From an uncultured delta proteobacterium (GTDB lineage Bacteria; Myxococcota_A; Polyangia; Fen-1088): 64,000 bases of DNA. Numbering within the stretch: the stretch's first letter is position 1; every line of letters starts with the position of its first letter. Under the pieces are notes generated by a model that was given only the letters and a program-made list of their open reading frames with translations, did no database searches and was not told the origin of the DNA. Below are positions 1 through 64,000 of this stretch, piece by piece. The translations under genes and the position numbers were made by a program. The DNA lies in contig CAWGPW010000043.1 of assembly GCA_963824555.1 (NCBI GenBank), positions 68,763 through 132,762 of the forward strand, in the 5' to 3' direction.

Positions 1-142
1 GACACCTGGAGGAAGAACATCGGCGGGAGCGCGTCTTGCCCATCGCCTTTCTGCTGCCGCCCGCGCTGCGTCCGCCTTGGACGAGGCGCGCGACCCGTGC
101 CCGTGATGGAAAAGCATAAACCGCCTGCAACGGAGGTGGACC

Positions 143-2452
143 GTGAATAGCAATCCCAATGTACGTCCTGCATCGCCCGATTCGGCACCGCTTTCTCCCT
201 GGTGGCGCCAGACCGCGATTTTGGTCATGGCCTTCGGCTTCACCCTGCTGACGGTGGTGACGGTCAAGACCTACAAGGGGGCGCCGCCCATCCCGGCACG
301 CGTGGTGAGCTCCGAGGGGCAGCTTCTGTTCACCGCGGACGATGTCCACAAAGGCCAGGATGTCTTCCTCAAGTTCGGCCTCATGGAGCACGGCACGCTG
401 TGGGGACACGGCGCCTACCTCGGACCCGATTACACCGCCGAATACCTGCACCGCCTGACCGAGATCGCGCGCGACACCGAGGCCACATCTCGATATAGGA
501 AGCCCTGGGCCGAGCTCGCGCAGGAACAGGCGCATTCCGTCGCCGAATCGGTCAAGCAGACGCTCAAGCAGAACCGCTACGACGAAGGCACACAGACCCT
601 GGTCTTCACGCCGGGTGAGGAGGCGTCCTTTCGCATCCAGCAAGGCGAGTGGAAGAATTACTTCGCCGGCCACAAGCCGGCGCCGGGACTTCCGTCTCGT
701 TTCATCAACCGCGACGGCGACCTCGCTTCCCTGAACGCGTATTTTGCTTGGGCGACTTGGGCCACCGTGGCCCCGCGGCCGGGAACGCAGGACTCGTACA
801 CCAACAATTGGCCGTTCGAACCGTCGGCGGGAAACACGCCTACCTCGTCGACCTACTTGTGGAGCGCGCTGAGCCTGGTTTGCCTCTTGGGCGGGCTTGG
901 CGTGGTGCTCTTCGTCTTCGGAAGATTCGACTACCTTGGCTGGGGCGGGTCTTCGGGTCACGTACACGTATCCGAGGGGCCTATTCATCGCTGGAAGGTC
1001 ACGCCAAGCCAGAAGGCGTTGGGTCTGTTCTTCGCGGTCGTCGCCGTTCTGTTCGTCCTGCAAGCGGCGATGGGTGGCGTGCTCGCCCACTATCGCGTCG
1101 AGCCCGGCGCATTCTATGGTTTCGATCTGGCTCGATTCCTGCCCTACAACCTGGCCCGCACCTGGCACCTGCAACTGGCCATCTTTTGGATCGCCACCTC
1201 GTGGGTTGCCGGCGGCCTGTTTCTGGCGCCGCTGGTCGGCGGCGCGGAGCCGAAAGGCCAGAGAGCAGGCGTGCTGGTGCTTCTAGGTGCCCTGGCGGTG
1301 GTCGTCTTCGGCAGCCTGGGTGGCGAAGCCCTGGGCATCAACGACAAGCTTGGGACGCTGTGGTTCTGGCTCGGCCATCAGGGTAGCGAGTACCTCGACT
1401 TGGGCCGATTCTGGCAACTGCTGCTGGCCGGCGGGCTGGTATTTTGGCTGTTCCTGATGTTCCGCGCCCTGCGACCCGCCATGAAATCTGGCGAGAAGGG
1501 GGAGCTGCCTTCGCTATTTCTCTACGCAGCCGTGGCCATCCCGGTCTTCTACTTGCCCGCGCTCTTCTACGGATCGCACACCAACTTCGCCATCATCGAC
1601 AATTGGCGTTTCTGGATCATCCACCTCTGGGTCGAGGGTTTCTTCGAGCTCTTCGCCACGGTGCTGGTGGCCGTCATGTTCGTCCAAATGGGACTGGTGA
1701 CGACCAAGACAGCGACCCGCTTGGTCTATCTGGATGCGATCCTCTACCTCGCCGGCGGCATCGTGGGCACCGGCCACCACTGGTACTTCACGGGGCAAGG
1801 CACGCTGAACATGGGGTTGGCCTCGTGCTTTAGCGCGTTGGAGGTGATTCCGTTGACCCTGCTGACCCTCGATGCGTGGGATTTCATTCGTCTCAAGGAC
1901 CAAAATTGCGAGGACTGCCACCAGCCGCTGGCCGCCCACCAGAAATGGGCCATCTACTTTCTTATTGCCGTCGGCGTGTGGAACTTCGTGGGCGCCGGTG
2001 TGTTCGGATTCCTCATCAATCTGCCCATCGTCTCGTACTTCGAGATCGGCACCAGCCTGACCGCGAATCACGGTCACGCCGCCATGTTCGGCGTGTTCGG
2101 CATGTTGGCCCTCGGGGTCGTCTTCTTCTGTCTGCGCGCCATCCGCGGCGATGCCATTTGGAATCGGGCCGAACGATGGGTTCGCATCGGATTCTGGGGC
2201 GTCAACGGCGGGCTTGGCCTGATGGTCGTGCTCGACTTGTTTCCCGGCGGCGTCCTGCAACTCTGGGACGCCATGCAGAACGGCTACTGGCACGCCCGCC
2301 GCCTCACGTTTCTCATGAGCGGCCTTTTCCACACACTCGAATGGATCCGCATCGCCGCGGATCTGACCTTCCTGCTCGCCGGGGCCGTGCCGCTGGCCTT
2401 GGCCGTGTTGCTCCTCGTCTTCGGCGAGCGGGCACCCGAGCACGGCGGTTAA
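143..2452 (+). CDS. norZ: Quinol-dependent nitric oxide reductase (qNOR, long single-subunit NorB/NorZ type). GTG start 6 nt after GGAGGTG.
   Basis: 769 aa polytopic membrane protein with heme-copper oxidase-like His motifs (HHWYFTGQG, GHQGSEYLDL). Length is typical of single-subunit qNOR. RBS GGAGGTG upstream. Confidence 0.8.
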   Translation: MNSNPNVRPASPDSAPLSPWWRQTAILVMAFGFTLLTVVTVKTYKGAPPIPARVVSSEGQLLFTADDVHKGQDVFLKFGLMEHGTLWGHGAYLGPDYTAEYLHRLTEIARDTEATSRYRKPWAELAQEQAHSVAESVKQTLKQNRYDEGTQTLVFTPGEEASFRIQQGEWKNYFAGHKPAPGLPSRFINRDGDLASLNAYFAWATWATVAPRPGTQDSYTNNWPFEPSAGNTPTSSTYLWSALSLVCLLGGLGVVLFVFGRFDYLGWGGSSGHVHVSEGPIHRWKVTPSQKALGLFFAVVAVLFVLQAAMGGVLAHYRVEPGAFYGFDLARFLPYNLARTWHLQLAIFWIATSWVAGGLFLAPLVGGAEPKGQRAGVLVLLGALAVVVFGSLGGEALGINDKLGTLWFWLGHQGSEYLDLGRFWQLLLAGGLVFWLFLMFRALRPAMKSGEKGELPSLFLYAAVAIPVFYLPALFYGSHTNFAIIDNWRFWIIHLWVEGFFELFATVLVAVMFVQMGLVTTKTATRLVYLDAILYLAGGIVGTGHHWYFTGQGTLNMGLASCFSALEVIPLTLLTLDAWDFIRLKDQNCEDCHQPLAAHQKWAIYFLIAVGVWNFVGAGVFGFLINLPIVSYFEIGTSLTANHGHAAMFGVFGMLALGVVFFCLRAIRGDAIWNRAERWVRIGFWGVNGGLGLMVVLDLFPGGVLQLWDAMQNGYWHARRLTFLMSGLFHTLEWIRIAADLTFLLAGAVPLALAVLLLVFGERAPEHGG

Positions 2453-2500
2453 CTGTCTGGGGTCGTCATGAAGAGGCCGCGGTGCCGCGGTGCGGCCCGC

Positions 2501-2932
2501 TCACCTCGCCCCGCGCGGCTTTCGTATGCGTTCGCCGAGCGCGGCGACTCCGCCGCTACCATGGGCGGCGATGAACAAGAAGAGGAAGCAGTAGACCACC
2601 GCCAGCTCGCCCTTGTTGATGCCCGGCAGCCACATGCCGCCCGCCAGGGCGAATTTCCAGTGGAACTGGAAGTAGGCGACGGCCATCTCGCCAGAGGCCA
2701 GGAACGCGGCGGGGCGCGTGAGCAGCCCGAGCGCGATCAAGGTGCCGCCCACCAATTCGATGATTCCTGCGAACCAGATCTGCGAACCCGCCGGAGGCAT
2801 GAAGGGGCTGTGCCAGCCGAGAATCTTTTGCGCGCCGTGAAACGCGAACAACGCGCCTGCGACGATGCGAAGGGCTGCATAGAGATAGGGCTCTGACCGA
2901 AGCGCGAATTCCCTGACTTTCGTAGTGAACAT
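2501..2932 (-). CDS. DoxX family membrane protein
   Basis: 143 aa from internal Met MFTTKV. Four predicted TM helices, DoxX-like (AGALFAFHGAQKI...). The ORF portion upstream of that Met looks non-coding. Confidence 0.6.
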   Translation of the reverse strand: MFTTKVREFALRSEPYLYAALRIVAGALFAFHGAQKILGWHSPFMPPAGSQIWFAGIIELVGGTLIALGLLTRPAAFLASGEMAVAYFQFHWKFALAGGMWLPGINKGELAVVYCFLFLFIAAHGSGGVAALGERIRKPRGAR

Positions 2933-3060
2933 GCTGTTCTCCTTGAATGTTGTCGAAGGTGAGGCGGCAACGCCGACCAGATGGCGTTCGTTGGAATTGG
3001 AAAGCGGTAAAGCCTGAATCATGACAAATCCTCTCTTGTCTTGGTTTTGCGAACGGCCGC

Positions 3061-4116
3061 TTGCACGGCCGCGTGCTAAGAAGATGTTCGAGAGTTGCTG
3101 GACGTTGCATGGTAAATGATCCGCAATATTTGACCGATCGTCTTGACCCGGCGGATGATGGGTCACCCGATGTCGCCGACATCCTGGGCGATCTGCTGAG
3201 CAGCTTGCGTTTCACGACGCTGGTTTATGGCCGCATGGAGCTAGGCGCTCCTTGGGGTTTGAGCTTTCCCAGCCTACCCGAGTCGGCCAGTCTCCTGGTC
3301 ATTGCCCGGGGCAGCGCCCAGCTCGAGCTTGAAAGGTCCGATCAGACGACTGTGACGACAACCGTGCTCTCCTCGGGCGACGTGGCGTTGCTTCCGCGCG
3401 GTGGGGCGCACGTCTTGCGTGATGGCGAGGGCAGTCCCCTGCACGTCCTCGGCACGGGCCAGTGCCAGCGCTCGACCGCGGCGAACCCCATTCGCGTGGG
3501 GGGCAACGGGGCTCGAACGACGTTGGTCGCGGGTGCGTTTCGCTACGGTGCCGGGCGGCGGATCCCCCTGTTCGAGACGCTTCCGTCCGTCATTCACATC
3601 GCCGCGTCGGACGCGCGCGTCTCGCCTTGGTTGTCGTCGACCGTGCAACTGCTCATTTCAGAGAGCGCTGCGCACAGCGCGGGCGGTACCGTGGTCGTTT
3701 CGCGGTTGGTCGACGTGCTGTTCGTGCAGGCGCTACGCACGTTCATCATGAACGGTAGCTGCAAGGAAAGCGGGCTGCGCGCGCTCGGCGATCCCCAGAT
3801 CGGGAAGGCTTTGCAGCTCGTCCACGAGCGGCCGGCGGAGCCATGGACGGTCGAGCGGCTGGCGCGCGCCATCGGCTTGTCGAGGTCGACTTTCGCGGCG
3901 CGGTTTTCCGAGCTGGTCGGCGAGCCGCCCTTGGAATACGTCTCGCGCTGGCGCATGACCAAGGCCGCCGAGCTTTTGCGCGAGAGCGATCTCTCGGTGC
4001 TCGACGTCGCCGAGCGTGCCGGCTACAGCAGCGAGGCCGCCTTTGGCCGCGCTTTCAAGCGCCACGAAGGCACGGCACCCGCGCGCTACCGGCGCCAACA
4101 GACACGCGCGCGCTGA
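3061..4116 (+). CDS. AraC family transcriptional regulator (cupin-like N-terminus + AraC HTH). Start uncertain, alternative Met at 3109.
   Basis: C-terminal AraC HTH signature (RLARAIGLSRSTFAARF...YVSRWRMTKAAELL...GYSSEAAFGRAFKRHEGTAPARYRR). Confidence 0.8.
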   Translation: MHGRVLRRCSRVAGRCMVNDPQYLTDRLDPADDGSPDVADILGDLLSSLRFTTLVYGRMELGAPWGLSFPSLPESASLLVIARGSAQLELERSDQTTVTTTVLSSGDVALLPRGGAHVLRDGEGSPLHVLGTGQCQRSTAANPIRVGGNGARTTLVAGAFRYGAGRRIPLFETLPSVIHIAASDARVSPWLSSTVQLLISESAAHSAGGTVVVSRLVDVLFVQALRTFIMNGSCKESGLRALGDPQIGKALQLVHERPAEPWTVERLARAIGLSRSTFAARFSELVGEPPLEYVSRWRMTKAAELLRESDLSVLDVAERAGYSSEAAFGRAFKRHEGTAPARYRRQQTRAR

Positions 4117-4358
4117 CCTGTCCATCAATTGGACAGGTCAGCAGAAAGCCGAGCCAAGGGCCTGCGCACGCGCTCGCAGCGCAGTTTGGCGCCGGCCGGG
4201 ACCACAGACCAGCGATTGCGCAAACAGGGGACGCGCACTCGGCGGAGAGCGTGGACGGGCAGCGACGACGCGGATGTTCAAGACGTGTCCATGAATGGAC
4301 CCGTCTTGAACATCTTATCCCCACCTGCGGCCGAGCGCAGGCAGCAGTGCCGGGCTCG

Positions 4359-6029
4359 TCAGGGCTTCCCGACGAAGGTCGTAACCGATTGCGCGGCGAG
4401 GGAGGCGCTAAACCGTCCTGCCGTAACGGCGATATCCGTCCCAGCAGCCAGCTTGGAGCTCGAGGTGGTGACATACGGGGTGACGGAGGCCGGCCAGGCC
4501 GTGCCCGCCACGAACAGGGAGACCTGCTGGGCACTGCCGCCGTTCACCACGACGATGGCGACCGTTCCATCCGATAGGTTCGAGAACGCCACGACCAGAG
4601 GCACGGTTCCGGATGCTTTGGCCGCGCCGCTGACGTCGACACGGTAGTACCCGGGGCGCACGAACTTGCTGAAGTTCCCCAGCGCGTAAACCTGCGCGGG
4701 CGGACTGCTCGCGTTCGGCACAAGGCTCTCCGTCCACCAATAGTGCCATCCGTTCACTCCACCGGTCGAGAACGCTGCGTAAATCATGGTCCCGATGGTG
4801 ATCGGTCCCGTGTCACCCGGCGTGCACTCGGTCTCCCAGACATGGTGCGTGTTGTTCGCGGGCGGCGCCGGACGTCCATAGGTCCCCGCGCTGGTGCTTC
4901 CGTAGTCATGCGTCGCGATCGGCCCGACGTAGGAGTCGGCCTTCGAGTCGGCGATGATAGCGGGGCCGTAGCCGTCGCCTCCCCAAATATTGCCCCAGTT
5001 GTCGGGCTCGGCCGCGAGCACTTTGACGGGCGGACTAAGTGCGGCCAGCTTCGGGCCCAGCACATCAATCCAGGCCACCATTTGTGACGAGTTGAAGATG
5101 CACGACTGGTAGCTTGCCACGAAATCAGGCTCGTTCTGTGCCGAGATGGCGTAAAGGTCCACGCCACCGTTCTGCTTGTAGAACGCAGGAAACGCCGCGA
5201 GAATCGTGGCCCACGAGTCGTAGGAGGCGCTATTCAAATGCCCGCCATTGTTGACGTTGTTGTTGTCCTTGTCTCCTGCGGGTGGCGACCAGGGAGCGGC
5301 CCACACTTTGCATGCACTGCCGGCAAACTTGGTGCAGGCCTGGCCGTCGGCATACCCCGCGGCCCCCATGATATTGGGTTTGCCGCTCGTGCCGTCGATA
5401 CCGACGCGGAGCAGGGTCAGCCCGATCCCGTTCACTGGGTCCCATAGGAGCGTTTGCATGGTCGTCGAAGATGAGCCCTGCCACACGTCGGCCAACCCGA
5501 AGCCGTCTACAACCTGATGGGTCTTCGTCGGATCGACCGTGACATCGCCCGTCTGGGCCGTCCCGGGCGTCTTCGTTCCAACATAGATTGCGGTGCTGCC
5601 GCCCGCCCCCATCCCAGCGGCACCGCCGGTGCCTAGCTCGGCTCCGCCTGAACCGTTAAGACCGCCAGTTCCCGGCCGGCCGTCCGTGCGGGGCGCTGCA
5701 TCGGAGATGCTGGCGTCGCCCGAACCGCCACGACCGCCGGTCCCGACCTGGCCGCCCGATCCCGGCTGGCCGCCCAAGCCGGTCGCCCCGCCAGATCCAA
5801 TCACACCACCCGAGCCGCTACGGCCACCGGTGTCTGCAGCGCCGCCCGATCCCGGCTGGCCGCCCGATCCGGGCTGGCCGCCCGAACCGCGCTCACCGCC
5901 AGTTCCGATCGCGCCTCCGACTCCCGAACCTCCGGAGCTCGTGGAAGTGACCGGTGTGCCCGATGAGCAAGCAGCGCCCGCGATAGCGAGAGCTGCAACC
6001 GTTGTACGCAAGAAGCGGCTTGATGTCAT
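4359..6029 (-). CDS. Secreted/lipoprotein GH30 family glycoside hydrolase (glucuronoxylanase XynC-like) with Gly/Ser-rich linker
   Basis: Signal peptide + Cys (AIAGAAC). GSGGQPGSGG repeats. Catalytic-region motif LYAISAQNEPDF matches the GH30 XynC block YAISVQNEPD. Confidence 0.7.
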   Translation of the reverse strand: MTSSRFLRTTVAALAIAGAACSSGTPVTSTSSGGSGVGGAIGTGGERGSGGQPGSGGQPGSGGAADTGGRSGSGGVIGSGGATGLGGQPGSGGQVGTGGRGGSGDASISDAAPRTDGRPGTGGLNGSGGAELGTGGAAGMGAGGSTAIYVGTKTPGTAQTGDVTVDPTKTHQVVDGFGLADVWQGSSSTTMQTLLWDPVNGIGLTLLRVGIDGTSGKPNIMGAAGYADGQACTKFAGSACKVWAAPWSPPAGDKDNNNVNNGGHLNSASYDSWATILAAFPAFYKQNGGVDLYAISAQNEPDFVASYQSCIFNSSQMVAWIDVLGPKLAALSPPVKVLAAEPDNWGNIWGGDGYGPAIIADSKADSYVGPIATHDYGSTSAGTYGRPAPPANNTHHVWETECTPGDTGPITIGTMIYAAFSTGGVNGWHYWWTESLVPNASSPPAQVYALGNFSKFVRPGYYRVDVSGAAKASGTVPLVVAFSNLSDGTVAIVVVNGGSAQQVSLFVAGTAWPASVTPYVTTSSSKLAAGTDIAVTAGRFSASLAAQSVTTFVGKP

Positions 6030-6788
6030 GCGTTCCTCTCTGCTTGGTATTTCGACGGTCGACGTCTGTCATGGACAGACCTAACGCCCGCGTCGCCCAC
6101 GCGGGTGCAAGTCTCCAGGGCAGAAGCCATGATATTATGTAGTGGCGGGAGCACCTGAGTTCCGTCTCAAAATTCAGACAAAAAAAGGCGATCCCTTGCT
6201 CGAGACGCCGCCGCACGGTTCCGATGGGTGTGCGCGGAGGTGTGTGCGATATCCGCTGATGATGCGCCATGTAGGAGCGAAGCACGCCCATGCTACCGGC
6301 TTGTGCTTCTTCCACCAAGTCATCGGGACGAGGTCTCCTCCCAGTTCCGCCGCTGGGCCGAGGCCCGGATCCTTCAAGCGTGAAGCGTGACAGCCCCTTG
6401 TATCTTACGGGGGACTGGCTCGCTCTCGCTCGCAGTCCCCCGGTCCCCCCTCGCTTCGCCCAGCAAAGCTGGGCTACGCTCGCCCCCAAAGGCGAAGGAG
6501 CACGACAAGATTCAACGGCACGACAGCCCGATGCCCCTCTAACTTGCAGTGGCAAACCACAGAGGTTTTACCTTGACCAGGAACACAGATGCTCACCCGC
6601 CTCGCTGCGCTCGGCGACCTGCTATGGAAGTGCGTGAAGTGCGGACGTAAGTCCGCGAATTTTCATGCTTGGGGGTGCGGCCACCGCGCCCCATCGGGAC
6701 TCTCTCAGCTACGCGGTGCTTCGCGGGGCGAGGTGGTTTCAGGTCAGGTGGACAACCGTGGTCGCGCGTAGTACACCCCGGCACCTCC

Positions 6789-8414
6789 GTGGTTCGACTC
6801 GACAACATCAGCAAGCAGCATGGCCCGCAAATCCTATTTGTAGATGCCAGCGCCGCGCTCTTGCGTGGCGAGAAGGTGGGTCTTGTGGGACCGAACGGCG
6901 CGGGCAAGTCGACCGTCTTTCGCCTGATCATGGGCGAGGAATCGGTGGACGACGGGCAGATCTCCATCGACCGCAACGTGACCATCGGGCACTTCAGCCA
7001 AGACGTAGGCGAGATGAAAGGCGTGTCGGCCCTGGCCGCCACCATGGACGGCGCCGGTCCGGTATCGGCCTTGGCCAGCGAGCTGCACGAGCTGGAGCAT
7101 GCCATGGCCGATCCCACGCGGGCTGATGAGCTCGAAAAGTTGGTCGACCGCTTCGGCCACGCGCAGGCCCGATTCGACGAGCTCGGCGGCTATGCGCTGG
7201 AGGCACGGGCGCGCGAGATCATGGCCGGCCTCGGGTTTTCGCAAGAGCAAATGGACGGCGACGTGGGCAACCTTTCGGGTGGGTGGAAAATGCGCGTGGC
7301 TCTGGCGCGCATCCTGCTCATGCGGCCCAACTGCATGCTGCTCGACGAGCCGTCGAACCATCTCGACATCGAGTCGATCATCTGGCTCGAGGAGTTTCTC
7401 AAGGATTTCGACGGCGCTTTGCTCATGACCACGCACGACCGCGAGTTCATGAATCGCGTGGTCAGCAAGATCATCGAGATCGATGGCGGCGTGATGACGA
7501 GCTATTCTGGCAACTACGACTTCTACGAAAAGCAGCGTGCGCTGCACACCGTGCAGGCCGAGGCCGCGTACGCGCGCCAGCAGGCCATGCTGGCCAAGGA
7601 GATCCGCTTCATCGAGCGTTTCAAGGCGCAGGCTTCGCACGCGGCGCAGGTGCAATCGCGCGTGAAGAAGCTGGACAAGATCGAGAAGCTGGAGCTGCCA
7701 CGCCGCCGGCGCACCATCACCTTCGAGTTCCCGGAATCGCCTCGTTCGGGTGAGGACGCGGTGAAGATCGAGGGCTTGTGCAAACGGTACGGCGACCACG
7801 TCATCTACGACGATTTCAGTCTGATGATCCGACGCAAGGAGCGCTGGAGCGTGATGGGGGTGAACGGCGCGGGCAAGTCGACGTTGCTCAAGTTGGTGGC
7901 GGGCGACATCGAGGCCAACGCGGGCAAGGTCACGCTGGGCGCGGGCGTGCGCATGGGCTACTTCGCACAGCACGCGATGGAGCTTCTCGATCCGCAGAAG
8001 ACGGTCTACGAGACGCTGGAGGAGGCCTTTCCCCTAGCCTCGGTGGGCACTCTGAAATCGCTGGGCGGCTGTTTCGGTTTTTCGGGCAGCGACATCGACA
8101 AGGTGTGCCGCGTGCTTTCGGGGGGCGAGAAGGCCCGCGTGGTCATGGCCCGCTTGCTCTACGATAGGCCCAACCTGCTGGTCCTAGACGAACCCACCAA
8201 CCATCTCGATTTGGCCACCAAGGAAATGCTCTTGTCCGCGCTGCACGATTTCGAGGGCACCATGCTCTTCGTGTCGCACGACCGCCGGTTCCTGGCCGCC
8301 CTGTCCAACCGCGTGCTCGAGCTGGACGGTGGCGCCACCACTACCTACGGCGGCGGCTATTTGGAGTATGTCGCTCGTAGCGGACACGAGGCGCCCGGCC
8401 TGCGCGCCAAATAG
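6789..8414 (+). CDS. ABC-F family ATPase (Uup/YheS/EttA-like, two ABC domains, no TMD). GTG start inferred.
   Basis: Two Walker A (GPNGAGKST, GVNGAGKST) and two ABC signature (LSGGWKMR, LSGGEKAR) motifs, with an inter-domain linker. The ORF N-terminal extension from 6669 looks non-coding. Confidence 0.8.
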   Translation: MVRLDNISKQHGPQILFVDASAALLRGEKVGLVGPNGAGKSTVFRLIMGEESVDDGQISIDRNVTIGHFSQDVGEMKGVSALAATMDGAGPVSALASELHELEHAMADPTRADELEKLVDRFGHAQARFDELGGYALEARAREIMAGLGFSQEQMDGDVGNLSGGWKMRVALARILLMRPNCMLLDEPSNHLDIESIIWLEEFLKDFDGALLMTTHDREFMNRVVSKIIEIDGGVMTSYSGNYDFYEKQRALHTVQAEAAYARQQAMLAKEIRFIERFKAQASHAAQVQSRVKKLDKIEKLELPRRRRTITFEFPESPRSGEDAVKIEGLCKRYGDHVIYDDFSLMIRRKERWSVMGVNGAGKSTLLKLVAGDIEANAGKVTLGAGVRMGYFAQHAMELLDPQKTVYETLEEAFPLASVGTLKSLGGCFGFSGSDIDKVCRVLSGGEKARVVMARLLYDRPNLLVLDEPTNHLDLATKEMLLSALHDFEGTMLFVSHDRRFLAALSNRVLELDGGATTTYGGGYLEYVARSGHEAPGLRAK

Positions 8415-8561
8415 TTGACGGTCCTCGTGTCGAGATGCGTGATCGCACGCCTCTGCCGCATGAACACAATTCTACCGCAGCCACGGCTTCCGCGCCGTCT
8501 TGCCCAAGCCGTACAATTCGCAGCAGCTCTGCGACGCCGTACAGGTCGATCCCCGGGCAGG

Positions 8562-10250
8562 TCAGGGGGTGCTCACCACCTTGAGCAGGACGACGGTGTG
8601 GCTCGCGACGCTGGTCGCCGTGTACGAGTCGGTGGCCGGGCCCACATCCTTCGCGGCCCAGAGATCGCGGACCGAGGCAGCGCCCGCGGGGAGGCCAATA
8701 TCGCTCCACTTGACGGTGATCGATGCGCTGGCCGTGCTGCGATTGAACAGCGCGACCGCTCGCGTGTTCGTCCCCGACATCTGTTTCGACCACACCTCCA
8801 AGTTCGTCCCTGGCGTGGCCACCACGCGACCTTGGTTGCCGAGCGGATCTTGATTGACGGCGATGACCTCGGCGTTCAAGAGCGTGGCCTTCGTCGCCGT
8901 GCTCATTTTGGTCAGGTCGTTCCCTGTGATGAGCGGTGACGCCATGATGGCCCACATGCTGAAATGGGCGCGGCCTTCCGTGTCGCTCAGGCCATTGCCG
9001 ACCTCCAGCATGTCGGGATCGTTCCAGTGTCCCGGCCCGGCCCCGACCTCCTGGCCCTTATTCGCGTCGATGAGCCGAGTGACATCGGCCCAGGTTGCCG
9101 AGATGTCGAACCCGATGCGCCACATGTTGGCGATGGTGGGCAGGTTGAGCGAGCAGCTCGTCGGGGTACAGAACGGACCTTGGTCGGCCGGATTGATGCT
9201 GTAGAAGATGGGACGGCCGGTTGCCTTGAGCGCGTCGCGCATGGTCGCGAACGCACTTAGCTGACCTTGGCACTTGTCGTACTTCAGATAATCCACACCC
9301 CACGAGGCGAAGGTTTGCGCATCGGTGGTTTCGTGACCGACGCTGCCCACACCGCCTGTGTAACCGCCGTAAAGGCCGGCGCAGGTCTTGGTGTTGGGTG
9401 TCGAGTAGATGCCAAGCTTGAGACCCTTGCCGTGAACGTAGTCGGCGAGCGCGGCAATCCCCGAGGGGAACTTGCTCGCGCTTGCTTGCAGCTTGCCGCT
9501 GGAATCGCGCCCATCCATCCAGCAATCGTCGAGATTGACGTACTGATACCCGACGTCCTTCATGCCGGTGGAGATGAAGGCATCCGCCATGCTCTTGACC
9601 ACGGTTTCGTTAAGGCCGCTGCAATTGAACGCGTTCCACGAGTTCCAGCCCATGGGGGGCGTGGCTCCGACCACGGTCGAGCCGCCTGTTCCCCCGGTCG
9701 CGCCCGCGTCCGACGAGGTCGTCGCGCCTGTACCGCCCGTGCCGCTCGCCCCGCCCGTGTGTGTTCCTCCGCTACCGGTAGAGCCGCCGCTGGCAAGACC
9801 GCCCGTGCCGGTCAATCCGCCTCGGCTCGTCGTGGTTCCCGTCAATCCGCCATTGCCAGCGTCGGTTGTGGTGCCACCCGCTCCGGCGTCGGCCGTGCCA
9901 CCTGACCCGGTTCGGCCTCCGCTCGCGAAGCTGCCGCCGCCTGCCAAGTTGCCGCCGGATCCGGCCGTCGCAGCCCCACCGGAGCCTTGTCCGCCGCCAT
10001 TGCCCTGCGCGCCCCCGGCCGCAGCGGTCCCGCCCGTGCCCGTAGCGGCGGTCCCGCCCGCGCCGCTGCGCCCACCGCCGCCGGAGGTGGTGTTGGCGGT
10101 GCTGCCTCCCAGGCCCGTCGTTCCGCCACGACCGGTAGTTCCTCCGGTGCTTCCACCACCTTCGCCGGCTCGATTGCAACCCCAGAGGATGCCGGTTGCT
10201 ACGGCGAGGATGAGCAGCTTCTTGGTCGGATTTGCACCTGCGGTTGTCAT
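8562..10250 (-). CDS. Secreted lipoprotein GH27 alpha-galactosidase/alpha-N-acetylgalactosaminidase with long Gly/Thr-rich linker
   Basis: Lipobox LWGC. About 170 aa of G/T/S-rich linker. GH27 motifs (PPMGWNSWNAF, YVNLDDCW, GLKLGIYS). Confidence 0.8.
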   Translation of the reverse strand: MTTAGANPTKKLLILAVATGILWGCNRAGEGGGSTGGTTGRGGTTGLGGSTANTTSGGGGRSGAGGTAATGTGGTAAAGGAQGNGGGQGSGGAATAGSGGNLAGGGSFASGGRTGSGGTADAGAGGTTTDAGNGGLTGTTTSRGGLTGTGGLASGGSTGSGGTHTGGASGTGGTGATTSSDAGATGGTGGSTVVGATPPMGWNSWNAFNCSGLNETVVKSMADAFISTGMKDVGYQYVNLDDCWMDGRDSSGKLQASASKFPSGIAALADYVHGKGLKLGIYSTPNTKTCAGLYGGYTGGVGSVGHETTDAQTFASWGVDYLKYDKCQGQLSAFATMRDALKATGRPIFYSINPADQGPFCTPTSCSLNLPTIANMWRIGFDISATWADVTRLIDANKGQEVGAGPGHWNDPDMLEVGNGLSDTEGRAHFSMWAIMASPLITGNDLTKMSTATKATLLNAEVIAVNQDPLGNQGRVVATPGTNLEVWSKQMSGTNTRAVALFNRSTASASITVKWSDIGLPAGAASVRDLWAAKDVGPATDSYTATSVASHTVVLLKVVSTP

Positions 10251-10429
10251 GATTCACCTGCGGCTGGGGTCCCTAGCAGTATTGACATCGGTAGCTCATG
10301 CGCACATCTGGACAGGGTACCATGGGGCGCAAGGAATGTGTCTTTCGACTATTTGTGCAAGAAGGAACTCAAGCTACGACCGTGAAATTCAGCTTGCGAC
10401 GGTCAAGATGTCCGATGTAGGGTCTATTC

Positions 10430-11422
10430 GTGACGACCCGGATCGCCTCCCAGTCGAAGGTGGCGTTGTGGCAGCGCCGATCGTACGAGGTGCTCACTTC
10501 CGACGTTGTCGCCAGCCGAAATCCAGGACCCCCGCCGCCGCCGGAATGGGCAGCGGCCCTGCACCAGCTCACCATCCTGTCACACAAACCCGTGCCATCA
10601 CCTTCGTGGTGGACACCGAGAACGGCGTACTTCGGCAGTATCGAAACCCGAACCGATCCGACCAGTTACCACTGGGACGGAATGAAGCGTCTGGCGCGCG
10701 GGGATCCGCCTCTGTTCGCCTTCCAGCTTACCCTGGCGGGCTGGGGGCACTTTCAACTCTATGGGCAGCCACCACGGCGGGTCACTCCCGGTAAGGCATT
10801 CATCGCTCTCATACCCTCCCGGCATCGCTACTACCTACCCGAGGATTCCCCTGGCTGGACCTTCGCCTGGATCTCCATCTACCACCCCTACCTGCTGGCC
10901 CGGATCGCGAAACAAGTTGCAGCGACGGGGCCGCTGATCGACGTGGCACCTGATGGACCGTTGGTCGCCAGCACCGCGCGTCTTGTGCGAGGAGCGATCA
11001 AGAAGGATTTCCGCAATCGATTCGAGGTTGAGCTGGCGTTGTTCGAGTTCCTGCTCGCGTGCGAGCAAGGTGCGCAGCGGGAGTGTGACAGCTCCGGCGA
11101 AGGTCGGCAACTTCTGGAGGCGGTCCGGTCGAGCATCGTCGCGGGGTTGCCCAAGGCCCTCGATGTCAATGCCCTGGCCGCCGAGCACGGCATGAGCCGC
11201 ACCCATTTCAGTCATCTCTTCCGAGCCCGCACCGGCTTAACGCCCGCGCATTTCGCGGCCGAAGTGAGGATTCACGAGGCCGCGCGGATGCTGCTCGAAA
11301 CGCATACTCCCCTGAAGCAGATCGCCGACGCCTGCGGTTTCGCCAATGCGAACCACTTTTGCAAAGTATTCCGTCGTGTCCAGCACGTGAGCCCCAAGGC
11401 GTATCGGCGAACCATCCGCTAG
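10430..11422 (+). CDS. AraC family transcriptional regulator (true start probably downstream of 10430, non-ATG)
   Basis: C-terminal AraC HTH (HFSHLFRARTGLTPAHFAAEVRIHEAARMLLETHTPLKQIADACGFANANHFCKVFRRVQHVSPKAYRR). Confidence 0.7.
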   Translation: MTTRIASQSKVALWQRRSYEVLTSDVVASRNPGPPPPPEWAAALHQLTILSHKPVPSPSWWTPRTAYFGSIETRTDPTSYHWDGMKRLARGDPPLFAFQLTLAGWGHFQLYGQPPRRVTPGKAFIALIPSRHRYYLPEDSPGWTFAWISIYHPYLLARIAKQVAATGPLIDVAPDGPLVASTARLVRGAIKKDFRNRFEVELALFEFLLACEQGAQRECDSSGEGRQLLEAVRSSIVAGLPKALDVNALAAEHGMSRTHFSHLFRARTGLTPAHFAAEVRIHEAARMLLETHTPLKQIADACGFANANHFCKVFRRVQHVSPKAYRRTIR

Positions 11423-12591
11423 GGCGTTGCCGCGGTACGCGCGAGCGCGAAGGCGGGCAGCGAGCGTTCGATGGTGTCCATGGGCACGGTCATGGACAGA
11501 CGGATGTGGCCGGGGCGGCCGAATCCGGTGCCGGGCACGGCCAGCACGCCCTGCGCGAGCAGGCGTTGCACGAACGCCACGTCGTCGGCAATGGGCGTTT
11601 TCAGGAACACGTAGTAGCCGCCATCGGGCTTGCGCACGTCGTAGCCCGCGCGCGCGAGGCCGTCGCAAAGGATGTCGCGCTTGCGCTGGTAAGCGGCCAC
11701 GTCCACGCACGCGTCCGCGGCCTCGGCCATGACCCATTGCCAGATGGCCGGCGCATTCACGAAGCCTAGCGTGCGATTGGCGAAGGCGCACGCGGCGAAT
11801 AGCTGGGCCACGTCGGGCAGGCGCGGGGAGAGCGCGAGAAAACCGATGCGCTCGCCGGCCAAGGCCTGGGCCTTGGACCACGAGTAGCAAACAGCCGTGT
11901 GGGTGATCGACGCCGCCACGTCGCTTTGCTTGCCGCCGTCGTATACGAGTTGCTTGTAGGGCTCGTCGCTGATGACCAGAGGCGGATTTGGCAGGCGCGA
12001 CAACATCGATTCCAGGTTGCGCAGCACCTTGGCCGGATACACGCGGCCCGAGGGATTGTTGGGCGTGTTGAGGATGATGGCGCGTGTACGCTTGGTGATG
12101 ACCGCGGCGATAGTGTCCAGGTCGGGAAGGCAATCGGCGTCGGTCTCGACCACGATGGTGCGGCCGCTATGATTGCCGACGTAGAACGGATACTCGGCGA
12201 AGTAGGGCGCGAGCAGGATGACCTCGTCACCCGGATCGAGGATGGCTTTCAAAATCACGTTGCAGGCCGCCGCCGAACCGGTGGTCATGCAGATGTGCTC
12301 GGCCCGATAGTCGAGGCCGCTGTCACGGGAAAGCCGCTCGGCCATCACCGCGCGCACCTCGGGAAAGCCGGGATTCGGCATGTAGCCGTGGCGACCTGGG
12401 AGGTTGCGCTCTACGACCCGGCGCAAGGCCGCGAGGGTCGACGCGGGCGGCTCGACCTCCGGGTTGCCCAACGTGAAGTCGAAGATGTTCTCCTCGCCGC
12501 GCTCCTTCTTGAGGCGTGCGCCTTCCTCGAACATGCGCCGGATCCACGAGGCGCCTTCGAGCTGCCGGGCGATGGTGCGAGCGACCCGCAT
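11419..12591 (-). CDS. Pyridoxal-phosphate-dependent aminotransferase (class I/II, aromatic/aspartate aminotransferase-like)
   Basis: 390 aa from MRVARTIA. Motifs NPSGRVY, SWSKAQALAGERIGF (PLP-Lys region). The listed 583-aa ORF is an artefact that runs on through the ACT gene in another frame. Confidence 0.8.
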   Translation of the reverse strand: MRVARTIARQLEGASWIRRMFEEGARLKKERGEENIFDFTLGNPEVEPPASTLAALRRVVERNLPGRHGYMPNPGFPEVRAVMAERLSRDSGLDYRAEHICMTTGSAAACNVILKAILDPGDEVILLAPYFAEYPFYVGNHSGRTIVVETDADCLPDLDTIAAVITKRTRAIILNTPNNPSGRVYPAKVLRNLESMLSRLPNPPLVISDEPYKQLVYDGGKQSDVAASITHTAVCYSWSKAQALAGERIGFLALSPRLPDVAQLFAACAFANRTLGFVNAPAIWQWVMAEAADACVDVAAYQRKRDILCDGLARAGYDVRKPDGGYYVFLKTPIADDVAFVQRLLAQGVLAVPGTGFGRPGHIRLSMTVPMDTIERSLPAFALARTAATP

Positions 12592-13022
12592 TAGCCCTTG
12601 AGGATCACGTCGCCGGCCAGCACCGGCACTCCCTTGGCCTGCAAGACGGTGATGGCCGCGTCGGGATCGGCGAAGCGGAAGATGAGCACGGCTTTGCCTT
12701 GGTGGCCGAAAGGGAAGGCGTACATGTACTCGATGTTGACCGGCGAGCCTTCGAGCGCCGTGAGCACCCGGGCCAGACCGCCGGGCTCGTCCGCCACCTC
12801 CACCGCCAGCACTTCGGTGGTCTTGACCACCTGGCCGGCGTCCTCGAGAAGCTTGGTGGCCTTGGCCGCATCGCTGACGATGAGGCGCAGGATGCCGAAG
12901 TGCTGGGTGTCGGCCAGGGACAGCGCGCGGATGTCTACGCCTTGCTCGGCCAGCAGGCGGCAGGGGCCGGCCAGATGTCCGGGCTTGTTTTCCGCAAAGA
13001 TGGAGAGTTGCTGGATCTTCAT
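12591..13022 (-). CDS. ACT domain protein (PaaK/IOR-associated)
   Basis: 143 aa ACT fold ([19 protein letters not shown]...). Stop overlaps the aminotransferase start by 1 nt. Classic ACT-paaK-iorB-iorA operon order. Confidence 0.75.
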
Positions 13023-14347
13023 GATTGTCCTCGCTTGTCGATGACCCGCTTGGCCTTGCCCTCGCTACGCTGGATGGTCTGCGGCTCGACCAGGGTGACC
13101 TTGATGCGAATGCCGACCACGCGCTCGATGGTGTCCATGACTTTTTCGGCCAGCGCTTCCAGGGCACCAACCCTGTCGCTGAAGATCTGCGGCGTGACCT
13201 CGACCTGCACTTCGATTTGATCCAGGCCGTGCTCGCGCGTGAGGATGATCTGGTAGTGGGGCAGGGTGCCTTCCACCTCCAGCAGCACGGCTTCGATCTG
13301 CGACGGGTACACGTTCACCCCGCGCACGATCAGCATGTCGTCGCTGCGCCGGCCGATGCGCCGCATGCGCCGCAGGGTGCGCCCGCACGGGCAGGCGCCG
13401 GGCAGAAGCGCCGTGATGTCGCGCGTGCGGTAGCGGATCATGGGCATGGCCCACTTCGACAGGGTGGTGAGAACCAATTCGCCCTCTTGGCCGTCGGGCA
13501 GCACCTTGCCGGTCTCGGCGTCGATGATCTCGGGGTAGAAGTGATCCTCGAAGATGTGCAGGCCGTCGTGGTGCGGGCATTCGACGGCCACACCGGGACC
13601 GATGATCTCGGACAGGCCGTAGATATCGAAGGCTGCGATGTTGGTGACGCCTTCGATGTGCTTGCGCATGGATTGGGTCCACGGCTCGGCGCCGAACACG
13701 CCGGCGCGCAAGGGCAGAGATTTCAAGTCGATGCCGAGCTGGCCCGCGCGATCGATCAGGTGCAGGAAGTAGGTGGGCGTGCAGCAGATGGCGGTGACGC
13801 CGAAGTCCTTCATCACCATGATCTGGCGGTCGGTGTTGCCGCCCGAAATGGGGATGACCGTGGCGCCGATGCCCTCGGCGCCGTAGTGCGCGCCAAGGCC
13901 GCCGGTGAAGAGGCCGTAGCCGTAGGCGTTCTGGATGATGTCGCCGTCGTGCAGGCCGCAGGTGGCGAAGCTGCGCACCATGACCTGGGTCCACACCGCC
14001 ACGTCGTCCTTGGTGTAGGCGACCACGATGGGCTTGCCGGTGGTGCCGCTGGAGGCATGCACGCGCACGATGTCTTTCATCGAGCTGGCGAAGAGGCCAA
14101 AGGGATAGGTGTCGCGCAGATCGGCCTTGGTCGTGAAGGGCAGCTTGGCCACGTCGCCCAGCGACTGGATGTCCGCCGGCGCGATCTTGCGGCTTTGCAG
14201 GCGCTGGCGGAACAGCTCGACCCTTTCGTAGGCGTGGCCCACGATGGCTTGCAGCCGGTCGAGCTGGAGCTTGCGCAGCAGGGCCGCGGGCACGAAGTCG
14301 GGTGCACTCGCGGGATGGAAGGTGGGCTTTGGTTCTGTCGCTGTCAT
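13019..14347 (-). CDS. paaK: Phenylacetate-CoA ligase family (PaaK-like adenylate-forming enzyme)
   Basis: 442 aa with motifs [16 protein letters not shown] and PaaK-type C-terminal domain. Start overlaps the ACT stop (ATGA). Confidence 0.8.
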
Positions 14348-14356
14348 GGCGTCTTC

Positions 14357-14830
14357 CTATGTTCCCTTGCCAAGTGCAAAGGCCTGCAGATTGGCTGCGT
14401 GAAGCTTGTCGGGAAGCGCGGCCACGATGGCCGCGTGCCACAGATTGTCGGCAAGATCGAGGTGGCGCGCAAGGGCTCCGAGCAGGGCCACGTTCAGGCT
14501 CTTCTTGTTGGCCAGGCGTGCCTCGTCGATCATGCCAGGCTCGATGAGCACGCCTCCCGATTTCAGCACGGGGCGTGCGACCTCCACCTGGCTTTGCGAC
14601 AGCACCACCAGACAGTCGGCCGCGCCCGGTGGCACCATGGGCGAGAAGACCTTCTTGCCGAAGCGCACATCGCTCGACACCGAGCCGCCGCGTTGGCTCA
14701 TGCCGTGGATTTCGCTCTTCTTCACGTCGAAGCCGGCGCGAAACACGGCGCCAGCCAGGATGTCGGAGGCCTTGAGCACGCCCTGGCCGCCAAGGCCCGC
14801 GATGACGATGTTGGTGATGAGGCTGCTCAT
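14357..14830 (-). CDS. iorB: Indolepyruvate:ferredoxin oxidoreductase subunit beta (IorB)
   Basis: NIVIAGLGGQGVLKASDILA... matches the IorB N-terminus. Start MSSLITN taken 1 nt after the iorA stop. Alternative Met at 14845. Confidence 0.75.
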   Translation of the reverse strand: MSSLITNIVIAGLGGQGVLKASDILAGAVFRAGFDVKKSEIHGMSQRGGSVSSDVRFGKKVFSPMVPPGAADCLVVLSQSQVEVARPVLKSGGVLIEPGMIDEARLANKKSLNVALLGALARHLDLADNLWHAAIVAALPDKLHAANLQAFALGKGT

Positions 14831-14831
14831 G

Positions 14832-16448
14832 TCACTTGGGGGCATGGGTCTGCTTCTCTCTTACCTTGATGGCACCGGCGGCGAGCAGGCACGGGCGGCG
14901 GGCAATGATGAGGGTGAGCTCGGTCTTGCCCAGGGCCACGCGTAGCACGCGCGCGATGCCTGCGGAGTCGAGGATGGGATCCACGACCTGCACGTTCTTG
15001 ATGCCGAGGGCGCGGGCCAGGTCCTCGAAGATCACCTTGCTCGTCGCCTCGTGGTTGAGTCGTGCGGCCCGTGCCGGGGTGCTCTTGCAGGCCGGTCATG
15101 GCCGTGGTGCCGTTGTCGAGAATGATGAGCACGTGGCCGGTGGGCGGCGGGTTGTAGATCATCTCGACGAGACCGGTGAGGCCGCTGTGGACGAAGGTGC
15201 AGTCGCCGATCACGCTGACCACGCGCCGAGCCTGCTCGGGCGGCAGGACGTGGCGCAGGCCCAGGCCCACGCCGATGGAGGCGCCCATGCATACCAGCGT
15301 GTCCATGGCGGCAGAACGGCGGCAGGACGCCGAGCGAGTAGCAGCCGATGTCGCCTGAAACGATGCAGTCGAGGTCGTGCAAGACCTCGAAGACATTGCG
15401 GTGCGGGCAGCCCGGACAAAGCTCGGGCGGTTTGCCGGGCGCAGCCGCAGCCTCGGGCGAGGTGTCGCCCGCGACGATGCGACGCACGCGCGCGACGTTC
15501 AGCTCGCCGAAGCGGTACATCTCCGGCTTGTTTTCGACGGCGATGCCCGCGATGCGCGCGGCCTCGTAGAGGTAAGGATCGCCTTCTTCGACGACCAGGC
15601 AGCGCTCGACGCTGGCGGCGAAGCGTGCGCATGGTCTCGATCGGCAGCGGGTAGGTGAGGCCGAGTCTTGAGCACATGCGCCTCGGGCGCGGCCTCGCGC
15701 ACGTGCTGGAAGGAGATGCCGGAGGTGATGATGCCCAAGGTGCTCCGGCCCTCGACGATCTGGCTTCGGTCCCTCGCTGTCGTTCCAGGCTGCAATCTCC
15801 GCCAGCTTTCCGCGCAGCCGCCGGTGCGCGGGCCGCGCGTAGGCGGGAATCATCACGCGGCCGGGAATGTCGCGCACGAAATCGGCCGGTTTGGCCGGCG
15901 GTACGGGATAGCCGGCGCTGCACCACCGTGGCTTCGAGTGGCACACCCGCGTGGTCATGCGCAGCAGGACCGGCACGTGCCAGCGCTCGGAAAGCTCGAA
16001 GGCGCGTAGCGTGAAATCGTAGGCTTCCTGCGAATCGGACGGCTCCAGCATCGGCACGCCCGCGGCGACGGCATAGCGGCGGTTGTCCTGCTCGTTCTGG
16101 CTCGAGGCCATGCCCGGATCGTCGGCCGAACACGATCACGAGGCCACCCGCCACGCCCGTGTAGGCCACCGTGAAGAGCGGATCCGCCGCCACGTTGAGG
16201 CCCACGTGTTTCATGGTGACGAGCGCCCGGGCACCGGCGAAGGCCGCGCCGATGCCCACCTCCAACGCCACCTTCTCGTTGGGCGCCCATTGGGCCTGGC
16301 CGCCCAGGCCGTCGAAGAGCTCCAGAATCTCCGTCGATGGCGTGCCCGGATAACCGGTGCCGAGCTTGATCCCGGCGTGAAAAGCCGCCCGGGCGACGGC
16401 CTCGTTACCGCTCGCCAAGCGACGGTCTACTGCGTGTTGCTGTGGCAT
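14832..16448 (-). pseudogene. iorA: iorA (indolepyruvate:ferredoxin oxidoreductase alpha subunit) disrupted by at least six frame changes
   Basis: Recognisable IorA segments are spread over ORFs in three frames (15210..16448 N-term, 15032..16111, 15499..15795, 14827..15396, 14832..15035 C-term). These include the PFOR N-terminal domain, CPGCPH, and the TPP-domain block GDCTFVHSGLTGL. One junction was resolved to a single extra nt near 16127. Confidence 0.7.
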
Positions 16449-16694
16449 GGAACTGCTACCTCGAACGCCGGACCTTGGCTCAATCGAATGGAGGAGACAA
16501 GAGCCTTACGACGGATCCCGCGTGCGCGTTCTCGTTGCCAGCGCGCGCCCCGTTCTGTCGCCTTGGGGGCGCTCGCACAAGATGACGGAGCATAGTCCGT
16601 TGAAACGCCAATTTGCTTTTATGTCTGATAAGAAACGTCAACTACACCAACCTACATGCCCTGGTATCCCCCATACCCAGGGATCGGGGGTGTC

Positions 16695-17012
16695 ATGCTG
16701 ATGACACTCATCGATACCTGGCTGGCCACGCGACGAGCAAGCGGTTTCGCGCTCAGGAAATACGAGCGGCACTTGCGTCGATTCGCCGAGTTCGCCGCCG
16801 CCCGCGGCGACGACCACGTTCGCGCCGAAACCGCCCTCGCGTGGGCGTCGCACGCGGCCACACCTGGCCAGCGGTGCCGGCACTTCCAGCGGGTCGTTCA
16901 ACTCGCTGGTGCTGGCGCGCGCAGCGAAGTAGCCGTGTGCTTCACTAGTTGCAGGTCAGCGCAGCGTCGCCCTGGCAAGCTATCGGCGTCGGTATGGCGG
17001 CTCCCCCGGTGA
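16695..17012 (+). pseudogene. Tyrosine recombinase/integrase N-terminal (SAM-like core-binding) fragment, truncated
   Basis: LIDTWLATRRASGFALRKYERHLRRFAEFAAARGDDHVRAETALAW resembles an integrase N-terminal domain. No catalytic domain follows, and a convergent gene begins at 16945. Confidence 0.45.
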
Positions 17013-18039
17013 AATCCTTGCAAACGCAGAGTTGCTGGCAACAGAGAGGGCCTTTGGCGATGGCAATGCCGCAGGTGTAGCCAGAGGTGCAAGTCTTGTC
17101 GTTGGGATTGCTGGGATCCCGTGTGATGCCCTCGCAGTCGCTGTCGGTCGAACATTGCCCCGTGCAGAACGGGCCCGTATCCACGGTGCCGGTAGCGGCC
17201 TGCACGACGGGTTTTAGGCAGAGGCCGGTTGAGCATTCGGAAGTGCCATCAGATAGCGAGACCGCGGCACCGAGGTCGCATGTCGCCCCAATGTCGCACG
17301 AGGTAACGTGCTTCGCGTTCCAAAAGCCTCCAACACACGCGAAATGCCAGCTGCCGGCAACGCACTGAGGCTGATCGGTTGCCGGGTCACAGGCGCAGCC
17401 CTTCATGAATTTCCCGTACGTGGCGAGCGCCATGACACCACGCGTTGGACTGTAGCAAGCGTCTGGGCACAGGCCTCTGCTGCGAATGGGTTTGGGAAAG
17501 ACGTCGCAGCCCCACAAAATGTCACCGTCGCAGGCACAGGCGAGTCCGGGGCAGAGATCTTCGTTACCAAGGCCGCAAGTCGGCTGCGCTTGGCCGTCAC
17601 AGCCAGGTTCTTCGTAGCCCCAGACGTTGGGCGCCTGGCAGCTGTTGCCGTCCACGGGCTCGTCGTCGCCAGCGTCACTCGCGATGGTTCCGCCCGTGCC
17701 GGAGGGAGCGTCCGTGGTCACCTGCCAACCTCCATCGACCAGGCATCCCACCGCGGTGCAAGCGAAATTGCCGTCGCCATTGAGTCCGCATATGCAATGG
17801 TTGCAATCGAGCTTGTAACTTGCCCCTATCGCGTAGGTCACACCCTGGTACACGCAACCAGCCGCGTCGCTCCCGCCGCCGCCGGAGCCTCCAGAGGCAC
17901 TGGTTGCGCCGCCGGCTTGAGAAGATTGGCCGCCGACTCCACTGTCGCGCGGAACCGAGCCGACGTTGTTGTCGGTCTTTGGGCATGCTGCGAGGAGAAG
18001 CAGGGCCGCGAAAGCCACGGTGTGTGCGTGTCGATGCAT
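16945..18039 (-). CDS. Cys-rich secreted lipoprotein (hypothetical), lower GC than surroundings
   Basis: Signal peptide + lipobox LLLAAC. About 40 Cys in CxC/CxxC-rich pattern, Gly-rich N-terminal linker. Confidence 0.6.
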   Translation of the reverse strand: MHRHAHTVAFAALLLLAACPKTDNNVGSVPRDSGVGGQSSQAGGATSASGGSGGGGSDAAGCVYQGVTYAIGASYKLDCNHCICGLNGDGNFACTAVGCLVDGGWQVTTDAPSGTGGTIASDAGDDEPVDGNSCQAPNVWGYEEPGCDGQAQPTCGLGNEDLCPGLACACDGDILWGCDVFPKPIRSRGLCPDACYSPTRGVMALATYGKFMKGCACDPATDQPQCVAGSWHFACVGGFWNAKHVTSCDIGATCDLGAAVSLSDGTSECSTGLCLKPVVQAATGTVDTGPFCTGQCSTDSDCEGITRDPSNPNDKTCTSGYTCGIAIAKGPLCCQQLCVCKDFTGGAAIPTPIACQGDAALTCN

Positions 18040-18169
18040 GGTGAGAGCCTCCACTTGCTCTGTGTGCGGCACGCGAGAAAGGTTTCATCCTTTCGCTTCG
18101 AGAGAGAGGTCGAGGGGATTGTGACCGGCGCCGCTTTACCCAGCTATAGTCCCATGTTTAGGTAGTCGG

Positions 18170-19114
18170 GTGATTTCTACATTGGCATCGATGATGGTTG
18201 CGATGGTCTTCGCGGCAAGTCCGGTCGATGTTCGCAGTGCCACCAACTGTCCCGCGACTGAGGATGTTGTCGAAAGGTTGATTCCGCTGCTCCCCACCGC
18301 GGCGAATGGCTTGGCCGAAGGCCAGGATGTGGCGCAGATCGAGGTCGGCGAGGTCCAGGCTGGTGGAGCCATGGAGTTGCACCTTCGCTTGGTTCGGGCC
18401 GACAGCAGCGAGATTGGCGATCGCCGCTTGCTCATGCAAGGCACCTGTCAGGACATGGCCGACACGGTCGCGACTGTCATCGCTGCCTGGGAAACCAAGC
18501 CCCTGCCAGAGGCCGCCGAGGAAACCGTGGCCGCACCCGCCGCCAGGGAGGCTGCCGCTCCGCTGCGCGCGCAGGCTTCCAAGCCCGCTCCGCAAGCGCT
18601 CCGGCCGTGGCAAGTTTTTGTCGGAGCAGGGGCGGGCGCTGCGCTGGACGGCGGGATTGCCGCGACCGGCGGTGTTGACGTTCAGGTCGGCCGGGCCACG
18701 TCCCCTTGGCGACTGCGTTTCGGCATGGTCGGCGAAACAGCTCGTCAGGTGAGCTTGCTTGGTCGCCAGGTGGACTGGGGGCACACCACCGGCGCGCTCG
18801 GCGTGTGCTGGCGCGCGCTCGATCCTTCCTGGTTGCTCTCGCTCGACGCTGGACCGACGGCCGGATGGGCCACTCTCGCCGGCAGCGGATTTGAGCCCAA
18901 TCGCAAGCCGTATTCGTTCGAATACGGCGTCGTGGCCGGTCTGCGAGCAGGACGGAATTTTGGTCGCTGGACGGTATGGGCGGAATGGCGGACGAATTTG
19001 TGGGCGCAAGTCCAGCGTGCAACAGCTACCGGCGATTCTTCTGGCGCTGGAGCGGAATTGCCGCGGGTTGACACGGCCGTCGCCTTGGGGCTTTCAGCGA
19101 TGCTTTTTGAGTGA
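18170..19114 (+). CDS. Hypothetical secreted protein upstream of ECF sigma factor
   Basis: N-terminal signal-like hydrophobic segment. Same strand and 30-nt gap to the ECF sigma gene. Confidence 0.45.
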   Translation: MISTLASMMVAMVFAASPVDVRSATNCPATEDVVERLIPLLPTAANGLAEGQDVAQIEVGEVQAGGAMELHLRLVRADSSEIGDRRLLMQGTCQDMADTVATVIAAWETKPLPEAAEETVAAPAAREAAAPLRAQASKPAPQALRPWQVFVGAGAGAALDGGIAATGGVDVQVGRATSPWRLRFGMVGETARQVSLLGRQVDWGHTTGALGVCWRALDPSWLLSLDAGPTAGWATLAGSGFEPNRKPYSFEYGVVAGLRAGRNFGRWTVWAEWRTNLWAQVQRATATGDSSGAGAELPRVDTAVALGLSAMLFE

Positions 19115-19143
19115 AACCTTCCGCCGGCACCGGACACACATAG

Positions 19144-19719
19144 ATGGATACGCCGATGCCATTGCTGATGCAGGCAACCGTGGCCCCCGCCATCTTCGAA
19201 CCACCGGCTTCCTTCCAGGAGGCCTACCGAGACCATGCCCAGACCGCCGCGCGCTGGGCGCGGCAGCTGGGCGGTTCGGACATCGATGTCGAGGACGTGG
19301 TTCAGGAAGTCTTTCTTGTCGTCAGTCGGCGCCTTGCCAGCTTTCGCGGTCAGGCCCGTTTTTCCAGTTGGCTGTTCGAAATCACTCGCAAGATCGTAGC
19401 CAACCACCGCCGCCGCCAGCGCTGGCGCTTCTGGCGCTCAGGAAACGAAGCAAGCCTGGCCAGCGTGCCCTCGCATCTTCCCGATCCCGCCGTCGAGCTG
19501 GAACGACGGCAAACGGTCGCGCGTTTCTATCGCGCTCTCGATCAGCTGCCGGAAAAGTACCGCACGGTGCTTGTGCTTTACGAAATCGATGGAATGTCGA
19601 CCCAGGCCATTGCCGATCTTCGCCAGCTCAACCTATCCACCGTGAAGGTGCAGCTGTCCCGTGCACGCATACGTTTTCTCAAGCACTACCAAGATCTGAT
19701 GAAAAGGGGAAAGCCATGA
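19144..19719 (+). CDS. ECF (sigma-70 family group IV) RNA polymerase sigma factor
   Basis: Region 2 (VVQEVFLVVSRRLASFRGQARFSSWLFEITRK) and region 4 (LPEKYRTVLVLYEIDGMSTQAIADLRQLNLSTVKVQLSRAR). Confidence 0.8.
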   Translation: MDTPMPLLMQATVAPAIFEPPASFQEAYRDHAQTAARWARQLGGSDIDVEDVVQEVFLVVSRRLASFRGQARFSSWLFEITRKIVANHRRRQRWRFWRSGNEASLASVPSHLPDPAVELERRQTVARFYRALDQLPEKYRTVLVLYEIDGMSTQAIADLRQLNLSTVKVQLSRARIRFLKHYQDLMKRGKP

Positions 19720-20906
19720 GCGACTTGCTTCCCGATCCGCCCCGCTGGAAAGAGCGACAGGGCCAGTCCAACCTGGCGGAACGCGAAGCGGGCCGGGCGA
19801 TTCGTTTCATGCACGCGCCCGAGCCGTTGCCCGTTGTGCAGCTCACACGCATCGCCGCCCACATTCGAGCGACACGGCCTCGGCGTCGGACATTCTGGTT
19901 GACCGTGACCGCGGCGCTCCTCTTTGGTGGCGCGACCGTTGCCTCCGCCGCGCACTTGAATGTTCTGCCTGGGTGGTTGACCCGGATCGTGAAACCGCAA
20001 CCGGCCGAGACGGTGCCTCGCAAGCGTGCGTCGCTCGGGTCGTCGAGAAAGACGCCCGCGATTGCCACAGAGCGCGCGCCCACGCCACCTGAGGTGACTT
20101 CCCAGCCAGCCCCGCCCCCACCTGCGCCCGGCCGGCCTGCGCAGGAAGCGACTCCCGCCCATCCAAGCTCCGCCACCACGATGGCCGTCGGTGGTGCCAC
20201 GGGATCTGCCTGGACGCCATCGGCGACGCCCAAGCTCGTGCGAAGATCCAGTGAAACGGCCGCGCTTGAACGCTCGGCAAAGTCGCCGTCGCAGACGAGT
20301 GGGCATTTGCGACTCGGGACACCAGTGATCGAGCCGGCTCCGATGGTCGCCGATCCCTCTGTTTCGACGCGCTCGCCTGTTACCCGGGTGGCCTTGCTTG
20401 AAGAGCCAACCCAGCCTGCGAAACCCGCGCCAGAAGCCGGTGGTGCTCAAGGTACGGCCAGATTCTTGAGCGAGGCCATCCACGCTCTTCGCGTGGAGCA
20501 TTCGCCAGGCACAGCGCTCTTCCTGCTCGATCGCCACGCCACCCAACTCGGCAAGAGCGCGTTCGCTCACGAGGCCTTGCTCCTGCGCGTGGAGGCCATG
20601 CTGGCGCTCCATCGCGGGGACGAGGTTCTGCAACTTCTCGACGGCGCGGCCCTGACCGATGTGGCGGCGTCGCGTGCGCTTCTGGTCACGCGCGGAGAGT
20701 TGCGCGCCAAGGTCAACCGCTGCGCCGACGGACTTGGCGACTTCGATTTGGTGCTGGCCAAGTCGAAGCAGGCCGACCGGCAAGCGCTCTTCGGCCGGGC
20801 TCTGTGCCGCAAGAAGCTTGGCGATCGCATGGGTGCGCAGGCCGATGTGGAGCGCTATCGCCGCGAATTCCCCACCGATCCTCGCCTTCGCGATCTGGAA
20901 CAGTAG
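19716..20906 (+). CDS. Membrane-anchored anti-sigma factor with Pro/Ala-rich linker and C-terminal TPR-like domain
   Basis: ATGA overlap with the sigma gene. Single TM (WLTVTAALLFGGATVASAA). C-terminal helical repeats. Confidence 0.6.
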   Translation: MSDLLPDPPRWKERQGQSNLAEREAGRAIRFMHAPEPLPVVQLTRIAAHIRATRPRRRTFWLTVTAALLFGGATVASAAHLNVLPGWLTRIVKPQPAETVPRKRASLGSSRKTPAIATERAPTPPEVTSQPAPPPPAPGRPAQEATPAHPSSATTMAVGGATGSAWTPSATPKLVRRSSETAALERSAKSPSQTSGHLRLGTPVIEPAPMVADPSVSTRSPVTRVALLEEPTQPAKPAPEAGGAQGTARFLSEAIHALRVEHSPGTALFLLDRHATQLGKSAFAHEALLLRVEAMLALHRGDEVLQLLDGAALTDVAASRALLVTRGELRAKVNRCADGLGDFDLVLAKSKQADRQALFGRALCRKKLGDRMGAQADVERYRREFPTDPRLRDLEQ

Positions 20907-21143
20907 GTTGGTGCCGCGAGGTAGACGCGCGAGCCCCGCTTGACGGAACCTCGTTTCTGGCTCAAGCATGGGCAGCACCATGCTCGCGCTGCTCGCACTT
21001 GTCTTCGCTGTCGACGCCGGATCGGCCGCCGCACCCACAGCCTGGGATTACCGCCTCCCCATCGTGGCGGTCTTCGCGTCTTCACGGAAGGGGTGAAAAT
21101 TCTCCTTGCCTGGAAACGATGAAGTCGCTACCCTCATGGATGC

Positions 21144-21431
21144 GTGATTCACAGCTTCGCGGACGCCCGAACAGCGGATCTCTGGGAGAGCAAGACCAGT
21201 GCCAGAGTTCGGCAAGTCCCGCCCGATGTGCAGCATCGCGCCTTCAAAAAGCTTATCACCATCGATGCGGCGGAAGAGCTCGAGGACTTGAGGCAACCTC
21301 CGTCGAATCGACTGGAGAAGTTGAAGGGGGATCGCGTGGAGCAATACTCCATTCGAGTCAACGATCAATGGAGGATTTGCTTTCGCTGGTTGGGCGGAGC
21401 GCATGACGTCGAACTGACGGATTATCACTAG
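21144..21431 (+). CDS. higB: HigB toxin (RelE/ParE superfamily, plasmid maintenance killer)
   Basis: Motifs ELEDLRQPPSNRLEKLKGDR...YSIRVNDQWRICFRW...VELTDYH are textbook HigB. About 54% GC. Confidence 0.85.
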   Translation: MIHSFADARTADLWESKTSARVRQVPPDVQHRAFKKLITIDAAEELEDLRQPPSNRLEKLKGDRVEQYSIRVNDQWRICFRWLGGAHDVELTDYH

Positions 21432-21471
21432 GAAACCGACAGTAGGGAATTCAGCAGCACCGGAGAGAGAC

Positions 21472-21825
21472 ATGGCATCCATACCAAACAAGGGGCTTCC
21501 AGGCAGAATCACCCCTCACCCAGGCGAGTTTCTGCGAGAGATGCTCGAGGAACTGGGCGTCTCGCAGACGACTTTTCACCAGCGGACAGGCATGTCCATG
21601 CAGAGGATAAGCGAGATCATCAATGGAAAGCGTGGCGTTACTCCCGAGACCGCTTGGATTCTAGGCGGTGCATTTGGCCAGACGCCGAAGTACTGGCTCA
21701 ATCTTCAGGCAATGCACGATCTCACGAGGACAAGGCCGGTGCGACCGGTCGCTCGTATGCCTGAAGCGCTCAAGGCTGCGGGCTCAGTGTCCATTTCTGC
21801 GGTGCTGCGAACGAGGACGTTCTGA
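21472..21825 (+). CDS. higA: HigA antitoxin (XRE-family HTH)
   Basis: HPGEFLREMLEELGVSQTTFHQRTGMSMQRISEIINGKRGVTPETAWILGGAFGQTPKYWLNLQAMHDL is HigA-type HTH. Sits downstream of higB (toxin-first order). Confidence 0.85.
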   Translation: MASIPNKGLPGRITPHPGEFLREMLEELGVSQTTFHQRTGMSMQRISEIINGKRGVTPETAWILGGAFGQTPKYWLNLQAMHDLTRTRPVRPVARMPEALKAAGSVSISAVLRTRTF

Positions 21826-21850
21826 GCTTCTTGTTCGCAACACAACGGCT

Positions 21851-21975
21851 GTCCGCCGCAAAAACTCGGTACGAAGTCGAACCGACCCGAGTTCTCCCGA
21901 GATCTGTCGGGGGCTCGTCTCGTGGGAGGCATTTTTCCGCGATGCTTGGTGAAATCCTCAAGACCGTGCTGAGCG
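21851..21975. repeat. Copy A of a ~125-bp dispersed repeat (coding potential on both strands)
   Basis: GCCGCAAAAACTCGGTACGAAGTCGAACCGACCCGAGTT...CGCGATGCTTGGTGAAATCCTCAAGACCGTGCTGAGCG, about 85% identical to 22716..22838. Confidence 0.6.
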
Positions 21976-22165
21976 AGTTGCCGATCGAGACCATGAGAAT
22001 CCGCGCTTCTTGATCCGCGACTGTGATTCCATGGTGGCCAAGCCATCCTCACTTTGCGCGCCCTGGAGCAAAGCAACCCGTGATGTCCGAAAACCCGTCG
22101 CCGAGGCTCATGCGGCCTTGCGGGAGTAGTAGTTCAGCACGCTCAACGATTTGCCGAGGCAGTGC

Positions 22166-22402
22166 CTAGCGAGTGATCGGTCTTCTTGCCTGATGGTAGA
22201 TACGGACGATTCGAAGAATGTCATCTTCGCGCTGGTAGTAGATTCGATATGGAGAGACAGGCCAGCTCCTTACGATTGCACCGGAACGAAGCCGACGTTG
22301 CGGGCCTTCGAAGTCAGCCTCAGCCAGACGATGTACGAGTTCAGCAATGCTGCCATGCAGGTGCGCTGCAGCAGCCGGATTGCGGCCACGAAGAAACTCC
22401 AA
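22166..22402 (-). CDS. ParE/RelE-family toxin (N-terminus possibly extended via non-ATG start)
   Basis: SPYRIYYQREDDILRIVRIYHQARRP is a ParE-like C-terminal signature. Confidence 0.55.
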   Translation of the reverse strand: MEFLRGRNPAAAAHLHGSIAELVHRLAEADFEGPQRRLRSGAIVRSWPVSPYRIYYQREDDILRIVRIYHQARRPITR

Positions 22403-22446
22403 GGCCCCGAGAAGATTCTACTCGGCCTCCGGAGCAAAGACGACCT

Positions 22447-22662
22447 TCAACGACGCAGGCTTTCTTCGATGCGATGAAATACGGCGCTCGCATCGACCCC
22501 TCGCCCCTGGCGCAGAGATTCGAGGGCCACTTCCAACCCCGCTTCCTCATCAGGTGATAGATCGGGCGCGGCATCGACGGCATCGACGACATAGCGCCTC
22601 TCCGGGAGGGAGCGCAATTCCTGGGGGACATCTCTGCCGTTCCAGTGGAGCACGACGGACAT
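22447..22662 (-). CDS. Putative antitoxin partner of ParE-like toxin (addiction-module component-like). Start uncertain.
   Basis: LSPDEEAGLEVALESL...VDASAVFHRIEESL resembles the LSPEER...L..SL addiction-module antitoxin motif. Lies immediately upstream of the toxin on the same strand. Confidence 0.35.
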   Translation of the reverse strand: MSVVLHWNGRDVPQELRSLPERRYVVDAVDAAPDLSPDEEAGLEVALESLRQGRGVDASAVFHRIEESLRR

Positions 22663-22715
22663 GCAAGGAATGATACCGCACCCATGGTTGGGGGCGCCAG
22701 GCAGGTCATCAACTT

Positions 22716-22838
22716 GTGTGCCGCAGAAACTCGGTACCAGGTCCGACCGACCTCGGGTTTTGCCTGGATTCATCGCCTGATCCGCTTCTGCTAGCCTTTG
22801 CGTCGCGATGCTCATCGAAATCCTCAAGTCCGCGCTGG
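22716..22838. repeat. Copy B of the ~125-bp dispersed repeat
   Basis: GCCGCAGAAACTCGGTACCAGGTCCGACCGACCTCGGGTT...CGCGATGCTCATCGAAATCCTCAAGTCCGCGCTGGGCG. Confidence 0.6.
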
Positions 22839-23126
22839 GCGCACTGCGTTCTCACTTCCGCTCCCGCGCCGCTGCCGCAAGTCGCGGAAATCGCCAACCC
22901 CATCCAGTCGCTCATGCCGCTGCGGGGGACGCTGGCGGCCCTCGACCACATCCAGCGTGTATGCAGCGGTGCGCAAGTCGCCCACCAGCTCCGCTTGGTC
23001 GGCCATCCATTGGTACAGTGGGCTGCCAAGCCAGTTCCGCACGGTCGTCGCCGCACGGTGACCTCGGACGGCTGGCTGAGACCTCTTATCGGATCAGACC
23101 GAGAGCAAGCGGCGATGGCACCGATC

Positions 23127-26075
23127 CTATTGGCTTCCGCCGTCCAACCTGACGCTACCGCCAGCGCCGCCGCTTCCCCGTGTGCTCCCATCGGCTCCGC
23201 CAGCCCCGCCGGTCGAGGCGACGACAGCGGAGTGGCAGTTGATGTCGCAGATCTGGCCCGCCAGCCCGTTGGCCGCGCCCAGGTCACAGGTCTCACCGAG
23301 CGATGGGTCGACGAAACCGTCCCCGCAGAAGTGCGGTTTCAAGCAGCCGCGGGTGCATCCGTCGGTTCCCAGGCTGGTGTCGCCATTGAGTTTGCCGAGG
23401 TCACACTGTTCGCCGGGGTCTTTGCGGCCATCGCCGCAGTAGGGCCCAAAACTGCATAGGGTCGTGCAGCCGCCGTAGGTGGCGTCGTTGTTCGGCCCAG
23501 GACAACCGGACGGAAGCGGCCCCGTTCCATCGCCACAGTCGCATTGCTCGTCCACGGCGACGAGCCCATCGCCGCAGCGAGGCCTGCATTCGGATCGCTT
23601 GGCGATTGGACCGCTCAGCGTGATCTGCAAGTCCGACACGGGCGGATGCCTGTTGGCGCCGAAGATGGCAAGCTCGTAGACCTTACCCGTGGTGAGGCCA
23701 AGCGGAACGGTGCGTACCCGGAAATCGTCGGGCGTCGCTGCGCCTGGGCTCGTCAGATTGGCGGGCGCGCAGGCATTCGAACCGACGGTGGTGCCCGAAA
23801 TGTTTCCAGCCGTATCGAGACAGCCGCCTTCCGTGACCTGCGCGTCGCCCGGGTCGCCGACGACCGTGACCTTGCCGGGCAACAACGTATGGGTCCCCCC
23901 CAAGTCGAGGACGAGAATTCCGTCGATGAAGACGAAGGTATCGTCGCCGCCGAGGATGCTGAAACCGATGCCCATGGAACCGTCGTAGACGAAGTTGTAG
24001 CGAGCTTCCACGGTGAAATAGAAGTCGTGCTTGATGCCAGGCACCGCCGTGACCCAACAGCCATCGGACACTGCGTCCCCGGCAACACAGTCGGACTGGG
24101 TCACGCGGGGCGAATAGAGATACTGATCTCCCGTGCAAGTGCTCCAGATTGGATTTCCATCGTAGCGATTCCAATAGGGGGTTAAATTGCACAGCGTGGC
24201 CTGGCTGGGATTGAGCACATCGAGAGGAAAGAAGCCGCCAGCGGCGAGATGCGACTTGCTGGCATATTGGTAAAGGTTGGTGCCAAGCGAAGGCAATTCA
24301 AGAATGGTGGGGAAGGTCTTGTTGACCGTGCTGTCGTCATTGAACCATTGGTTGAAGCTCTCGGCGTTCTCGTACGCGGGCACCATACCTTTCCAGAGTG
24401 GAATGGTTGGGCTCCCCGAGCTCAGAATTGCGTCGTTCCTGAAGCCGCCATTGCCATCGGACAGAGGGCTGTCATTGGCGGCCTCGGTGTAGCCGCCCTG
24501 AATACGACTGGAATTGCCTATGCTCCAGTCGCTGAGCTGGCACGTGCAGGTCGTCGTCGAGCCAGGTTGCGGTTTGCCGTTCGACAGGGTTTGTCCCACG
24601 ATGCCCCAGCAGCGCGCCGTCGAATCGTTGCCCTTGGCCGGTCCGCCCGATTCGGGAATGCACCAAGTTGTGGGGGCGCTGGAGCCTCCGGCCCTTGTGC
24701 CGAGAAAGAGGAAATCCGGGTGTCCCCCCGAGGTTGCGTTTTCGGGCTGGAAATCACGGTAGATGACGGGCAGCTCGAGGCATTGGCCCGAGCCCGATTG
24801 GCACGTCGAGGAGGTCTGGACGGTTGTCACCGAACAGGTGAAACCATCCTCCACCTTGCACGTCGAGGAACAGCCATCTCCATCCGCCAAGTTCCCGTCG
24901 TCGCAGTCTTCCCCAGGATCCAGATTGCCGTCGCCACAGGACGTGGTGCAAGCCTGGGTCTTGCCGCTGCCATCCTTGCACACCGGCTCCCGGGTGCAGG
25001 TCCTGGAACAGCCTTTGCCGTCGCCGTAGAACAGGCCATTGATGGACTTGCAGCCACTCGGAAGGTTCATCGGGTCGAGCCCACAGTCACACTGTTCACC
25101 GGTTTCGACCTTGCCATTGCCACAGAGCGACCTCGTGCAGGCCTTGCCCGGCGTGGGGCATTGGGCACCGGGCTCCACACGGCAGGTGCTGGAACACCCG
25201 TCGCCGCTGGCCGAGTTGCCATCGTCGCAAGCCTCCGAGCCGATCACCTTGCCGTCCCCACAAAGCGGCGAGCAGCTTCTCCCCGGCACGCGACACTCGT
25301 AGCCGTCTTCAACGGTCTGGCAGCCGGCGGAGCAGCCGTCGCCAGAGACCGTGTTGCCGTCATCGCAAGTCTCCGGCCAGACCAGCACGCCATCACCACA
25401 CCCGAGGATGTGGAGGCACCCTTCGGCAAGAACCGGACATGCCCATCCGTCCTCCACCTGACAGCTTGAAGCGCAACCGTCGCCGGACACCTTGTTGGCA
25501 TCGTCACATGCTTCGCCCGGATCGAGACGCCCGTTTCCACACAACGCCGGGTCGACCTTGGCGTCGAACCTGGGGGCAGCGTCGGCCTGCGTCGTTCCGC
25601 CGCTTCCGCCATCGGTCTTGACGCCGCCCGAGCCACCCGTGCCGGTCGCAGCCCCGTCCACACGTGTGCCGCCCGAGCCAACCAGTCCGGTCACATCGGG
25701 ATTAACCCATGCATCGAGGTGGCTTGCGTCTGGGCCCCCATTACCCGCGGTGTTTGTTCCGGCACCTCCAGCGTCGTCGCTGCCACCAGCGCCTCCCGTA
25801 CCGCCGGAGCCGGTCGTGGCCGCTCCAGAGCCCCCTGTGGCGAAGCCGGTGCTGCCAAGGTCAGCCCGTCCGTCCGAGGAAGATCCCCCGGTTGTCCCGG
25901 AATCGCTTGCCGTGGGGCCATGCGGGAGGCCTTTGCTGGACGAGCAAGCCATCGCAGCCAAGACAACAAAGCCGGCAAGGCCGAGTGTGGCGGTCGTGGG
26001 GAGACAATGGTCCAAGCTGCGTGTGCGATGGTCGAGAGAGGGCACTGGGGCGGTAGCGATGGACTGGGCGAACAT
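23127..26075 (-). CDS. Large secreted lipoprotein: Myxococcus Cys-rich repeats + fibro-slime (PA14-like) domain + Gly-rich linker
   Basis: Signal + AAMAC lipobox. Repeated CGNGxxExGExCDDGN and CGDGxxxxxExCDxG units. YRDF...HPDF block typical of the fibro-slime domain. Confidence 0.7.
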   Translation of the reverse strand: MFAQSIATAPVPSLDHRTRSLDHCLPTTATLGLAGFVVLAAMACSSSKGLPHGPTASDSGTTGGSSSDGRADLGSTGFATGGSGAATTGSGGTGGAGGSDDAGGAGTNTAGNGGPDASHLDAWVNPDVTGLVGSGGTRVDGAATGTGGSGGVKTDGGSGGTTQADAAPRFDAKVDPALCGNGRLDPGEACDDANKVSGDGCASSCQVEDGWACPVLAEGCLHILGCGDGVLVWPETCDDGNTVSGDGCSAGCQTVEDGYECRVPGRSCSPLCGDGKVIGSEACDDGNSASGDGCSSTCRVEPGAQCPTPGKACTRSLCGNGKVETGEQCDCGLDPMNLPSGCKSINGLFYGDGKGCSRTCTREPVCKDGSGKTQACTTSCGDGNLDPGEDCDDGNLADGDGCSSTCKVEDGFTCSVTTVQTSSTCQSGSGQCLELPVIYRDFQPENATSGGHPDFLFLGTRAGGSSAPTTWCIPESGGPAKGNDSTARCWGIVGQTLSNGKPQPGSTTTCTCQLSDWSIGNSSRIQGGYTEAANDSPLSDGNGGFRNDAILSSGSPTIPLWKGMVPAYENAESFNQWFNDDSTVNKTFPTILELPSLGTNLYQYASKSHLAAGGFFPLDVLNPSQATLCNLTPYWNRYDGNPIWSTCTGDQYLYSPRVTQSDCVAGDAVSDGCWVTAVPGIKHDFYFTVEARYNFVYDGSMGIGFSILGGDDTFVFIDGILVLDLGGTHTLLPGKVTVVGDPGDAQVTEGGCLDTAGNISGTTVGSNACAPANLTSPGAATPDDFRVRTVPLGLTTGKVYELAIFGANRHPPVSDLQITLSGPIAKRSECRPRCGDGLVAVDEQCDCGDGTGPLPSGCPGPNNDATYGGCTTLCSFGPYCGDGRKDPGEQCDLGKLNGDTSLGTDGCTRGCLKPHFCGDGFVDPSLGETCDLGAANGLAGQICDINCHSAVVASTGGAGGADGSTRGSGGAGGSVRLDGGSQ

Positions 26076-26404
26076 AGTCGCATTGGACCCGCGATCGGGC
26101 CCAATCGCAATGGTTTGATGACAGACAGCTTGAGCAAGCCGGCCGCTTGCTAGTGTGCGACGGTAGCCTCGCCCACGGGGGCACCGGGCGGATCTGACTG
26201 GTGGGAAACGGAACGACAAGGACGTCTCCGAAGCGGTAGGGCATGGTGCCGACCTTCAGACGTCGTTGTAAACGCCGTCCTCGGGATTGTCCCAGACCTT
26301 GGCGAAGGCAGGCGAGATTCGCAATCACGCACGAGGGCGAGAACCCGGCCACGGACGTCCCCAAGGGATCGCGGCAACAAAATAGGCTTGACACCCGAAG
26401 ATTC

Positions 26405-26420
26405 TGTGAATATATTCACA
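26405..26420. promoter_or_regulatory. Rex operator (perfect palindrome TGTGAATATATTCACA) overlapping the rex start region
   Basis: Matches Rex consensus TTGTGAA-N4-TTCACAA. 16-bp perfect inverted repeat located 6 nt upstream of the rex GTG. Confidence 0.7.
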
Positions 26421-26425
26421 ACATC

Positions 26426-27109
26426 GTGAGCGAACCGGCCGTAACTCCAGAAGCCATCCCCCAGGCTGGGGAAGCAAGCAGGAAAACCGAGCGCCATGTC
26501 TCGGTTTCCACGGTGGAGCGGCTGTCCGTCTACCGCAAGCTCCTGGAAGAGCTGCACTACGACGGCGTAGAATACGTCTACTCGCAGCAATTGGCCGAAA
26601 TGGTCGGGGTGACGCCGGCTCAGCTGCGTCGCGACCTGGCCAGCTTCGGCTCGTTCGGCAACATCAGCCGCGGCTACAACGTCTACCAGCTCACCCGCAC
26701 CATCAGCCACATCTTGGGCACCGATTCGCCCCAAACCGTGGCTTTGTTCGGGGCCGGCGATTTGGGCCGTTCGCTGCTCGCCTACCGCGGCTTCGAGGAG
26801 CGTGGTTTCCACATCGGCCTGATCTTCGATCTGGACGCCGAGAAGGCGGGCAAGGTCTTCGCCGGCCGTCGCTGCTACGCCGTCGAGGACATGGAGAAGG
26901 TCCTGCCCGAGCTCGACGTCCGCATCGCGGTCCTGGCTTGTCGGCCCCCCGGTCTGCAGCAGCTCGTGGACCGGCTGGCCAAGCTTGGAATCTTGTCCAT
27001 TCTCAACTTCGTTCCAAAGCGCGTCACCCCCGCACCAGGAGGCTACGTCGAGAGCATCGACATCGCTGCCAAGCTCGAAAAGCTCTCGTTCCTTAGCCAG
27101 AAGAAGTAG
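26426..27109 (+). CDS. rex: Redox-sensing transcriptional repressor Rex (GTG start inferred)
   Basis: N-terminal winged helix (ERLSVYRKLLEEL, QQLAEMVGVTPAQLRRDL) and Rossmann NAD(H) site (VALFGAGDLGRSLL). Confidence 0.85.
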   Translation: MSEPAVTPEAIPQAGEASRKTERHVSVSTVERLSVYRKLLEELHYDGVEYVYSQQLAEMVGVTPAQLRRDLASFGSFGNISRGYNVYQLTRTISHILGTDSPQTVALFGAGDLGRSLLAYRGFEERGFHIGLIFDLDAEKAGKVFAGRRCYAVEDMEKVLPELDVRIAVLACRPPGLQQLVDRLAKLGILSILNFVPKRVTPAPGGYVESIDIAAKLEKLSFLSQKK

Positions 27110-27159
27110 GTCGGGATGGGCAAGATGTGTACCAAAGGAACGCCACCCCCATGTTAAAA

Positions 27160-27181
27160 CTGTGAAACATTTCACTGTGAA
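27160..27181. promoter_or_regulatory. Rex-like operator(s) upstream of the hydrogenase/regulator operon
   Basis: CTGTGAAACATTTCACTGTGAAC: half-sites TGTGAA-N4-TTCACt plus an overlapping TTCAC-TG-TGAA, about 65 nt upstream of the receiver gene. Confidence 0.55.
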
Positions 27182-27244
27182 CTGGATAACCGATAAGCGT
27201 CTGTTCCGCAATGCACAGTAGGCCCAGGACCAAGGAGAAAAGCC

Positions 27245-27664
27245 ATGAAGAAGCGCGTTTTGCTCGTCGACGATGACAAAGATCTCGTGGGGTCGCTCAA
27301 GGTCGTTCTCGAAGCCAACGGCTTCGAGGTCGCGACCGCCCACAACGGAAGCGACGGGCTGGCGCAGGTGGCCGCGCAGCGTCCCGACGCCATCGTTCTC
27401 GATGTCATGATGGACACCGACACCGAGGGGTTTGGCGTGGCTTACAAGCTGGAAGGCGATCCCGCCACGCGCCGCATTCCCATCGTGCTTCTGACGGGCT
27501 TCATGGACCACATGAAGGAAAAGCGCGAGTCCTTCGACTTCATCACCGGGCGCGATTGGCCGGCGGCGAAGTTGATGAAGAAGCCCGTCGTCGCCGCCGA
27601 GCTCGTGGCCGCCCTTCGCCAGCTTCTTGCCGAGGCGGAAGCCGTCGCCAGCGCGGTTGCCTAG
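27245..27664 (+). CDS. Stand-alone response-regulator receiver (CheY-like) protein
   Basis: 139 aa REC only (LLVDDD...AIVLDVMMD...KKP). No output domain. Confidence 0.8.
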   Translation: MKKRVLLVDDDKDLVGSLKVVLEANGFEVATAHNGSDGLAQVAAQRPDAIVLDVMMDTDTEGFGVAYKLEGDPATRRIPIVLLTGFMDHMKEKRESFDFITGRDWPAAKLMKKPVVAAELVAALRQLLAEAEAVASAVA

Positions 27665-27719
27665 TTCCCTCACCTATTCATCACCAAGCAGCAGCATCGC
27701 AGCACCCGAGGTAAGTCGT

Positions 27720-28202
27720 ATGTGTCAGGTCGATCAGATCATCGCGGGCCATGAGGAGCTTGGCAAAGAGCACCTCATCCCGCTTCTGCAGGAGATTCAG
27801 GCCAAGGAAGGCTACCTATCCCAGGCCGCCATGAACAAGGTGGCGGACGCCACTGGCGTTCCGCAGAGCCGTGTGTTCGGCGTTGCGACCTTCTACAACC
27901 AGTTCCGCTTTGCCCCCAAAGGCGCGCACGTCATCGAGGTGTGCCGGGGCACGGCCTGCCACGTGAAGCAGAGCTTGAAGCTGGCCCAGCACCTGACACG
28001 CAAGCTGAATCTCAAGCCGAACGGCAACTCGCCGGACGACAAGTTCACCGTCATCACGGTGGCTTGCCTCGGGGCGTGCTCCATCGCGCCGGTCATCAAG
28101 CTGGATGGCGAGTTCTACGGCCATCTCGACGTGGAAAAACTCGACCACCTGCTCGACGAGGCCGCGCAAGAGTGCAAAGGGGACAGCCATGCGGTCAAGT
28201 AA
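27720..28202 (+). CDS. NuoE-like [2Fe-2S] thioredoxin-fold subunit of NADH-dependent [FeFe]-hydrogenase (HydC/HndA-like)
   Basis: CRGTACHVKQ...VACLGACSIAPV [2Fe-2S] Cys pattern of the NuoE/HoxE family. Confidence 0.8.
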   Translation: MCQVDQIIAGHEELGKEHLIPLLQEIQAKEGYLSQAAMNKVADATGVPQSRVFGVATFYNQFRFAPKGAHVIEVCRGTACHVKQSLKLAQHLTRKLNLKPNGNSPDDKFTVITVACLGACSIAPVIKLDGEFYGHLDVEKLDHLLDEAAQECKGDSHAVK

Positions 28203-30201
28203 TCTGATTGCGGCGTGCTGCGAGCGCTGCACCCACCGGCCGGGCAACCCGTGTCGCGATTTGATCCGCTGCTTGGCCGAGGGGCCGATCTGTCACAGCG
28301 ACGATGCCTGCGCGAAGATGCGGCAAGAGCGCCTGGCGAATGCTCGGCGAGGCGGGCAGGGGACGCTCATCTTCGTCGGCGCCGGTACCTGCGGACGCGC
28401 CAACGGATCCACCAAGGTCATCGCCAGGATCGGTGCGTTCTTGGAAGAGCACAAGATCGCGGCGGAGCTCGTCGAGGTCGGATGCGTCGGCTACTGCCAG
28501 CGCGAGCTCTTCGTCGACATTCAGAAGCCAGGCGAGCCCAGGCTGGCCTACGCGGACATCAATCTGGGCAACGTCGATCAGTTGCTCGAAGCCGTGCTCC
28601 TGCGCCATGAAATGCGCAACGGCTTCCTCTACGGCCGGCATGGCGATGGCGGTCCGGCCTGGGCCGACGTTCCGGAAATCAACACCACTGATTTCTTCAA
28701 GAAGCAGGTGAAGGTGGTGCTGCGCAACTCGGGCATCATCGACCCGAGCACTCTCGATGCGGCGCTGGCGGCTGGAGCCTTCAAAGCCGCAGCCAAGGCG
28801 GTTTGCACCATGACGCCGGAGGAAGTCTGCAACGAAGTGTTGGCCGCCGGCCTGCGCGGACGCGGCGGTGCGGGTTTCCCGACCGGGCAAAAATGGAACA
28901 TCGCCCGCCAGACCCCGCGCGCGCAGAAGTACCTCATCTGCAACGCGGACGAGGGCGATCCCGGCGCCTTCATGGATCGCGCCGTGCTCGAAAGCGATCC
29001 CTTCTTCGTCATCGAGGGCATGCTCATCGCCGCCTACGCCATCGGCGCCAGCAAGGGCTACATCTACTGCCGGGCCGAGTACCCCTTGGCCGTCGAGCGT
29101 TTGACATCTGCCATCGCCCAATGCCGGCGCGTGGGCCTGCTCGGCAACAATATCCTCGGCAGCCTGTTTTCGTTCGACATCACCATCAAGCAGGGCGCCG
29201 GCGCCTTCGTGTGCGGCGAAGAAACCGCCATCCTGGCCAGCATCGAAGGTGGGCGCGGCATGCCCAGGCCGAGGCCGCCGTATCCCGCCGTCAGCGGCCT
29301 TTTCTGTAAGCCCACGGTGCTCAACAACGTCGAAACCCTGGCCAATGTGCCGGTCATCATCAATCGCGGCGCCGAGTACTTTCAGAATCTCGGGTTGGGC
29401 AAGGCGGCGGGCACCAAGGTGTTCGCGCTCTCCGGCGCCATCCGCAACACTGGCCTCGTGGAGGTTCCCGTCGGCATCAAGCTGCGTACCATCATCGAAG
29501 AGATCGGCGGCGGCGCGCTGCCGGGCCACAGGTTCAAGGCGGTGCAAATCGGCGGTCCGTCGGGCGGCTGCATTCCGGAGCAGCACCTCGACACGGTGAC
29601 CGACTACGCGGCCCTCATCGAGCTCGGCGCCATGATGGGGTCGGGCGGCATGGTGGTGATGGACGAACGCACCTGCATGGTCGACGTCGCTCGCTACTTC
29701 ATGGAGTTCATCCGCAACGAATCCTGCGGCAAGTGCACCCCGTGCCGCGAAGGCACCACGCGCATGCTGGAGATTCTGACCTCCATCACCGAGCGTCCGG
29801 TGGGCGACGAGGAACGGCGCCTGGAGCGTTTCCGCGGCGTGCTTCACCTGCAAGAGCTCGCCAGCACGGTCAAGGAAGCCTCGCTGTGCGGGCTCGGTCA
29901 ATCGGCGGGCAACCCGGTGCTGTCCACGCTGCGCTTCTTCCGTGACGAATACGAACGTCACGTCATCGACCAGCGCTGCCCCTCGGGCGAGTGCCAGGGG
30001 CTGGCCGTGTACGAGGTCGACAATGCCACCTGCATCGGGTGCCTTCTGTGCAAGAAGGCTTGCCCAAGCAACGCCATCGTCGGCGAACGCAAGCAGGCCC
30101 ACTACATCCTGGTCGACAAGTGCGTCGGCTGCGGCACCTGCGTCACCGCGTGTCCCAAGCATTCCATTCACCTTGTTAGCGAAGAGAGGGCCTGCGTATG
30201 A
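28189..30201 (+). CDS. NuoF-like NADH-binding FMN/FeS subunit (HydB/HndC-like) with N-terminal 2Fe-2S domain and C-terminal 2x[4Fe-4S]
   Basis: GLRGRGGAGFPTGQKW (FMN/NADH site). SCGKCTPCREG. C-terminal CIGCLLCKKACP...CVGCGTCVTACP. Overlaps neighbours (ATGA at both ends). Confidence 0.85.
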   Translation: MRSSNLIAACCERCTHRPGNPCRDLIRCLAEGPICHSDDACAKMRQERLANARRGGQGTLIFVGAGTCGRANGSTKVIARIGAFLEEHKIAAELVEVGCVGYCQRELFVDIQKPGEPRLAYADINLGNVDQLLEAVLLRHEMRNGFLYGRHGDGGPAWADVPEINTTDFFKKQVKVVLRNSGIIDPSTLDAALAAGAFKAAAKAVCTMTPEEVCNEVLAAGLRGRGGAGFPTGQKWNIARQTPRAQKYLICNADEGDPGAFMDRAVLESDPFFVIEGMLIAAYAIGASKGYIYCRAEYPLAVERLTSAIAQCRRVGLLGNNILGSLFSFDITIKQGAGAFVCGEETAILASIEGGRGMPRPRPPYPAVSGLFCKPTVLNNVETLANVPVIINRGAEYFQNLGLGKAAGTKVFALSGAIRNTGLVEVPVGIKLRTIIEEIGGGALPGHRFKAVQIGGPSGGCIPEQHLDTVTDYAALIELGAMMGSGGMVVMDERTCMVDVARYFMEFIRNESCGKCTPCREGTTRMLEILTSITERPVGDEERRLERFRGVLHLQELASTVKEASLCGLGQSAGNPVLSTLRFFRDEYERHVIDQRCPSGECQGLAVYEVDNATCIGCLLCKKACPSNAIVGERKQAHYILVDKCVGCGTCVTACPKHSIHLVSEERACV

Positions 30202-31919
30202 GCCTCGTCAACTCACTGTCCATAGACGGAAGAGAAGTTCAATTCACCTCCGGCGAGACGGTGCTCTCGGCGGCCTTGCGCGCGGGGATCGAGATCCCGC
30301 ACCTGTGCTCGATGGATTGGGCCTGCAAGCCCGAGGCGGCCTGTCGCGTCTGTTTGGTCGAGCTCGAAGGCGTGCCGCGCCTGCAGACGAGCTGCACCCT
30401 CGAGGCCAAAGACGGCCAGAAGGTGCGCACCCGCTCGCCGCGCGTGCAGGCCGTGCGCCGCAACATCGTCGAGCTACTCATCGCCAACCACCCGGGCGAC
30501 TGCCTGACGTGCGCGCGCAACCAGAACTGCGAGCTGGCCCAGGTAGCCAGCGAGCTCGGCGTGCGCGAGCGACGCTACCGCGGTCTCAAGAAGAACCACC
30601 CCCTCGATCTGTCCTCGCCGGCTCTCGTGCGCGATCCCAACAAGTGCATCCTGTGCGGACGTTGCGTGGCCGTGTGCCACCAGGTGCAGGGCGTGGGCGC
30701 CATCGACTTCATCGACCGCGGCTTCAAGACGCGCGTCGGGCCTGGCTTCCACGACGGCATCAACGTGTCGAATTGCATCTTCTGCGGTCAGTGCACGCGG
30801 GTGTGCCCGACTGCGGCCCTGATGGAGAAGAGCCAAGTCGACGCCGTGGTGGCGGCGCTGGCGGACCCCAACGCTATCGTCGTCGCGCAGGTCGCCCCGG
30901 CGGTCCCGGCCACGCTGATGGAGAATGCGCAGTCGAGCTCGGTGCGCACCATGCTGCTGCGACTGGCGGCGGCGCTCAAGCGCGTCGGCTTCGACGCCGT
31001 GTTCGACACCGGCTTCGCCGCCGACCTGACCATCATGGAGGAGGTCTCCGAGCTGATTCGGCGGGTGCAGACGGGCGGTCCCCTGCCTATGTTCACCAGC
31101 TGCTCGCCTGGCTGGATCCAATACGTCGAGAAGTACCGGCCCGACCTCATTCCGCACCTGTCCACCTGCAAGTCGCCGCAGCAGATGGCGGGAGCGCTGA
31201 TCAAGGACGTGTACCCCAAGCACCGCGATCTGGGTGGCAAGCGACTGGTGTGCGTGTCGCTCATGCCGTGCACGGCGAAGAAGGTCGAAGCCAGCGAGCT
31301 TGGCGACGTCGACTTCGTCCTGACCACGCGCGAGATCGATGAGCTACTGGTCCGCTTCGGCATCGATCTCGACAAGGTCACCGAGCTTGGCTCCCTCGAT
31401 GCGCCCTTCTCCTCGGCCAGCGGCGCGGGACGACTCTTCGGCGGCACGGGTGGTGTCATGGAGGCGGCCATTCGCACCGCGCACAAGATGCTTACGGGCA
31501 GCGAGCTCAAGGGCGGCTTCAAGGTCGAGGAGGCGCGTGGGCTCGAAGGCATCAAGTGCTTCTCGCTCGACGTGGGCGGGACCACGCTCAACTTCGGCAT
31601 CGTCAACGGCCTCGGGCGTCTCAAGCCCATTCTCGATCCGCTCGCCAAAGGCGTGTCCAATCTGCACTTCATCGAGGTCATGACCTGCCCCGGCGGTTGC
31701 ATCGGCGGCGGTGGCCAGCCCTACGACTCGGATCCCGAAGTCATTCGCGTCCGGCTCGAACGCCTCTACGACGCTGACCGGCGCTCGACCCTCAAGACCT
31801 CGCACGACAATGACGAGGTTCAAGAGCTCTACGCCGAGATGCTTGGAAAACCCTTGGGCGAGCTGAGCCACCACCTGCTTCATCGCAGCTACATCGATCG
31901 GCGAGCAGAGGAGAGATAG
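30198..31919 (+). CDS. hydA: [FeFe]-hydrogenase catalytic subunit (HydA/HndD-like) with variant L1 motif TSCSPGW
   Basis: N-terminal 2Fe-2S + 4Fe-4S domains. H-cluster motifs L1 FTSCSPGW, L2 MPCTAKKVE, L3 EVMTCPGGCIGGGGQP. Confidence 0.85.
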   Translation: MSLVNSLSIDGREVQFTSGETVLSAALRAGIEIPHLCSMDWACKPEAACRVCLVELEGVPRLQTSCTLEAKDGQKVRTRSPRVQAVRRNIVELLIANHPGDCLTCARNQNCELAQVASELGVRERRYRGLKKNHPLDLSSPALVRDPNKCILCGRCVAVCHQVQGVGAIDFIDRGFKTRVGPGFHDGINVSNCIFCGQCTRVCPTAALMEKSQVDAVVAALADPNAIVVAQVAPAVPATLMENAQSSSVRTMLLRLAAALKRVGFDAVFDTGFAADLTIMEEVSELIRRVQTGGPLPMFTSCSPGWIQYVEKYRPDLIPHLSTCKSPQQMAGALIKDVYPKHRDLGGKRLVCVSLMPCTAKKVEASELGDVDFVLTTREIDELLVRFGIDLDKVTELGSLDAPFSSASGAGRLFGGTGGVMEAAIRTAHKMLTGSELKGGFKVEEARGLEGIKCFSLDVGGTTLNFGIVNGLGRLKPILDPLAKGVSNLHFIEVMTCPGGCIGGGGQPYDSDPEVIRVRLERLYDADRRSTLKTSHDNDEVQELYAEMLGKPLGELSHHLLHRSYIDRRAEER

Positions 31920-31930
31920 AGTATTCAGCC

Positions 31931-33956
31931 ATGGGCGTGATTCAGACCATCCTGCAGAATTGCCGCCGCTGCTACTCGTGCGTGCGCGAGTGCCCGGCCA
32001 AGGCGATCAAGATCGTCGACGGCCAGGCGTCGGTGGTCAAAGAGCGCTGCATCGCCTGCGGCAACTGCACGGTGGTCTGTTCGCAAAACGCCAAGGCCTA
32101 TGCCAGCGGCATCGAGCGGGTTTGCCAGCTTCTGGCTGGCGGCGGTCCGGTGGTGGCCATGGTGGCGCCGTCCTTTCCCGCGGATGACTGCGGCCAGGAT
32201 CCGGGGCGTCTCGTCGGGGCGTTGCGCGCACTCGGCTTTTCCCACGTGGTCGAGGTCGCCTACGGGGCGGATCTCACCAACAAGGCCTACCGCGCGTACA
32301 TCAAGGAGCACCCCACGGGCACGCGCCTGGCCACGGCGTGCCCGGCGCTGGTCGAGTACGTGCGCAAATACGCGCCCCATCTGGTGGACTGCCTGATTCC
32401 CATCGTGTCGCCCATGATCGCGACGGCGATGGCGGTCAAGGCGCTCTATGACCAGTCGCACGCCTGCGTCTTCATCGGGCCGTGTGTCGCCAAGAAGCTG
32501 GAGATGCAAGATCCCAACGTGCCGGCCGTCGTCGATGGCGTGCTGACCTTCGACGAGCTGAGGCGACTCTTCGCCGAGCGCGGGGTGCAGGTCGGCGACG
32601 CCACATCGGGCGAGTTCGATCCGCCGCATGCCGGTTCCGGGCGGCTCTATCCCCTGGTTGGTGGTTTGCTCAAGGGTGCCGGTCTCGAGCGCAGCTCGCT
32701 CAACGCCGAGGTCATGGTGCTATCGGGCGCGCCCGAGATTCTCGATGTCCTGGCCGACCTGCGCCCAGACGACCCGCAGCCGCTCTTCATCGAACCGCTC
32801 ATGTGCCGTGGTTGTTACAGCGGTCCCGCCACGCACGGGGACAAGCGGCGCCCGCAGCGTAAGCGGCGCGTGGCCGACTACGTGAAGTCGCGCATGGACG
32901 AGACTGCCGAGGCGTCGATGGAATTGCCTGCGCTCGATCTCGGACGCACCTTTACGGTCGACGATCAACGCCTGAAAGAGCCGAGCGAGCAGGAAATCAG
33001 GGTCATTCTCGCTCGCACCAACAAGTTCGCCACCGAGGACGAGCTCAACTGTGGGGCGTGCGGCTACGAATCCTGCCGTGCCAAGGCCGTGGCCGTGTAC
33101 CGCGGGCTGGCCGAAGAGGCCATGTGCCTACCCTTCATGATCGAGCAGGCCGAGCGCGTGTGTCACGAGCTGAACGTCCCCTGGCCCAACCTCAAGGACA
33201 TCCACCGCCACCTCATCAACACCGAGAAGCTGGCCTCCATGGGGCAGATGGCGGCCGGTGTGGCGCACGAGCTGAACAACCCCCTCGGCACCATCCTGCT
33301 CTATACCAACCTGCTTGCGCGCAAGCTCAAGGACCGGCCCGAGCTCGATCATGATTTGAAACTGCTCGTCGACGAGTCCAACCGCTGCAAGAAAATCATC
33401 GGCAACCTGCTCGACTTCGCCCGGCAGAACCGGGTGCAACTGGAACGCACGAATGTGGCCGAGCTTTTTCAGCGCGTGGTCGAGGATTCGCTCTTCACCT
33501 TGCGCGACACGGGATCCGCCTTGCGCATCACCTGCGAAGCACCGCCCGATCTGCACGTCGATCTCGACAAAGATCAGATCGGCCAGGTGCTCATCAACCT
33601 GGTCAAGAACGGCATCGAGGCCATGGAAGGCAAAGAGGGCACGGTGCGCCTGGTGGCCGTCGACGAGCCGGCGACCGGACGCGTGCGCATGGCGGTCAGC
33701 GACGAGGGCCGGGGCATCGCGCCGGAGGCCCGCGACAAGGTCTTCCAACCGTTCTTCACCACCAAGAGCCTCGGTCGAGGCACCGGGCTCGGCCTGCCCA
33801 TCGCCTACGGCATCGTCAAGATGCACGGCGGACGGATTCTGGTTCGATTCGGATCCCGTGTGCGGAACCACGTTCACCCTGGAATTGCCCAAAACCCAGT
33901 CGCTGCGAAGGAGTCACCTGTATGGCGAAGAGCCCCAAGATTCTGTTTGTCGATGA
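31931..33956 (+). CDS. Sensory [FeFe]-hydrogenase-like (HydS-type H-cluster domain) fused to histidine kinase. Contains a +1 frameshift at ~33836-33840.
   Basis: 2x[4Fe-4S] ferredoxin N-term. H-cluster-like motifs ATACPALV / IGPCVAKKLE / EPLMCRGCYSGP. Cx2Cx4Cx16C motif (CGACGYESC...16...C). HisKA H-box GVAHELNNPLGTI. HATPase (GRGTGLGLPIAYGIVKMHGG), then the frame changes. The downstream frame gives WFDSDPVCGTTFTLELP. Confidence 0.7.
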
Positions 33957-34344
33957 CGACCGAGATTTTCTTGCCGCGCAGACCGCTTTTTTCGGTGGGC
34001 GTGGCTACGAGGTCGTCACCCTCGACCGCGTGGAAGGCGCCCTGGAACGCATCAGTCAGGAGCGGCCCGATGTCATCGTGCTCGACCTCATGATGGAGCA
34101 CTACGATTCGGGCTTCATGCTCGGGCGGCGCATCCGGCAAGACCCGGCCATGCTCGAGGTTCCCATCCTCATGCTGTCGGGCGTGGCGGCGGCGACGGGA
34201 CACAAGTTCGCCGCCGAGGCCGCGGCGCTCAAGGATTGGATCAAGCTCGACGCCTTTCTGGACAAGCCGGTGACCGGCCGCCAGCTGCTCAAGGTCGTCG
34301 AGGAAAAGCTCGGGGCACGAGGCGCGGCTACGGCCACGGGATAA
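33922..34344 (+). CDS. Stand-alone response-regulator receiver protein (paralog of 27245..27664)
   Basis: 141 aa REC only (ILFVDDD...VIVLDLMMEH...DKP). Confidence 0.8.
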   Translation: MAKSPKILFVDDDRDFLAAQTAFFGGRGYEVVTLDRVEGALERISQERPDVIVLDLMMEHYDSGFMLGRRIRQDPAMLEVPILMLSGVAAATGHKFAAEAAALKDWIKLDAFLDKPVTGRQLLKVVEEKLGARGAATATG

Positions 34345-34346
34345 CC

Positions 34347-35805
34347 GTGCCCAGCATCCTGGTCATCGACGACGAATACGGCGTTCGCTCGGGGATTCGC
34401 CAGATCCTCGAGCTGGAAGGCTACGCCGTGGAGGTCGCAGCGACCGGGCGCGAGGCCCTGGAGCTTCTCGACCAGCGACCGTTCGACATCGCGCTCATCG
34501 ACTACCAACTGCCCGATCTCGATGGGCTGACCCTGCTGGCATCCATGCGCAGCCGCAAGCTCGCCACCATGACCTGCATGATCACGGCCTACGCCAACAT
34601 CGATACCGCCATCGCCGCCACCCGGCAGGGTATCGATTTCTTCCTGCCCAAGCCGTTCTCGCCCGACGATCTTCTCGGCGTCATCGAGACGTTGTCGCGC
34701 CATAAGCAGCTCAAAGAGGAAGCGGAGAAGCTGCGCAAGGAGAACGAGGCCAACCTGCTTGCCCTGGCCACCGAGAAAAGCCAAACCAGCTCGCTGGTGG
34801 CGTCCCTGCGCGACGCCGTCCTGGTCATCAATCGCGAGCGCGAGGTGGTGCTGGTCAACCACGCCATGTCCGCCTTGCTCGGCCGCGCGCCCAACAATTT
34901 GGTGCGCGCGCCTGTCGACGAGGTGCTCGGGGCTGCGCCCTTGTCCGGGCTGGCCGACTTGCTTTCCGCCCAGGGCGATGAGGAACGCAAGCTCGCCGAG
35001 CTCACCATCGGCGACCGCATCTTCTTCGCCAGCGTGGTCGCCTTTCATGGCGAGCAAGGGGAAGCTCTCGGTCGCATCCTGACCCTGGCCGACGTGACCG
35101 ACGTGCGCCGCATGGCCATGGAAAAGCCGCGTTTCATTCGCACCATGGTGCATGAATTCCGCTCTCCCCTCGGCGCCATCCGCAGTCTCATCGAGGTGGC
35201 CACCGAAAAGAGCCTGGGCGCCGACCTTGCGCCGTACTTGCCCTTTCTCGAACGTGCGGACAAGCGCATCGACAAGATGGTCGAGCTGATCGGCGAGCTG
35301 CTCTCGCTCTCGCGCATCGATCTGGAGCGGACCACAAATGTCGCGGAGCCCCCAGCGGACGTCTCGGTGGCTGTGGCCGCGACCCTGGATCTGTACCGGG
35401 AAAAACTCGTCGAGCGCAGGATCACTGCCAGCGTGGATGCCGCTCCCGACCTGCCGCGCGCGCGCATCGGCGACGAGGATTCTGAGGACCATCCTTTCCA
35501 ACCTGGTGGGCAATGCCATCAAATACGGTCGGGACGATGGTTCTTTGCGCCTGCGCGTGGTCCAGCACGAAGGCAAGCTCCACATCGAGGTCGCGGATTC
35601 AGGGATCGGCATCCGTGCCGAGAATCTGCCCCAAGTGTTCCAGGAGTTCTTTCGCGAGAAGCGCTCCGAGACGCGTGACATCGACGGCAACGGACTTGGG
35701 CTGGCCATCGTCAAGCGTCTGGTCGAGCGGGTGGGAGGCCAGATCGAGGTCGAAAGCACCCTCGGCGTGGGCTCGCTCTTTCGCGTGATTCTTTGCCCCG
35801 CCTAA
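34347..35805 (+). CDS. Hybrid receiver-PAS-histidine kinase. GTG start. Contains a +1 frameshift at ~35478-35484.
   Basis: N-terminal REC (ILVIDDE...IALIDYQLPDLDG). PAS-like middle. H-box MVHEFRSPLGAIRS. The HATPase block (ILSNLVGNAIKYG...GNGLGLAIVKRLVE) lies in the +1 frame (ORF 35338..35805). Confidence 0.7.
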
Positions 35806-35905
35806 ACCTCGGCGGCCAAGTTGGCGATACATCGCATGCAATCTTGCGACGGCGGCGTCGTTGCGATAGACGCTGGTCGCACTCTCCATCGCCTCCCGTG
35901 CACCC

Positions 35906-38377
35906 ATGACTCAAACGACTCCCGAGACCTCTGGCCCCGATCTGGCCGCGCTGCGCGACTTGCTGGCGAGCTGGCCGGATCTCAAGCCGCGCAACCTGAT
36001 CGCCGTCTTGCAACGCACGCAGGAAGCCTACGGCTACCTGCCCATGGAGGCGCTGGACGCCATCGCCGACAGCATGCACATCGCCGAGGCGCGGGTGTAC
36101 GGCGTGGCCACCTTCTACTCGCAGTTTCGCCTGAAACCGCAGGGCGAGCACGTCATCCAGGTGTGCAACGGCACCGCCTGCAACGTGAAGGGATCGGAAG
36201 ATCTGCTGGGCGAGCTGGTGGCGGTGCTGGGCATCCACCCCGGCGACACCACCCCCGACGGCAAGGTGACGCTTGAAAAGGTGAATTGCGTGGGCGCCTG
36301 CGGCGTGGCGCCGGCCATCGTCGTCGACGGCGAGGTGCACGGCCGTGTGACCCCCAAGTTGGTCGGGCGATTGGCGCGCAAGCTCCTCACCGCGCCGAAG
36401 CCAGTGGTCCTCTCGCGCAAATCCGCGGCCGAGAAGGTCCGCGGGCGCACCTTTCTCGAGCGCTGCTGCGACAAGTGCCAGAACCGTCCCGGCACGCCGT
36501 GCCCGAACTTTCTGCTTTGTCGCATGGAAGGCGTTTCCTGCCACGACGACGAACAGTGCGGGAAGTTCCGTGAGGAATTGCGCCAACTGGCCGAGCACAA
36601 CGCGCCCCAGTACGCGGCCACGGCCTTTCTGTGCAAGGGCCTGACCTGCGACGCCAGCGACGAGCCGGGGGTGTACAAGACCTTCCTTTCAGAACTGAAG
36701 AAACGCGGACTGACGGGCAAGGTCAATTTCATCGAGACCGGCTGCCAGGGACTGTGCGAGGTGGGCCCAATCGTGCAGCTCAAGCCTCTCGAAGCCTTCT
36801 ACTGCCGCGTGAAGGCCGCCGATGTGGCCGAGATCGTCGAGAAACACATCCTCGGCGGTCAGATCGTCGAGCGCCTGCTCTACGCCCCCGGCCACGTGAC
36901 GGAAGCCTCGATTCCGTTCTACAGCAAGCAAGTCCGCCGCGTGCTTTCCAACACCGGTAAGATCGATCCCGAGAACATCGACGAATACATCGCCCGCGAG
37001 GGGTACAAGGCGCTCTACAAAGCGCTCAAGGAAATGACGCCCGAGCAGGTCATCGCCGACGTGACTGCGGCGGGCTTGCGTGGCCGTGGCGGCGGTGGGT
37101 TCCCCACGGGCAAGAAATGGGAGATTGCGCGAGCCCAGGCCGACAGCACCCGCTACATCGTGTGCAACGCCGACGAGGGCGACCCGGGCGCGTTCATGGA
37201 TCGCAGCCTTCTCGAAGGCGATCCGCACCGCGTGCTCGAAGGCATCCTCATCGCGGCCTACGCCATCGGTGCCGAGCAAGCCTTCATCTACTGCCGGGCC
37301 GAGTATCCGCTGGCTATCCGCCGCCTGGAAATCGCCATGGCCCAGGCGCGGCTGTACGGATTGATCGGTCCCAATATTCTTGGGACCGGCAAGAGCCTGC
37401 ACGTGGAGATCGTGCAAGGCGCGGGCGCCTTCGTGTGCGGCGAGGAGACCGCCATGCTCTCCAGCATCGAGGGCAAGCGCGGCATGGCCCGCAACAAGCC
37501 GCCCTATCCGGCCCAGCACGGTTTCGCCGGACATCCGACCTGCGTGAACAACGTGGAAACCTTCGCCAATGTGCCGCTGATTCTGGCCAAGGGCGTGGCG
37601 TGGTTTCGCAGCGTGGGGACGGAGAAGAACGCCGGTACCAAGATTTTCTCGCTGTCGGGCAAGATCAAGAACACCGGTCTCGTCGAGGTGCCCATGGGCA
37701 TCACCCTGCGCGAGCTGCTGCACGACATCGGCGGCGGCGCGCCCGAGGGTTCGACCATCAAGGGCGCGCAGACCGGCGGTCCGTCGGGCGGGTGCATCCC
37801 GGCCGATCGCATGGATGTCACCGTCGACTACGAAAGCCTGAGGCGGCTGGGCGGGATGATGGGCTCGGGCGGCTTGGTGGTCACCGATTCGGGCACCTGC
37901 ATGGTGAGCTTCGCCAAGTTCTTCCTGGGGTTCACCCAGCACGAATCGTGCGGCAAGTGCATCCCGTGCCGCGAAGGCACCAAGCGCATGCTCGAGATCC
38001 TGGAACGGATCACGGATGGCAAGGGCAAGATGGAGGACATCACCGAGCTGCGCCACCTGGCGCTCGTCATCTCGCGTACCTCGGCCTGCGGACTCGGGGC
38101 CTCGGCGCCGAGCCCCGTGGTGTCGACCCTGCGCTACTTCGAGCACGAGTACGTGTCGCACATCAAGGACACGCGCTGCCTGGCCGGCGTGTGCCGCTCG
38201 CTGCTCACCTACCACATCCTGGCCAACTGCCGCGGTTGCGGCCTGTGCGCGCGCGGCTGTCCCGTCCAGTGCATCAGCGGCGACAAGGGCGAGATGTACG
38301 TCATCGACAACGCCCGCTGTATCAAGTGCGGCGAGTGCAACCGGGTATGTCCCTTCGGCGCCGTGGCGCGCACCTAG
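35906..38377 (+). CDS. NuoE-NuoF fusion subunit of a second NADH-dependent/bifurcating-type [FeFe]-hydrogenase
   Basis: 823 aa. N-terminal NuoE-like 2Fe-2S (CNGTACNVKG...VGACGVAPA). Extra Cys-rich linker. NuoF core (GLRGRGGGGFPTGKKW, SCGKCIPCREG). C-terminal 2x[4Fe-4S]. Confidence 0.85.
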   Translation: MTQTTPETSGPDLAALRDLLASWPDLKPRNLIAVLQRTQEAYGYLPMEALDAIADSMHIAEARVYGVATFYSQFRLKPQGEHVIQVCNGTACNVKGSEDLLGELVAVLGIHPGDTTPDGKVTLEKVNCVGACGVAPAIVVDGEVHGRVTPKLVGRLARKLLTAPKPVVLSRKSAAEKVRGRTFLERCCDKCQNRPGTPCPNFLLCRMEGVSCHDDEQCGKFREELRQLAEHNAPQYAATAFLCKGLTCDASDEPGVYKTFLSELKKRGLTGKVNFIETGCQGLCEVGPIVQLKPLEAFYCRVKAADVAEIVEKHILGGQIVERLLYAPGHVTEASIPFYSKQVRRVLSNTGKIDPENIDEYIAREGYKALYKALKEMTPEQVIADVTAAGLRGRGGGGFPTGKKWEIARAQADSTRYIVCNADEGDPGAFMDRSLLEGDPHRVLEGILIAAYAIGAEQAFIYCRAEYPLAIRRLEIAMAQARLYGLIGPNILGTGKSLHVEIVQGAGAFVCGEETAMLSSIEGKRGMARNKPPYPAQHGFAGHPTCVNNVETFANVPLILAKGVAWFRSVGTEKNAGTKIFSLSGKIKNTGLVEVPMGITLRELLHDIGGGAPEGSTIKGAQTGGPSGGCIPADRMDVTVDYESLRRLGGMMGSGGLVVTDSGTCMVSFAKFFLGFTQHESCGKCIPCREGTKRMLEILERITDGKGKMEDITELRHLALVISRTSACGLGASAPSPVVSTLRYFEHEYVSHIKDTRCLAGVCRSLLTYHILANCRGCGLCARGCPVQCISGDKGEMYVIDNARCIKCGECNRVCPFGAVART

Positions 38378-38394
38378 AGGAACGGAGACTTGCC

Positions 38395-40137
38395 ATGAGC
38401 GACGTCAATCTGATCATCAACGACCTGCCGGTGAGCGTTCCCGCCGGCTCGACGATTCTCGAAGCCGCGCAGGCGCTGAGCATCCGCATTCCTACCCTGT
38501 GCTACGACAAGCAGCTCACGGTGTCGGGCGCCTGCCGCCTGTGCGTGGTAGAGGTGGCCAATCCCACGGGCTCCACGCGGCTCGAGCCGTCATGCTCGTT
38601 TCCAGTGCAAGAAGGTATGCGGGTGCGGACCAACACGCGCGAGCTGCGCGATGCCCGCCGCACCATCATCGAGCTGATCCTGGCCAACCATCCGCGCGCT
38701 TGCCAGACCTGCATTCGCAACCAGCGCTGCAGTCTGCAGGATGCCTGTCGTGAATACGGCATCGACAAGATCCGCTACGAGGGCGAAAAGCGGCATCACG
38801 CCGTCGATGCTTCGTCGGTGGCCATCACGCGCCACCCGGACTACTGCATCCTGTGCGGTAAGTGCGTGAAAGTCTGCAAGGAAGTGCAGGGCGTGTACGC
38901 ACTGGATTTCGTCAACCGCGGCTTTTCGACCACGGTGCTGCCGCCCTTCGATCGCGACCTCGCCGACACGGTCTGCGTGTTGTGTGGGCAGTGCTTGCTC
39001 AAGTGTCCGGTCGCAGCCATCCGCGACAAGAGCTACATCAAGACGGTTGCCGATGCGCTGGAAGATCCGGACAAGATCGTCACCGTTCAAATCGCACCCT
39101 CGGTGCGGGCCACCGTTGGCGAGCTCTTCGGCCTTCCCCCGGGCGTGTCGTTGACCCGCAAACTGCCGACCGCGCTTCGCCGCGTCGGTTTCAAGTACAT
39201 CTTCGATACCGATTTCGGCGCCGACATGGCGGTCATGGAGGAAGGCCACGAGCTCGTGGCGCGCTTGCAGAAAGGCGGGCCGTATCCGCTCATCACCAGT
39301 TGCTCCCCGGGCTGGGTGAAGTTCATGGAGCACTTCTTCCCCGAGCTCATTCCGAACACGTCTTCGGTCAAGTCGCCGCAGCAGATTCTCGGCGTGCTGA
39401 CCAAGACGTTCTTCGCCGAGCGCAATGGCATTGACCGCAAGAAGCTCTTCAACGTCTCGATCATGCCGTGCTCGGCCAAGAAGTTCGAGATCCAGCGCCC
39501 CGAACACCGTCTGGACGACGGCACCCCCGAGGTGGACGCCGTCCTGACCACGCGCGAGCTCGGCGACTTGCTCAAGATGCACGACATCGACCTCCCGTCG
39601 CTGCCCGAGTCGGCCTTCGACCCCATCCTGGGCGAAACCACGGGCGCCGGTCTGATCTTCGGCGTGACCGGCGGTATGATGGAGGCCGCGCTGCGCACGG
39701 TGGCCGCGGTGATGGACCCCCATACCGAGCCGCGCATGGAGTACTCGGTCTTGCGCGGAACCGGGGGCATCAAGCGCGGCTCGGTGCTGATCGGCGAGCG
39801 CGAGATTAGGCTTTGCGCCGTGCACGGGCTGGCCAACGCGCGCAAAATCCTCGATGACCTTCGTGCGGGCCGCGAGGAAATCCACTTCCTGGAAGTCATG
39901 GCCTGTCCCGGCGGCTGCATCGGCGGCGGTGGTCAGCCCTTGCCCACCGACGAGGAAACCCGCCGCAGGCGCATCGAGGCCATGTACGCCGAGGATCGCG
40001 GCATGCCCATTCGGCAATCGCACAAGAACCCGGCCGTTCGCACGGTGTACGACGAGTTCCTGGGCGAGCCCTGCGGCGAGAAGGCGCACCACCTTCTGCA
40101 CACGCACTACGCCGCCCGCTCGCCACGCGGGTTCTAA
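38395..40137 (+). CDS. hydA: [FeFe]-hydrogenase catalytic subunit, second copy, also with L1 = TSCSPGW
   Basis: Good RBS (AGGAACGGAGAC). Motifs ITSCSPGW, IMPCSAKKFE, EVMACPGGCIGGGGQP. The last 257 bp are duplicated at 42173..42429. Confidence 0.85.
   Translation: MSDVNLIINDLPVSVPAGSTILEAAQALSIRIPTLCYDKQLTVSGACRLCVVEVANPTGSTRLEPSCSFPVQEGMRVRTNTRELRDARRTIIELILANHPRACQTCIRNQRCSLQDACREYGIDKIRYEGEKRHHAVDASSVAITRHPDYCILCGKCVKVCKEVQGVYALDFVNRGFSTTVLPPFDRDLADTVCVLCGQCLLKCPVAAIRDKSYIKTVADALEDPDKIVTVQIAPSVRATVGELFGLPPGVSLTRKLPTALRRVGFKYIFDTDFGADMAVMEEGHELVARLQKGGPYPLITSCSPGWVKFMEHFFPELIPNTSSVKSPQQILGVLTKTFFAERNGIDRKKLFNVSIMPCSAKKFEIQRPEHRLDDGTPEVDAVLTTRELGDLLKMHDIDLPSLPESAFDPILGETTGAGLIFGVTGGMMEAALRTVAAVMDPHTEPRMEYSVLRGTGGIKRGSVLIGEREIRLCAVHGLANARKILDDLRAGREEIHFLEVMACPGGCIGGGGQPLPTDEETRRRRIEAMYAEDRGMPIRQSHKNPAVRTVYDEFLGEPCGEKAHHLLHTHYAARSPRGF
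39881..40137 (+). repeat. Direct repeat copy 1 (native 3' end of hydA2, 257 bp)
   Basis: About 99% identical to 42173..42429. Differences: CAGCCC vs CAGCTC, stop TAA vs TAG. Confidence 0.8.
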
Positions 40138-40157
40138 CCCCGTATAGCTTCGGGGTT
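40136..40157 (+). terminator. Hairpin overlapping the hydA2 stop (AACCCCG-N8-CGGGGTT), possible intrinsic terminator without U-tract
   Basis: 7-bp GC-rich stem and 8-nt loop directly after TAA. Absent after the duplicated copy. Confidence 0.3.
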
Positions 40158-40267
40158 TGCAGGCATTCTTCTCGGCGCGCTCGCCGGCGGTTTTGCTGCG
40201 GCGATAATCGATGACTCCCTCCTGGCACTCGAGCCCATCCGCAAGGAGCCGTTCGTCAGTGTCGTCT

Positions 40268-41047
40268 TCATTCCAACCGCAAGAGGCGCGACGTTGGCTT
40301 TGGGCGGCCGGTTCTGATCCGTAAGAGCACACCGAGGCGCGATTGCTGCTTCTCGTCGGCAAGGCGCAGGATCGCCTGAGCCACCTTGGCCGGGTTGCCG
40401 CGCGCGCGGCTTGGGTCGCCGAAGGTCGAGCGGAGGACGACGCCCACGGTCGCCTCGTAGTCGGGCGTGATGGGACAGGCGAGCATCGACAGGCCGAACA
40501 TGTCGGTGCGCATGCCGCCCGGCTCGACGCAAGTGACGCGGATGCCGAGCGGGCCGACCTCGCGCGATAGCACCTCGCTGAAGCCGCCGACCGCCCACTT
40601 GGCCGACTGGTAGGCGCCCAGGCCTGGCGTGGCGCGCCGCCCGCCGATGGACGAGATCTGGATGATGTGGCCGTCGCGCTGGGCGTGCATCACGGGCAGC
40701 GCGGCGCGCGTGACATTGTAGACGCCGAAAAAGTTCGTCTCGATCTGGCGGCGGAAGTCGTCCTCGGACTGGTCCTCGATCGAGTCGGCGGCGATATGGC
40801 CTGCGTTGTTGACCAGGACGTCGAGTCGCCCGAAGGCGGAGAGTGCGACCGCCACCGCGGCGCGCGCCGCAGCCGGATCCGTGACGTCGAGCGGGGCGAT
40901 GCGCAGTCGGTCGCTCGGCAACAGAACGTCGAGGTCGCGCAAGTCGCGCGCGGTGGCGACGAGACGATGGCCGGCGGCGAGCACGGCCTGCGCGAGCTCG
41001 CGCCCTAGGCCGCGGGAGCACCCCGTGATGAGCCAGACTTTGCACAT
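40268..41047 (-). CDS. Short-chain dehydrogenase/reductase (SDR) family oxidoreductase
   Basis: TGCSRGLGRELA Rossmann motif, NNAG, catalytic YxxxK (YQSAKWAV). Confidence 0.8.
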   Translation of the reverse strand: MCKVWLITGCSRGLGRELAQAVLAAGHRLVATARDLRDLDVLLPSDRLRIAPLDVTDPAAARAAVAVALSAFGRLDVLVNNAGHIAADSIEDQSEDDFRRQIETNFFGVYNVTRAALPVMHAQRDGHIIQISSIGGRRATPGLGAYQSAKWAVGGFSEVLSREVGPLGIRVTCVEPGGMRTDMFGLSMLACPITPDYEATVGVVLRSTFGDPSRARGNPAKVAQAILRLADEKQQSRLGVLLRIRTGRPKPTSRLLRLE

Positions 41048-41227
41048 GATGACCTCCTCTGCTGTCAGCAGACCTCTGCTCTGTCACGCGGATCCTGCGA
41101 CAGCCAATGGATCGAATCCTGGCAAGCTGAGCTGACGTATCCGCCGCGTGGCCCGCGCTCGCAACGTCGTGGACCGTCTCGGCATCTCACCTAGAGCGCC
41201 GATCAGGAGGCGCACGATGGGAGTCGC

Positions 41228-42157
41228 ATGCGCGCAATCATGATCACGAAACAAGGTGGGCCCGAGGTTCTTGCTGTTCGCGACGTCCCCGTGCGAGCGG
41301 CCGGGCGTGGTGAGGTACGCATCTCGGTGAAGGCGGCGGCCGTGAATCCGACCGACATCGCGCTGCGAACGAACGCGGCGTACGCCAAGGGAACACCGGG
41401 CATTCCCGGAATGGACGCGGCCGGCGTCATCGAGTCCGTGGGAGAGGGGGTCGACCGGCTCAAGGTGGGGGACGAGGTGATGGCGGTAGTGAGCCCGCGG
41501 CGCCCCGAAGGGGGAGCCCAGATCGAGCTCCAAGTGGTGCCCGCGGCGTCGGTAGTGCCGATTCCAAGCGGCGCGACGCTGGCGCAGGCGTCGACGCTCC
41601 CAATGAACGGGCTGACCGCGCTGCTCGCACTCGACCTGCTCAAGCTGAAGACGGGGGAGACCCTAGCGGTGAGCGGCGGTGCCGGGCACCTGGGCTCTAT
41701 TGCTATCGTGCTTGCCAAGCAGCGGGGGCTGCGGGTGATCGCCGATGCGAAGACCTCCGAGACGGAGCTGGTGCGTAGCCATGGGGCGGATGTCGTCGTG
41801 GCGCGCGGGGAACGGTTTTGCGACGAGGTGCGTGCCGCAACGAAAGGAGGCGCCGATGCGCTGTTCGACACGGCACTCTTGGGGCGCGACTCCTTCCCCG
41901 CCATTCGCGACGGCGGCGCCTATGTGCCGGTACGCGGCTGGGACAAGACCCCGGCCGTGCGGGGAATCCGGATCCTCCCGGTCTTCGTCGCCGAGGCGCT
42001 CGAACGGACCGATTGGCTGAACGACCTGCGCGATCTGGCGTCGCGTGGGCTGATCAAGCTGCGTGTCGCGGAAGAATATTCCCCCGAGCGCGCCGCGGAC
42101 GCCCAGCGCGCAATGGAGGCGGGCGGACTGCGCGGCCGGGCGGTCATCGTTTTCTGA
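41228..42157 (+). CDS. Medium-chain dehydrogenase/reductase, NADPH:quinone oxidoreductase-like
   Basis: GEVRISVKAAAVNPTD..., GDEVMAV, SGGAGHLGSIAIVLAK cofactor motif. Confidence 0.75.
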   Translation: MRAIMITKQGGPEVLAVRDVPVRAAGRGEVRISVKAAAVNPTDIALRTNAAYAKGTPGIPGMDAAGVIESVGEGVDRLKVGDEVMAVVSPRRPEGGAQIELQVVPAASVVPIPSGATLAQASTLPMNGLTALLALDLLKLKTGETLAVSGGAGHLGSIAIVLAKQRGLRVIADAKTSETELVRSHGADVVVARGERFCDEVRAATKGGADALFDTALLGRDSFPAIRDGGAYVPVRGWDKTPAVRGIRILPVFVAEALERTDWLNDLRDLASRGLIKLRVAEEYSPERAADAQRAMEAGGLRGRAVIVF

Positions 42158-42172
42158 GGGGCTCCCCCAAAG

Positions 42173-42429
42173 TCCACTTCCTGGAAGTCATGGCCTGTCC
42201 CGGCGGCTGCATCGGCGGCGGTGGTCAGCTCTTGCCCACCGACGAGGAAACCCGCCGCAGGCGCATCGAGGCCATGTACGCCGAGGATCGCGGCATGCCC
42301 ATTCGGCAATCGCACAAGAACCCGGCCGTTCGCACGGTGTACGACGAGTTCCTGGGCGAGCCCTGCGGCGAGAAGGCGCACCACCTTCTGCACACGCACT
42401 ACGCCGCCCGCTCGCCACGCGGGTTCTAG
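42173..42429 (+). pseudogene. Orphan duplicate of the hydA2 3' end (last 85 codons, no start). Direct repeat copy 2.
   Basis: Encodes HFLEVMACPGGCIGGGGQLLPTDEETRRRRIEAMYAED...ARSPRGF, identical to the HydA2 C-terminus except P->L. Begins 16 nt after the MDR stop. Confidence 0.8.
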
Positions 42430-42500
42430 CCAGAGCTTGTCCGGAAATTGCGCGCCGCGCTCGCTCGCCATCGCGTGTGCTTCTTAGGACATATGCTATC

Positions 42501-42512
42501 ATTGATATCAAT
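42501..42512. promoter_or_regulatory. Perfect 12-bp palindrome ATTGATATCAAT immediately upstream of the RHH antitoxin start (likely autoregulatory operator)
   Basis: Ends 1 nt before the ATG at 42513. RHH antitoxins bind such inverted repeats. Confidence 0.45.
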
Positions 42513-42743
42513 ATGGCACAGCTCATCGTGAGAAACGTTCCCCAGCAGGTGGTTGCCCGCCTCAAGCAGCGGGCTGCAAGTCGCGGCCATTCAGCCGAAG
42601 CAGAGCATCGTGAGATCCTCAAGCAGGCGTTGCTCTCGTCGCAGGCGCCCTCGCTGAAGGCCATGCTGGCCGGGATTCCGGATGTGGGCCGCGATTCCGA
42701 CTTCGGGCGGCCGCGGCGCTTGGGTCGGCGAGTTGCGTTGTGA
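42513..42743 (+). CDS. Ribbon-helix-helix (FitA/Arc-like) antitoxin
   Basis: MAQLIVRNVPQQVVARLKQRAASRGHSAEAEHREIL is the RHH N-terminus typical of FitA-type antitoxins. Confidence 0.75.
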   Translation: MAQLIVRNVPQQVVARLKQRAASRGHSAEAEHREILKQALLSSQAPSLKAMLAGIPDVGRDSDFGRPRRLGRRVAL

Positions 42744-43168
42744 AGGGCTTTCTGATCGACACCAATGTCCTCTCCGAGCTTCGCAAAGGTGCGCGCGCCG
42801 ATGTGAATGTTCGGCGTTGGTTCGAGAGAATCGATGAGAGCTCGATCTTTCTCAGCGTTTTGGTCACGGGCGAGATTCGCCGCGGAATCGAGTCAATCCG
42901 GAAGCGCGATCCGCGCGCTGCCTCGGCGCTGGAACGCTGGCTCGACAACGTGCTGGAGGCGCATGCCGAGCGCGTCTTGCCGGTGGACGCCGTGACCGCT
43001 GACGAGTGGGGGAGGCTGGACGCTCGGGGGAGCTTGCCGGTTGTGGACGGGCTGCTGGCGGCGACGGCATGGGTACACGACTTGACCCTGGTCACGCGCA
43101 ACGTGAAGGATGTCATCCGCACCGGCGTCGACCTGCTCGACCCATTCATGTCCACAACTCAAGCGTAA
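42740..43168 (+). CDS. vapC: PIN-domain toxin VapC/FitB-like
   Basis: GFLIDTNVLSEL (first PIN acidic residue) ... LVTRNVKD. GTGA overlap with the antitoxin. Confidence 0.8.
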   Translation: MKGFLIDTNVLSELRKGARADVNVRRWFERIDESSIFLSVLVTGEIRRGIESIRKRDPRAASALERWLDNVLEAHAERVLPVDAVTADEWGRLDARGSLPVVDGLLAATAWVHDLTLVTRNVKDVIRTGVDLLDPFMSTTQA

Positions 43169-43207
43169 GGGAAGATAATCCTTCGCCTGGAAACAAAGGA
43201 CACTCAG

Positions 43208-44722
43208 ATGCACCGTGGTCGTAGAGAATGGTGGGTGACCGTCGCGCTGGGAGTCGTCCTGCTCAAGCCGATGGACGCCCGCGCGCAAAACCCGATCATC
43301 GACCAGGGTTCCGCCGATCCGTCGGTAAAAGTTTTCGGCGGTCGGGCGTATGTCTATGGCTCACACGACTTTTCCCCGAGCAACACGACCTGGATCATGA
43401 AGGACTGGAAGGTGTTTTCCAGTGCCGATCTCGTGACTTGGACCGACCATGGCGTGGTGCTCGACGACGACTCGCTTCCTTGGCGGGGTGTGACCGACAG
43501 AGACTTTGCGCCAGATGCCATCTTCTACAACGGCCAGTACTACTTCTACTTCCCGCTCGGCGACGGCACCATCGGCGTGGCCGCAGGTGCCTCGGCGGCG
43601 GGGCCGTTCACCGACATCCTCGGAAAAGCGCTGGTCGACAGCTCTACGGCGCCGATCTACAACATCGATCCGATGGCGATCCAGGACAGCGATGGGTCGC
43701 GCTATCTCATCTGGGGCAATGGCGGCTGCTACATTGCCCAACTGAACGACGACATGAAGTCGTTCAAGACCTCGCCTCAGAAGATTGTTATATCGGGGTC
43801 GGAAGGCTATACGGAAGGCCCATTTGCCTGGATGTACGGCGGCAAATACTATCTGCTGTATTCGAGATGCGGGTCGACCTGCCGTGACACTCTTGATTAT
43901 GGCGTCGCCAGCTCGCTCAAGGGCCCCTATACGTATAGGGGGACGATCATCGGACACTGCAAGTTTGGCAACGAGCATGGCAGCGTGTTTCAATTCAACG
44001 GTCAGTGGTACGTCGCCTACCATGATCTTTACCCCACCGACTTTTATCGCAAGACGAAGCTCGAGCTCATTCACTACACGAACGACGGCGACATTCCCAG
44101 GGTGTATCCGACCGACTACGGTGTGGGGCGCTACGATGGAAACAAGCCGATCGAGGCCGAGAACTACTTCGACAAATCGCCCGGCCTCGCTTACGAAGAC
44201 TGCAGCGACGCCGGAAACGGATTCGACGTCACCGCCATCACGAGCGACAGTTGGCTGAAGTTCCAGCAGGTCGATCTGGGGGCCGGAGCCGATTCGTTTC
44301 AGGCGCGCGTATCCGCAAGCTCGGGCGGAAGCGGCATCGAGATCCGCGTGGACAGCCTCGGCGGCATGCTGGTCGGAACGTGCGATGTCGCGGCTGGCGA
44401 CGAGACGTGGACGACGGTTGTCACCAGCCTCGATGGTACCGTCACGGGTATTCACGATGTCTTCCTCGTCTTCAAAGGGGGAACGGGAAATCTCCTCAAG
44501 CTGAACTGGATCCGCTTTACTTCATCGATCGATGGCGGCTTGGGGAGTGGTGTTTCTGGTGGCCTCGATGCCGATTCCAGTTGTGGCTCTGCGCCGAAGG
44601 CACCCGGTTGTTCGTGCAGCCTTGGTGGACATTCCGGACAGGCGTCGATCGGCGGTCGGCTGTGTATTCTGGGCGTGCTCGGGCTCATGCGGGCCAGGCA
44701 GAGGAAGCGCCCATTTCCTTGA
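43208..44722 (+). CDS. Secreted GH43 glycoside hydrolase (beta-xylosidase/arabinofuranosidase-like) + carbohydrate-binding module + MYXO-CTERM sorting tail
   Basis: Signal peptide. NPIIDQGSADPSV GH43 start block. CBM6-like region (IEAENYF...). C-terminal GCSCSLGG...hydrophobic...RARQRKR tail. Confidence 0.8.
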   Translation: MHRGRREWWVTVALGVVLLKPMDARAQNPIIDQGSADPSVKVFGGRAYVYGSHDFSPSNTTWIMKDWKVFSSADLVTWTDHGVVLDDDSLPWRGVTDRDFAPDAIFYNGQYYFYFPLGDGTIGVAAGASAAGPFTDILGKALVDSSTAPIYNIDPMAIQDSDGSRYLIWGNGGCYIAQLNDDMKSFKTSPQKIVISGSEGYTEGPFAWMYGGKYYLLYSRCGSTCRDTLDYGVASSLKGPYTYRGTIIGHCKFGNEHGSVFQFNGQWYVAYHDLYPTDFYRKTKLELIHYTNDGDIPRVYPTDYGVGRYDGNKPIEAENYFDKSPGLAYEDCSDAGNGFDVTAITSDSWLKFQQVDLGAGADSFQARVSASSGGSGIEIRVDSLGGMLVGTCDVAAGDETWTTVVTSLDGTVTGIHDVFLVFKGGTGNLLKLNWIRFTSSIDGGLGSGVSGGLDADSSCGSAPKAPGCSCSLGGHSGQASIGGRLCILGVLGLMRARQRKRPFP

Positions 44723-44782
44723 CCATCCCCTCCTGCACCCCGTGAATTGGCATCGGCGAGCGCGGCGCGGTACCATGTCCTG

Positions 44783-45379
44783 ATGCGGTCGTTGGCGGGG
44801 GCGGCGCTCATGGCGCTCATCGCGCTCGGGTCTAGAGACTCCGAGGCAGGGGAGCCCGAGCGCTCCGCGCCACGGTGCCTGACCCGCGTCCGCAAGCAAC
44901 TACCCGGCGAGACCATGGCGTCCTTCGTGAAAGGAGGCCACGTAGGGAGCAAGCACCTACTCTTCCGGCGCGGCGATGTGGTGCTGGTCATCGACTACGC
45001 GGTGCTCGAAGAAACCACGCAGGCTTTTCTCAAGCAGAAGGGGGCGGAAAAGTTTCCGGAGGAAGTGCGTCTCTTGCAGCGCTTTTCCCAGGCGTTCAAG
45101 AATCGCGACGAAGTCGACGCCGGCCCGCTTGTACAGAGCAGGCTCGAACAAGAGCGACTCGACTTTCGCCTGGCCGAAGTCTTCGACCAGGGGGCCTTCG
45201 TGATTCGCGACGCGCGAGGTACCTCGCAGAAGCCCATGGCGACCGCGCGGGCGGCGCCCGACATGATCCTTCGTCTCGACTACATCTATGAATGCGGCGA
45301 TCGGTGTGGAACGGGGGGGCGGGTCTTTCTCACGGATGGGTGCGAACAGTTGGTGGCGGTCACGGACTGGGTCCACTGA
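44783..45379 (+). CDS. Hypothetical secreted protein
   Basis: Signal peptide MRSLAGAALMALIALGS. No recognisable domain. Confidence 0.4.
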   Translation: MRSLAGAALMALIALGSRDSEAGEPERSAPRCLTRVRKQLPGETMASFVKGGHVGSKHLLFRRGDVVLVIDYAVLEETTQAFLKQKGAEKFPEEVRLLQRFSQAFKNRDEVDAGPLVQSRLEQERLDFRLAEVFDQGAFVIRDARGTSQKPMATARAAPDMILRLDYIYECGDRCGTGGRVFLTDGCEQLVAVTDWVH

Positions 45380-45431
45380 CGCCACGGCGTACACCCTGGC
45401 GCCGTGGCCTGGCCGCTGTATAAGGTCAGTT

Positions 45432-46013
45432 ATGACCACGTTCGCGCCAGCCCAAGTTGCCGCCGCCGCCGCCGCCCTTCGTCGTGGCGACATCGTGGCC
45501 TTTCCGACCGAGACCTACTATGGGCTTGCGGTGGACGCGCTCGACGGCGCGGCGCTTACTCGACTATTCGAGCTCAAGGGTCGGGACGGTGAGAAGGCGA
45601 GCGCCCTCTTGGTCGCCGATCTGGACATGTTCGCCGAGCTGTGCGCCGAGGTTCCGGCGCGGGCGCGCGAGCTCGTGGCCGCCCACTGGCCCGGACCCCT
45701 GACCCTTGCGCTGCCGGCGAAAGCGGACTTGCCTCCCGCCATCGTGCGCGACGGCTTCGTGGCCGCGCGCGTGTCCTCGCACTCCGTGGCGCATGCGCTC
45801 GTGACGGCGGTAGGTCGTCCTATCACTGCGACCAGCGCCAATCCGGCGGGAGCGGCCCCGCCCCGAACCGCGGCCGAGGTTCGCGCCTACTTCGGCGAGC
45901 AGGCACTTCACTTTCTCGACGCCGGTCCGACGCCCGGTGGGCAACCGAGCACGTTGGTTCGACTGCGCGGCGAGGACCTCGAGGTGTTGCGCAGGGGCGC
46001 GATCGCGCTCTGA
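45432..46013 (+). CDS. tsaC: L-threonylcarbamoyladenylate synthase (TsaC/YrdC domain)
   Basis: IVAFPTETYYGLAVDA...GPLTLALP are YrdC-family motifs. 193 aa. Confidence 0.75.
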   Translation: MTTFAPAQVAAAAAALRRGDIVAFPTETYYGLAVDALDGAALTRLFELKGRDGEKASALLVADLDMFAELCAEVPARARELVAAHWPGPLTLALPAKADLPPAIVRDGFVAARVSSHSVAHALVTAVGRPITATSANPAGAAPPRTAAEVRAYFGEQALHFLDAGPTPGGQPSTLVRLRGEDLEVLRRGAIAL

Positions 46014-46031
46014 CGGTCCCGCGGGCGACGT

Positions 46032-46331
46032 CTACTTCTTCGCCTTGGCCTCGTCCTTTGTCTTGCCGGCGTCCTTGGCTTCGACGGTGGCGGCGCTCAT
46101 GCGGTACTCGATGGTGACCTTTGCGCCGACTTTGAGGTCGCCTTTGACCTTGGTATCGGCGCCGCGGGCGATCTCCCACTTCTCTTTGCCCTTCTGGACC
46201 ACGATCACGTCGTCGCGCAGCTCGAGCACAGGGCCGGTGACCTGGTAGGTCTTGGTCGGGGCGGCGTTGGCTAGGCCGGCAAGCGAAAGCAGGCTGGCGG
46301 ACAGGAAAGCGAGGACAAGCAGCTTCTTCAT
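46032..46331 (-). CDS. Small secreted protein (hypothetical)
   Basis: MKKLLVLAFLSASLLSLAGLANA signal peptide. 99 aa, Lys-rich C-terminus. Confidence 0.5.
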   Translation of the reverse strand: MKKLLVLAFLSASLLSLAGLANAAPTKTYQVTGPVLELRDDVIVVQKGKEKWEIARGADTKVKGDLKVGAKVTIEYRMSAATVEAKDAGKTKDEAKAKK

Positions 46332-46536
46332 CGTCGTGTCTCCAAGTGTTGCGAAGGCCGAATTGGATAGCATCCTCGCGTGCTTCCCGCAAACCGAAGG
46401 CGTTTTGGATCGTTCACCACGGTGGTGCGTTGGAACCAATGCGTCTGTAAATATCATGTAATTACAAGTAGATACGATGTCGCGTCGCCGGGCATCGAAT
46501 CCTCGATTCGATATTTTCTATTTATATAAATTGTAT

Positions 46537-46565
46537 TTGACATTACTAGTTCTTGATATAATAAT
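46537..46565 (+). promoter_or_regulatory. Sigma70-consensus-like promoter (TTGACA-17-AATAAT) in an AT-rich island. Predicted TSS approximately at the ATG of 46572 (leaderless).
   Basis: Roughly 120-bp AT-rich island in a ~70% GC context. Near-consensus hexamers with 17-bp spacing. -10 ends 6 nt before the start codon. Confidence 0.4.
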
Positions 46566-46571
46566 AGAGTC

Positions 46572-47189
46572 ATGAAGCGCACACTGGTCATGGCCGCGAT
46601 GCTCGGGATGGCTGCCGCCACCGCGCCGGCCTCGGCGTACGCCCAGGACCAGAACGTGATCGAGGCGGCTCTCGCGGCCAAGCGCGCCGAGCGTTGGCCG
46701 GTGGTTGGCGTGATGGCCGATGTGGGACTGCCCGACGGCGCCATCGGCTCCTTGGTGGTCCGGCCATGGCAGTGGTTCAGGGTCTATGGCGGCGGGGGCA
46801 GCAACTCGGTCAGCAAGGGCTGGCGCGGCGGTTTCAGCTTGTTGCCCTTCGGCGCGGGTCCCTCGGTTTCTCTCGAATACGGCCACTATGCCGACGGCAA
46901 TGCCAACGGGCTGGTTCGTCGCATGGCGAGCGGCGAGCTCAAGGACAACCCCCTCCTGGACAAGGTCGGCTACGACTATGCCAACGCGCACGTCGGCCTC
47001 GATTTTGGCGGCAAGCACGCCATCTTCTTCGTTCACGGCGGCGTGTCCATGGTGTGGGCTCAGCTCCACAATCTGAACGATGCTCTCGGCAGCTCGGGAT
47101 CGAGCACGGTGGTGACGGTGAGCCAAGACCCGAAGGTCAAGGTCATGGGTTCATCGCTCAAGGTAGGGCTCATCATTTTCCTGATGTGA
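46572..47189 (+). CDS. Outer-membrane beta-barrel protein (OmpA-like barrel / opacity-porin family)
   Basis: Signal peptide ending ASAYA|QD. Alternating amphipathic strands. C-terminal ...VGLIIF-LM. Confidence 0.55.
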   Translation: MKRTLVMAAMLGMAAATAPASAYAQDQNVIEAALAAKRAERWPVVGVMADVGLPDGAIGSLVVRPWQWFRVYGGGGSNSVSKGWRGGFSLLPFGAGPSVSLEYGHYADGNANGLVRRMASGELKDNPLLDKVGYDYANAHVGLDFGGKHAIFFVHGGVSMVWAQLHNLNDALGSSGSSTVVTVSQDPKVKVMGSSLKVGLIIFLM

Positions 47190-47196
47190 GGCGGTC

Positions 47197-47748
47197 ATGC
47201 GTACGACGACGACAACAGCTCCCCTGGTAGTGGCATTGACCTTCGCGGCTGCGGGTGCTGCTTCCTGCGCGAAGGTCGAAGCCGACGTTCCCCAGGCCGA
47301 GGTCACGCAAAAGGCGGTCGAGTTCCAAGGGCTTCCGGGCGGCAGTCAGCTCGGCGAGGTGTCGGTTACGCAGTCCTTCACCCTGACCTCGGACGACTTG
47401 TCCTGGGCCAAGGATCTCAATTCCGAGGTCTATGCCTACGAGGTCGACCTCAAGGCGGTGGGTGCGGTTCAGGATCTCAGCTTCATCCATTACGCGCACA
47501 TCACCATGGCGGATGGCTCCGACGCCACCACGACGCCGCCGGTCGAGATCGTCGACTACGAGCGGCCCGCGAACGCGTCGCCGAGCCCGGTCATCGACGC
47601 CAAGGCCCTGTCCCCCATCAACGTGTCCGAGGTGTGGGCGGCCAAGAAGGTCGTCATCACCATGGTGCTCGCTGGCGTGTTCCCCGAGGTCGCATGGTCC
47701 GCCGATGTGACCGTGTACCTGAGCGGCAAGATTTCGTACAAGTTCTAG
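47197..47748 (+). CDS. Lipoprotein (hypothetical)
   Basis: Signal + lipobox AGAASC. No recognisable domain. Confidence 0.5.
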   Translation: MRTTTTTAPLVVALTFAAAGAASCAKVEADVPQAEVTQKAVEFQGLPGGSQLGEVSVTQSFTLTSDDLSWAKDLNSEVYAYEVDLKAVGAVQDLSFIHYAHITMADGSDATTTPPVEIVDYERPANASPSPVIDAKALSPINVSEVWAAKKVVITMVLAGVFPEVAWSADVTVYLSGKISYKF

Positions 47749-47829
47749 CCTGCGGTCAAGCACCAGCTTGCACTGGCGGGTGCAACCGGGCACTCTCCCT
47801 GTGTTCATGAATCTCACGGGAGGACGCGC

Positions 47830-48699
47830 ATGATCGGCATCATTGGCGGCACGGGCCTTGGCGAATCGCTGGGCGCGCTCGGGGCTGGACAAAGCCACAC
47901 CATCGACACGCCCTTCGGCATGCCCTCGGGCCCGGTCGTCACCACGCAGATCGCGGGCACGCCGGTGGCGCTGCTTGCCCGGCACGGCGAAGGCCATCTG
48001 CTCAGTCCCTCGTCGGTTCCCTTTCGCGCCAATATCTACGCCCTCAAATCCCTGGGCGTGACCCACATCCTGGCCAGCGCGGCTTGCGGCAGCTTGCGCG
48101 AAACCATCGCCCCGCGCGATCTCGTGCTGCCCGACCAAGTGATCGACAAGACCTTCTGCCGGCCGGGCTCCTTCTTCGACGGCATCGCCGCGCACGTCGA
48201 GATGGCCATGCCGTTTTGTCCGACGCTGCGCCACGTGCTTTCGGACGTGGGCGCGGGCTTGCCGGTCAAGGTGCACTCGCGCGCCACCTACGTGTGCATG
48301 GAAGGGCCGCAGTTCTCTACCCGCGCCGAAAGCGAAATGCACCGCGCCTGGGGCGGCGATCTCATCGGCATGACCCTCATGCCCGAGGCCAAGTTGGCGC
48401 GCGAGGCGGAGATCTGCTACGCGGCGGTGGCGCTGGCCACGGACTACGACTGCTGGCGCAAGCGGCCCGACGACGAGGACAAGCTGCGTCTGCTGGAAGA
48501 GATCATCGGTAACGTGAAGGCGGCGACGCAGAACGCGCTCGCGCTCATCGCCAAGGCCATCCCGCGTGTTGCGGTGCAGAGCGCGCAGCCCTGCGATTGT
48601 CAGTCGGCGCTCAGGCTGGGCATCTGGAGCGACAAGCGCATGATCCCGGACGAGGTGCGCGACCGTTTGTCGCTCCTCATCGGGAAGTACCTCGGGTAA
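47830..48699 (+). CDS. mtnP: S-methyl-5'-thioadenosine phosphorylase (MTAP)
   Basis: MIGIIGGTGL...HGEGHLLSPSSVPFRANIYALKSLGVTHILASAACGSL are PNP/MTAP family blocks. Confidence 0.85.
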   Translation: MIGIIGGTGLGESLGALGAGQSHTIDTPFGMPSGPVVTTQIAGTPVALLARHGEGHLLSPSSVPFRANIYALKSLGVTHILASAACGSLRETIAPRDLVLPDQVIDKTFCRPGSFFDGIAAHVEMAMPFCPTLRHVLSDVGAGLPVKVHSRATYVCMEGPQFSTRAESEMHRAWGGDLIGMTLMPEAKLAREAEICYAAVALATDYDCWRKRPDDEDKLRLLEEIIGNVKAATQNALALIAKAIPRVAVQSAQPCDCQSALRLGIWSDKRMIPDEVRDRLSLLIGKYLG

Positions 48700-48716
48700 T
48701 CGATGGGGAGCAATCC

Positions 48717-49811
48717 ATGAAAGTCGGCGGCAAGCACTATCGGACCATCAACCCCGTCGACGGCGGGCAGGTCGTCGAGGTCATCGATCAGACCCGGCTA
48801 CCGCACGAATTCGCGTTGGTACGCCTGCACACCCTGGACGATGCCGTGCGCGCCATCGCCGACATGATCGTGCGCGGGGCGCCCCTCATCGGCGCCACCG
48901 GCGCTTACGGCATGGCCCTGGCCCTGCGCGCGGACGCTGCAACCCCGGCCTTGGAGGCCGCACGAACGCGGCTCATCGCCACGCGCCCCACGGCGGTGAA
49001 CCTGCGCTGGGCCGTGAACGAGATCATGGCGGCGGTGGCGCCGCTGCCCGTCGCCGATCGCGCGTCTGCCGCCTTCCAGTCCGCCGCCGAGATCTGCGAC
49101 GAGGACGTGGCCAGCTGCGCGTCCATCGGTGAATACGGCAAGCACATTCTGGCCGAGATCGGCAAGAAGCAGCCGGGAAAGCGCATCAATGTGCTCACCC
49201 ACTGCAACGCCGGCTGGCTGGCGACGGTGGATTACGGAACCGCGCTGGCGCCCATCTACAAGGCGCACGACGCCGGGCTTCCCTTGCACGTGTGGGTCGA
49301 CGAGACCCGGCCGCGCAACCAGGGAGCTTCGCTGACTGCCTGGGAGCTGGGCCAGCACGGCGTTCCCCACACCGTCATCGCGGACAATGCCGGAGGGCAC
49401 CTCATGCAGCACGGCAGGGTCGACCTTTGCATCGTCGGCTCCGATCGCACGACCGCCACCGGCGACGTGTGCAACAAGATTGGCACCTACCTGAAGGCGC
49501 TCGCGGCACACGACTGCGGCGTGCCCTTCTACGTTGCCTTGACAGGTCCGACCATCGACTGGGAGATGACCGATGGCGTGGCCCAAATCGCCATCGAGGA
49601 GCGCGGCGCAGACGAGGTTCGCTGGGTGCGCGGGCGCACCGCGCAGGGTGAGCTTGCGTCCGTGAACGTCCTGCCCGAGGGCAGCGCCGCGGCCAACCCC
49701 GGCTTCGACGTCACGCCTGCGCGCCTGGTCACGGGCATCATCACCGAGCGCGGCGTTTGTCCCGCGACCGCCGAAGGACTGCGGCACCTGTATCCCGAGC
49801 TGGACACCTGA
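48717..49811 (+). CDS. mtnA: S-methyl-5-thioribose-1-phosphate isomerase (eIF-2B alpha/beta/delta-like)
   Basis: VRGAPLIGATGAYGMALAL..., CNAGWLATVDYGTAL, GSDRTTATGDVCNKIGTY. Confidence 0.85.
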   Translation: MKVGGKHYRTINPVDGGQVVEVIDQTRLPHEFALVRLHTLDDAVRAIADMIVRGAPLIGATGAYGMALALRADAATPALEAARTRLIATRPTAVNLRWAVNEIMAAVAPLPVADRASAAFQSAAEICDEDVASCASIGEYGKHILAEIGKKQPGKRINVLTHCNAGWLATVDYGTALAPIYKAHDAGLPLHVWVDETRPRNQGASLTAWELGQHGVPHTVIADNAGGHLMQHGRVDLCIVGSDRTTATGDVCNKIGTYLKALAAHDCGVPFYVALTGPTIDWEMTDGVAQIAIEERGADEVRWVRGRTAQGELASVNVLPEGSAAANPGFDVTPARLVTGIITERGVCPATAEGLRHLYPELDT

Positions 49812-49860
49812 GCTGACCATCGGGCTTGGCTTTCCGGGGCTTGGAAATTAGAGTGCCCGA

Positions 49861-51177
49861 ATGGCCCGAATAGTCCCGTTTCGCGCGCTTCGTTTCGATC
49901 CCTCGCGTCTGCCCGAGACTGCGAAGGTGATCGCGCCGCCCTATGACATCATTTCGGCCGACGAGCGGGCCGTGCTCGAAGCGCAACACGCTCGCAACAT
50001 CGTGCATCTCGATCTGCCGCGCGGCGAGGGCGATGCGAAATACGAGCACGCGCGCGCGTTGCTCGATACCTGGATGGCCGACGGCAGCCTGCGCGAGGAT
50101 CCCCAGCCCGCGCTCTATCGCTACGAGCAAATCTTTTCTTTCGATTCGGGCAGCGGGCCGCGCACGTATACGCGCAAGGGCTTTTTCGCGCTCATCGAGC
50201 TTTCGCCGTTCTCGGCGGGCGTGGTGCTGCCGCATGAGCACACGCTGTCGGGACCCAAGGTCGACCGCTTCAAGCTCATCAAGACCACGGAGGCGCACTT
50301 TTCGCAGATCTTCACCCTCTATCGCGATCCCCAGGGCGTGGCCGAGGCGGCGCTGGAGCGCGCCACGACGGGCGTTCCCGAGGTGGATGCCACCACGCCC
50401 GACGGCTGCCGGCACCGACTGTGGGTGGTGACCGATGCGGCCACCATCGCAGCGGTCGCGCAAGCGCTCGCACCCAAGCAGGTCATGATCGCGGACGGCC
50501 ACCATCGCTACGAAACCATGGTCGCCATCCGCGATGCCCTTCGGCCTGCTGGCGCCGCGCCGGGAAGCTCGCAGGCCGATTTCGGTCCCATGTTTTTCGC
50601 GCGGGCGGAAGATCCCGGGTTGCTGGTGCTGCCGACGCACCGGATGGTGCACGGGCTGCCGGAGAAGGCGCTCGACGATTTGGCGGAACGATGCAAGCCC
50701 TGGTTCGTGGTCGAGCTGGGCAGCGAGCGCGACGCCGCCAGCATCGGCGAGCGCCTGCGCCGGGAAGGGGAGGCCGCGGTGACCTTCGCCGTGCGGCGGC
50801 CGAAGCAAGAGCGTACGACCTGGCTGTGTCTGCGCAGGGACGCCGATCTTGCGCGCTTGGGACCGCCCACGCTCGGCCGGCTCGACGTCAGCGTCCTGCA
50901 CGGCCTCGTCCTCGATCCGATTCTGGGCATCGGCGCCGAGGCCATGGCCAAGCAGCAGAACCTGACCTATAGCCACGATTTGCGCGAAACATTGTCGCGC
51001 GTGGCGAACGGCACGGTGCAAGCCGCCTTTGTGATGAACGCGACCAAGACCGAACAGGTGCTCGACGCCTGCGAGGCCGGTTTCGTGCTGCCGCAGAAGT
51101 CGACCTACTTCCAGCCCAAGTTGGCCACGGGTTTGGTCATGCAGAAGATCCGGGCCGACCAACCGCCGGCCGCGTAG
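49861..51177 (+). CDS. DUF1015 family protein
   Basis: MARIVPFRALRFDP...VIAPPYDIIS N-terminus is characteristic of DUF1015. Confidence 0.7.
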   Translation: MARIVPFRALRFDPSRLPETAKVIAPPYDIISADERAVLEAQHARNIVHLDLPRGEGDAKYEHARALLDTWMADGSLREDPQPALYRYEQIFSFDSGSGPRTYTRKGFFALIELSPFSAGVVLPHEHTLSGPKVDRFKLIKTTEAHFSQIFTLYRDPQGVAEAALERATTGVPEVDATTPDGCRHRLWVVTDAATIAAVAQALAPKQVMIADGHHRYETMVAIRDALRPAGAAPGSSQADFGPMFFARAEDPGLLVLPTHRMVHGLPEKALDDLAERCKPWFVVELGSERDAASIGERLRREGEAAVTFAVRRPKQERTTWLCLRRDADLARLGPPTLGRLDVSVLHGLVLDPILGIGAEAMAKQQNLTYSHDLRETLSRVANGTVQAAFVMNATKTEQVLDACEAGFVLPQKSTYFQPKLATGLVMQKIRADQPPAA

Positions 51178-51192
51178 TCGTCCGGAGACCGC

Positions 51193-51918
51193 GTGCCAGA
51201 CGAAGCCGACATCACGCGCGACACGCTTCTGCGCGGACGGGTGAAGCTGCTGCAGCCGCGGCACGGTTTCCGCAGCAGTCTCGACCCGGTGCTGTTGGCG
51301 GGTTTTATCGTTCCGCCCTTTGGCGAATTTCTGGACCTCGGCTGCGCCAGCGGGGCGCTCTCGTTCTTGATGTTGGCTCGGGATGCGAATGCTCGCGGGG
51401 TCGGCGTGGAAATTCAGCCTCGCCTGGCCGCTCTGGCCGAGCAGGGCTGCGAGGCGAACGGGTTCGGCGATCGCTTCCAGGTCATGACCAGGGATGTGCG
51501 CGCCGAGGGCGCTGTGCCCGCGCGGTCGTTCGATCTGGTGGCCACCAATCCGCCTTTCAGGCCCGTGGGTCAGGGCGTGCTGCCGCCGCTTTCGGAAAAG
51601 GCGCTGGCCAATCACGAGGTGACGCTGGCGCTGTCGGAATGGATCGATGTGGCGGCGGCGGCCCTGCGCACTGCCGGGCGGCTGGCGACGATCTTTCCCT
51701 TCGATCGCTGGGAAGAGCTACGTGGGGGCCTTGCGGAACGAGGTTTCTCCATCGCCCGCTCGCGCGCGGTGGTTTCGCGCACCGGCGACGTGCCGAACCG
51801 CATCCTGATCGAGGCCAGGCACTCGACGGACAAAGGGCAGTCCGAGCCGCCGCTCGTGGTCCACGACGGTCAAGGCTATTCCGCGGAAGTGCGGCACATG
51901 CTCGGCGAGGAAACGTGA
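51193..51918 (+). CDS. SAM-dependent N6-adenine-type methyltransferase (TrmN6/YfiC-like small-domain MTase)
   Basis: FLDLGCASGALS (motif I) and LVATNPPF (NPPF motif IV). Confidence 0.65.
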   Translation: MPDEADITRDTLLRGRVKLLQPRHGFRSSLDPVLLAGFIVPPFGEFLDLGCASGALSFLMLARDANARGVGVEIQPRLAALAEQGCEANGFGDRFQVMTRDVRAEGAVPARSFDLVATNPPFRPVGQGVLPPLSEKALANHEVTLALSEWIDVAAAALRTAGRLATIFPFDRWEELRGGLAERGFSIARSRAVVSRTGDVPNRILIEARHSTDKGQSEPPLVVHDGQGYSAEVRHMLGEET

Positions 51919-52382
51919 AGAGCAGCGTGAAATACGGGTTTGCTTACACCCTGGCCATCTGGTTCGGGTGCGGTCGCTTTCCCATGATGCCGGGCACGGC
52001 GGGCACTATCGGCGCCGTTCCGCTCTACCTCGTGCTGGCGCGCGGCGGGCCACTCGCGGTCGCGGCGGGCGCTGTCCTGGTGACCTTGGTCGGGACCTGG
52101 GCCGCGACGCAAGTGGTGCGCAAGACGGGACTCAAGGATCCGCAGATCGTGTGCATCGACGAAGTCGCGGGGGTTCTCATCACCCTGACGGTCGCGCCCA
52201 ACAATTGGAAGGGCATCCTCGCCAGCGTGGTGCTGTTTCGCATCTTCGATCAGTGGAAGCCGTGGCCAGCGCGCCAGGCGGAAGGCTGGCGCGAGGGCTG
52301 GGGCGTGGTGATGGACGACGTGTTCGCCGGACTGTGGGGCGTGCCCTTCGTGCTGCTCGGGCGCGCACTGCACTGGCTGTAG
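51915..52382 (+). CDS. pgpA: Phosphatidylglycerophosphatase A
   Basis: WFGCGRFPMMPGTAGT...ICIDEVAGVL...FRIFDQWKPWP are PgpA blocks. GTGA overlap with the MTase. Confidence 0.75.
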   Translation: MKSSVKYGFAYTLAIWFGCGRFPMMPGTAGTIGAVPLYLVLARGGPLAVAAGAVLVTLVGTWAATQVVRKTGLKDPQIVCIDEVAGVLITLTVAPNNWKGILASVVLFRIFDQWKPWPARQAEGWREGWGVVMDDVFAGLWGVPFVLLGRALHWL

Positions 52383-52658
52383 GCCGATACGACCAGCCCC
52401 GCGCTGGGTCAGGGTCGTGCGCATCTTCTGCCGGACGCCTTGCCGTTCAGCTGGCACCATCTAGACCGTTACTGTTTCTGCGCCCCGTCCAGATGGCCCG
52501 ACAAGCATACCACGCACCTCGTACTTTTCCCCGAACGCACTGGGCTGGCCCTCCGTGGCGGTCCCGGATCAACCGCGACCAGTCGGACCGTTCGTAGCCA
52601 AGTGACCGAAAGAAGAGGGCCTTTGAGATTTCCCTAAAGCCAGTCAACGCTTTGGCGT

Positions 52659-54812
52659 TCACCCGCGAGCGGGCGCCGCAGGCGCCCGTTCGTCAGGCCG
52701 CTTTCGTGAGGAACAAATTTCCTTGGCCAGCCACACCAGGGCTCCAAGCCACGACAGCATGGTCAGAACCAGGCCGATCCAGAATACCGTGGGCGAGTAG
52801 CGGGTTGAAACGGTGTGTTTGCCGGCTTCGACCGTCAGCGCACGCAATCCACCAACCACCTCGACCATGGGGTTCGCACCGGACCCATCGACGCGAGCTC
52901 TCCAGCCGGGAGAGTACATCTCGTTGAACACGAGAGTCATCCGTTGGGGTAGGTTCACCTCGTAGTCAACTCGATCTGGCAAATAGCGCAGAATGCGAAA
53001 GTCGATCGCAACCGCTTCCTTTTCGAAAGCATCCCCGCTTGCGGGCGGAGACGCCCCCACGAAACCCACCACGCGCATCCCGTTGAGGAGAAAATGCCGA
53101 AATCCCTCGGCCAGCACGGTGTCGAATCGCTTGAGATGGAAGTTGGTGTAGGAGGCGAGATAGAAAGCCTTGTTCAGGAACGCGTCGCTCGAAGAAACAT
53201 CCTCGAGCGATTGGGCATCGACGCGAGGACGCATGGCGCTGGCGGGATCGAAGCCGCGGACATGAATATCCCTGAACTGAAGGCCTCGCCTGACCGATGG
53301 ATCCTCCTTCGGTCGGGCGAAGAGGTCGGCGTCGGTGCCGGCATGCATACCCGAGTCGAGCGCCGCCAACACGATCAAGCAGATTGCGACCCCGGCGGAA
53401 CTGCCTCCTCGCGCAAGGCAAGCCAGCGCAATCGCCAGGACCAGCAACTCGACGAAAACGACTTGGGTGAAGCCCTTGGCCAACGCATCCGCGGTTGCGT
53501 TGGGATAGATCGAATCCTTCAACCAAAAGAGGCCAAGGAAAAGAAGAACCACCAGCCCGCCCAGTACCCGAAATAGACTTCGCCTGGCGCTCGCCTCCTC
53601 CCATACACTCGCCAATCCCGCGCCAGCCAAGAGACTTCCTGCAAGGGCCGCCATGGCACGACTGTCAGCGGCCGGAAAACGGGAGAAATTGAGGAGGGAC
53701 AGGTAATCGTGCGCGGCAACGCGTGCGAAAAAATGACTGCCCAGGCTCATGAGAAGAGCGAGCACGAATCCAACGGCCAGGGCAATCGTGCGCCGGTCGC
53801 GGCGAGAAAGCACCGCCACCAACGCAAGCGCGAATGCAAGGATGCCGAAGTACAGGCCGCGCATGGATATGTCCGCGGTGGTACCCGCGGGAACCAGCGG
53901 CACGTATGCACCGAATATGAGATGCCAGAAGTCGGCCGGGGACAGGCTCTGTAGGAGGGCGGCGTCCGTGACCAGCGGCTCTCCTCGTGTGAATGTGGTC
54001 ATGTTTGTGGCAATGGGAAGCCAATACCCCACGGAAATTCCGAGGGAGAGGCCGATGGAAAGAAGGAGCCCGCCAACGAATCGCTTTCGACTTGCCTTGT
54101 CCGCGCATTCACTAGCGAGCAGCCAGATCGTCCAACAGCCGAACCACAAGGGGCTGAGAATCACCACCCCTGGGTAGCCGCAGACGACCAAGAGCGCCAG
54201 AGCGCTGGCGAGCAATGGCCTTGCCCACTTCTTTCCTTGAGCAAGCAGCAAGATGCCGAAGAGCACCCATGGGATGATGGAGAAGGCACTGATGATATCC
54301 GGATGCTCGGCATTGCACAGACGAGCGCTGGTGAAGTTGAACGCAACGGCGGCGACGAGCGCCGAAGAGCGGCGCGACCAAAGGTTGTACGCAAGAGCGT
54401 AGACGCCCACGGAGCCGAATAGCAAGGTGAACAGAAGCTGTCGCTGTGCCACGAGTAGGTCGTATCCGAAAACCAGCGACACAAACCATGTGATGGGCGA
54501 CCACAGTTGGGACTGGGGCTGCATGAAGAAGGGCGCACCGGCATGCCCGTAGGGGAACCAGGTGGGAAGAGCCCCGGCGCGAAGGGTGTCGCTGATGAAA
54601 ACAAGGAAGCGTGAATAGGAATCGATGAAGTCGTAAGGGACGATTCGTTCGGGAATGCCGTGACTTCCTCGCAAACTGCGCTCCAGCACGGTGACGTGCC
54701 AGCCCAATAGGGCCGCCAGGAAGGGCCAATGCCTGGCCCACGGCAACCGAGCCATGGTCGCACGAAATCCTTTGAAGATGGTGTTCATCGGTATCTCCCC
54801 AGACGGACTCAC
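52659..54812 (-). CDS. Large polytopic membrane protein, YfhO/GT-C-like glycosyltransferase candidate (alternative start 54788)
   Basis: >12 predicted TM helices in the first ~450 aa, then a soluble C-terminal domain. Adjacent to the GT2 gene. Confidence 0.55.
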   Translation of the reverse strand: MSPSGEIPMNTIFKGFRATMARLPWARHWPFLAALLGWHVTVLERSLRGSHGIPERIVPYDFIDSYSRFLVFISDTLRAGALPTWFPYGHAGAPFFMQPQSQLWSPITWFVSLVFGYDLLVAQRQLLFTLLFGSVGVYALAYNLWSRRSSALVAAVAFNFTSARLCNAEHPDIISAFSIIPWVLFGILLLAQGKKWARPLLASALALLVVCGYPGVVILSPLWFGCWTIWLLASECADKASRKRFVGGLLLSIGLSLGISVGYWLPIATNMTTFTRGEPLVTDAALLQSLSPADFWHLIFGAYVPLVPAGTTADISMRGLYFGILAFALALVAVLSRRDRRTIALAVGFVLALLMSLGSHFFARVAAHDYLSLLNFSRFPAADSRAMAALAGSLLAGAGLASVWEEASARRSLFRVLGGLVVLLFLGLFWLKDSIYPNATADALAKGFTQVVFVELLVLAIALACLARGGSSAGVAICLIVLAALDSGMHAGTDADLFARPKEDPSVRRGLQFRDIHVRGFDPASAMRPRVDAQSLEDVSSSDAFLNKAFYLASYTNFHLKRFDTVLAEGFRHFLLNGMRVVGFVGASPPASGDAFEKEAVAIDFRILRYLPDRVDYEVNLPQRMTLVFNEMYSPGWRARVDGSGANPMVEVVGGLRALTVEAGKHTVSTRYSPTVFWIGLVLTMLSWLGALVWLAKEICSSRKRPDERAPAAPARG

Positions 54813-54816
54813 TCAG

Positions 54817-55527
54817 TTACCCGTTCGATCGCTCCGATCGCATGAACGCCCTCAGCTCCTTGAGAACCGCCCAGAATGCCAGCGGCCCCACCGAGGATTT
54901 TCCCCGCGTGCGGTCGATAAGTGGAACCGGGATCTCGGCGTGACTGCGGCCGGATTTCTCCAATCGATAGAGCAACTCCGCGTCCACGAACCATCCCTTC
55001 GAGATCAAGTCGATATTTTGGACGATGTCCCGCTTCAAGACCTTGAATCCCGCATTGATATGCCGGACCTTCAATCCCAGGATGCCGGTGATCAACTTGT
55101 TGTAGACGAACGACTGAAGCTTGCGTCGCAGCCCTCGGTTGTCCTGGGAGCGGTAGCTCGTAACGTAGTCGAAGCTGGCGAGGAGCGGCAACGCGGCGAA
55201 GATCGCATCGAGTGGAAAGAAGAGATCGACCGTAATGAGCCAGAGCAGGTCCTTGGTGGCGTGGCGGTATCCCAATTGGACCGCAGATCCGAAGCCATTC
55301 CGAGCACCTTCATGGATGATCCGCATGTTCGGAAGTATGCTGCGAAGCTCATCGCATTTCTCATAGGTTCCATCGGTGCTGCCGCTCTCCACGACGACAA
55401 TCTCGTGGTCGAAGTCGTGGTGCACGAGGAAATCGCTGATGGCGCGAAGGCCACTTTCCAGTGCCACCCGCTCGTTGTAGACCGGAACGATGACGGAAAG
55501 GGAGAACGGTTGGCGTTCGGGATCCAT
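54817..55527 (-). CDS. GT2 family glycosyltransferase (polyprenyl-phosphate sugar synthase / Dpm1-GtrB-like)
   Basis: SVIVPVYNE...VVVESGSTDGT...DLF (DxD-type) GT2 motifs. Confidence 0.8.
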   Translation of the reverse strand: MDPERQPFSLSVIVPVYNERVALESGLRAISDFLVHHDFDHEIVVVESGSTDGTYEKCDELRSILPNMRIIHEGARNGFGSAVQLGYRHATKDLLWLITVDLFFPLDAIFAALPLLASFDYVTSYRSQDNRGLRRKLQSFVYNKLITGILGLKVRHINAGFKVLKRDIVQNIDLISKGWFVDAELLYRLEKSGRSHAEIPVPLIDRTRGKSSVGPLAFWAVLKELRAFMRSERSNG

Positions 55528-56400
55528 TCAGCGAACCTGGCGGATGAAGTTGAGGAAACGCTCGTGAGGAATGGCGAAGTTACCGGACACTCGCTGATCG
55601 TCGGGTACGTCTCGCGTCACCACGGATCCCAAACTGATCGAAGCTCGATTGCCGATGGTGATGGCGCTCGAGATCGTGGCGTTGGGACCAATCCAGACCT
55701 CGTCACCGACCACGACGCTGCCCGTGATGGAGGCGTGGGCACCCACCAAGCACGCGCGGCCAATTTGGGTGCAGTGACCGACGTAGACCAGGTTGTCGAG
55801 CTTGGTTTGGTCGCCGATCGTCGTGTCGCCGCGAAAGATATGCTTGTCCACGCACCCGTTCGACTTGATCTCGACTTGGCGACCAATCTTGACGCCCCCC
55901 ACGTGGGTTATCTTCACCAGCCGGCCGTCCAGCCGCTCGAACTGGAATCCGTCGTTGCCCAGCACTGTCCCTGGCCAGATGACCGAATCATCTCCCACCA
56001 CCACGTCTCTGCCAATGGAAACACCATCGCCGATCACCACCCGGTCGCCAATGCGCACGTTGCCGTCGGCCAGCGAAGCGGACGGTGAGATGCGGCATCC
56101 TTGACCGATGCCACCGTCCAGGGGACGGCGATAGAAATCGGTCTTTTCCGCCAAGAAGTTGTGAAAGAGGAAGAAATCGACGCGAGGCCTGACTGAGAAG
56201 GCCAAGCCAAGGTCGGCGCGTTGCAGGCTCGAGTGCGTAACGAGCGCCTCGAAGGCCGCCCGGGTGGTCAGAATGGCCGAGACCTCGGCACAGGCCGCGC
56301 AGTCGGCCAGAAAAGCCGCGTTCCCGGCGTAGGTCAAGGTTCGCGGACGCGGGCGTCTCAGGTCGAATCCACAGTTCTCGAAATCGCCGTCGCGCTCCAC
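55528..56400 (-). CDS. LpxD-like left-handed beta-helix N-acyltransferase (sugar N-acyltransferase). GTG start inferred.
   Basis: Hexapeptide repeats IGDRVVIGDGVSIGRDVVVGDDSVI... and GNDGFQFERLDGRLVKITHVGGVKIG resembling the LpxD core. Confidence 0.65.
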   Translation of the reverse strand: MERDGDFENCGFDLRRPRPRTLTYAGNAAFLADCAACAEVSAILTTRAAFEALVTHSSLQRADLGLAFSVRPRVDFFLFHNFLAEKTDFYRRPLDGGIGQGCRISPSASLADGNVRIGDRVVIGDGVSIGRDVVVGDDSVIWPGTVLGNDGFQFERLDGRLVKITHVGGVKIGRQVEIKSNGCVDKHIFRGDTTIGDQTKLDNLVYVGHCTQIGRACLVGAHASITGSVVVGDEVWIGPNATISSAITIGNRASISLGSVVTRDVPDDQRVSGNFAIPHERFLNFIRQVR

Positions 56401-56450
56401 CTGCAAGGTGGGATCGAAAGCCTTGAGAACGGAGAAGCTCCATGACTGGC

Positions 56451-57548
56451 CTACTCGGAATATTGGTTGATGATCTCGAGAATGCGCTCCAGGGTCGATG
56501 GCGGAAGCTCGGGATACATGGGCAGGGCGATCACTTGATCGCAGAGCTTCTCGACGACGGGCAGGGCGCCACGCCCCATCCCCAAGAAGGCGTTGGCCTG
56601 CTGCAGGTGGAGAGGCATGAGGTAGTAGATATTGGTCTGCAACTGATGCCGATCGCAGTGGGCGATGAAACGTGCGCGATGACCAAGGAAGCGACACACG
56701 AAGACGTGTTGGTTGGAGACGACATGGGCCGGAATTCTTTGCGGGACGAACAGCTCAGGCGAGAGCCCCCGTACGTACGTTTCGGCAATTTCGCGCCGGC
56801 GCTGGTTCATTGCCTCCAGGTGAGGCAGCTTGGCTCGCAGCACGGCGGCTTGCAATTCGTCGAGCCTGCTGTTGCGCCCATGGCGGACGATGTGGTGGTA
56901 GTCGGTCATTCCGTACATGCGCAGAAGCACAATCTGTTCCGCGATGTCGGCGCGGTTGCTCGCTACCAAACCGCCGTCGCCATAGCCGCCCAGGTTCTTG
57001 GTAGGGTAGAAGCTGAATGCCGCGCAATCGCCCATCGTCCCGGCCTTGACCCCGTCGATGGAGCTGCCGTGCGCCTGGCAAGCGTCCTCAATGACGGGGA
57101 TCTCGTGCTCGATCAATTGCCGCAGCCGGGGGACGTCCACCACGTTGCCGAAGATATGGACCGGAAGGATGGCCTTGGTGTGCGAAGTGATAGCGGCTCG
57201 CACCTGGTCTAGGTCGAGCAGGAAGGTATCGCCGCACACATCGACGAAAACGGGTTTGGCGCCGCAATCGATGATGGCCGAGACGGTCGGAATGGCCGTG
57301 AAGGGGGTGGTGATGACCTCGTCGCCGGGCCCTACCCCAAGCGCTTTCATGGCCAAGGTCAGCGCATCGGTCCCGCTGGCCAGCCCAATGGCATGGGGGA
57401 CACCTAGGTAGTGGGCGAACTCGGTTTCGAAGGACTTGCCCTCCTCGGCAAGGACGTATCGTCCCGACTGCAAGACGCGTGCAATCGCGGGATCTATCTC
57501 CCGCCGATGGGCCTCGTACTGGGCCTGCAGATCACAGCGCCAGATCAT
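56451..57548 (-). CDS. DegT/DnrJ/EryC1/StrS family sugar aminotransferase
   Basis: AIGLASGTDALTLAMKA..., PLP-Lys region SFYPTKNLGGYGDGG. Confidence 0.85.
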   Translation of the reverse strand: MIWRCDLQAQYEAHRREIDPAIARVLQSGRYVLAEEGKSFETEFAHYLGVPHAIGLASGTDALTLAMKALGVGPGDEVITTPFTAIPTVSAIIDCGAKPVFVDVCGDTFLLDLDQVRAAITSHTKAILPVHIFGNVVDVPRLRQLIEHEIPVIEDACQAHGSSIDGVKAGTMGDCAAFSFYPTKNLGGYGDGGLVASNRADIAEQIVLLRMYGMTDYHHIVRHGRNSRLDELQAAVLRAKLPHLEAMNQRRREIAETYVRGLSPELFVPQRIPAHVVSNQHVFVCRFLGHRARFIAHCDRHQLQTNIYYLMPLHLQQANAFLGMGRGALPVVEKLCDQVIALPMYPELPPSTLERILEIINQYSE

Positions 57549-58491
57549 GTTGCTCTAGAAAGTACTCGATCGTGCGGCCGAGCGACCTGGAAAAGTCGGC
57601 CCGCGGTATCGGCCCGATAACCCGCCGAAGCGCCTCGTCACTGAAGGTGGATTGTCCCAGATCGAGTGCTTTGATCTCCTGCGGTGGTTCTTCGCAGCGA
57701 ACCGTGCCCCGACCGGCGATTTCCACCACGCGTTCGGCTAGCTCGCGAACAGCCATGTCGTGGCCAGCAACGTTGAAGGCGGCGAACCCCTTCAAGCCCG
57801 CATGCGACAGCCGCTCGACGACCTCGCACAAATCTTCCACGAAGAGCAGCGAGCGTCTGCTGTGGTTGCCGTAGACGATGACGGTCTTGCCCTGGAGCGC
57901 ATCGTGAATGAAACCGCCGATGAGCCCGATGTCCTCGCCCGAACGAGGCTGGTTCGGACCGTAGCAATTGGGAAATCGCACGCTGATGACGTTCAGCCGC
58001 TTGAGCTTGGCGAAGACGCGGAAGTGGTGGTCGGCCGCCGTCTTGTGGACGCCCTGGACGTCTTCGGGAATCATGGGGGTCTCTTCGTCGATCACCGGCG
58101 TGTTGGGTTTTCCGTATTGGCCGCGCGAACCCAAGTAAACGACGGTGGCCGGACACCCCTCGGGGATTTGGGCCAAAAGGTGAAGATGGGATTGGACATT
58201 GCAGACGCAGTCGAAGAGTGGATCCCTCAGCGCCAGTCGGTGCATGGTCCAGGCCATGCAGTCGATGACGAGACTGGTGTCGTTCAGCAGTGCGGGCAGA
58301 TTCGAAAGGCTCTCGATGGCGGAAGCGATGACGGTGGTGCGATTGGATAGCCCCGCGAGATTCTCGCGACGGCTGCCGGTCTGAGGGAAGAATCCATCGA
58401 CAACCGTAACCCCATAGCCTCGTCCATCGAAAAAGCGGGCCAGATTGCTGCCGACGAAGCCAGCCCCGCCCAAAATCAATACCCTTGTCAC
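57532..58491 (-). CDS. NAD-dependent epimerase/dehydratase family protein (GTG start inferred)
   Basis: VLILGGAGFVGSNL Rossmann motif, YxxxK (YGKPN...). Extended SDR. Confidence 0.7.
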   Translation of the reverse strand: MTRVLILGGAGFVGSNLARFFDGRGYGVTVVDGFFPQTGSRRENLAGLSNRTTVIASAIESLSNLPALLNDTSLVIDCMAWTMHRLALRDPLFDCVCNVQSHLHLLAQIPEGCPATVVYLGSRGQYGKPNTPVIDEETPMIPEDVQGVHKTAADHHFRVFAKLKRLNVISVRFPNCYGPNQPRSGEDIGLIGGFIHDALQGKTVIVYGNHSRRSLLFVEDLCEVVERLSHAGLKGFAAFNVAGHDMAVRELAERVVEIAGRGTVRCEEPPQEIKALDLGQSTFSDEALRRVIGPIPRADFSRSLGRTIEYFLEQHDLAL

Positions 58492-58499
58492 CACGGCGA

Positions 58500-59201
58500 T
58501 CAACCTTTGAAGTGACGTTCGTAGGCGTCGCGTGCCTGCTGATAGTCGTCGATCCGGCCGATGTCGAGCCAATATTCCTGCATCTCGTACTTGGCAATCG
58601 GGATGCGCTGGTCGAGCATGCTCTGAATGAGCTTGTCCATACCGAAGTATTCGCCCTCTGGTATGAGCGAGAATATTTCCGGTTCCATGATGTACATGCC
58701 GGCCAGGGCATAGGTGACCATGTTCGGCTTTTCCTCGATTCGCGTCACCAGGTCACCGTCGAAGTGGATGTTCCCGAATGCATAGGGCGTGACGATCTTT
58801 TTCACCGCCACCGTGAGTAGGGTCCCTTTGGTCCGCGCAAAGTCGAAGAACACCCCGAAATCCATCAGGCTGAGGATGTCGCCATTCATGACCAAGAAGC
58901 TATCCGTCAACTTGGGTTGCAGCAGCTTGATCGGACCGGCCGTGCCGAGCGGCTGTGTCTCGTGGCTGATGGTCAGCCGAACCCCATAGCGAGACCCGTC
59001 ACCGAAGAAATTCTCGATGTAGTCCGACATATAGTTGGTGGCCAGGAAGATCTCGTCGAACTGGTATTTCTTCAGATGCTCGATTTGGATCTCCAACACG
59101 GCCTTCTCTCCAATCGGGAGAAGTGGTTTCGGGATGACCTCGGTAAACGGCTTCAATCGCGAGCCCAGCCCACCGGCGAGAATGACCGCTTTCCTAGACA
59201 T
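58500..59201 (-). CDS. Sugar-phosphate nucleotidyltransferase (glucose-1-phosphate cytidylyl/thymidylyltransferase-like)
   Basis: KAVILAGGLGSRLKPFT...PKPLLPI is the NTP_transferase signature. Confidence 0.8.
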   Translation of the reverse strand: MSRKAVILAGGLGSRLKPFTEVIPKPLLPIGEKAVLEIQIEHLKKYQFDEIFLATNYMSDYIENFFGDGSRYGVRLTISHETQPLGTAGPIKLLQPKLTDSFLVMNGDILSLMDFGVFFDFARTKGTLLTVAVKKIVTPYAFGNIHFDGDLVTRIEEKPNMVTYALAGMYIMEPEIFSLIPEGEYFGMDKLIQSMLDQRIPIAKYEMQEYWLDIGRIDDYQQARDAYERHFKG

Positions 59202-60186
59202 TGTAGATTCCCGTCTTGTACTTCTTGAGGTTGCTTGGGTCCAGGAACCATGGAATGGTCAGCAACAGTCCCTCGGTCAGACCGAGACGGGGCACGAAGC
59301 CGGTCAGGTCACGCAATTTGGTGCTGTCGCAGGCGAGACGACGCACCTCACTGTCCGCGGGCCGCTGGCGTGTTTCCTCGGTCTTGATTCCCACCCGCTT
59401 TCCCATCAGGCGCGCAATCAAATGAAGCAGCTCCTCGATGCTGATCTCGTGCTCGGATCCGATGTTGACCTCCTCGCCGACAGCCTTGTCGCAGGCGGCA
59501 AGAGCAAGGATGCCCTGGCAGGTATCCGAGACATGGTTGAGGTTGCGGGTTGGCGTGGTGTCGCCAAGCCGCACCTCATCGGTGCCTGATGCGATCTGCG
59601 TGATGATGGTTGGAATGACAGCCCGGGCGGACTGACGCCCACCGTAGGTATTGAACGGCCGTGCAACGATCACCGGGAGCTTGTGCGCGAAGAAGAAGCT
59701 GCGGGCGAGGGCATCCGCCGCGATCTTGGTCGCGCTGTAGGGAGACTGGGGCTGCAAGGGATGCTTCTCGTCGATGGGAACGTAACGGGCGGTGCCATAA
59801 ACCTCGCTGGAGGACATCTGAACCAGTCGCTCGACGTCGTTGTCACGGCAGGCTTGGCAAATGTTGAGGGTCCCGACGACGTTGGTTTCGACGTAGCTGG
59901 CCGGGGCAACATACGAATACGGAATCGCGATGAGAGCCGCCAGGTGCAAGACGACATCGACACCTTCACAGATGTTTCGACACAGATTGGGGTCCCGTAC
60001 GTCTCCGCTGACGACCTCGATGTCTTTGAGACAGGACACGTCGTCCAGCCAACCCCAGCTGTTGAAAGAGTTGTAGAGGGCCAGAGCACGTACGCTTTTG
60101 GCCTGATGGAGGGCCATCTCCGCCAAGTGCGAGCCGATGAAGCCGTCGGCGCCGGTGATTAGAATCGATTTGTTGTGTAAGTCCAT
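59194..60186 (-). CDS. NAD-dependent sugar 4,6-dehydratase/epimerase (extended SDR)
   Basis: ILITGADGFIGSHL, YSATKIAAD (YxxxK). 330 aa. Confidence 0.8.
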   Translation of the reverse strand: MDLHNKSILITGADGFIGSHLAEMALHQAKSVRALALYNSFNSWGWLDDVSCLKDIEVVSGDVRDPNLCRNICEGVDVVLHLAALIAIPYSYVAPASYVETNVVGTLNICQACRDNDVERLVQMSSSEVYGTARYVPIDEKHPLQPQSPYSATKIAADALARSFFFAHKLPVIVARPFNTYGGRQSARAVIPTIITQIASGTDEVRLGDTTPTRNLNHVSDTCQGILALAACDKAVGEEVNIGSEHEISIEELLHLIARLMGKRVGIKTEETRQRPADSEVRRLACDSTKLRDLTGFVPRLGLTEGLLLTIPWFLDPSNLKKYKTGIYNV

Positions 60187-60472
60187 GCCGACCTGAGTAG
60201 CGAACAGTAGTCCTATGGCGCTCTACCCTACGGAGGGCTCATTTGTCCAGACCGCGCACGGTGGCGTCTTGGCGGGAAGTGACGCCAAGCACCAGCTCTA
60301 CCACAGGCCAACCTTCCTGTCGTGACCACTGCCACACCGGAACCCATGGCGAGCGTGCTCCATGGCGCACATGAATACCGCGTATGTGCTCGCTAGAGCG
60401 TGTCCCAGGGAATTCCTTACCAGGCCGACGTGGATTTCGGAGCTCCGACCGCTCCGCGGCTGCCGGCAGAAC

Positions 60473-61312
60473 CTATTTCACGCCAGCCTTCTTGGCCTCT
60501 TCCCACAGCGTGTTCTGCTCTTCGGGTGTCGCCGACTTCATGGTGCGGCCCTCGGCTTCCAGGCGCTCTTCCATGTGGCGAAAGCGACGACCGAAGCGAT
60601 CGGTGGCTTCGCGCAGGGCGTGCTCGGCGTCGAGACCGAGCTTGCGCGCCAGGTTCGTGATGGCGAACAGCAGATCGCCGAGCTCGTCGGACATGGCCTT
60701 GCGGTCCTCGCCGGCGCAGGCCTCGTCGAATTCAGCCAGCTCTTCCTTCACCTTGTCGCGCACGCCGGCAGCGTCGGGCCAATCGAACCCGACCGCGCCG
60801 GCTTTCTCGCCCGCGCGCATGGCGCGTACCAGGGCAGGGGCGCTGCGTGGAATCCCGTCGAGAGCGCCCTTCTTGCCCTTCTTCGCTTTTTCCGTGGCCT
60901 TGAGCTTGGCCCAACTGGCCAGCGCTTCCTCGGCGTTGCTCGCCTGCACGTCGCCGAACACGTGCGGGTGTCGGCGCACGAGCTTGCGCACGATTCCCTC
61001 GATCACCTGGTCGATGCCGAACGCTCCCTCGGCATGGCGCAGCTCGGCCTGGAAGATCACCTGCAAGAGCAAATCGCCGAGCTCCTCGCAGTGGTCGGCC
61101 ACGTTGCCGGATTGCAGGGCATCCACGACTTCGTAGGTTTCCTCGACGAGGTAGGGCAAAAGCGAGGGCAGGGTTTGCTCGCGATCCCAGGGACACCCAT
61201 CGGGGGCGAGCAAGCGCTGCATGAGACCCACCAGGCGGGTCAGGTTGGCGCCCGTCTGTTTGCCGGGCAAGGGATCGAGATCGAGAGTTGGGGCTGGCGT
61301 TTCGTCGTTCAC
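60473..61312 (-). CDS. mazG: Nucleoside triphosphate pyrophosphohydrolase MazG (GTG start inferred)
   Basis: Two MazG domains (EETYEVVDALQSGNVADHCEELGDLLLQVIF and LAEFDEACAG...ELGDLLFAITNLAR). The listed ORF's N-terminal 137 aa is read-through of the tandem repeat. Confidence 0.8.
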   Translation of the reverse strand: MNDETPAPTLDLDPLPGKQTGANLTRLVGLMQRLLAPDGCPWDREQTLPSLLPYLVEETYEVVDALQSGNVADHCEELGDLLLQVIFQAELRHAEGAFGIDQVIEGIVRKLVRRHPHVFGDVQASNAEEALASWAKLKATEKAKKGKKGALDGIPRSAPALVRAMRAGEKAGAVGFDWPDAAGVRDKVKEELAEFDEACAGEDRKAMSDELGDLLFAITNLARKLGLDAEHALREATDRFGRRFRHMEERLEAEGRTMKSATPEEQNTLWEEAKKAGVK

Positions 61313-61383
61313 GGGCCTGCAGTCTAGCCCCGGGCCCTCTAGCCCGCACCGTTCTTCAGTTGAATCTGACCAAATCACCGTAG

Positions 61384-61731
61384 ACGCGTGAGGAGCCTGC
61401 CGGCTATGCCGGCAGCGAATCATCGCGGGAGGGTTTGGGAACCCTTTCAGGGTTCCCATCACGACGATGCACGCGTGAGGAGCCTGCCGGCTATGCCGGC
61501 AGCGAATCATCGCGGGAGGGTTTGGGAACCCTTTCAGGGTTCCCATCACGACGATGCACGCGTGAGGAGCCTGCCGGCTATGCCGGCAGCGAATCATCGC
61601 GGGAGGGTTTGGGAACCCTTTCAGGGTTCCCATCACGACGATGCACGCGTGAGGAGCCTGCCGGCTATGCCGGCAGCGAATCATCGCGGGAGGGTTTGGG
61701 AACCCTTCGAGGGTTCCCATCACGATGTACG
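61384..61731. repeat. Tandem repeat, 87-bp unit x4, each unit containing two perfect hairpins
   Basis: The unit ACGCGTGAGGAGCCTGCCGGCTATGCCGGCAGCGAATCATCGCGGGAGGGTTTGGGAACCCTTTCAGGGTTCCCATCACGACGATGC begins at 61384, 61471, 61558 and 61645. The last copy is degenerate at its 3' end. Confidence 0.9.
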
Positions 61732-61780
61732 TGCTGCCTGGTTCTTACCGGGTGTTCGTGCTACAGAGGAGCGTGCAACC

Positions 61781-62815
61781 TTGAGCCCTCGATCCTCCGA
61801 TCATCCGCGTTCCGGCACCGACGTCGAGTCGGATCGCGTCGTTCTCGACGACAACCGCGTCGCGCTCATGCTCTTCGGCGAGCGCAACGCCAACCTCAAG
61901 CGCATCGAGATCGAGACCAATGCCAGGCTCCACTCGCGCGGCAACGAGCTGACCTTGATGGGCAGCGCGGATGCCATCGGGCAGGCCAGGCGCCTGGTCG
62001 AACAACTGTACCGCATGGCCCGCAGTGGCCGGCCCATCGGGCCCGAGGACGTGGGCCGCGCCGCTGAGGTCCTGCGCGGCGACGCCAGCGCCAACCTGCA
62101 AGAGGTCTTTTCGGACACCATTCTCGTGGGCAGCCATGCCCGTCCCATCGCGCCCAAGGGCCTGGCGCAGAAACGCTACGTGGACGCCATCCGCGAACGC
62201 GACATCGTGTTCGCCATCGGTCCCGCAGGCACGGGCAAGACCTACCTCGCCATGGCGCTGGCGTTGCGCGAGCTGCTCGAAAAGCGCGTAAAGCGCATCG
62301 TGCTCACCCGGCCAGCCATCGAGGCGGGCGAGCGCCTGGGCTTTCTGCCCGGCACCATGGAGGACAAGGTCTCGCCGTACCTGCGGCCGCTTTACGATGC
62401 CCTGCACGACATGGTCGATTTCGATCGCGCCCAGCAGCTCATGGAACGCGGCATTCTGGAGATCGCGCCCCTGGCCTTCATGCGCGGGCGCACCCTCAAC
62501 GATTCCTTCGTGATTCTCGACGAGGCCCAGAACACCACCAGCGAGCAGATGAAGATGTTTCTCACCCGGCTCGGTTTCGAGTCGAAGGCGGTGGTTACCG
62601 GCGACGTCACCCAGATCGATCTGCCCGACCGCCGTCGCTCCGGCCTCACCGAAGCCGAAGCCCTGCTCAAGGACGTCGAGGGCATCTCCATCTGCTACTT
62701 CACCGAGGTCGACGTGGTTCGCCACCCGCTGGTGGCCAAGATCATCCGCGCCTACGAGCGCAAGCGGGCCGAGGACGACGCCGACCAGGGTGGCTGGGCA
62801 CGCCCGGCGAAGTAG
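61781..62815 (+). CDS. phoH: PhoH family ATPase (TTG start inferred)
   Basis: KH-like N-term, P-loop [16 protein letters not shown], PhoH core [18 protein letters not shown]...DEAQNTT. Confidence 0.8.
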
Positions 62816-62835
62816 TCGGGGCGGAGGCGACTGAC

Positions 62836-64000
62836 ATGGCTTGGGGCGAAGGGCCGGCCGACTTGGAACAAACCGCCGCGCGCGCCCGCTACGAGCGCGA
62901 CGAGCTGCTCGCCATCTCCCGCGCGCTTTCCTCGGAGCGCGACATCCGCAAGCTGCTCGACCTCATCCTGTTCAAGAGTCGCCAGATCACGGGAGCGGAC
63001 GCCGGCAGCGTCTATGTTCTCGAAGCCGCGGAGGCGGAAGCAAGCGGCGATGCCGCAGCGAACGGCCGGTCGAACCTGCGTAGGCCCATGCCACGCGAGA
63101 TCTTGCATAGGCGCTCCGCCGCGCTTGGCGCGGGCAAGGGCACAAGCACGATTCTGCACTTCATGCTGTCGCAAAACGACTCCATGGTCGTGGATTTCCA
63201 GGAATTCACGCTCAAGGTGGACGGCTCGTCCATCGCAGGCAAGACCGTGCTCGGCGGCAAGCCCATCAACATCGCAAACCTCGGTGCGCTTGCGCCCGCC
63301 GATATCGAGGGGCTGACCCACAACCGCACCTTCGACCAGCAGACCGGCTACGAGGCGCGTTCCATGCTCACCGTGCCCATGACTTCGGCCATGGGCGACG
63401 TCATCGGGGTCATCCAGCTCATCAACAAGAAGCGGGAATCGGCGAAAAAGCTGCTCGCGCCCGACGATTTCGCCGCCGAGGTCGTGCCCTTCGACGGCCG
63501 CGCCGAAGAGATGGCGCTGGCGCTGGCCTCGCAAGCCGGGGTGTCGCTGGAAAACGCCACGCTGTACGACGAGATTCGCCGGCTGTTCGAAAGTTTCGTC
63601 GACGCTTCCGTCACCGCCATCGAGTCTCGCGATCCGACGACGTCGGGGCATTCGCGGCGGGTGGCGACGCTTTCCGTGGCCTTGGCCGAAAAGGTCGACG
63701 CCGTCGCGGCCGGCCCCTTGTCGGCGTTGCATTTCTCGCGCGACGATCTTCGCCAGCTCGAATACGCGGGCATGCTGCACGACTTCGGCAAGGTCGGCGT
63801 GCGTGAGCACGTCCTGGTCAAGGCCAAGAAGCTCTACGACTGGCAGCTTGCCGCGGTTTCCATGCGGTTGCGTTTCGTGCGCAAGTCCATCGAGGCCGAG
63901 GCCCTGCGCGCAAAGCTCGCGCTTTTCCAATCGGGTCCGGGATCCGTGCAAGAGGCCGCGATCGCCATCGACGCCGACCTCGGTGCGCGCCTGGCGATGG
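62836..64000 (+). CDS. GAF domain + HD/HD-GYP-type phosphohydrolase domain protein (3' partial, runs off window)
   Basis: Own translation from ATG 62836 gives a GAF region (ITGADAGSVYVLE...MLTVPM...GVIQLINK) then HD motifs (GHSRRVA...AGMLHDFGKVGV). Confidence 0.6.
   Translation, partial: MAWGEGPADLEQTAARARYERDELLAISRALSSERDIRKLLDLILFKSRQITGADAGSVYVLEAAEAEASGDAAANGRSNLRRPMPREILHRRSAALGAGKGTSTILHFMLSQNDSMVVDFQEFTLKVDGSSIAGKTVLGGKPINIANLGALAPADIEGLTHNRTFDQQTGYEARSMLTVPMTSAMGDVIGVIQLINKKRESAKKLLAPDDFAAEVVPFDGRAEEMALALASQAGVSLENATLYDEIRRLFESFVDASVTAIESRDPTTSGHSRRVATLSVALAEKVDAVAAGPLSALHFSRDDLRQLEYAGMLHDFGKVGVREHVLVKAKKLYDWQLAAVSMRLRFVRKSIEAEALRAKLALFQSGPGSVQEAAIAIDADLGARLAM

Follow-up and report, generated by a model that had tools for sequence, protein, structure and literature searches.

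Results

Gene content of the locus

The window, i.e. the whole stretch of 64 kb that was analyzed, contains ten genes between 26.4 and 40.1 kb, all located on the plus strand. Their order is rex, REC1, hydC, hydB, hydA1, hydS::HK, REC2, the gene of a REC-PAS-kinase, a fused hydC-hydB, and hydA2. The genes are tightly packed; some overlap by 14, 4, or 35 nt, and others are separated by 2–135 nt. The initial annotation had counted eleven genes; the identity and order of the domains it had proposed were confirmed by means of Pfam and NCBIfam, and the co-directional, dense arrangement holds as well. Gene starts were refined for rex (GTG 26426), hydC (27720), hydB (28189), the REC-PAS-kinase (GTG 34347), and hydA2 (ATG 38395). 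Among about 30 further ORFs scanned in the 64-kb window, no radical-SAM or HydEFG-like match was found, in agreement with the earlier statement that hydE, hydF, and hydG are missing from the window. A weak terminator-like hairpin with a T-run, which is a consensus match only, follows hydA2 (40172..40197, plus strand). A scan of the region yielded 6 terminator-like sites compared to 9.2 expected from shuffled sequences and was therefore not used to define transcription units.

Rex and its predicted operators

The first gene (26426..27109, plus strand) codes for the redox-sensing repressor Rex, a protein of 227 residues. It matches PF06971 with 61.7 bits (cut-off 27) and PF02629 with 48.1 bits (cut-off 22.3), corresponding to a winged-helix DNA-binding domain and a Rossmann NAD(H)-binding domain. 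The NCBIfam model NF003995 scores 192 bits (cut-off 126), and the Rossmann motif GAGDLG is visible. GTG 26426 presumably is the start, as no other start codon occurs in frame from the promoter to the conserved N-terminus. The promoter is sigma-70-like (TTGACA-17-TATATT, 26388..26416, plus strand) and agrees with the consensus in 11 of 12 positions; the rex mRNA is possibly leaderless.

The window was scanned with an operator consensus of the TTGTGAANNNNTTCACAA type, which was taken from PMC6391272. With at most two mismatches, only two matches were found in 64 kb, both in expected intergenic positions. Putative operator 1 (26404..26421) has the core TGTGAATATATTCACA at 26405–26420 and is a perfect palindrome with 0 mismatches, whose spacer harbors the -10 hexamer of rex. 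In relatives, this box reads TGTGAATATAATCACA and contains a perfect TATAAT. All 15 related loci that have this region show a box with at most two mismatches directly in front of rex. Putative operator 2 (27160..27191), identified by the motif scan and by conservation, consists of TGTGAAACATTTCACT at 27161–27176 and an adjoining, weaker second box TGTGAACTGGATAACC. Within this intergenic region between rex and REC1, TGTGAAnnnnTTCAC-TGTG.. is essentially invariant across 16 loci from Myxococcota, Syntrophales, and Thermoleophilia. The positions of both boxes are shared by 16 related loci of three phyla, and this conservation strongly reinforces the initial identification of Rex and its two operators. 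No Rex box with two or fewer mismatches precedes the second hydrogenase in the 64-kb scan. With one predicted operator covering the -10 element of its own promoter and a tandem one in front of the next operon, Rex is predicted to be autoregulated.

Two bifurcating-type hydrogenases

The hydrogenase operon starts with REC1 (27245..27664, plus strand), which codes for a stand-alone receiver of 139 residues (PF00072). The residues DDD9-11, D53, T84, and K113 are present, and the position of the gene is the same in all cassette loci. It is followed on the plus strand by hydC (27720..28202), coding for a NuoE-like [2Fe-2S] subunit of 160 residues (PF01257, E = 1e-45; NCBIfam NuoE family), and by hydB (28189..30201), coding for a NuoF-like flavoprotein of 670 residues, which was assigned by Pfam, NCBIfam, and an alignment to A. 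woodii HydB. HydB contains a CCxxC prefix (NF040902 prefix domain, 64 versus a cut-off of 45), an N-terminal [2Fe-2S] domain, and C-terminal 2x[4Fe-4S], and matches residues 8–596 of the 599-residue A. woodii protein (7q4v_B, E = 7e-195). The catalytic subunit HydA1 (30198..31919, plus strand; 573 residues; PF02906, PF02256) passes TIGR02512 with 430 (cut-off 406), and its best solved match is the bifurcating HydA1 of T. kivui (8a6t_A, E = 1e-166). The H-cluster motifs TSCSP, MPCTAKK..E, and EVMTCPGGCIGGGGQP of a catalytic subunit are visible, the N-terminal Fe-S domains are present, and the L1 motif TSCSP is the same as in A. woodii HydA1.

The second hydrogenase is encoded downstream of the kinase genes, likewise on the plus strand. 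Its NuoE-like and NuoF-like subunits are fused to a protein of 823 residues (35906..38377; PF01257, PF01512, PF10589, Fer4), which aligns over the full length with solved HydB chains; fused homologs of about 820 residues exist. HydA2 (38395..40137, 580 residues) matches PF02906 (E = 4e-86) and NF040763, "NADH-dependent [FeFe] hydrogenase, group A6", with 791 (cut-off 765), and also passes TIGR02512. Bifurcation was assessed by A/E232 and M234, F367, and GGPSG (T. maritima numbering) together with the extra Fe-S domains (PMC7311640). HydB and the HydC-HydB fusion both contain DEGDPGAFM, GAGAFVCGEE, and GGPSG as well as a C-terminal Fer4 dicluster. The first enzyme is accordingly classified as a HydABC-type hydrogenase of group A3, whose flavoprotein subunit carries every published electron-bifurcating sequence signature. 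The second is assigned to the A3 type as well and represents a variable add-on directly downstream of the cassette in this genome and in a few relatives. The earlier proposal of two hydrogenases of the bifurcating type is supported: both are HydABC-type, and their flavoprotein subunits possess the bifurcating signatures.

A sensory-type hydrogenase with a histidine-kinase transmitter

After removal of one T (see below), hydS::HK (31931..33956, plus strand) codes for 674 residues that comprise a sensory-type [FeFe]-hydrogenase and a HisKA-HATPase_c transmitter, as judged from domains and orthologs. An alignment that included CpI and the domain matches support the proposed HydS-like sensory hydrogenase with kinase fusion: all four H-cluster Cys ligands are kept, and the HisKA H-box and HATPase_c are present. 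Invariant in 126 homologs are C137, C185, C292, C295, K188, E191, the C-terminal motif Cx2Cx4Cx16C, and H446. All eight N-terminal Fe-S cysteines (PF04060 match) and all four cysteines of the C-terminal motif are conserved in this set without exception. K188 and E191 are equivalent to K358 and E361 of CpI and are, together with the APS motif, invariant or nearly so. In contrast, the position equivalent to C299 (136) is never a Cys; it is Ala in 107, Ser in 10, and Thr in 8 of the 126 homologs, and Ala here. All 126 homologs have Gly at the position equivalent to M353 (183); aligned to CpI, the protein lacks the E279/E282 region or has other residues in its place.

Only about 47 residues, mainly helical, separate C399, the last Cys of the C-terminal motif, from the phospho-accepting H446. 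Neither Pfam nor an AF2 monomer model revealed a PAS domain between the C-terminal cluster and the transmitter, i.e. the protein does not have the M2f architecture. The model was calculated for the ortholog P0001 and was used only to check for extra folded domains, of which there were none; the H-domain is confident, and the linker and DHp have pLDDT values below 50. The H-domain is joined directly to HisKA-HATPase_c without PAS in 20 of 75 representative relatives, and in 7 of the 75 a sensory hydrogenase is fused directly to a sigma-54 activator domain. According to NCBIfam, the transmitter is closest to AtoS/ZraS-type kinases. By these characteristics, HydS::HK is classed as a group-C-type sensory hydrogenase.

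Receivers, the second kinase, and two frameshifts

REC2 (33922..34344, plus strand; PF00072) is a stand-alone receiver of 140 residues. Its gene shares 35 nt with the corrected 3' end of hydS::HK, and the protein is 35% identical to REC1 and contains the acceptor Asp55 and K115. The next gene (34347..35805, plus strand) codes for a REC-PAS-HisKA-HATPase_c hybrid kinase of 485 residues after removal of one T, as deduced from Pfam, the junction, and orthologs. The acceptor Asp, Thr/Ser, and Lys are kept in all three receivers. PDB searches with REC1 and REC2 yielded generic receivers only and no informative subfamily. The pairing of the two kinases with the three receivers is tentatively deduced from gene order.

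In none of the ten proteins did Pfam detect an Hpt domain or a DNA-binding or enzymatic output domain, and no NtrC-type gene lies within 10 kb in any of roughly 18 cassette-type loci. Control by sigma-54 is not supported: TGGCACN5TTGCW gave 31 hits compared to 31.5 expected, none of them on the plus strand upstream of either operon. Because a DNA-binding response regulator and an Hpt domain are missing, the earlier notion of a phosphorelay-like set of receivers is unsupported. As the locus also lacks a sigma-54 promoter, no output of the circuit was found in it.

Both kinase genes require the removal of one base for read-through. As read, hydS::HK is an ORF spanning 31931–34093, in which the reading frame changes after residue 636 owing to an additional T at 33837/33838, so that the last 38 residues of the ATP-binding domain are lost. 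The REC-PAS-kinase is split into 34236–35678 and 35338–35805 by an extra T at 35480/35481, which precedes the ATP-binding domain; as read, it loses the whole HATPase_c. Removal of this T restores IGDEDLRTILSNLVGNAIKYG at the junction, the normal lead-in to the N-box. The initial annotation had listed 31931..33956 as an intact ORF; none exists as read, the end coordinate silently bridges the frameshift, and both frameshifts had been overlooked. Orthologs of HydS::HK are intact with 674 residues (97% identity to P0001), and those of the REC-PAS-kinase are continuous in the loci L004–L010. IorA, encoded in the same window, contains at least five single-base frameshifts. Split genes also occur in relatives from Flye-named long-read MAGs, and none was found in SPAdes-named contigs. 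Programmed +1 frameshifting at GGAT(T)CTG was ruled out; all orthologs are single-frame without the extra T, and the frameshifts of relatives are at other sites.

Distribution of the cassette

The conserved unit consists of eight genes, rex-REC-hydCBA-hydS::HK-REC-REC-PAS-HK, and is syntenic in MAGs of Myxococcota, Syntrophales, and Thermoleophilia. Among uncultured anaerobes, the cassette is widespread. The closest relative (92% nucleotide identity) lacks the second hydrogenase. Two HydABC-type hydrogenases are indeed present here, as had been noted, but the picture of a circuit between two operons has to give way to that of an eight-gene cassette. At least ten Myxococcota-labeled MAG loci carry it, and HydABC was reported for anaerobic Myxococcota in 2021 (bioRxiv 10.1101/2021.07.06.451402); the earlier assumption that its occurrence is unusual for a myxobacterium is therefore not supported. 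A tblastx comparison of the flanks, which was mostly noise, indicated synteny of the window with L003 upstream and with L010 downstream. Wherever it was found, hydS::HK adjoins catalytic hydrogenase genes. More distant HydS::HK genes (L023, L026, L031, L032) are directly followed by a gene for an NtrC-type receiver-sigma-54 activator.

Discussion

A candidate module for the control of hydrogen production

The best explanation, which we consider probable though by a modest degree, is that the region represents one copy of a conserved module controlling hydrogen production; the module has probably been spread by horizontal transfer. A rise of NADH/NAD+ would release Rex from both operators, such that the operon is transcribed. 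HydABC would then couple the oxidation of NADH and reduced ferredoxin to the formation of H2, which would be bound by HydS::HK at a slow-turnover H-cluster. Reduction of accessory clusters might alter the autokinase/phosphatase balance of HydS::HK, and phosphoryl groups might be transferred to two receivers, the translationally coupled REC2 and that of the REC-PAS-kinase. This kinase would constitute a second stage, and REC1 a further target or a phosphate sink. NADH would therefore serve as a feed-forward and H2 as a product-feedback input. A speculative and rather improbable extension is that the phosphorylated receivers act directly on HydABC or Rex without any DNA-binding regulator, that H2 as product and NADH as substrate are integrated post-translationally at a single bifurcating enzyme, and that the unit of controller and enzyme is mobile between phyla. 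Consistent with an action of the receivers on protein partners, REC1 opens the enzyme operon in three phyla, and REC2 is translationally coupled to the kinase.

This proposal has to be weighed against other readings, one of which concerns the sensor itself. HydS::HK might not sense H2 at all but report the redox state or O2/CO via its Fe-S clusters, with only a [4Fe-4S] cluster or a redox relay at the H-cluster site. Four cysteines alone do not prove insertion of the [2Fe] subcluster, the roughly 30 further ORFs scanned in the window include no maturase genes, and the canonical proton-transfer residues are gone, namely C299 and the E279/E282 region of CpI. In addition, the reported P1–P3 signature motifs are hardly findable in the group C1 proteins of PMC11406978. 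However, the [2Fe]-contacting residues of CpI are conserved as described above, and TmHydS and TamHydS, which have the same substitutions, assemble the H-cluster and react with H2 (PMC8163306, PMC10055695). Together with the constant proximity of hydS::HK to catalytic hydrogenase genes, this makes a sensor for something other than H2 unlikely. A point against the proposed mechanism is that in TamHydS (group D) mutation of the C-terminal cluster had a negligible catalytic effect, data that according to the authors challenge earlier hypotheses on signal transduction, and as of 2026 the role of this cluster was described as "proposed independently, but not tested" (PMC13104023).

With respect to the output, it is conceivable, if still the less probable course, that an unlinked DNA-binding response regulator exerts ordinary transcription control and that the stand-alone receivers are phosphate sinks or connectors. 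The activator genes following the four distant HydS::HK genes, the similarity of the transmitter to AtoS/ZraS-type kinases, which are partners of NtrC-type activators, and the fusions to sigma-54 activator domains in 7 of 75 representatives point in this direction. On the other hand, the roughly 18 cassette-type loci contain no such regulator within 10 kb, neither hydrogenase operon of the window is preceded by a sigma-54 promoter, and the position of REC1 at the head of the enzyme operon across three phyla argues for a role of its own. If the T insertions were real, both kinases would be pseudogenes, the H2-sensing branch would be dead, and Rex would be the sole control of the hydrogenases. 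The truncations as read fit this assumption; moreover, both insertions change the GATC of a relative to GATTC in the same GGATCTG context and are thus not randomly scattered. A systematic GATC-to-GATTC error as a general effect was ruled out, as the relative and the window agree at 43 of 63 GATC sites. Nevertheless, the coding sequence is otherwise fully kept, the downstream frames have a high GC3 and 97% and 90% amino acid identity to orthologs, and in the long-read MAG relatives these genes contain frameshifts other than those of the window. Because the orthologs are intact and similar indels occur in IorA and in long-read MAG relatives, the two frameshifts are most likely assembly errors, and a loss of both kinases is quite improbable.

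Relation to known systems

Kinase-linked sensory [FeFe]-hydrogenases had been described at the outset as lacking a characterized member, in agreement with PMC5037454 and PMC13104023. They are not novel as a class, since HydDB has contained group C1, "histidine kinase-linked (putative)", since 2016 (PMC5037454), and HK-bearing group C1/C3 "BfuT" genes beside A3 hydrogenases were described for Hydrogenedentota in 2024 (PMC11406978). The cassette as defined here by comparison was found nowhere in the literature searched; the HydDB C1 class and HydABC in anaerobic Myxococcota were already known. The window brings no new principle, and its value lies in this comparative definition and in the warning about frameshifts. 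Fusion of a sensory H-domain to a transmitter offers a simple read-out, namely autophosphorylation with and without H2, which the PAS-only proteins studied so far do not have. The cassette also names candidate partners, i.e. three receivers, a second kinase, and Rex with two operators. Since it recurs in Myxococcota, Syntrophales, and Thermoleophilia of soils and sediments, findings on it would be of wide relevance to how fermentative and syntrophic H2 production is controlled.

The A and B subunits align over their full length with those of HydABC from A. woodii, T. kivui, and T. maritima (7q4v, 8a6t, 7p5h), and share their cofactor-binding domains and bifurcation signatures; the TSCSP variant is natural in A. 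woodii HydA1. Unlike the solved chains, both B-type subunits carry an extra N-terminal CCxxC prefix (NF040902), which is unmatched by any solved chain, and C and B are fused in the second enzyme. Such a NuoE-NuoF fusion is known from Syntrophus aciditrophicus HydAB, whose beta subunit combines gamma (NuoE-like) and beta (NuoF-like) parts. That enzyme is non-bifurcating and has the corresponding residue pattern (PMC7311640), whereas the 823-residue protein at 35906–38377 has the bifurcating pattern, the CCxxC prefix, the [2Fe-2S] domain, and C-terminal 2x[4Fe-4S].

In Firmicutes and Thermotogae, [FeFe]-hydrogenase genes are among the members of Rex regulons (PMC6391272, citing Ravcheev 2012). 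As in these regulons, TTGTGAANNNNTTCACAA-type operators precede hydrogenase genes and rex itself; the operators presented here are predicted only. In contrast to those regulons, rex is physically part of the apparently mobile cassette and joined with a sensor kinase.

HydS::HK resembles TmHydS (T. maritima, group C, M2f) and TamHydS (Thermoanaerobacter mathranii, group D, M2e) in the N-terminal 2x[4Fe-4S], the four Cys ligands, the lack of Cys at position C299, the replacement of M353 (Gly here and in TmHydS), and the C-terminal Cx2Cx4Cx16C motif (PMC8163306). The genes of both also adjoin a trimeric bifurcating hydrogenase. In TmHydS the C-terminal cluster is followed by a PAS domain, and TamHydS is without a signaling domain, whereas HisKA-HATPase_c follows directly here. 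The two proteins were studied spectroscopically; HydS::HK is known from its sequence.

With HydDB C1 and the Hydrogenedentota "BfuT", the locus shares a sensory-type H-domain tied to histidine-kinase signaling beside a bifurcating-type operon (PMC5037454, PMC11406978). Loci of those Hydrogenedentota genomes were recovered as relatives with 41–44% identity (L022, L025, L028); a supplement look-up for their placement in C1 or C3 gave no match to these contigs. Unlike "BfuT", the cassette contains no DNA-binding regulator; its additional elements are rex with its conserved operators, a pair of stand-alone receivers, and a second kinase of the REC-PAS type. A functional parallel is the [NiFe] group 2b system HoxBC-HoxJ-HoxA, in which H2 is signaled by a hydrogenase of low activity to a histidine kinase, which in turn governs hydrogenase genes (PMC5037454, Table 1). 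The two systems have unrelated metal sites and folds, however, and the Hox sensor and kinase are separate proteins with a known DNA-binding regulator as output; the cassette encodes no DNA-binding output, and its predicted sensor and kinase form one polypeptide.

Gene content and spread of the cassette

ORF listing and Pfam scans located the genes claimed in the initial annotation on the plus strand at 26.4–40.1 kb of the window; their number is ten, not eleven. They encode Rex (PF06971 and PF02629), a receiver of 139 aa (REC1), a NuoE-like [2Fe-2S] protein (HydC), a NuoF-like flavoprotein with a C-terminal 2x[4Fe-4S] domain (HydB), a HydA of 573 aa (HydA1), a sensory-type [FeFe]-hydrogenase fused to a histidine kinase (HydS::HK; N-terminal Fer4 dicluster, Fe_hyd_lg_C, PF04060 Fe-S motif, HisKA and HATPase_c), a receiver of 140 aa (REC2), a REC-PAS-HisKA protein followed, as read, by a separate HATPase_c piece (REC-PAS-kinase), a NuoE-NuoF fusion of 823 aa (HydC-B fusion), and a second HydA (HydA2). 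According to the refined gene boundaries, overlaps measure 14, 4, and 35 nt and gaps 2–135 nt. The base composition of the locus equals that of the rest of the window.

The conserved unit was defined by a tblastn comparison of the ten window proteins with 33 loci. The conserved order is rex-REC1-hydC-hydB-hydA-hydS::HK-REC2-REC-PAS-HK. This eight-gene cassette was found in MAGs labelled Myxococcales or delta proteobacterium, with kinase identities of 77–97%, and in Syntrophales and Thermoleophilia, with 57–59% in either case. Identities of about 60%, combined with full synteny including the operators in three phyla, suggest that the cassette moves by horizontal transfer. The second hydrogenase lies directly downstream only in the related loci L003, L004, and L010. 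In L034 it is unfused and 4.5 kb away, and L001, whose synteny ends at window position 35798, lacks it. The framing of the locus as two operons is therefore not borne out.

Compared to L003, where PaaK/IorBA directly precede rex, the window contains about 10 kb of extra DNA (16500–26200), which holds ORFs without Pfam matches. The same stretch encodes, upstream of the locus, a secreted-looking protein of 1030 aa that combines myxobacterial cysteine-rich repeats (TIGR02232, DUF4215) with a fibro-slime domain; the TIGR02232 repeat is consistent with the presumed myxobacterial origin. At 21189–21204 on the minus strand, TGGCACTGGTCTTGCT matches the sigma-54 promoter consensus perfectly, but has no relation to the hydrogenase locus. 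Positions 143–2452 encode a nitric oxide reductase of the quinol type, in which NorB is fused to a cytochrome c-like domain. Its presence alongside fermentative hydrogenases is a hint of a lifestyle that is facultative or tolerant of nitrogen oxides.

Rex operators

With at most two mismatches, TGTGAANNNNTTCACA occurs twice in the whole window, before rex (box 1) and before REC1 (box 2). Box 1 lies within a sigma-70-like promoter (11/12), over the -10 hexamer. In 16 related loci, a box was found at both positions wherever the region is present. Furthermore, an alignment of the rex-REC1 spacers from Myxococcota to Thermoleophilia contains a near-invariant TGTGAAnnnnTTCAC-TGTG core and a weaker, abutting second box. 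The Rex operators postulated for these two positions are thus corroborated by the cross-phylum conservation of the predicted boxes. No other new evidence argues as strongly as this phylogenetic footprint that Rex would autoregulate its own gene and control the operon. No Rex box with at most two mismatches was found before the second hydrogenase. About 9 nt separate the end of the predicted -10 hexamer from GTG 26426, the sole plausible rex start (26411–26428), so that rex may be transcribed with little or no leader.

Frameshifts in the two kinase genes

In the sequence as read, the ORF of HydS::HK comprises positions 31931–34093, and the final 38 residues of the kinase are found in the +1 frame, ending at 33956. 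In the REC-PAS-kinase gene, the reading frame is broken between HisKA and the N-box. Neither frameshift was reported in the initial annotation. An alignment with L001, the closest relative (92% nucleotide identity across window 26366–35798), traced each break to a single extra T. A GATC of L001 reads GATTC in the window, both times within a GGATCTG context: at 33837/8 (site 33836–33839) in HydS::HK and at 35480/1 (site 35479–35482) in the REC-PAS-kinase gene. After removal of one T, HydS::HK has 674 residues, which is the length of the closest orthologues among the matches listed, and is 97% identical to the intact orthologue P0001. The same correction of the REC-PAS-kinase regains the usual ...IGDEDLRTILSNLVGNAIKYG... 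lead-in to the N-box.

Both frameshifts are probably assembly errors, given the state of a second gene, the frameshifts of the relatives, and the otherwise undecayed kinase genes. The gene for IorA (indolepyruvate:ferredoxin oxidoreductase alpha; 14860–16450, minus strand) contains at least five single-base frameshifts, and its pieces still encode good IorA peptide, which argues for an indel-prone assembly. For two of the junctions, frame reconstruction yielded a single inserted T (GTG-T-TCG and TTC-T-GCC). The same gene is also in pieces in L003. Own, different frameshifts in cassette genes occur in L001, L003, L029, L030, and L034, which have Flye-style contig names; none were found in the SPAdes-named contigs L004, L008, and L010. 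For example, the REC-PAS-kinase of L034, a 65%-identical relative, is interrupted elsewhere between HisKA and HATPase_c, close to a G-run (L034 positions 13440–13520); this is an independent long-read-type error and not a shared feature. If the T insertions were genuine, both kinase genes would be real pseudogenes. The two insertions do share their context, and a general corruption of GATC, which was ruled out because 43 of the 63 sites are unchanged with respect to the relative, does not account for it. One possible cause is a base-calling error related to methylation. No other signs of decay were seen in either gene, and we regard real pseudogenes as improbable compared to assembly errors.

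Catalytic hydrogenases

Among solved structures, HydA1 has its best match in the bifurcating HydA1 of T. kivui (E = 1e-166). In both HydA proteins, TSCSP replaces TSCCP (31080–31094 and 39298–39312), which places a Ser at the proton-relay Cys; HydA1 of A. woodii (7q4v) has the same natural variant. Both HydB and the HydC-B fusion gave end-to-end alignments with solved chains of bifurcating HydB, and each contains GAFM, GAGAF, and GGPSG, the three signatures proposed to tell bifurcating from non-bifurcating beta subunits (PMC7311640). HydA2 passes the NCBIfam model 'NADH-dependent [FeFe] hydrogenase, group A6'. The characterised HydAB of S. aciditrophicus is likewise a gamma-beta fusion, but of the non-bifurcating type (PMC7311640), whereas the fusion of the window has bifurcating signatures. 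Among the matches listed, fused homologues of about 820 aa are found in some 20 close clusters; at 44–49% identity there are further fused forms, including at least one with a Firmicutes label.

Both NuoF-type subunits possess a CCxxC...C...C...CH...C prefix (28216–28312 in HydB, with seven Cys and two His; 36464–36560 in the fusion). With the corresponding NCBIfam model NF040902, HydB scores 64 and passes the cut-off of 45, whereas the fusion protein stays just below it (44.2). No counterpart was found in solved HydB or NuoF chains. The prefix is present in every HydB orthologue of the cassette and in homologues of 650 aa, some of which are labelled Desulfitobacteriaceae; L017 has it in duplicate.

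Signalling components

All three receivers retain the acceptor Asp, Thr/Ser, and Lys residues. REC1 and REC2 are generic receivers and 35% identical. Pfam scans detected no Hpt, DNA-binding, or enzymatic output domain at the locus, and no sigma-54 promoter was found there; "phosphorelay", as used initially, is therefore not an apt term. In the distant relatives L023, L026, L031, and L032, the HydS::HK gene is followed by that of an NtrC-type receiver-sigma-54 activator. Among 75 representative sensory hydrogenases, 20 contain HATPase_c and about 19 a PAS domain; in seven, a sigma-54 activator domain is fused on directly, and in two an MCP (signalling) domain. The latter two kinds would represent H2-responsive one-component regulators and chemoreceptors, respectively. 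In the cassette type of the window, a classical regulator has thus given way to a pair of free receivers plus a second kinase.

The sensory hydrogenase and known systems

In pairwise alignments with solved hydrogenases, HydS::HK has ATACP instead of TSCCP, GPCVAKKLE instead of MPCxxKxxE, and EPLMCRGC instead of ExMxCxxGC. All four H-cluster cysteines, whose absence would have spoken against a HydS-like sensory hydrogenase, are kept, as are the equivalents of K358 and E361. The proton-relay Cys299 is replaced by Ala and Met353 by Gly, and conservation is lacking in the E279/E282 region of the proton path. Across 126 aligned homologues, C137, C185, C292, C295, K188, E191, the eight ferredoxin cysteines at the N-terminus, the C374-x2-C377-x4-C382-x16-C399 motif at the C-terminus, and the H-box His446 are invariant; none of the 126 has a Cys at position 136.

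Signal transduction by group C/D enzymes is putative for every member so far (PMC13104023). For testing whether [FeFe] proteins sense H2, the locus is a good candidate that is accessible to biochemistry. Exactly the signature of HydS::HK has been described for TmHydS and TamHydS, putative sensory enzymes of the M2f/M2e types (PMC8163306). In these, the C-terminal cluster is followed by a PAS domain or by no further domain, but in HydS::HK a transmitter follows 47 residues on. An AF2 model of an orthologue, of low confidence in this stretch, contains only short helices there. No NCBIfam model was found for the fusion protein. A search with the full-length kinase yielded more than 6,900 significant matches among 8,000 candidates scored, and the sensory module alone 909 clusters (50% identity clusters, E <= 1e-30). 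The class '[FeFe] group C1, histidine kinase-linked (putative)' has been part of HydDB since 2016 (PMC5037454), and anaerobic Myxococcota with HydABC were reported in 2021 (bioRxiv 10.1101/2021.07.06.451402). For Hydrogenedentota, HK-bearing group C genes beside A3 clusters were described in 2024 (PMC11406978); L022, L025, and L028 are related loci from such genomes. The locus is real and well conserved, its copy in the window is probably marred by assembly errors, and it belongs to an already catalogued kind rather than to a new one.

Follow-up and report, generated by a model that had tools for sequence, protein, structure and literature searches.

The 64-kb window analysed in this study (the whole stretch of DNA, with a G+C content of 64%) encodes two catalytic subunits of group A [FeFe]-hydrogenases, HydA1 and HydA2, whose L1 motif reads TSCSPGW. 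Neither protein contains TSCCPxW with both cysteines: the cysteine of the proton relay is present, while the cysteine at the ligand position is replaced by serine. This raises the question of whether the substitution is an error in the data, a mark of proteins that are no longer hydrogenases, or a functional alternative way of holding the cubane of the H-cluster.

Apart from L1, both proteins have the attributes of M3-type enzymes (Table 1). The domain order of HydA1 is 2Fe-2S, NuoG-type 4Fe-4S, 2x4Fe-4S, H-domain and small-subunit-like C-terminus, and Pfam detected the M3 F-domain families PF13510, PF10588 and Fer4 in HydA1 and HydA2, as well as the H-domain family PF02906 (E=6.5e-78 and 3.9e-86, respectively) and PF02256. 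The scores against TIGR02512 (429.6 bits for HydA1 and 470.8 bits for HydA2) are above the cut-off of 405.95. Within NCBIfam, HydA1 passes the general group A model only, whereas HydA2 is also above the cut-off of 765 bits of NF040763, the model for NADH-dependent [FeFe] hydrogenases of group A6 (791.3 bits, against 690.5 for HydA1). The best PDB matches were Thermoanaerobacter kivui HydA1 for HydA1 (8a6t_A, E=1.3e-166) and Acetobacterium woodii HydA1 for HydA2 (7q4v_A, E=1.1e-184). HydA2 starts at the methionine of MSDVN..., and the 1006-aa ORF beginning at 37117 extends the same reading frame upstream.

Table 1. Genes and motifs of the hydrogenase locus, with positions in the window and the evidence for each assignment.
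Feature	Position	Strand	Evidence
Rex-type redox-sensing regulator, upstream of the first operon	26243..27109	+	Pfam Put_DNA-bind_N + CoA_binding
Receiver-domain protein, between the Rex gene and hydC1	27245-27664
hydC1, NuoE-like thioredoxin-like [2Fe-2S] subunit	27627..28202	+	PF01257 (E=9.5e-46); NCBIfam
hydB1, NuoF-like FMN/NAD(P) subunit with C-terminal 2x[4Fe-4S] domain	28105..30201	+	PF01512, PF10589, Fer4
hydA1, M3-type group A [FeFe]-hydrogenase catalytic subunit, 573 aa	30198..31919	+	Pfam, NCBIfam, PDB match
HydA1 L1 motif, FTSCSPGW	31092..31115	+	Translation; ungapped alignment to PDB homologues
HydS-like sensory-type [FeFe]-hydrogenase domain fused to histidine kinase	31931..34093	+	Pfam Fe_hyd_lg_C, FeS, HisKA, HATPase_c
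Stand-alone receiver	33922-34344
Receiver-PAS-HisKA protein	34236-35678
hydCB2, NuoE-like and NuoF-like fusion, single 823-aa ORF	35906..38377	+	PF01257 + PF01512 + PF10589 + Fer4; NCBIfam
hydA2, second M3-type group A [FeFe]-hydrogenase catalytic subunit, 580 aa	38395..40137	+	Pfam, NCBIfam, PDB match
HydA2 L1 motif, ITSCSPGW	39292..39315	+	Translation; ungapped alignment to CpI, T. kivui HydA1, A. woodii HydA1

The L1 motif of HydA1 is encoded by ttc acc agc tgc tcg cct ggc tgg, corresponding to F299, T300, S301, C302, S303, P304, G305 and W306, with the codon of C302 at 31101-31103 and that of S303 (TCG) at 31104-31106. In HydA2 the codons are atc acc agt tgc tcc ccg ggc tgg, which place C303 at 39301-39303 and S304 (TCC) at 39304-39306, so that the two paralogues use different serine codons. 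The initial annotation had read both motifs correctly and positioned that of HydA2 exactly, but its interval for HydA1, 31091-31114, is displaced by one nucleotide and would translate as VHQLLAWL. Its description of L2 and L3 as canonical agrees with the sequences of both proteins. The L2 motifs, MPCTAKKVE in HydA1 (31263-31289, ligand C358) and MPCSAKKFE in HydA2 (39463-39489, ligand C359), match the pattern MPCxxKxxE, and the L3 motifs, EVMTCPGGCIGG in HydA1 (31674-31709, C497 and C501) and EVMACPGGCIGG in HydA2 (39892-39927, C504 and C508), match ExMxCxxGCxxG.

The identity of the replaced residue was determined from phmmer alignments to PDB chains. These contain no gap against Clostridium pasteurianum CpI, T. 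kivui HydA1 or A. woodii HydA1 over a stretch that starts about 90 residues ahead of L1 and ends about 60 residues beyond it, and TSCSPGW aligns with TSCCPSW of T. kivui (8A6T), TSCCPAW of Thermotoga maritima (7P5H) and TSCCPGW of CpI (4XDC). According to residue numbers reconstructed from the same alignments, the L1 pair is C299-C300 in CpI, C298-C299 in T. kivui and C300-S301 in A. woodii, and Ser303 of HydA1 and Ser304 of HydA2 occupy the position of CpI Cys300, which is among the four residues that ligate the [4Fe-4S] portion of the H-cluster. The cysteine just before it, CpI C299, is the proton-relay residue, and its equivalents are C302 in HydA1 and C303 in HydA2. The serine of both window proteins also aligns ungapped with A. 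woodii Ser301, with the three other cysteine ligands and the relay cysteine retained. These alignments support the earlier proposal that serine stands at the second L1 cysteine, the ligand position of [4Fe-4S]H.

An artefact, be it a sequencing or assembly error or a shift of the alignment register that hides the second cysteine, would be the simplest way to dispose of this serine. The closest named homologues are records of metagenome-assembled genomes, the window itself seems to be metagenome-assembled, and an adjacent gene has what looks like a 1-nt frameshift. A gap or shift restoring both cysteines was looked for in the alignments to the CpI, T. kivui, T. maritima and A. woodii chains and none was found; the alignments are ungapped around L1 and anchored on both sides by T-S and P-x-W, and the register shift was rejected. 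Sequencing error is excluded, as had been argued from the recurrence of the substitution in two diverged paralogues, because HydA1 and HydA2 are 44% identical, specify the serine by different codons and, in the case of HydA1, share it with all of the 120 nearest homologues, which come from independent assemblies. We consider an artefact of any kind to be extremely improbable.

The serine state is also common well beyond this locus. TSCSP occurs in every one of the 120 top-ranking homologues of HydA1, whose identities extend down to 63% and which their sources name as Polyangia, Syntrophales and Actinomycetes proteins, and in 114 of the 120 best homologues of HydA2 (TSCCP in the other six), although both searches may be biased towards the motif through their use of a word index. 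That bias is absent from an exhaustive HMMER scan, run without a word index over 1.84 billion representatives at 50% identity, which gave a serine share of 15-17%; the best 150 matches among the representatives comprised 21 with TSCSP and one with SSCSP, 90 with TSCCP, and the rest with another or no recognisable L1. This share agrees with the approximately 20% of hydrogenase sequences that Kertess et al. (2017, PMC5855289), citing Winkler et al. (2013), report for serine at this position; PMC9431212 contains nothing on the TSCSP motif. When a single genome was scanned for each GTDB species, 74 of the best 80 loci encoded TSCSP and were spread over many phyla, including Bacillota (for example Faecalicatena contorta, Holdemania massiliensis, Desulfotruncus alcoholivorax and Phascolarctobacterium), Syntrophus, Smithella, Fidelibacterota, Armatimonadota, Verrucomicrobiota, Calditrichota and others, in addition to a Melainabacteria-type locus from a metagenome-assembled genome (UBA8530). 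A NuoF-like (HydB) gene lies upstream on the same strand in 76 of the best 80 related loci. Cys-type proteins occur at 73-77% identity to Ser-type ones, which suggests that switches between cysteine and serine are not rare. In a neighbour-joining tree of the 50%-identity representatives the two types are interleaved, but the tree is star-like and speaks neither for nor against monophyly of the Ser class.

Among characterised enzymes, A. woodii HydA1 (7Q4V, 7Q4W, 8A5E) has a TSCSPGW motif identical to that of the window proteins, shares with them the M3 architecture and the NuoE/NuoF-like partners, and is 48.5% identical to HydA2 and 43% identical to HydA1. Its Ser301 has been described as replacing a cysteine ligand of [4Fe-4S]H, and the enzyme displays the typical FTIR signature of the H-cluster together with catalytic activity, the native HydABC complex bifurcating at 4.1 U/mg (Katsyv et al., 2023, PMC10021017). 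The differences are that A. woodii is an acetogen of the Bacillota, whereas the closest homologues of the window proteins bear Polyangia-like names, that HydC and HydB are fused in the second operon of the window, and that the window proteins are known here from sequence alone. The same HydABC-type architecture is found in T. kivui HydA1 (8A6T), which is 46% identical to HydA1, and in T. maritima HydA (7P5H), but these two enzymes, unlike HydA1 and HydA2, have the canonical TSCCP and an all-cysteine [4Fe-4S]H. CpI (PDB 4XDC and others) has the same M3 fold at 36-39% identity and its L1, L2 and L3 align without a gap; unlike the window enzymes, it is monomeric, ferredoxin-dependent and has cysteine at position 300. 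TSCSPGW was also reported for HydABC-type confurcating trimeric hydrogenases of Melainabacteria (ACD20; Di Rienzi et al., 2013, PMC3787301), where two proteins additionally exchange an L3 cysteine for isoleucine, whereas L3 is intact in HydA1 and HydA2.

TSCSPGW is, in consequence, a documented natural state of the group A family that does not exclude membership in it, and HydA1 and HydA2 are two further members of an already known Ser-ligand subclass. The initial annotation had suggested that the motif may define a distinct subclass with altered ligation, unless TSCSP proved to be the standard motif of a well-characterised group. It is the motif of a well-characterised enzyme, A. woodii HydA1, for which both structure and biochemistry of a bifurcating HydABC have been published; the idea of a recognisable set of enzymes with altered ligation is sound, but the set is not new, given the A. 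woodii protein and the published share of about 20%.

Regarding function, it is very probable that HydA1 and HydA2 are active catalytic subunits of HydABC type belonging to this widespread natural subclass, with a cubane held by one serine and three cysteines. For the window proteins this reading draws on residue identity, ungapped alignment, conservation of the pocket, operon context and prevalence, all of which were observed, and the steps from there to iron binding by the serine O-gamma and to the behaviour of the A. woodii enzyme are taken by analogy. The cubane of HydA1 would be ligated by the O-gamma of Ser303 together with C358, C497 and C501, and that of HydA2 by the O-gamma of Ser304 together with C359, C504 and C508. 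The adjacent cysteine, C302 or C303, would remain the last proton relay to the adt amine, leaving the proton path canonical, and normal assembly of the H-cluster and normal activity may be expected as in A. woodii HydABC. Judging from the gene content, the pairing with NuoE/NuoF-like subunits would make these enzymes NAD(P)H-linked and probably electron-bifurcating members of group A (HydDB A3; 'group A6' of NCBIfam). Points against this reading are the score of HydA1 below the cut-off of NF040763 and the failure to find hydE/F/G maturase genes in the window ORFs scanned.

The remainder of the H-cluster pocket was compared in a MAFFT alignment that comprised 16 H-domains of the Ser class and 90 of the Cys class, among them those of CpI, A. 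woodii, T. kivui, HydA1 and HydA2. The residues that correspond to CpI C299, E279, S319, E282 and R286 in the proton path and to K358, M353 and M497 in the second shell (CpI numbering) are identical in HydA1 and HydA2 and kept in the Ser class, where the equivalents of the ligands C355, C499 and C503 are likewise conserved, as they are in both window proteins. An altered proton transfer, which had been put forward as a possible consequence of the substitution, is unlikely because the relay cysteine (C302/C303) and the counterparts of CpI E279, S319, E282 and R286 are all retained. No co-varying or compensating residue was detected between the 16 Ser-class and the 90 Cys-class domains, since no column besides the ligand position exceeded a total-variation distance of 0.65; the top-ranked discriminating columns fall outside the H-cluster environment residues that were checked, and glycine at x of PxW is mildly enriched in the Ser class. 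Among the close relatives of HydA2, the discriminating columns are confounded by kinship among the six Cys-class sequences. A cysteine at the position of CpI A321 was considered as a compensating ligand and rejected: it is present in HydA1 and A. woodii HydA1, but HydA2 has valine there, and its occurrence in 46 of the 90 TSCCP enzymes, against 12 of the 16 Ser-class domains, indicates that it is not compensatory because it is also common where both cysteines are in place.

The serine might nevertheless not be bound to iron, the cubane being held by three cysteines and a water or hydroxide, or by C302/C303 swinging in as the fourth ligand and losing its role as a relay. Such a substitution by Cys114 was proposed for the C115A variant of Chlamydomonas reinhardtii HydA1, together with a possible stabilisation of the clusters of alanine variants by solvent ligands (Kertess et al., 2017, PMC5855289). 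The cryo-EM maps of the A. woodii enzyme range from 3.4 to 4.5 A (Katsyv et al., 2023, PMC10021017), a resolution too coarse for showing an Fe-Ser bond; even the best one, at 3.4 A, places the serine at the ligand position and is too coarse to prove an Fe-O bond. The authors of that structure nonetheless model Ser301 as a ligand, and the typical FTIR states and activity would be unexpected if the relay cysteine had been lost (PMC10021017). Besides, the serine is nearly invariant in the homologue sets (120/120, 114/120 and 74/80), and a specific role for its hydroxyl is indicated because it does not drift to alanine or glycine. We regard an unbound serine as improbable, and ligation through the hydroxyl as the better account of the motif.

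Much less probable still is that the Ser variants have lost catalysis or are paralogues other than hydrogenases, such as proteins with a purely electron-transfer or regulatory role. H-domain proteins with degraded motifs do occur among the representatives, such as those with SSSSP or SSASP and no L2 or L3, and the Melainabacteria TSCSPGW proteins described in 2013 also lack the L3 cysteine (PMC3787301). In HydA1 and HydA2, however, L2 and L3 are intact, as are the proton pathway and the second shell. The A. woodii enzyme, which shares the motif, is active as a bifurcating hydrogenase, and the locus already has a separate sensory paralogue.

If HydA1 and HydA2 are indeed active enzymes with a serine ligand, the result obtained with the algal enzyme has to be accommodated. 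In C. reinhardtii HydA1 the variants C115S, C115D and C115A lost most of the cubane, did not take up the [2Fe] subsite and were inactive; C115 is counted as in the expressed protein, and the presence of C114 next to it shows that it is the second cysteine of L1 (Kertess et al., 2017, PMC5855289). C115S is the same exchange of cysteine for serine at the L1 ligand position as in the natural Ser enzymes, but the former is engineered and inactive, whereas the latter are conserved and, in A. woodii, active; the failure of this engineered variant shows that serine is not tolerated in every scaffold. One tentative interpretation, which we find rather doubtful at present, is that the serine ligand acts as a tuning device, shifting the potential of [4Fe-4S]H or its distribution of valence and with it the catalytic bias or the coupling of bifurcation, and that it has been switched back and forth with cysteine between fairly close relatives; serine would then be viable only in a HydABC-type scaffold, given that the algal enzyme loses its cluster on this exchange. 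No co-varying residue accounts for such a dependence on the scaffold. For enzymology, the puzzle is that about a sixth of group A enzymes conserve an exchange of cysteine for serine, and with it a probable oxygen ligand on the cubane, that is destructive in CrHydA1, possibly in relation to the tuning of potential or bias. This puzzle belongs to the field and not to the window, which adds two sequences to it and no new information on its cause. For annotation, it would be wrong to treat TSCSPxW as a defective or exotic L1; the motif identifies a large, probably active group of HydABC-type hydrogenases across many anaerobic phyla.

The genes around hydA1 and hydA2 follow the order Rex, receiver, hydC1, hydB1, hydA1, HydS-like kinase, receiver, receiver-PAS-HisKA, hydC-hydB fusion and hydA2, so that both HydABC-type operons flank a gene for a sensory hydrogenase fused to a histidine kinase. 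HydC and HydB are separate genes in the first operon, and in the second their fusion, hydCB2, lies directly upstream of hydA2. In hydB1 the NuoF_pre_CCxxC signature covers aa 33-80, the true start is probably the ATG at 28189, and the stop codon overlaps the start of hydA1. The Rex-type repressor, which would sense NADH/NAD+, is located directly upstream of the first hydCBA operon in a position that fits redox control of an NADH-linked hydrogenase. A scan of the larger ORFs in the 64-kb window revealed no maturase gene of the hydE, hydF or hydG type, and these genes, if present, are elsewhere in the genome.

The HydS-like protein combines 2x4Fe-4S, an H-domain, a C-terminal 'FeS' cysteine motif, HisKA and HATPase. 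Its L1 reads ATACP, with the relay cysteine replaced by alanine and the ligand cysteine kept, its L2 GPCVAKKLE and its L3 PLMCRGC. These features are typical of the putative H2-sensing HydS and suggest a possible H2-responsive control of the flanking operons. The reading frame contains an apparent 1-nt frameshift at approximately 33839, near the end of the HATPase domain: after '...HGGRI' the annotated frame continues as the meaningless LVRFGSRVRNHVHPG..., and the +1 frame, WFDSDPVCGTTFTLELPKTQ, gives a normal kinase C-terminus. This corresponds either to an assembly error or to a real disruption of the sensor.

HydABC-type hydrogenase operons are usually associated with anaerobes, and the same window also encodes a quinol-type nitric oxide reductase (NorB cytochrome c-like domain and COX1) at 143-2452. 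Finally, the representative library contains, outside the window, a protein of 4122 aa (P0241) with seven tandem repeats of H-domain and small subunit followed by flavodoxin and FAD-binding (CysJ-like) domains, in which the search for L1 motifs matched only TSEGP; either a giant fusion of several hydrogenases or a concatenated gene model could account for it.

Follow-up and report, generated by a model that had tools for sequence, protein, structure and literature searches.

A HydS-type sensor module fused to a histidine kinase within a [FeFe] hydrogenase gene series of an uncultured delta proteobacterium

Introduction

The locus considered here raises the question of whether a protein that joins a hydrogenase-like domain directly to a histidine kinase reports H2 to the cell, and whether it acts on the hydrogenases encoded beside it. 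The gene lies in a 64,000-nucleotide stretch of a contig from an uncultured delta proteobacterium (hereafter the window). We read its product, referred to as HydS-kinase, with moderate confidence as a cytoplasmic, soluble sensor histidine kinase with a HydS-type input that would exert feedback control over the adjoining hydrogenases.

Reading frame of the HydS-kinase gene

31931–33956, + strand: HydS-type sensor module fused to a histidine kinase, 674 aa after removal of one T

The literal open reading frame runs from 31931 to 34093 on the + strand and encodes 720 aa. The first-pass annotation placed the gene at 31931–33956; the start stands, but the end is reached only without one T near 33837, so that removal of this extra base had been silently assumed. 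The T in question, around 33837–33839 (GGATTCTGG in the window versus GGATCTGG in the related contig L001), shifts the frame inside HATPase_c. Joining 31931–33838 to 33840–33956 gives the 674-aa HydS-kinase, whose length and C-terminus agree with those of a 97% identical homologue (P0001), and it is this 1-nt correction that brings its last 38 residues into frame.

If the T insertion were real, it would truncate or garble those last 38 residues of the ATP-binding domain and make HydS-kinase a pseudogene in this genome, with the second kinase of the locus (HK2, described below) likewise inactivated. The deposited sequence does contain the frameshift, public protein collections include the literal 720-aa product and both kinases of one module are shifted in an identical context, HK2 by an extra T at 35480 (GGAT[T]CTG, as in HydS-kinase). 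Against this, an unrelated IorA-like gene (14827–16448) is also split over at least three frames, HK2 is also frameshifted in the related contigs L001 and L084, in each case differently, and beyond the extra T conservation with P0001 continues perfectly in the correct frame, as is typical of assembly consensus errors. Given that other genes in the window are frameshifted as well, the HydS-kinase frameshift is probably an assembly error, and we consider a pseudogene very unlikely. The fragmented IorA-like gene likewise rules out a programmed frameshift, or a targeted pseudogenisation of the two kinases, as the leading view; the different frameshifts of the related contigs and the presence of only three GGATTCTG sites in the window, one of them within an intact open reading frame, also speak against it. 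A systematic error linked to GATC was considered as the cause and set aside as unproven, with 379 GATC sites intact in the window.

Sensor module

31952–32092, + strand: N-terminal ferredoxin-like domain with C11/C14/C17/C21 and C40/C43/C46/C50 (motifs; Pfam Fer4_10, residues 8–50)
32150–32827, + strand: H-domain, residues 74–299 (Pfam, alignment, conservation and predicted structure)
33044–33133, + strand: FeS domain PF04060, C374-x2-C377-x4-C382-x16-C399 (Pfam, residues 372–401, E = 1.7e-8)

HMM search recovered all the domains expected from the initial reading of the letters, namely HisKA, HATPase_c and the iron-hydrogenase domain (Pfam Fe_hyd_lg_C, residues 74–299, E = 1.9e-42, 146 bits against a cut-off of 22). 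Structural modelling, also suggested at that stage, agrees: the AlphaFold prediction has pLDDT >90 throughout the H-domain, which matches the [FeFe] hydrogenase fold, and the best PDB matches of the model (Foldseek) are [FeFe] hydrogenases with E = 2e-17 over approximately 390 aligned columns. Upstream of the H-domain, both of the proposed ferredoxin-type CxxCxxCxxxCP motifs have their cysteines, eight in total and invariant in the family, but only the first (CRRCYSCVRECP, residues 11–22) ends as described, since the second (CIACGNCTVVCS, residues 40–51) closes with CS rather than CP.

The H-domain was said to have lost the proton-transfer cysteine while keeping its metal ligands, and both statements hold. 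All four H-cluster cysteines are present: C137, C185, C292 and C295, found within ATACPALV (residues 134–141), IGPCVAKKLE (182–191) and EPLMCRGCYSGP (288–299), align to CpI C300, C355, C499 and C503. C299 is replaced by A136, and in the alignment further residues of the proton-transfer pathway are exchanged too (E279 to Y, E282 to Y, R286 to H and S319 to I). Contacts of the [2Fe] site are kept, with K188 equivalent to K358, A79-P80-S81 to A230-P231-S232 and S160-P161 to S323-P324, and the second sphere comprises A136, G183, Y240 and L290.

Loss of C299 and a C-terminal Cx2Cx4Cx16C cluster have been used to recognise sensory hydrogenases (PMC8163306), as has a small residue at M353, which is Gly in about 51% of sensory enzymes (PMC10055695). 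HydS-kinase has G183 at this position, not the Ser/Thr expected of group D (M2e) (PMC8163306). Its Cx2Cx4Cx16C motif is spaced exactly as first described (C374/C377/C382/C399), in a domain that also matches the N-terminal cluster domain of RnfB (PDB 8AHX chain B, E = 3.7e-6). A PAS domain after the C-terminal cluster, treated in several papers (e.g. PMC11216029) as a defining trait of group C, has no counterpart in HydS-kinase. Overall, these sequence features support the assignment of a HydS-type sensor module, predicted to consist of an N-terminal 2x[4Fe-4S] domain, the H-domain and a C-terminal Cx2Cx4Cx16C domain.

Linker and kinase part

33134–33238, + strand: helical linker of 35 residues (402–436), containing VPWP (pLDDT <50; helices 399–413, 418–429 and 434–465)
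33239–33427, + strand: HisKA/DHp domain with phospho-acceptor H446 (Pfam HisKA, residues 437–499, E = 2.5e-15)
33566–33896, + strand: HATPase_c catalytic domain, interrupted by the 1-nt insertion at about 33837–33839 (Pfam, residues 546–655, E = 1.3e-26)

The H-box GVAHELNNPLGTI (residues 443–455), which contains H446 (HELNNP), follows the FeS domain with no PAS between them, as had been proposed: HydS-kinase has no Pfam PAS match at E ≤ 0.01, and the gap of only 35 residues between the FeS domain and HisKA leaves no room for one. H446 and the N, G1, F and G2 boxes (NLVKNG, 556–561; DEGRG, 591–595; FQPF, 605–608; GRGTGL, 615–620), together with a receiver gene alongside, are those of the HisKA class, and all five boxes are invariant in a close clade of 91 homologues (58–97% identity to HydS-kinase). 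C411 in the linker was examined as a fifth cluster ligand or redox cysteine and discarded, being invariant only in the close clade and Y, L or V in wider relatives.

No curated NCBIfam family covers the fusion. In scoring run on the 97% identical P0001, named equivalogs all fell below their cut-offs (AtoS 178 versus 646, FeFe_hydrog_B1 175 versus 450, FeFe_hydrog_A 89 versus 406); by these scores the kinase domain is closest to AtoS/ZraS-type kinases.

Gene neighbourhood

26388–26421, + strand: sigma-70-like promoter TTGACA-17-TATATT (11/12), overlapped by a Rex operator-like palindrome (sequence search)
26427–27109, + strand: rex, redox-sensing repressor (Pfam Put_DNA-bind_N and CoA_binding)
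27160–27177, + strand: weaker second Rex-box-like site CTGTGAAACATTTCACTG, three mismatches, between rex and the REC gene
27245–27664, + strand: stand-alone receiver (REC), 139 aa (Pfam Response_reg, E = 1.9e-15)
27720–28202, + strand: hydC, NuoE-like [2Fe-2S] subunit (Pfam 2Fe-2S_thioredx, E = 9.5e-46; start taken from the length of the L001 homologue)
28189–30201, + strand: hydB, NuoF-like FMN/NADH subunit, 670 aa (Pfam Complex1_51K, NADH_4Fe-4S and Fer4; same length as the L001 homologue)
30198–31919, + strand: hydA1, group A [FeFe] hydrogenase catalytic subunit with P1 motif TSCSPGW (Fe_hyd_lg_C, E = 6.5e-78, and Fe_hyd_SSU)
33922–34344, + strand: stand-alone REC, 140 aa, with an AGGAG ribosome-binding site (Pfam)
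34347–35805, + strand: HK2, REC-PAS-HisKA-HATPase_c kinase, 485 aa without the extra T at 35480 (Pfam)
35906–38377, + strand: second hydrogenase set, fused NuoE-NuoF-like subunit, 823 aa
38404–40137, + strand: hydA2, group A [FeFe] hydrogenase (NCBIfam NF040763, 791 bits against a cut-off of 765)
40172–40187, + strand: terminator-like hairpin, the sole one after the gene series outside coding sequence on this strand

The genes for Rex, HydS-kinase, a trimeric HydABC-type hydrogenase and a second hydrogenase set apparently share one transcription unit. The gap from hydA1 to the HydS-kinase gene is 11 nt, the corrected kinase gene and the REC gene after it have 35 nt in common at the kinase stop, and only 2 nt separate the REC stop from the HK2 start codon. 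At the head of the series, the palindrome CTGTGAATATATTCACAA (26404–26421) differs by one mismatch from the Rex box TTGTGAANNNNTTCACAA, searched with a spacer of 4 N; the number of Rex-box-like sites is not significant by itself, given that 17 of 100 shuffles had two or more. The position of the promoter and homologue lengths of 216–233 aa make GTG 26427 the likely rex start, the mechanical open reading frame beginning at 26243.

Both HydA products are group A enzymes, HydA1 matching PDB 8A6T chain A with E = 1.3e-166 and HydA2 passing the model NF040763, 'NADH-dependent [FeFe] hydrogenase, group A6'. The TSCSPGW motif carried by both paralogues was considered as an anomaly and dismissed: the motif is also that of A. 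woodii HydA1, whose structure is solved (7Q4V), and Ser is common at that position (PMC11406978). No HydE, HydF or HydG gene was found in the 64-kb window.

A recurrent eight-gene module

The series Rex, REC, HydC, HydB, HydA, HydS-kinase, REC and REC-PAS-kinase recurs in at least six phyla. A genome scan was seeded with kinase-domain peptides, and 60 of its 80 loci were unrelated kinases; synteny was read from 19 loci with a full-length relative (18 from the scan plus L001), which come from Polyangiaceae, Actinomycetes, Hydrogenedentales, Bacteroidota, Melioribacteraceae and Elusimicrobiota MAGs. HydC/HydB/HydA homologues lie directly upstream of HydS-kinase in 17 of these loci, a REC gene directly downstream in 18 and a second kinase downstream in all 19, while Rex is found in many of them, not all. 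Two further loci with precomputed gene annotation show the same module. Synteny is retained in Hydrogenedentales and Elusimicrobiota, where identity to HydS-kinase is 37–45%; the closest species-representative match is a Polyangiaceae MAG with 65% identity.

Three REC domains and two kinases are encoded in the conserved module, and no DNA-binding response regulator was found in it, neither in the 19 full-length loci nor in the two further ones. This composition would also suit a protein that is itself a fourth, regulatory subunit of HydABC, acting post-translationally on the enzyme or, through the REC proteins, on Rex, and bfuT, a gene encoding such a fusion, has been treated as a subunit gene of its cluster (PMC11406978). 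We consider that reading unlikely: the partners of AtoS/ZraS-type kinases, to which the kinase domain is closest, are sigma54 activators, and orphan response regulators may be encoded elsewhere in the genome, the scope here being the window.

Conservation and the P3 loop

Conservation was read from 132 representatives of 50% clusters, covering all output classes. C137, C185, C292 and C295 show little or no variation in this set, and K188, E191, A79-P80-S81, S160-P161 and G244-G245 are conserved; in the close clade, K188, the four cysteines, G294, G298 and P299 are invariant. Position 136 is A, P, T or S across the kinase-fused group. Gly occupies the M353 position in 31 of 32 directly fused and in all 68 PAS-type representatives, and the K358 equivalent is Lys in 25 of the 32 directly fused ones.

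This conservation bears on whether HydS-kinase responds to H2 at all or rather to the redox pool. In the latter case, the N-terminal clusters would be in redox equilibrium with ferredoxin or a different carrier and the signal of the kinase would reflect the cellular electron pressure, the H-cluster serving as a slow vent or second input. Consistent with this, the N-terminal 2x[4Fe-4S] domain is strictly conserved in the family, its counterpart in TamHydS is the main, indispensable electron path (PMC13104023), Rex, another redox sensor, accompanies the module in many loci and the kinase domain weakly resembles the redox-responsive ActS/PrrB/RegB (93 bits, below cut-off). However, the conserved K188, APS 79–81, SP 160–161 and bridging C295 make sense only for a [2Fe] subcluster, and a plain ferredoxin-type sensor would need no 230-residue H-domain; we regard a redox-pool sensor as unlikely.

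The P3 loop of HydS-kinase, C292-R-G-C295, departs from the canonical C-x-x-G-C. It is one residue shorter, C-x-G-C, in all 33 directly kinase-fused sequences (the window protein and 32 cluster representatives), and all 91 close homologues likewise have two residues between these cysteines; the C-x-x-G-C spacing is found in HydA1 and HydA2 of the window, in group A enzymes and in 63 of 68 PAS-only representatives. The contraction is specific to the kinase- and sigma54-fused clade, and average-linkage clustering suggests that C-x-G-C and these outputs mark a single clade. With the contracted loop, a normal H-cluster geometry in the kinase-fused clade cannot be taken for granted, and what holds for TmHydS does not carry over automatically to HydS-kinase.

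Taken further, the contraction could mean that the H-domain lacks the [2Fe] subcluster, in the manner of Nar1/NARF, and serves the kinase as an Fe-S, O2 or redox-sensitive scaffold. The incomplete retention of Lys at the K358 equivalent points the same way, as does the Hydrogenedentota study, in which P1–P3 motifs were hardly findable in some kinase-domain group C proteins (PMC11406978). We nevertheless consider this very unlikely, given that K188, the ligand cysteines, G294, G298 and P299 are invariant in the close clade; moreover, the genes always adjoin true hydrogenases, so that maturases must exist in the cell.

Proposed function

Architecture, fold, residue conservation, a TmHydS-like signature and synteny support HydS-kinase as an H2-feedback sensor, and genomic descriptions reach the same reading of the kinase fusion (bioRxiv 10.1101/765248; PMC11406978). 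From its sequence, an H2-responsive kinase is plausible, and it probably regulates the adjacent hydrogenases. Against this reading weigh the contracted P3 loop, the makeup of the module, in which no DNA-binding response regulator occurs, the negative search for HydE, HydF and HydG in the window and the frameshift that the gene shows as sequenced. By analogy with TmHydS, a PAS-type protein, it would bind H2, turn it over slowly and autophosphorylate in an H2-dependent manner.

In such a mechanism, H2 would react slowly at the H-cluster, and the changed state of the H-cluster or accessory clusters would impose a new conformation on the C-terminal FeS domain and the short helical linker, altering autophosphorylation of H446 in the fused DHp/CA kinase. 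Judging by the gene order, the next acceptor could be the stand-alone REC, which is translationally coupled, and the phosphoryl group could also enter or pass through the REC-PAS-kinase. The likely role would be feedback on the expression or activity of an electron-bifurcating or NADH-linked hydrogenase, integrating H2 (through HydS-kinase) with NADH/NAD+ (through Rex). More speculatively, and with low confidence, the kinase- and sigma54-fused modules may be a lineage of their own, recognised by C-x-G-C, in which the eight-gene module is self-contained and its phosphorelay acts on Rex or on the bifurcating hydrogenase; if so, post-translational H2 feedback would take the place of classical transcriptional two-component control.

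When a HydS module is joined to a kinase, the output comes with the protein and is easy to assay, as autophosphorylation and as transfer to the adjacent REC; the kinase-fused family is thus the most direct route to testing whether and how H2 is sensed. The window gene adds nothing in this respect beyond its hundreds of relatives, some of them in cultured bacteria such as Caldithrix abyssi and Tenuifilum thalassicum (PMC11406978).

Comparison with known systems

To our knowledge, the only sensory [FeFe] hydrogenases studied are TmHydS, which has a PAS output, and TamHydS, which has no output domain. TmHydS (Thermotoga maritima, group C, M2f) has the same sensor module (2x[4Fe-4S], H-domain and Cx2Cx4Cx16C), likewise adjoins a group A hydrogenase and shares the second-sphere changes Ala at C299, Gly at M353 and Tyr at F417 (PMC10055695). 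It differs in ending with PAS and no kinase, whereas in HydS-kinase HisKA-HATPase_c comes directly after the FeS domain, and in having Ser rather than Leu at the M497 position. As to the P3 loop, the C-x-G-C of HydS-kinase contrasts with the C-x-x-G-C of most PAS-type representatives, among which TmHydS was not identified; one of these (P0173) is 39% identical to the window sensor module over 420 residues (E = 1e-89). TamHydS (Thermoanaerobacter mathranii, group D, M2e) resembles HydS-kinase in lacking PAS, in its C-terminal Cx2Cx4Cx16C and in the loss of C299. Group D has Ser/Thr where HydS-kinase has Gly at M353, and the TamHydS gene has a bifurcating hydrogenase and, as a separate gene, a histidine-kinase-like ATPase in its vicinity (PMC8163306), whereas the kinase is fused in HydS-kinase.

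The PAS-less kinase fusion is not new. It was described in 2020 in Elusimicrobia, beside a trimeric group A hydrogenase and Rex (bioRxiv 10.1101/765248), and in 2024 in Hydrogenedentota and Caldithrix as 'BfuT' with a histidine kinase domain (PMC11406978), and the architecture is common to hundreds of clusters. A 'histidine kinase-linked' group C1 has been part of HydDB since 2016 (PMC5037454), and kinase-domain proteins have been placed under both C1 and C3 (PMC11406978). HydS-kinase is a further member of this widespread family noted in genome surveys. The Elusimicrobia fusions and 'BfuT' of sub-type V clusters (Caldithrix abyssi) have the same PAS-less, histidine-kinase/HATPase architecture and the same place directly downstream of a trimeric group A3 hydA, with Rex nearby; unlike them, the window gene comes from a different lineage and has a second hydrogenase set downstream.

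The logic is also that of the [NiFe] regulatory hydrogenase with HoxJ/HupT (HydDB group 2b, 'histidine kinase-linked'), in which a slow sensor hydrogenase acts through a histidine kinase on hydrogenase genes, its output being the known response regulator HoxA/HupR. Its metal site and fold are unrelated to those of HydS-kinase, and its sensor and kinase are separate polypeptides joined via a PAS-like domain, whereas HydS-kinase unites both in one chain.

Architecture of the sensor kinase

HydS-kinase had been described by the first-pass annotation as a HydS-type H-cluster domain fused directly to HisKA-HATPase and probably acting as an H2 sensor. The fusion is confirmed here and the interpretation is sensible. 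All motifs quoted there are present in the + strand ORF from the ATG at 31931, save that the second ferredoxin-type motif, read as ending in CP, ends in CS. Fe_hyd_lg_C, HisKA and HATPase_c, the domains expected of such a fusion, are all detected.

Motifs and Pfam domains of HydS-kinase (+ strand; residue numbers)
8-50, Fer4_10, E 1.7e-6
11-22, first ferredoxin-type motif, CRRCYSCVRECP
40-51, second ferredoxin-type motif, CIACGNCTVVCS
74-299, Fe_hyd_lg_C, E 1.9e-42
134-141, H-cluster-like motif, ATACPALV
182-191, H-cluster-like motif, IGPCVAKKLE
288-299, H-cluster-like motif, EPLMCRGCYSGP
372-401, FeS (PF04060), E 1.7e-8
C374-x2-C377-x4-C382-x16-C399, Cx2Cx4Cx16C motif
437-499, HisKA, E 2.5e-15
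443-455, H-box, GVAHELNNPLGTI
546-655, HATPase_c, E 1.3e-26

The Cx2Cx4Cx16C spacing, a motif described for HydS proteins (PMC8163306), had been read exactly, and the RnfB N-terminal cluster domain (8AHX chain B) matches the FeS stretch (E 3.7e-6). The claim that no PAS domain separates sensor from kinase also stands, since the Pfam search returned no PAS family match and the stretch that separates the FeS domain from HisKA, 35 residues long, is too short to house one. In an AlphaFold2 model (91 homologues) pLDDT is >90 throughout the H-domain, and the best PDB matches of the model are [FeFe] hydrogenases (E 2e-17, ~390 aligned columns). No convincing transmembrane segment was found in the protein.

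The H, N, G1, F and G2 boxes of the kinase half are all found and are invariant in 91 homologues. AtoS/ZraS-type kinases are its nearest NCBIfam families, with scores far below the cut-offs, and no curated NCBIfam family was found for the sensor-kinase fusion. The linker (402-436) is predicted at low confidence to be helix-break-helix in the monomer model, and its conservation is limited to the kinase-fused group. An extra linker cysteine, C411 (33161-33163, ERVCHEL), does not vary in homologues of 58-97% identity; remoter kinase-fused relatives have Y, L or V there.

Frameshifts in the two kinase genes

The literal ORF extends to 34093 with a nonsense C-terminal end, while the genuine HATPase_c C-terminus (WFDSDPVCGTTFTLELP...) sits in the next frame with its stop at 33956. 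Of the coordinates first assigned, 31931-33956, the start therefore holds and the end is reached only after a 1-nt correction, the frameshift having gone unmentioned. Compared with L001, a related locus (92% identical), the window carries one extra T (GGATCTGG in L001, GGATTCTGG in the window). Joining 31931-33838 to 33840-33956 gives a protein of 674 aa, as long as almost every close homologue, with the same C-terminus as P0001, a homologue at 97% identity. A T insertion of the same kind lies at 35480 in HK2, the adjacent REC-PAS-HisKA-HATPase_c kinase. Both share a context (33834-33841 and 35477-35484; GGATCTG in L001, GGATTCTG in the window) and each shifts the frame inside or just ahead of HATPase_c; a third GGATTCTG, at 2189, falls within an intact ORF.

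The literal 720-aa product is found in public protein collections, and HydS-kinase could be a real pseudogene in this genome, which we consider very unlikely. The insertions are regarded as assembly errors on three grounds. First, an unrelated IorA-like gene (indolepyruvate/2-oxoacid:ferredoxin oxidoreductase alpha-like; 14827-16448, minus strand) is broken over at least three frames, with POR_N positions 2-97, POR_N positions 106-161 and TPP_enzyme_C each in a separate ORF, a pattern suggestive of indel errors throughout the assembly. Second, L001 and another related locus, L084, have different frameshifts in their own HK2 genes: the one at ~12537 in L001 removes the start of the REC domain, and the L084 gene (12462-14065) has been split by gene calling into ORFs of 342 and 181 aa. 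Third, conservation 3′ of the frameshift in HydS-kinase is still perfect.

The H-cluster site

The active site was mapped by alignment to solved hydrogenases and by MAFFT alignment of 132 cluster representatives with HydA1 and HydA2 of the window, using the numbering of CpI, the reference [FeFe] hydrogenase.

Active-site positions (CpI, then HydS-kinase)
C300, C137; C355, C185; C499, C292; C503, C295: ligands, invariant or almost invariant whatever the output class
K358, K188; E361, E191: conserved
A230-P231-S232, A79-P80-S81: conserved
S323-P324, S160-P161: conserved
G421-G422, G244-G245: conserved
C299, A136; E279, Y; E282, Y; R286, H; S319, I156: proton-transfer positions

The H-cluster ligands and [2Fe]-site contacts are thus retained and the proton-transfer pathway residues lost, in line with the first reading that the proton-transfer Cys had gone and the metal-ligand Cys had been kept. 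The second sphere resembles, at the level of aligned residues, that of TmHydS (Thermotoga maritima, group C, PAS): A136, G183 and Y240 correspond to A131, G177 and Y223 of TmHydS (CpI C299, M353 and F417), whereas L290 differs from S267 at CpI M497, a position that is variable among sensory enzymes (PMC10055695).

Between the last two ligand cysteines, the P3 loop reads C-R-G-C, one residue shorter, a difference that the first-pass annotation does not mention. This two-residue spacing occurs in all 33 directly kinase-fused sequences (the window protein and 32 representatives), 10 of 11 kinase fusions in which a further domain is inserted, 17/21 proteins with other outputs and 91/91 close homologues; HydA1, HydA2 and 63 of 68 PAS-only proteins have three residues. 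Given the shorter loop, H-cluster binding by the kinase-fused clade would be only an extrapolation, albeit a reasonable one. Weighing this loop and the retained [2Fe]-site contacts, we find it highly improbable that the H-domain is a [2Fe]-less scaffold for the kinase.

Gene neighbourhood and synteny

The gene order is rex, stand-alone REC, hydC, hydB, hydA1, HydS-kinase, stand-alone REC, HK2 and a second hydrogenase set.

Features of the window
26388-26421, sigma-70-like promoter (11/12) just 5′ of rex, its -10 element within a near-perfect Rex operator-like box
27160-27177, weaker Rex-like box between rex and the first REC, ahead of REC-hydCBA
30198-31919, hydA1
31931-33956, + strand, HydS-kinase
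34347-35805, HK2
35906-40137, second hydrogenase set (fused NuoE/F-like subunit and hydA2)
38404-40137, hydA2

The arrangement of promoter and Rex boxes suggests a putative NADH/NAD+ control of the entire unit, and the + strand has a single terminator-like hairpin outside coding sequence, 3′ of hydA2. The downstream REC gene overlaps the corrected HydS-kinase stop by 35 nt, and HK2 starts 2 nt past the REC stop codon. HydS-kinase begins 11 nt after hydA1. That it is a regulatory subunit bound to the hydrogenase complex seems improbable. HydA2 passes NCBIfam 'group A6'; L001 has GH8 and sigma-70 genes in place of this second set. HydE, HydF and HydG are absent from the 64-kb window.

Both HydA paralogues have TSCSPGW in place of TSCCPxW, with Ser aligned to CpI C300. 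This appears normal, as the solved structure of A. woodii HydA1 (7Q4V) shows this motif too and Ser is reported as common in group A3 (PMC11406978).

Synteny was compared at 19 loci that carry a full-length relative (Polyangiaceae, Actinomycetes, Hydrogenedentales, Bacteroidota, Melioribacteraceae and Elusimicrobiota MAGs): HydC/HydB/HydA homologues lie directly upstream in 17, a REC gene directly downstream in 18 and a second kinase downstream in all 19, with Rex on either side in many. Precomputed annotation shows the same module in two more loci. No DNA-binding response regulator was found within the module.

Outputs of the sensor module

Across 5.8 billion proteins, the 120 matches listed all have the same core domains except one 588-aa fragment, and nearly all have 667-700 aa and 58-97% identity. 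Searching with only the sensor module (HMMER, no filters) gave 910 representatives of 50% clusters (E<=1e-30); a kinase is present in ~45 of the best 150, mostly by direct fusion. Further outputs are PAS only (~570 aa, TmHydS type), PAS-kinase, PAS-kinase-REC-REC, GAF-GAF-kinase and sigma54 AAA+ activators with or without PAS. Rough average-linkage clustering puts kinase-fused and sigma54-fused modules in one group, separate from the majority of PAS-only modules. From its partners, the Fer4-H-domain-FeS module behaves as a portable input domain. Six relatives (P0157, P0164, P0172, P0194, P0177 and P0168) carry it, joined directly or via PAS, on HTH-bearing sigma54 AAA+ activators, GAF-GAF-kinases and two-REC hybrid kinases.

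A proposed signalling route and known systems

To the observed architecture, conservation and synteny we add the functional steps that we consider most likely, each of which we infer. H2 would react slowly at an H-cluster without proton relay, changing the cluster state and its surroundings. This change would reach the DHp helices by way of the linker and the invariant C-terminal FeS domain and alter H446 autophosphorylation, and the phosphoryl group would move to the coupled REC, then to the REC-PAS kinase or through it. HydS-kinase and Rex could jointly adjust the neighbouring hydrogenases, NADH-linked or bifurcating, to H2 and NADH/NAD+. The C-terminal cluster of TamHydS (Thermoanaerobacter mathranii, group D) remains oxidised under H2 (PMC13104023), so the FeS domain may have a structural role and not that of a redox relay. 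HydS-kinase might instead sense the redox pool through its N-terminal ferredoxin-like clusters, which, beside an H-domain that keeps its [2Fe]-site residues, we judge unlikely.

Among sensory [FeFe] hydrogenases, characterisation is limited to TmHydS and TamHydS (PMC8163306, PMC10055695, PMC13104023), and no biochemistry on a kinase-fused member was found in the literature. With the kinase fused to the sensor, [FeFe] H2 sensing can be assayed directly, and the clade has its own peculiarities in the contracted P3 loop and a predicted phosphorelay without a DNA-binding regulator.

HydS-kinase belongs to a large family that had been noticed before. In HydDB, [FeFe] group C1 bears the label 'histidine kinase-linked (putative)' (PMC5037454). 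[quoted passage not shown] In Hydrogenedentota, 'BfuT', which belongs to group C3 and has a histidine kinase domain, is encoded downstream of bfuA and is shared with Caldithrix (PMC11406978). Four Bacteroidales/Porphyromonadaceae loci have a second HydS-like sensor gene, in divergent orientation, upstream of hydC (L009 3978-5222, L014 4131-5393, L017 4359-5570, L021 4213-5406; minus strand) in addition to the kinase-fused sensor downstream of hydA, the same arrangement as in some Bacteroidota, cultured ones included, that have a second bfuT upstream (PMC11406978).

Follow-up and report, generated by a model that had tools for sequence, protein, structure and literature searches.

A single T shared by the frame breaks of two kinase genes is probably a consensus error of a long-read metagenome assembly

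Results

In the window (the whole stretch of DNA analysed here, 64,000 nt), the octamer GGATTCTG is found at 33834-33841 and at 35477-35484, and each of these copies spans a +1 frame break in a kinase gene. The same event accounts for both breaks, namely the addition of a single T to GGATCTG, which gives GGATTCTG. These two breaks are probably context-dependent consensus errors (from assembly or polishing) of a long-read metagenome assembly, and would then be absent from the DNA of the organism. As judged by sequence comparison, the underlying genes are most likely intact and would encode a 674-aa HydS-type hydrogenase-kinase and a 485-aa hybrid kinase. A first-pass annotation had reported that the octamer lies across both frame junctions and that both genes carry a +1 shift caused by a single-nucleotide insertion. 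The octamer is indeed at both positions, the coding frames switch accordingly (31931.. to ..33956 and 34347.. to ..35805) and a single nucleotide is inserted at each site. The observation as a whole is confirmed in part: the breaks stand, the extra base and the domain placement given for the first site do not, and breaks of this kind are not unique to the kinase genes.

The first gene (31931-33956, forward strand) matches Pfam models for 4Fe-4S, the [FeFe]-hydrogenase H-cluster domain, FeS, HisKA and HATPase_c. As deposited, its 0 frame continues to 34093 (720 aa), and removal of T33837 gives a product of 674 aa, equal in length to the intact orthologue carried by contig L003. The repaired kinase part aligns through to the end of the kinase models. 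Its 3′ end overlaps the start of an intact gene for a single-domain response regulator of 140 aa (33922-34344, forward strand; Pfam Response_reg), and the exact response regulator protein is also found on the Logan contig L001 (SRR28012008_57055). This contig corresponds to positions 32478-34769 of the window (2,291 nt) at all bases but T33837, which is missing. It reads GGATCTGG at the first site, and the HydS gene is called on it in a single frame with a stop 35 nt into the next gene; the 930 nt located 3′ of the site are identical in the window and in this intact contig. A second SRR28012008 contig is 100% identical to the window over 2,834 nt. From these two contigs, the same population appears to exist with an intact HydS gene.

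The extra base at this first site (33834-33841, forward strand) is T33837 or T33838, inserted into an ancestral GGATCTG read as the codons CGG ATC TGG (R-I-W). It had been annotated as a C, but both the L001 sequence and the closest orthologues, which read CGG ATC TGG, identify it as a T. It had also been proposed that both breaks come between the H-box and the ATPase domain. This holds for the second site, between HisKA and the N-box, and not for the first, which Pfam places within HATPase_c, past the G2 box, at position 91 of a profile of 111. Because the first site is located so late in HATPase_c, the displaced part amounts to no more than about 25 residues at the C terminus.

The second gene (34347-35805, forward strand, GTG start) encodes a hybrid kinase whose REC, PAS, HisKA and HATPase_c domains are recovered by Pfam on its two halves. 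The 0 frame, as deposited, stops at 35678 without an ATPase domain, and the removal of one T, either 35480 or 35481, gives a protein of 485 aa. The displaced ATPase domain still matches the whole of HATPase_c (E = 2.9e-27) and has a positive codon-usage score. At this site (35477-35484, forward strand) the ancestral GGATCTG is read as GAT CTG (D-L). The insertion of a T, as already annotated, is upheld at T35480/T35481 by related loci and homologues, which have neither the extra base nor an extra residue. Homologues of the hybrid kinase number 120 among the matches listed (57-92% identity), and exactly 485 aa is the length of most of the best 60 of these 120. A recognisable N-box is present in 56 of these best 60 homologues, and all 56 read ..[DE][DEN][LF][KRG][TASI].. 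before the N-box, with no extra residue. As for DNA of the same strain over the second site, the exact downstream protein of 823 aa was absent from the records, a C-terminal fragment search in this region gave no identical partial protein, and no record was found for the +1-frame ORF 35338-35805. In the ten 90% clusters nearest to the hybrid kinase no member exceeds 94% identity and none is a same-strain copy, and scans of JGI metagenomes for this site, with patterns admitting either allele, produced 0 matches.

Orthologous loci were compared in 10 cases (77-97% nucleotide identity), taken from both short-read and long-read MAGs, the closest relatives being long-read MFD MAGs. The extra base of the first site is absent in 10/10 of them and that of the second site in all 8 loci aligning there, which read GAT or GAC followed by CTG, CTC, CTT, TTG or TTC. 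The comparison with related genomes that had been suggested as a check therefore places both junctions in frame throughout. One truncated homologue (P0170) resembled a recurrent frameshift and was rejected, its break being in a different frame and at a different position on a contig (L002) that is broken throughout.

The octamer is not enriched in the window (3 copies, 2.2 expected). Its third copy, at 2189-2196, lies inside ORF 143-2452, where the coding frame is unchanged. If single-base insertions are placed at random, two of them have a spanning 8-mer in common with P = 0.00135.

We identified further frame breaks elsewhere in the window. An isolated extra T at 56435 (reverse strand) is located in codon 3 (ATG GAG C[T]T CTC..) of a gene for a 304-aa LpxD-like hexapeptide acyltransferase (NCBIfam LpxD-like match), where it leaves the true start and the rest of the coding sequence in different frames. 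This T is missing from another contig of the same run (SRR28012008_181827, about 56209-61413), which otherwise differs from the window by 6 substitutions. An independent same-strain assembly thus lacks the extra base both at the first kinase site and at 56435. The IorA-like gene (POR_N and TPP_enzyme_C; 14835-16448, reverse strand) shows six consecutive +1 breaks by three-frame reading, with its Pfam pieces spread over three frames, and the Logan contig L084 encodes the C-terminal 211 aa of IorA in one frame. Between 15031 and 15470, 13 substitutions and 4 indels distinguish this contig from the window, and local substitutions in IorA relative to the contig of the run are in tenfold excess. 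In the IorA region, the deposited sequence is thus of locally poor quality. Outside IorA the error density is low, with about 3 in 62 kb. The weak coding signal between 16.6 and 23 kb prompted a search for additional frameshifts, in which Pfam detected only an ECF sigma factor and no split domains.

All nine frame breaks of the window are net +1 insertions, and the three isolated ones all convert T to TT before CT, although TCT/AGA represents only 2.1% of positions. The presence of same-type lesions in genes unrelated to the kinases (six in IorA, one in the LpxD-like gene) points to assembly error. Three exact proteins of the window are also recorded on a contig of 0.2-1 Mb, presumably the source of the window, and such a length in an uncultured Myxococcota lineage suggests that long reads were assembled.

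Discussion

Of the three possibilities that the first-pass annotation had left for the kinase breaks, a sequencing error recurring at a motif has the best support, given the L001 contig without the T, the orthologues without the extra base and the further TCT to TTCT lesions. A single T would have been wrongly added to GGATCTG in both kinase genes, yielding GGATTCTG, by an error process that depends on context (T-CT to TT-CT). Such a context dependence would explain why the same octamer is seen at both sites, and the octamer would itself be functionless. Each extra T lies directly 5′ of a C where C and T are silent alternatives (ATC/ATT Ile, CTG/TTG Leu, CTC/CTT Leu), so that both alleles of a C/T polymorphism may have been kept when a consensus was drawn from mixed strains. 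A retained synonymous transition is mimicked by 22% of random insertions, which gives P ~0.01 for three out of three, and this model is only suggestive. An error linked to GANTC or GATC methylation motifs was also considered and is unsupported, GATTC being present 132 times for 146 expected and GATC being hit at only 2 of about 190 sites. Methylation-linked nanopore errors are described, in the papers considered here, as substitutions and not as insertions, which also counts against consensus error. So do other observations. Seven other GGATCTG sites of the window are intact, and neighbouring genes of a single signalling module carry two of only three isolated insertions, a somewhat unlikely outcome if they are randomly placed. 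Moreover, two of four SRR28012008 contigs differ from the window by 0.1-0.4% substitutions, so that the two are not always one haplotype and genuine variation between strains could account for the T.

The insertions may alternatively be real and recent, one strain having lost both H2-sensing kinases by two independent T duplications at GGATCTG while its hydrogenase genes stayed intact; the loss of the first kinase could have left the second free to follow, or the loss of sensing could have been selected. The location of both insertions in adjacent genes of one pathway would fit such a scenario, the strain-level substitutions just mentioned make variant alleles plausible, and the spanning 8-mer shared by the two sites could mark a mutational hotspot. 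We nevertheless consider it unlikely. At the first site the intact allele is carried by an otherwise identical haplotype (L001), neither lesion is present in any orthologue or homologue compared, and there is no decay 3′ of the breaks, with no further disabling change or loss of coding signal downstream of either site, as would be seen in a decaying pseudogene. Seven more insertion-only breaks affect unrelated genes of the window, and relaxed selection cannot yield the cluster of breaks and substitutions found in IorA beside near-identical flanks. Spontaneous indels in bacteria are deletion-biased and occur mostly in repeats, whereas the tract involved here is a single T. The independent inactivating mutations proposed in the annotation are thus a weaker fit to the pattern than error, since an intact allele exists and other lesions are also insertions only. 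That both T are genuine, a subpopulation of this uncultured Myxococcota lineage having knocked out both kinases of its H2 relay by duplicating the same T of GGATCTG twice over, is in our estimate improbable.

The occurrence of one octamer at both junctions, with a +1 shift each time and a weak GAGG/GGA purine stretch just 5′, could also recall a programmed ribosomal frameshift or recoding site, at which regulated slippage would give full-length kinases. However, the junction is encoded in frame by every aligned orthologous locus at either site (10/10 and 8/8) and by the 56 N-box homologues, an in-frame allele of the first site exists in the same strain (L001), and the octamer at 2189-2196 is itself read in frame. 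The 0-frame codons, AUU CUG GUU and GAU UCU GAG, contain no stop and no obvious hungry codon, CUG and GAG being common codons in this 64% GC genome, and RNA structure at the sites is not outstanding (z-scores from -1.6 to +1.5). The suggestion of a recoding site is therefore unsupported by conservation, by any slippery, stop or rare-codon signal or by RNA structure, and programmed frameshifting, to which we attach very little probability, is effectively excluded. The coexistence of intact and broken alleles of the first site in what appears to be one population might instead suggest phase-variable switches toggling the sensing module by slipped-strand mispairing or transcriptional slippage. 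The tract only varies from T to TT, well under slipping length, and Tandem Repeats Finder detected no tandem repeat at either site; such switches are extremely improbable.

On the evidence, the H2-sensing module is very probably intact. The main value of the finding is as a caution, since annotation of the sequence as deposited would yield two kinase pseudogenes and H2 sensing would be misread as lost. The sequence should also be flagged for sporadic single-base insertions and for one badly degraded gene (IorA), and its other split genes, odd starts and apparent pseudogenes should be distrusted pending a check of the reads. Were the insertions real, they would represent a small case of parallel loss in a regulatory pathway, and could indicate a context-specific insertion hotspot, perhaps linked to GATC, as well as selection for constitutive or unregulated expression of the hydrogenases.

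The first kinase gene resembles putative sensory [FeFe]-hydrogenase/histidine kinase fusions (HydS-type, "group C") in beginning with a 4Fe-4S domain, in combining an H-cluster domain with an additional FeS motif and in ending with a kinase output. Pfam finds HisKA and HATPase_c on the same protein as the H-cluster domain and Response_reg genes on the 3′ side, and the gene adjoins these response regulators between two HydABC-type hydrogenase operons. From its domains and neighbours, we consider it a putative HydS-type gene. The two breaks resemble prfB-type +1 frameshifting in that translation must shift by +1 to reach full length and purine-rich sequence is located 5′, but they differ by having no in-frame stop, no conservation in orthologues and an in-frame allele in the same strain. 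The indel errors of long-read or mixed-strain assemblies offer a closer parallel, with the differences that errors are sparse here outside IorA and that we found no citable documentation for TCT to TTCT as an error motif. In such assemblies, isolated 1-nt insertions likewise break otherwise perfect genes into adjacent ORFs and do not recur when the same population is assembled from k-mers. Such insertions are likewise context specific and insertion only, and are accompanied by a locally degraded stretch, here IorA. The related JGI contig L002, on which the hydrogenases and both kinases are fragmented, represents an extreme form of the same phenomenon.

Organization of the hydrogenase and sensing region

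The window has a GC content of 64%, and two complete HydABC-type [FeFe]-hydrogenase operons were identified between 27.2 and 40.1 kb (27245-40137) with Pfam and NCBIfam profiles. The same profiles delineate the subunits of the first operon (27726-28199 and 28201-30201) and its HydA (30198-31919); an extra single-domain response regulator (27245-27664) lies upstream of this operon. The second operon includes a fused NuoE/NuoF-like gene of 823 aa (35906-38377) and a HydA (38392-40137) scoring above the NCBIfam cut-off for group A6. The regulatory block sits between both operons. It consists of a HydS-type kinase gene starting at 31931 (4Fe-4S domain, H-cluster domain, FeS motif, HisKA and HATPase_c), a 140 aa response regulator (33922-34344) and, from a GTG start at 34347, a REC-PAS-HisKA-HATPase_c hybrid kinase. 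The same two-operon and sensing-block layout is present on the JGI metagenome contig L003.

Frame breaks in the two kinase genes

As reported in the first-pass annotation, the octamer GGATTCTG is present in the HydS-type kinase gene at 33834-33841 (site 1) and in the hybrid kinase gene at 35477-35484 (site 2). Translations, domain matches on either side and a codon-usage scan agree on a +1 frame change at each of these copies. The observation is real in the deposited sequence, with two details corrected. The extra base at site 1, described as a C, is a T, as indicated by an independent assembly of run SRR28012008 (Logan contigs) in which T33837 is absent. Both breaks had also been described as separating the H-box from the ATPase domain; this holds for site 2, located just before the N-box, but not for site 1, which lies inside HATPase_c at position 91 of 111 of the Pfam profile, downstream of the G2 box, so that only the last ~25 residues are displaced. 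The octamer is not over-represented in the window (3 copies versus 2.2 expected), and its third copy, at 2189, causes no change of frame.

A search for exact matches to the response regulator protein recovered a 2,291-nt Logan contig (SRR28012008_57055) that matches window positions 32478-34769 everywhere except for the missing T33837. At site 1 this contig reads GGATCTGG (CGG ATC TGG, R-I-W), and its hydrogenase-kinase is called in one frame. Without the extra T, the HydS-type gene of the window encodes 674 aa, and the intact orthologue on L003 has precisely the same number of residues. For site 2, protein look-ups and metagenome scans found no spanning DNA from the same strain. Removal of one T of 35480/35481 gives a hybrid kinase of 485 aa, and most of the closest 60 of the 120 homologues listed (57-92% identity) have exactly this length. 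The N-box is recognisable in 56 of these 60 proteins, none of which has an extra residue before it; the preceding pattern is a pair of acidic/Asn residues followed by Leu or Phe and, in most cases, Lys/Arg-Thr.

The comparison with orthologous loci called for in the first-pass annotation covered, at the DNA level, 10 loci of 77-97% identity, drawn from Myxococcota/Polyangia MAGs and from metagenome contigs. None of the ten carries the extra base at site 1, and neither does any of the eight that align at site 2. In both genes the lesion is therefore identical: GGATCTG has gained one T. The nearest relatives are long-read MFD MAGs. In the long-read MAG MFD05502.bin.2.118 (contig CAWCMR010000003.1), the hybrid kinase (P0014) is recorded as 460 aa instead of 485 aa, and tblastn matches residues 1-484 on this contig; the shorter record could reflect another start call or an N-terminal lesion. 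A related 14-kb JGI contig (3300056870, Ga0562386_05165) is a very noisy assembly with nearly all module genes in pieces (HydS, hybrid kinase, HydB, HydA); its truncated kinase P0170 is broken near site 2, in a different frame.

Other lesions in the window

Frame breaks are not peculiar to the kinase genes. On the minus strand, an IorA-like gene (POR_N and TPP_enzyme_C; 16448-14835) shows six successive +1 frame changes by codon-usage scan, three-frame reading and Pfam matches. Downstream of it IorB (14357-14845) is intact, as is a phenylacetate-CoA-ligase-like gene (13019-14347). A Logan contig of SRR28012008 covers the 3' part of IorA in one frame; compared with the window, it shows 13 substitutions and 4 indels over the 3' 440 nt of the gene, versus only 6 substitutions over 1.6 kb flanking this stretch. 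Also on the minus strand, a gene for an LpxD-like hexapeptide acyltransferase of 304 aa (~55528-56444) carries an extra T at 56435, in codon 3 (ATG GAG C(T)T CTC), so that the true ATG is no longer in frame with the gene. ORF lists do not reveal this frameshift, as no stop closes the frame further upstream. The T is missing in the Logan contig SRR28012008_181827, whose differences from the window over ~56209-61413 amount to 6 substitutions and one indel. A further contig of this run is 100% identical to the window over 27061-29894.

Over the ~12.4 kb compared with Logan contigs, the window has five extra bases and one missing, and the net change is +1 in all nine of its frame breaks. The three isolated insertions (33837, 35480/1 and 56435) all convert T to TT before CT; TCT/AGA occupies only 2.1% of window positions. 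Elsewhere, the coding signal is weak or ambiguous at 18100-23100, a region containing an ECF sigma factor (19144-19719) and a 715-aa ORF (18759-20906) without Pfam match; no split domains were found there. A tandem repeat at 61384-61725 (87-nt unit, 3.9 copies, 99% identical) holds two short palindromes per unit, GCCTGCCGGC..GCCGGCAGC and GGGAACCC..GGGTTCCC; since it is the entire unit that is repeated, it does not resemble a CRISPR array.

Origin of the frame breaks

Among the options raised in the first-pass annotation, a programmed or recoding site was rejected: the extra base is unconserved in orthologues and homologues, an in-frame allele of site 1 exists in the same strain, the shift codon is not followed by a stop or rare codon, and no RNA structure stands out at the sites. 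The in-frame third octamer also argues against programmed frameshifting. Phase variation was rejected too, no repeat tract being present at the sites; taken jointly, recoding and phase variation are very improbable. Recent knock-out mutations in one strain are a less remote but still unlikely explanation. The window and the SRR28012008 contigs are not always of the same haplotype, it is somewhat unexpected that two of the three isolated insertions affect neighbouring genes of a single pathway, and a spanning 8-mer common to two random insertions has P = 0.00135. However, an intact site 1 allele exists on an identical haplotype, no decay is seen downstream of the kinase breaks, the same kind of lesion affects unrelated genes, and only insertions are favoured. 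Furthermore, relaxed selection cannot yield the cluster of substitutions and indels in IorA beside near-identical flanks.

Recurrent sequencing error is thus the best of the options initially proposed, and both kinase breaks are probably assembly or consensus artefacts, judging from these sequence comparisons. The extra base is missing from the independent assembly of the same population wherever this can be checked (site 1 and 56435), and one locally degraded stretch, in IorA, accompanies the isolated insertions. Exact matches to three window proteins also point to a second record on a contig of 0.2-1 Mb, presumably the source; for an uncultured lineage of soil or sediment, this size would suggest that the assembly was built from long reads, like the nearest MFD MAGs. 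The octamer common to both sites would result from errors that depend on sequence context and affected two GGATCTG copies; the seven other GGATCTG copies of the window are unaffected, so the error process would not be deterministic. GATC/GANTC methylation was considered as a cause and is unsupported. More specifically, the consensus may have retained the two alternative bases of a silent C/T polymorphism (ATC/ATT, CTG/TTG, CTC/CTT), a version that we suggest only weakly. All three isolated insertions, and most of those in IorA, are compatible with this version, which would also account for the clustering of indels where haplotypes diverge; 22% of random insertions would mimic this pattern by chance, giving P ~0.01 for three out of three. 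The frame breaks would then represent no new biological feature. Insertion-only, context-dependent and each located in an otherwise perfect gene, these lesions look like residual consensus errors.
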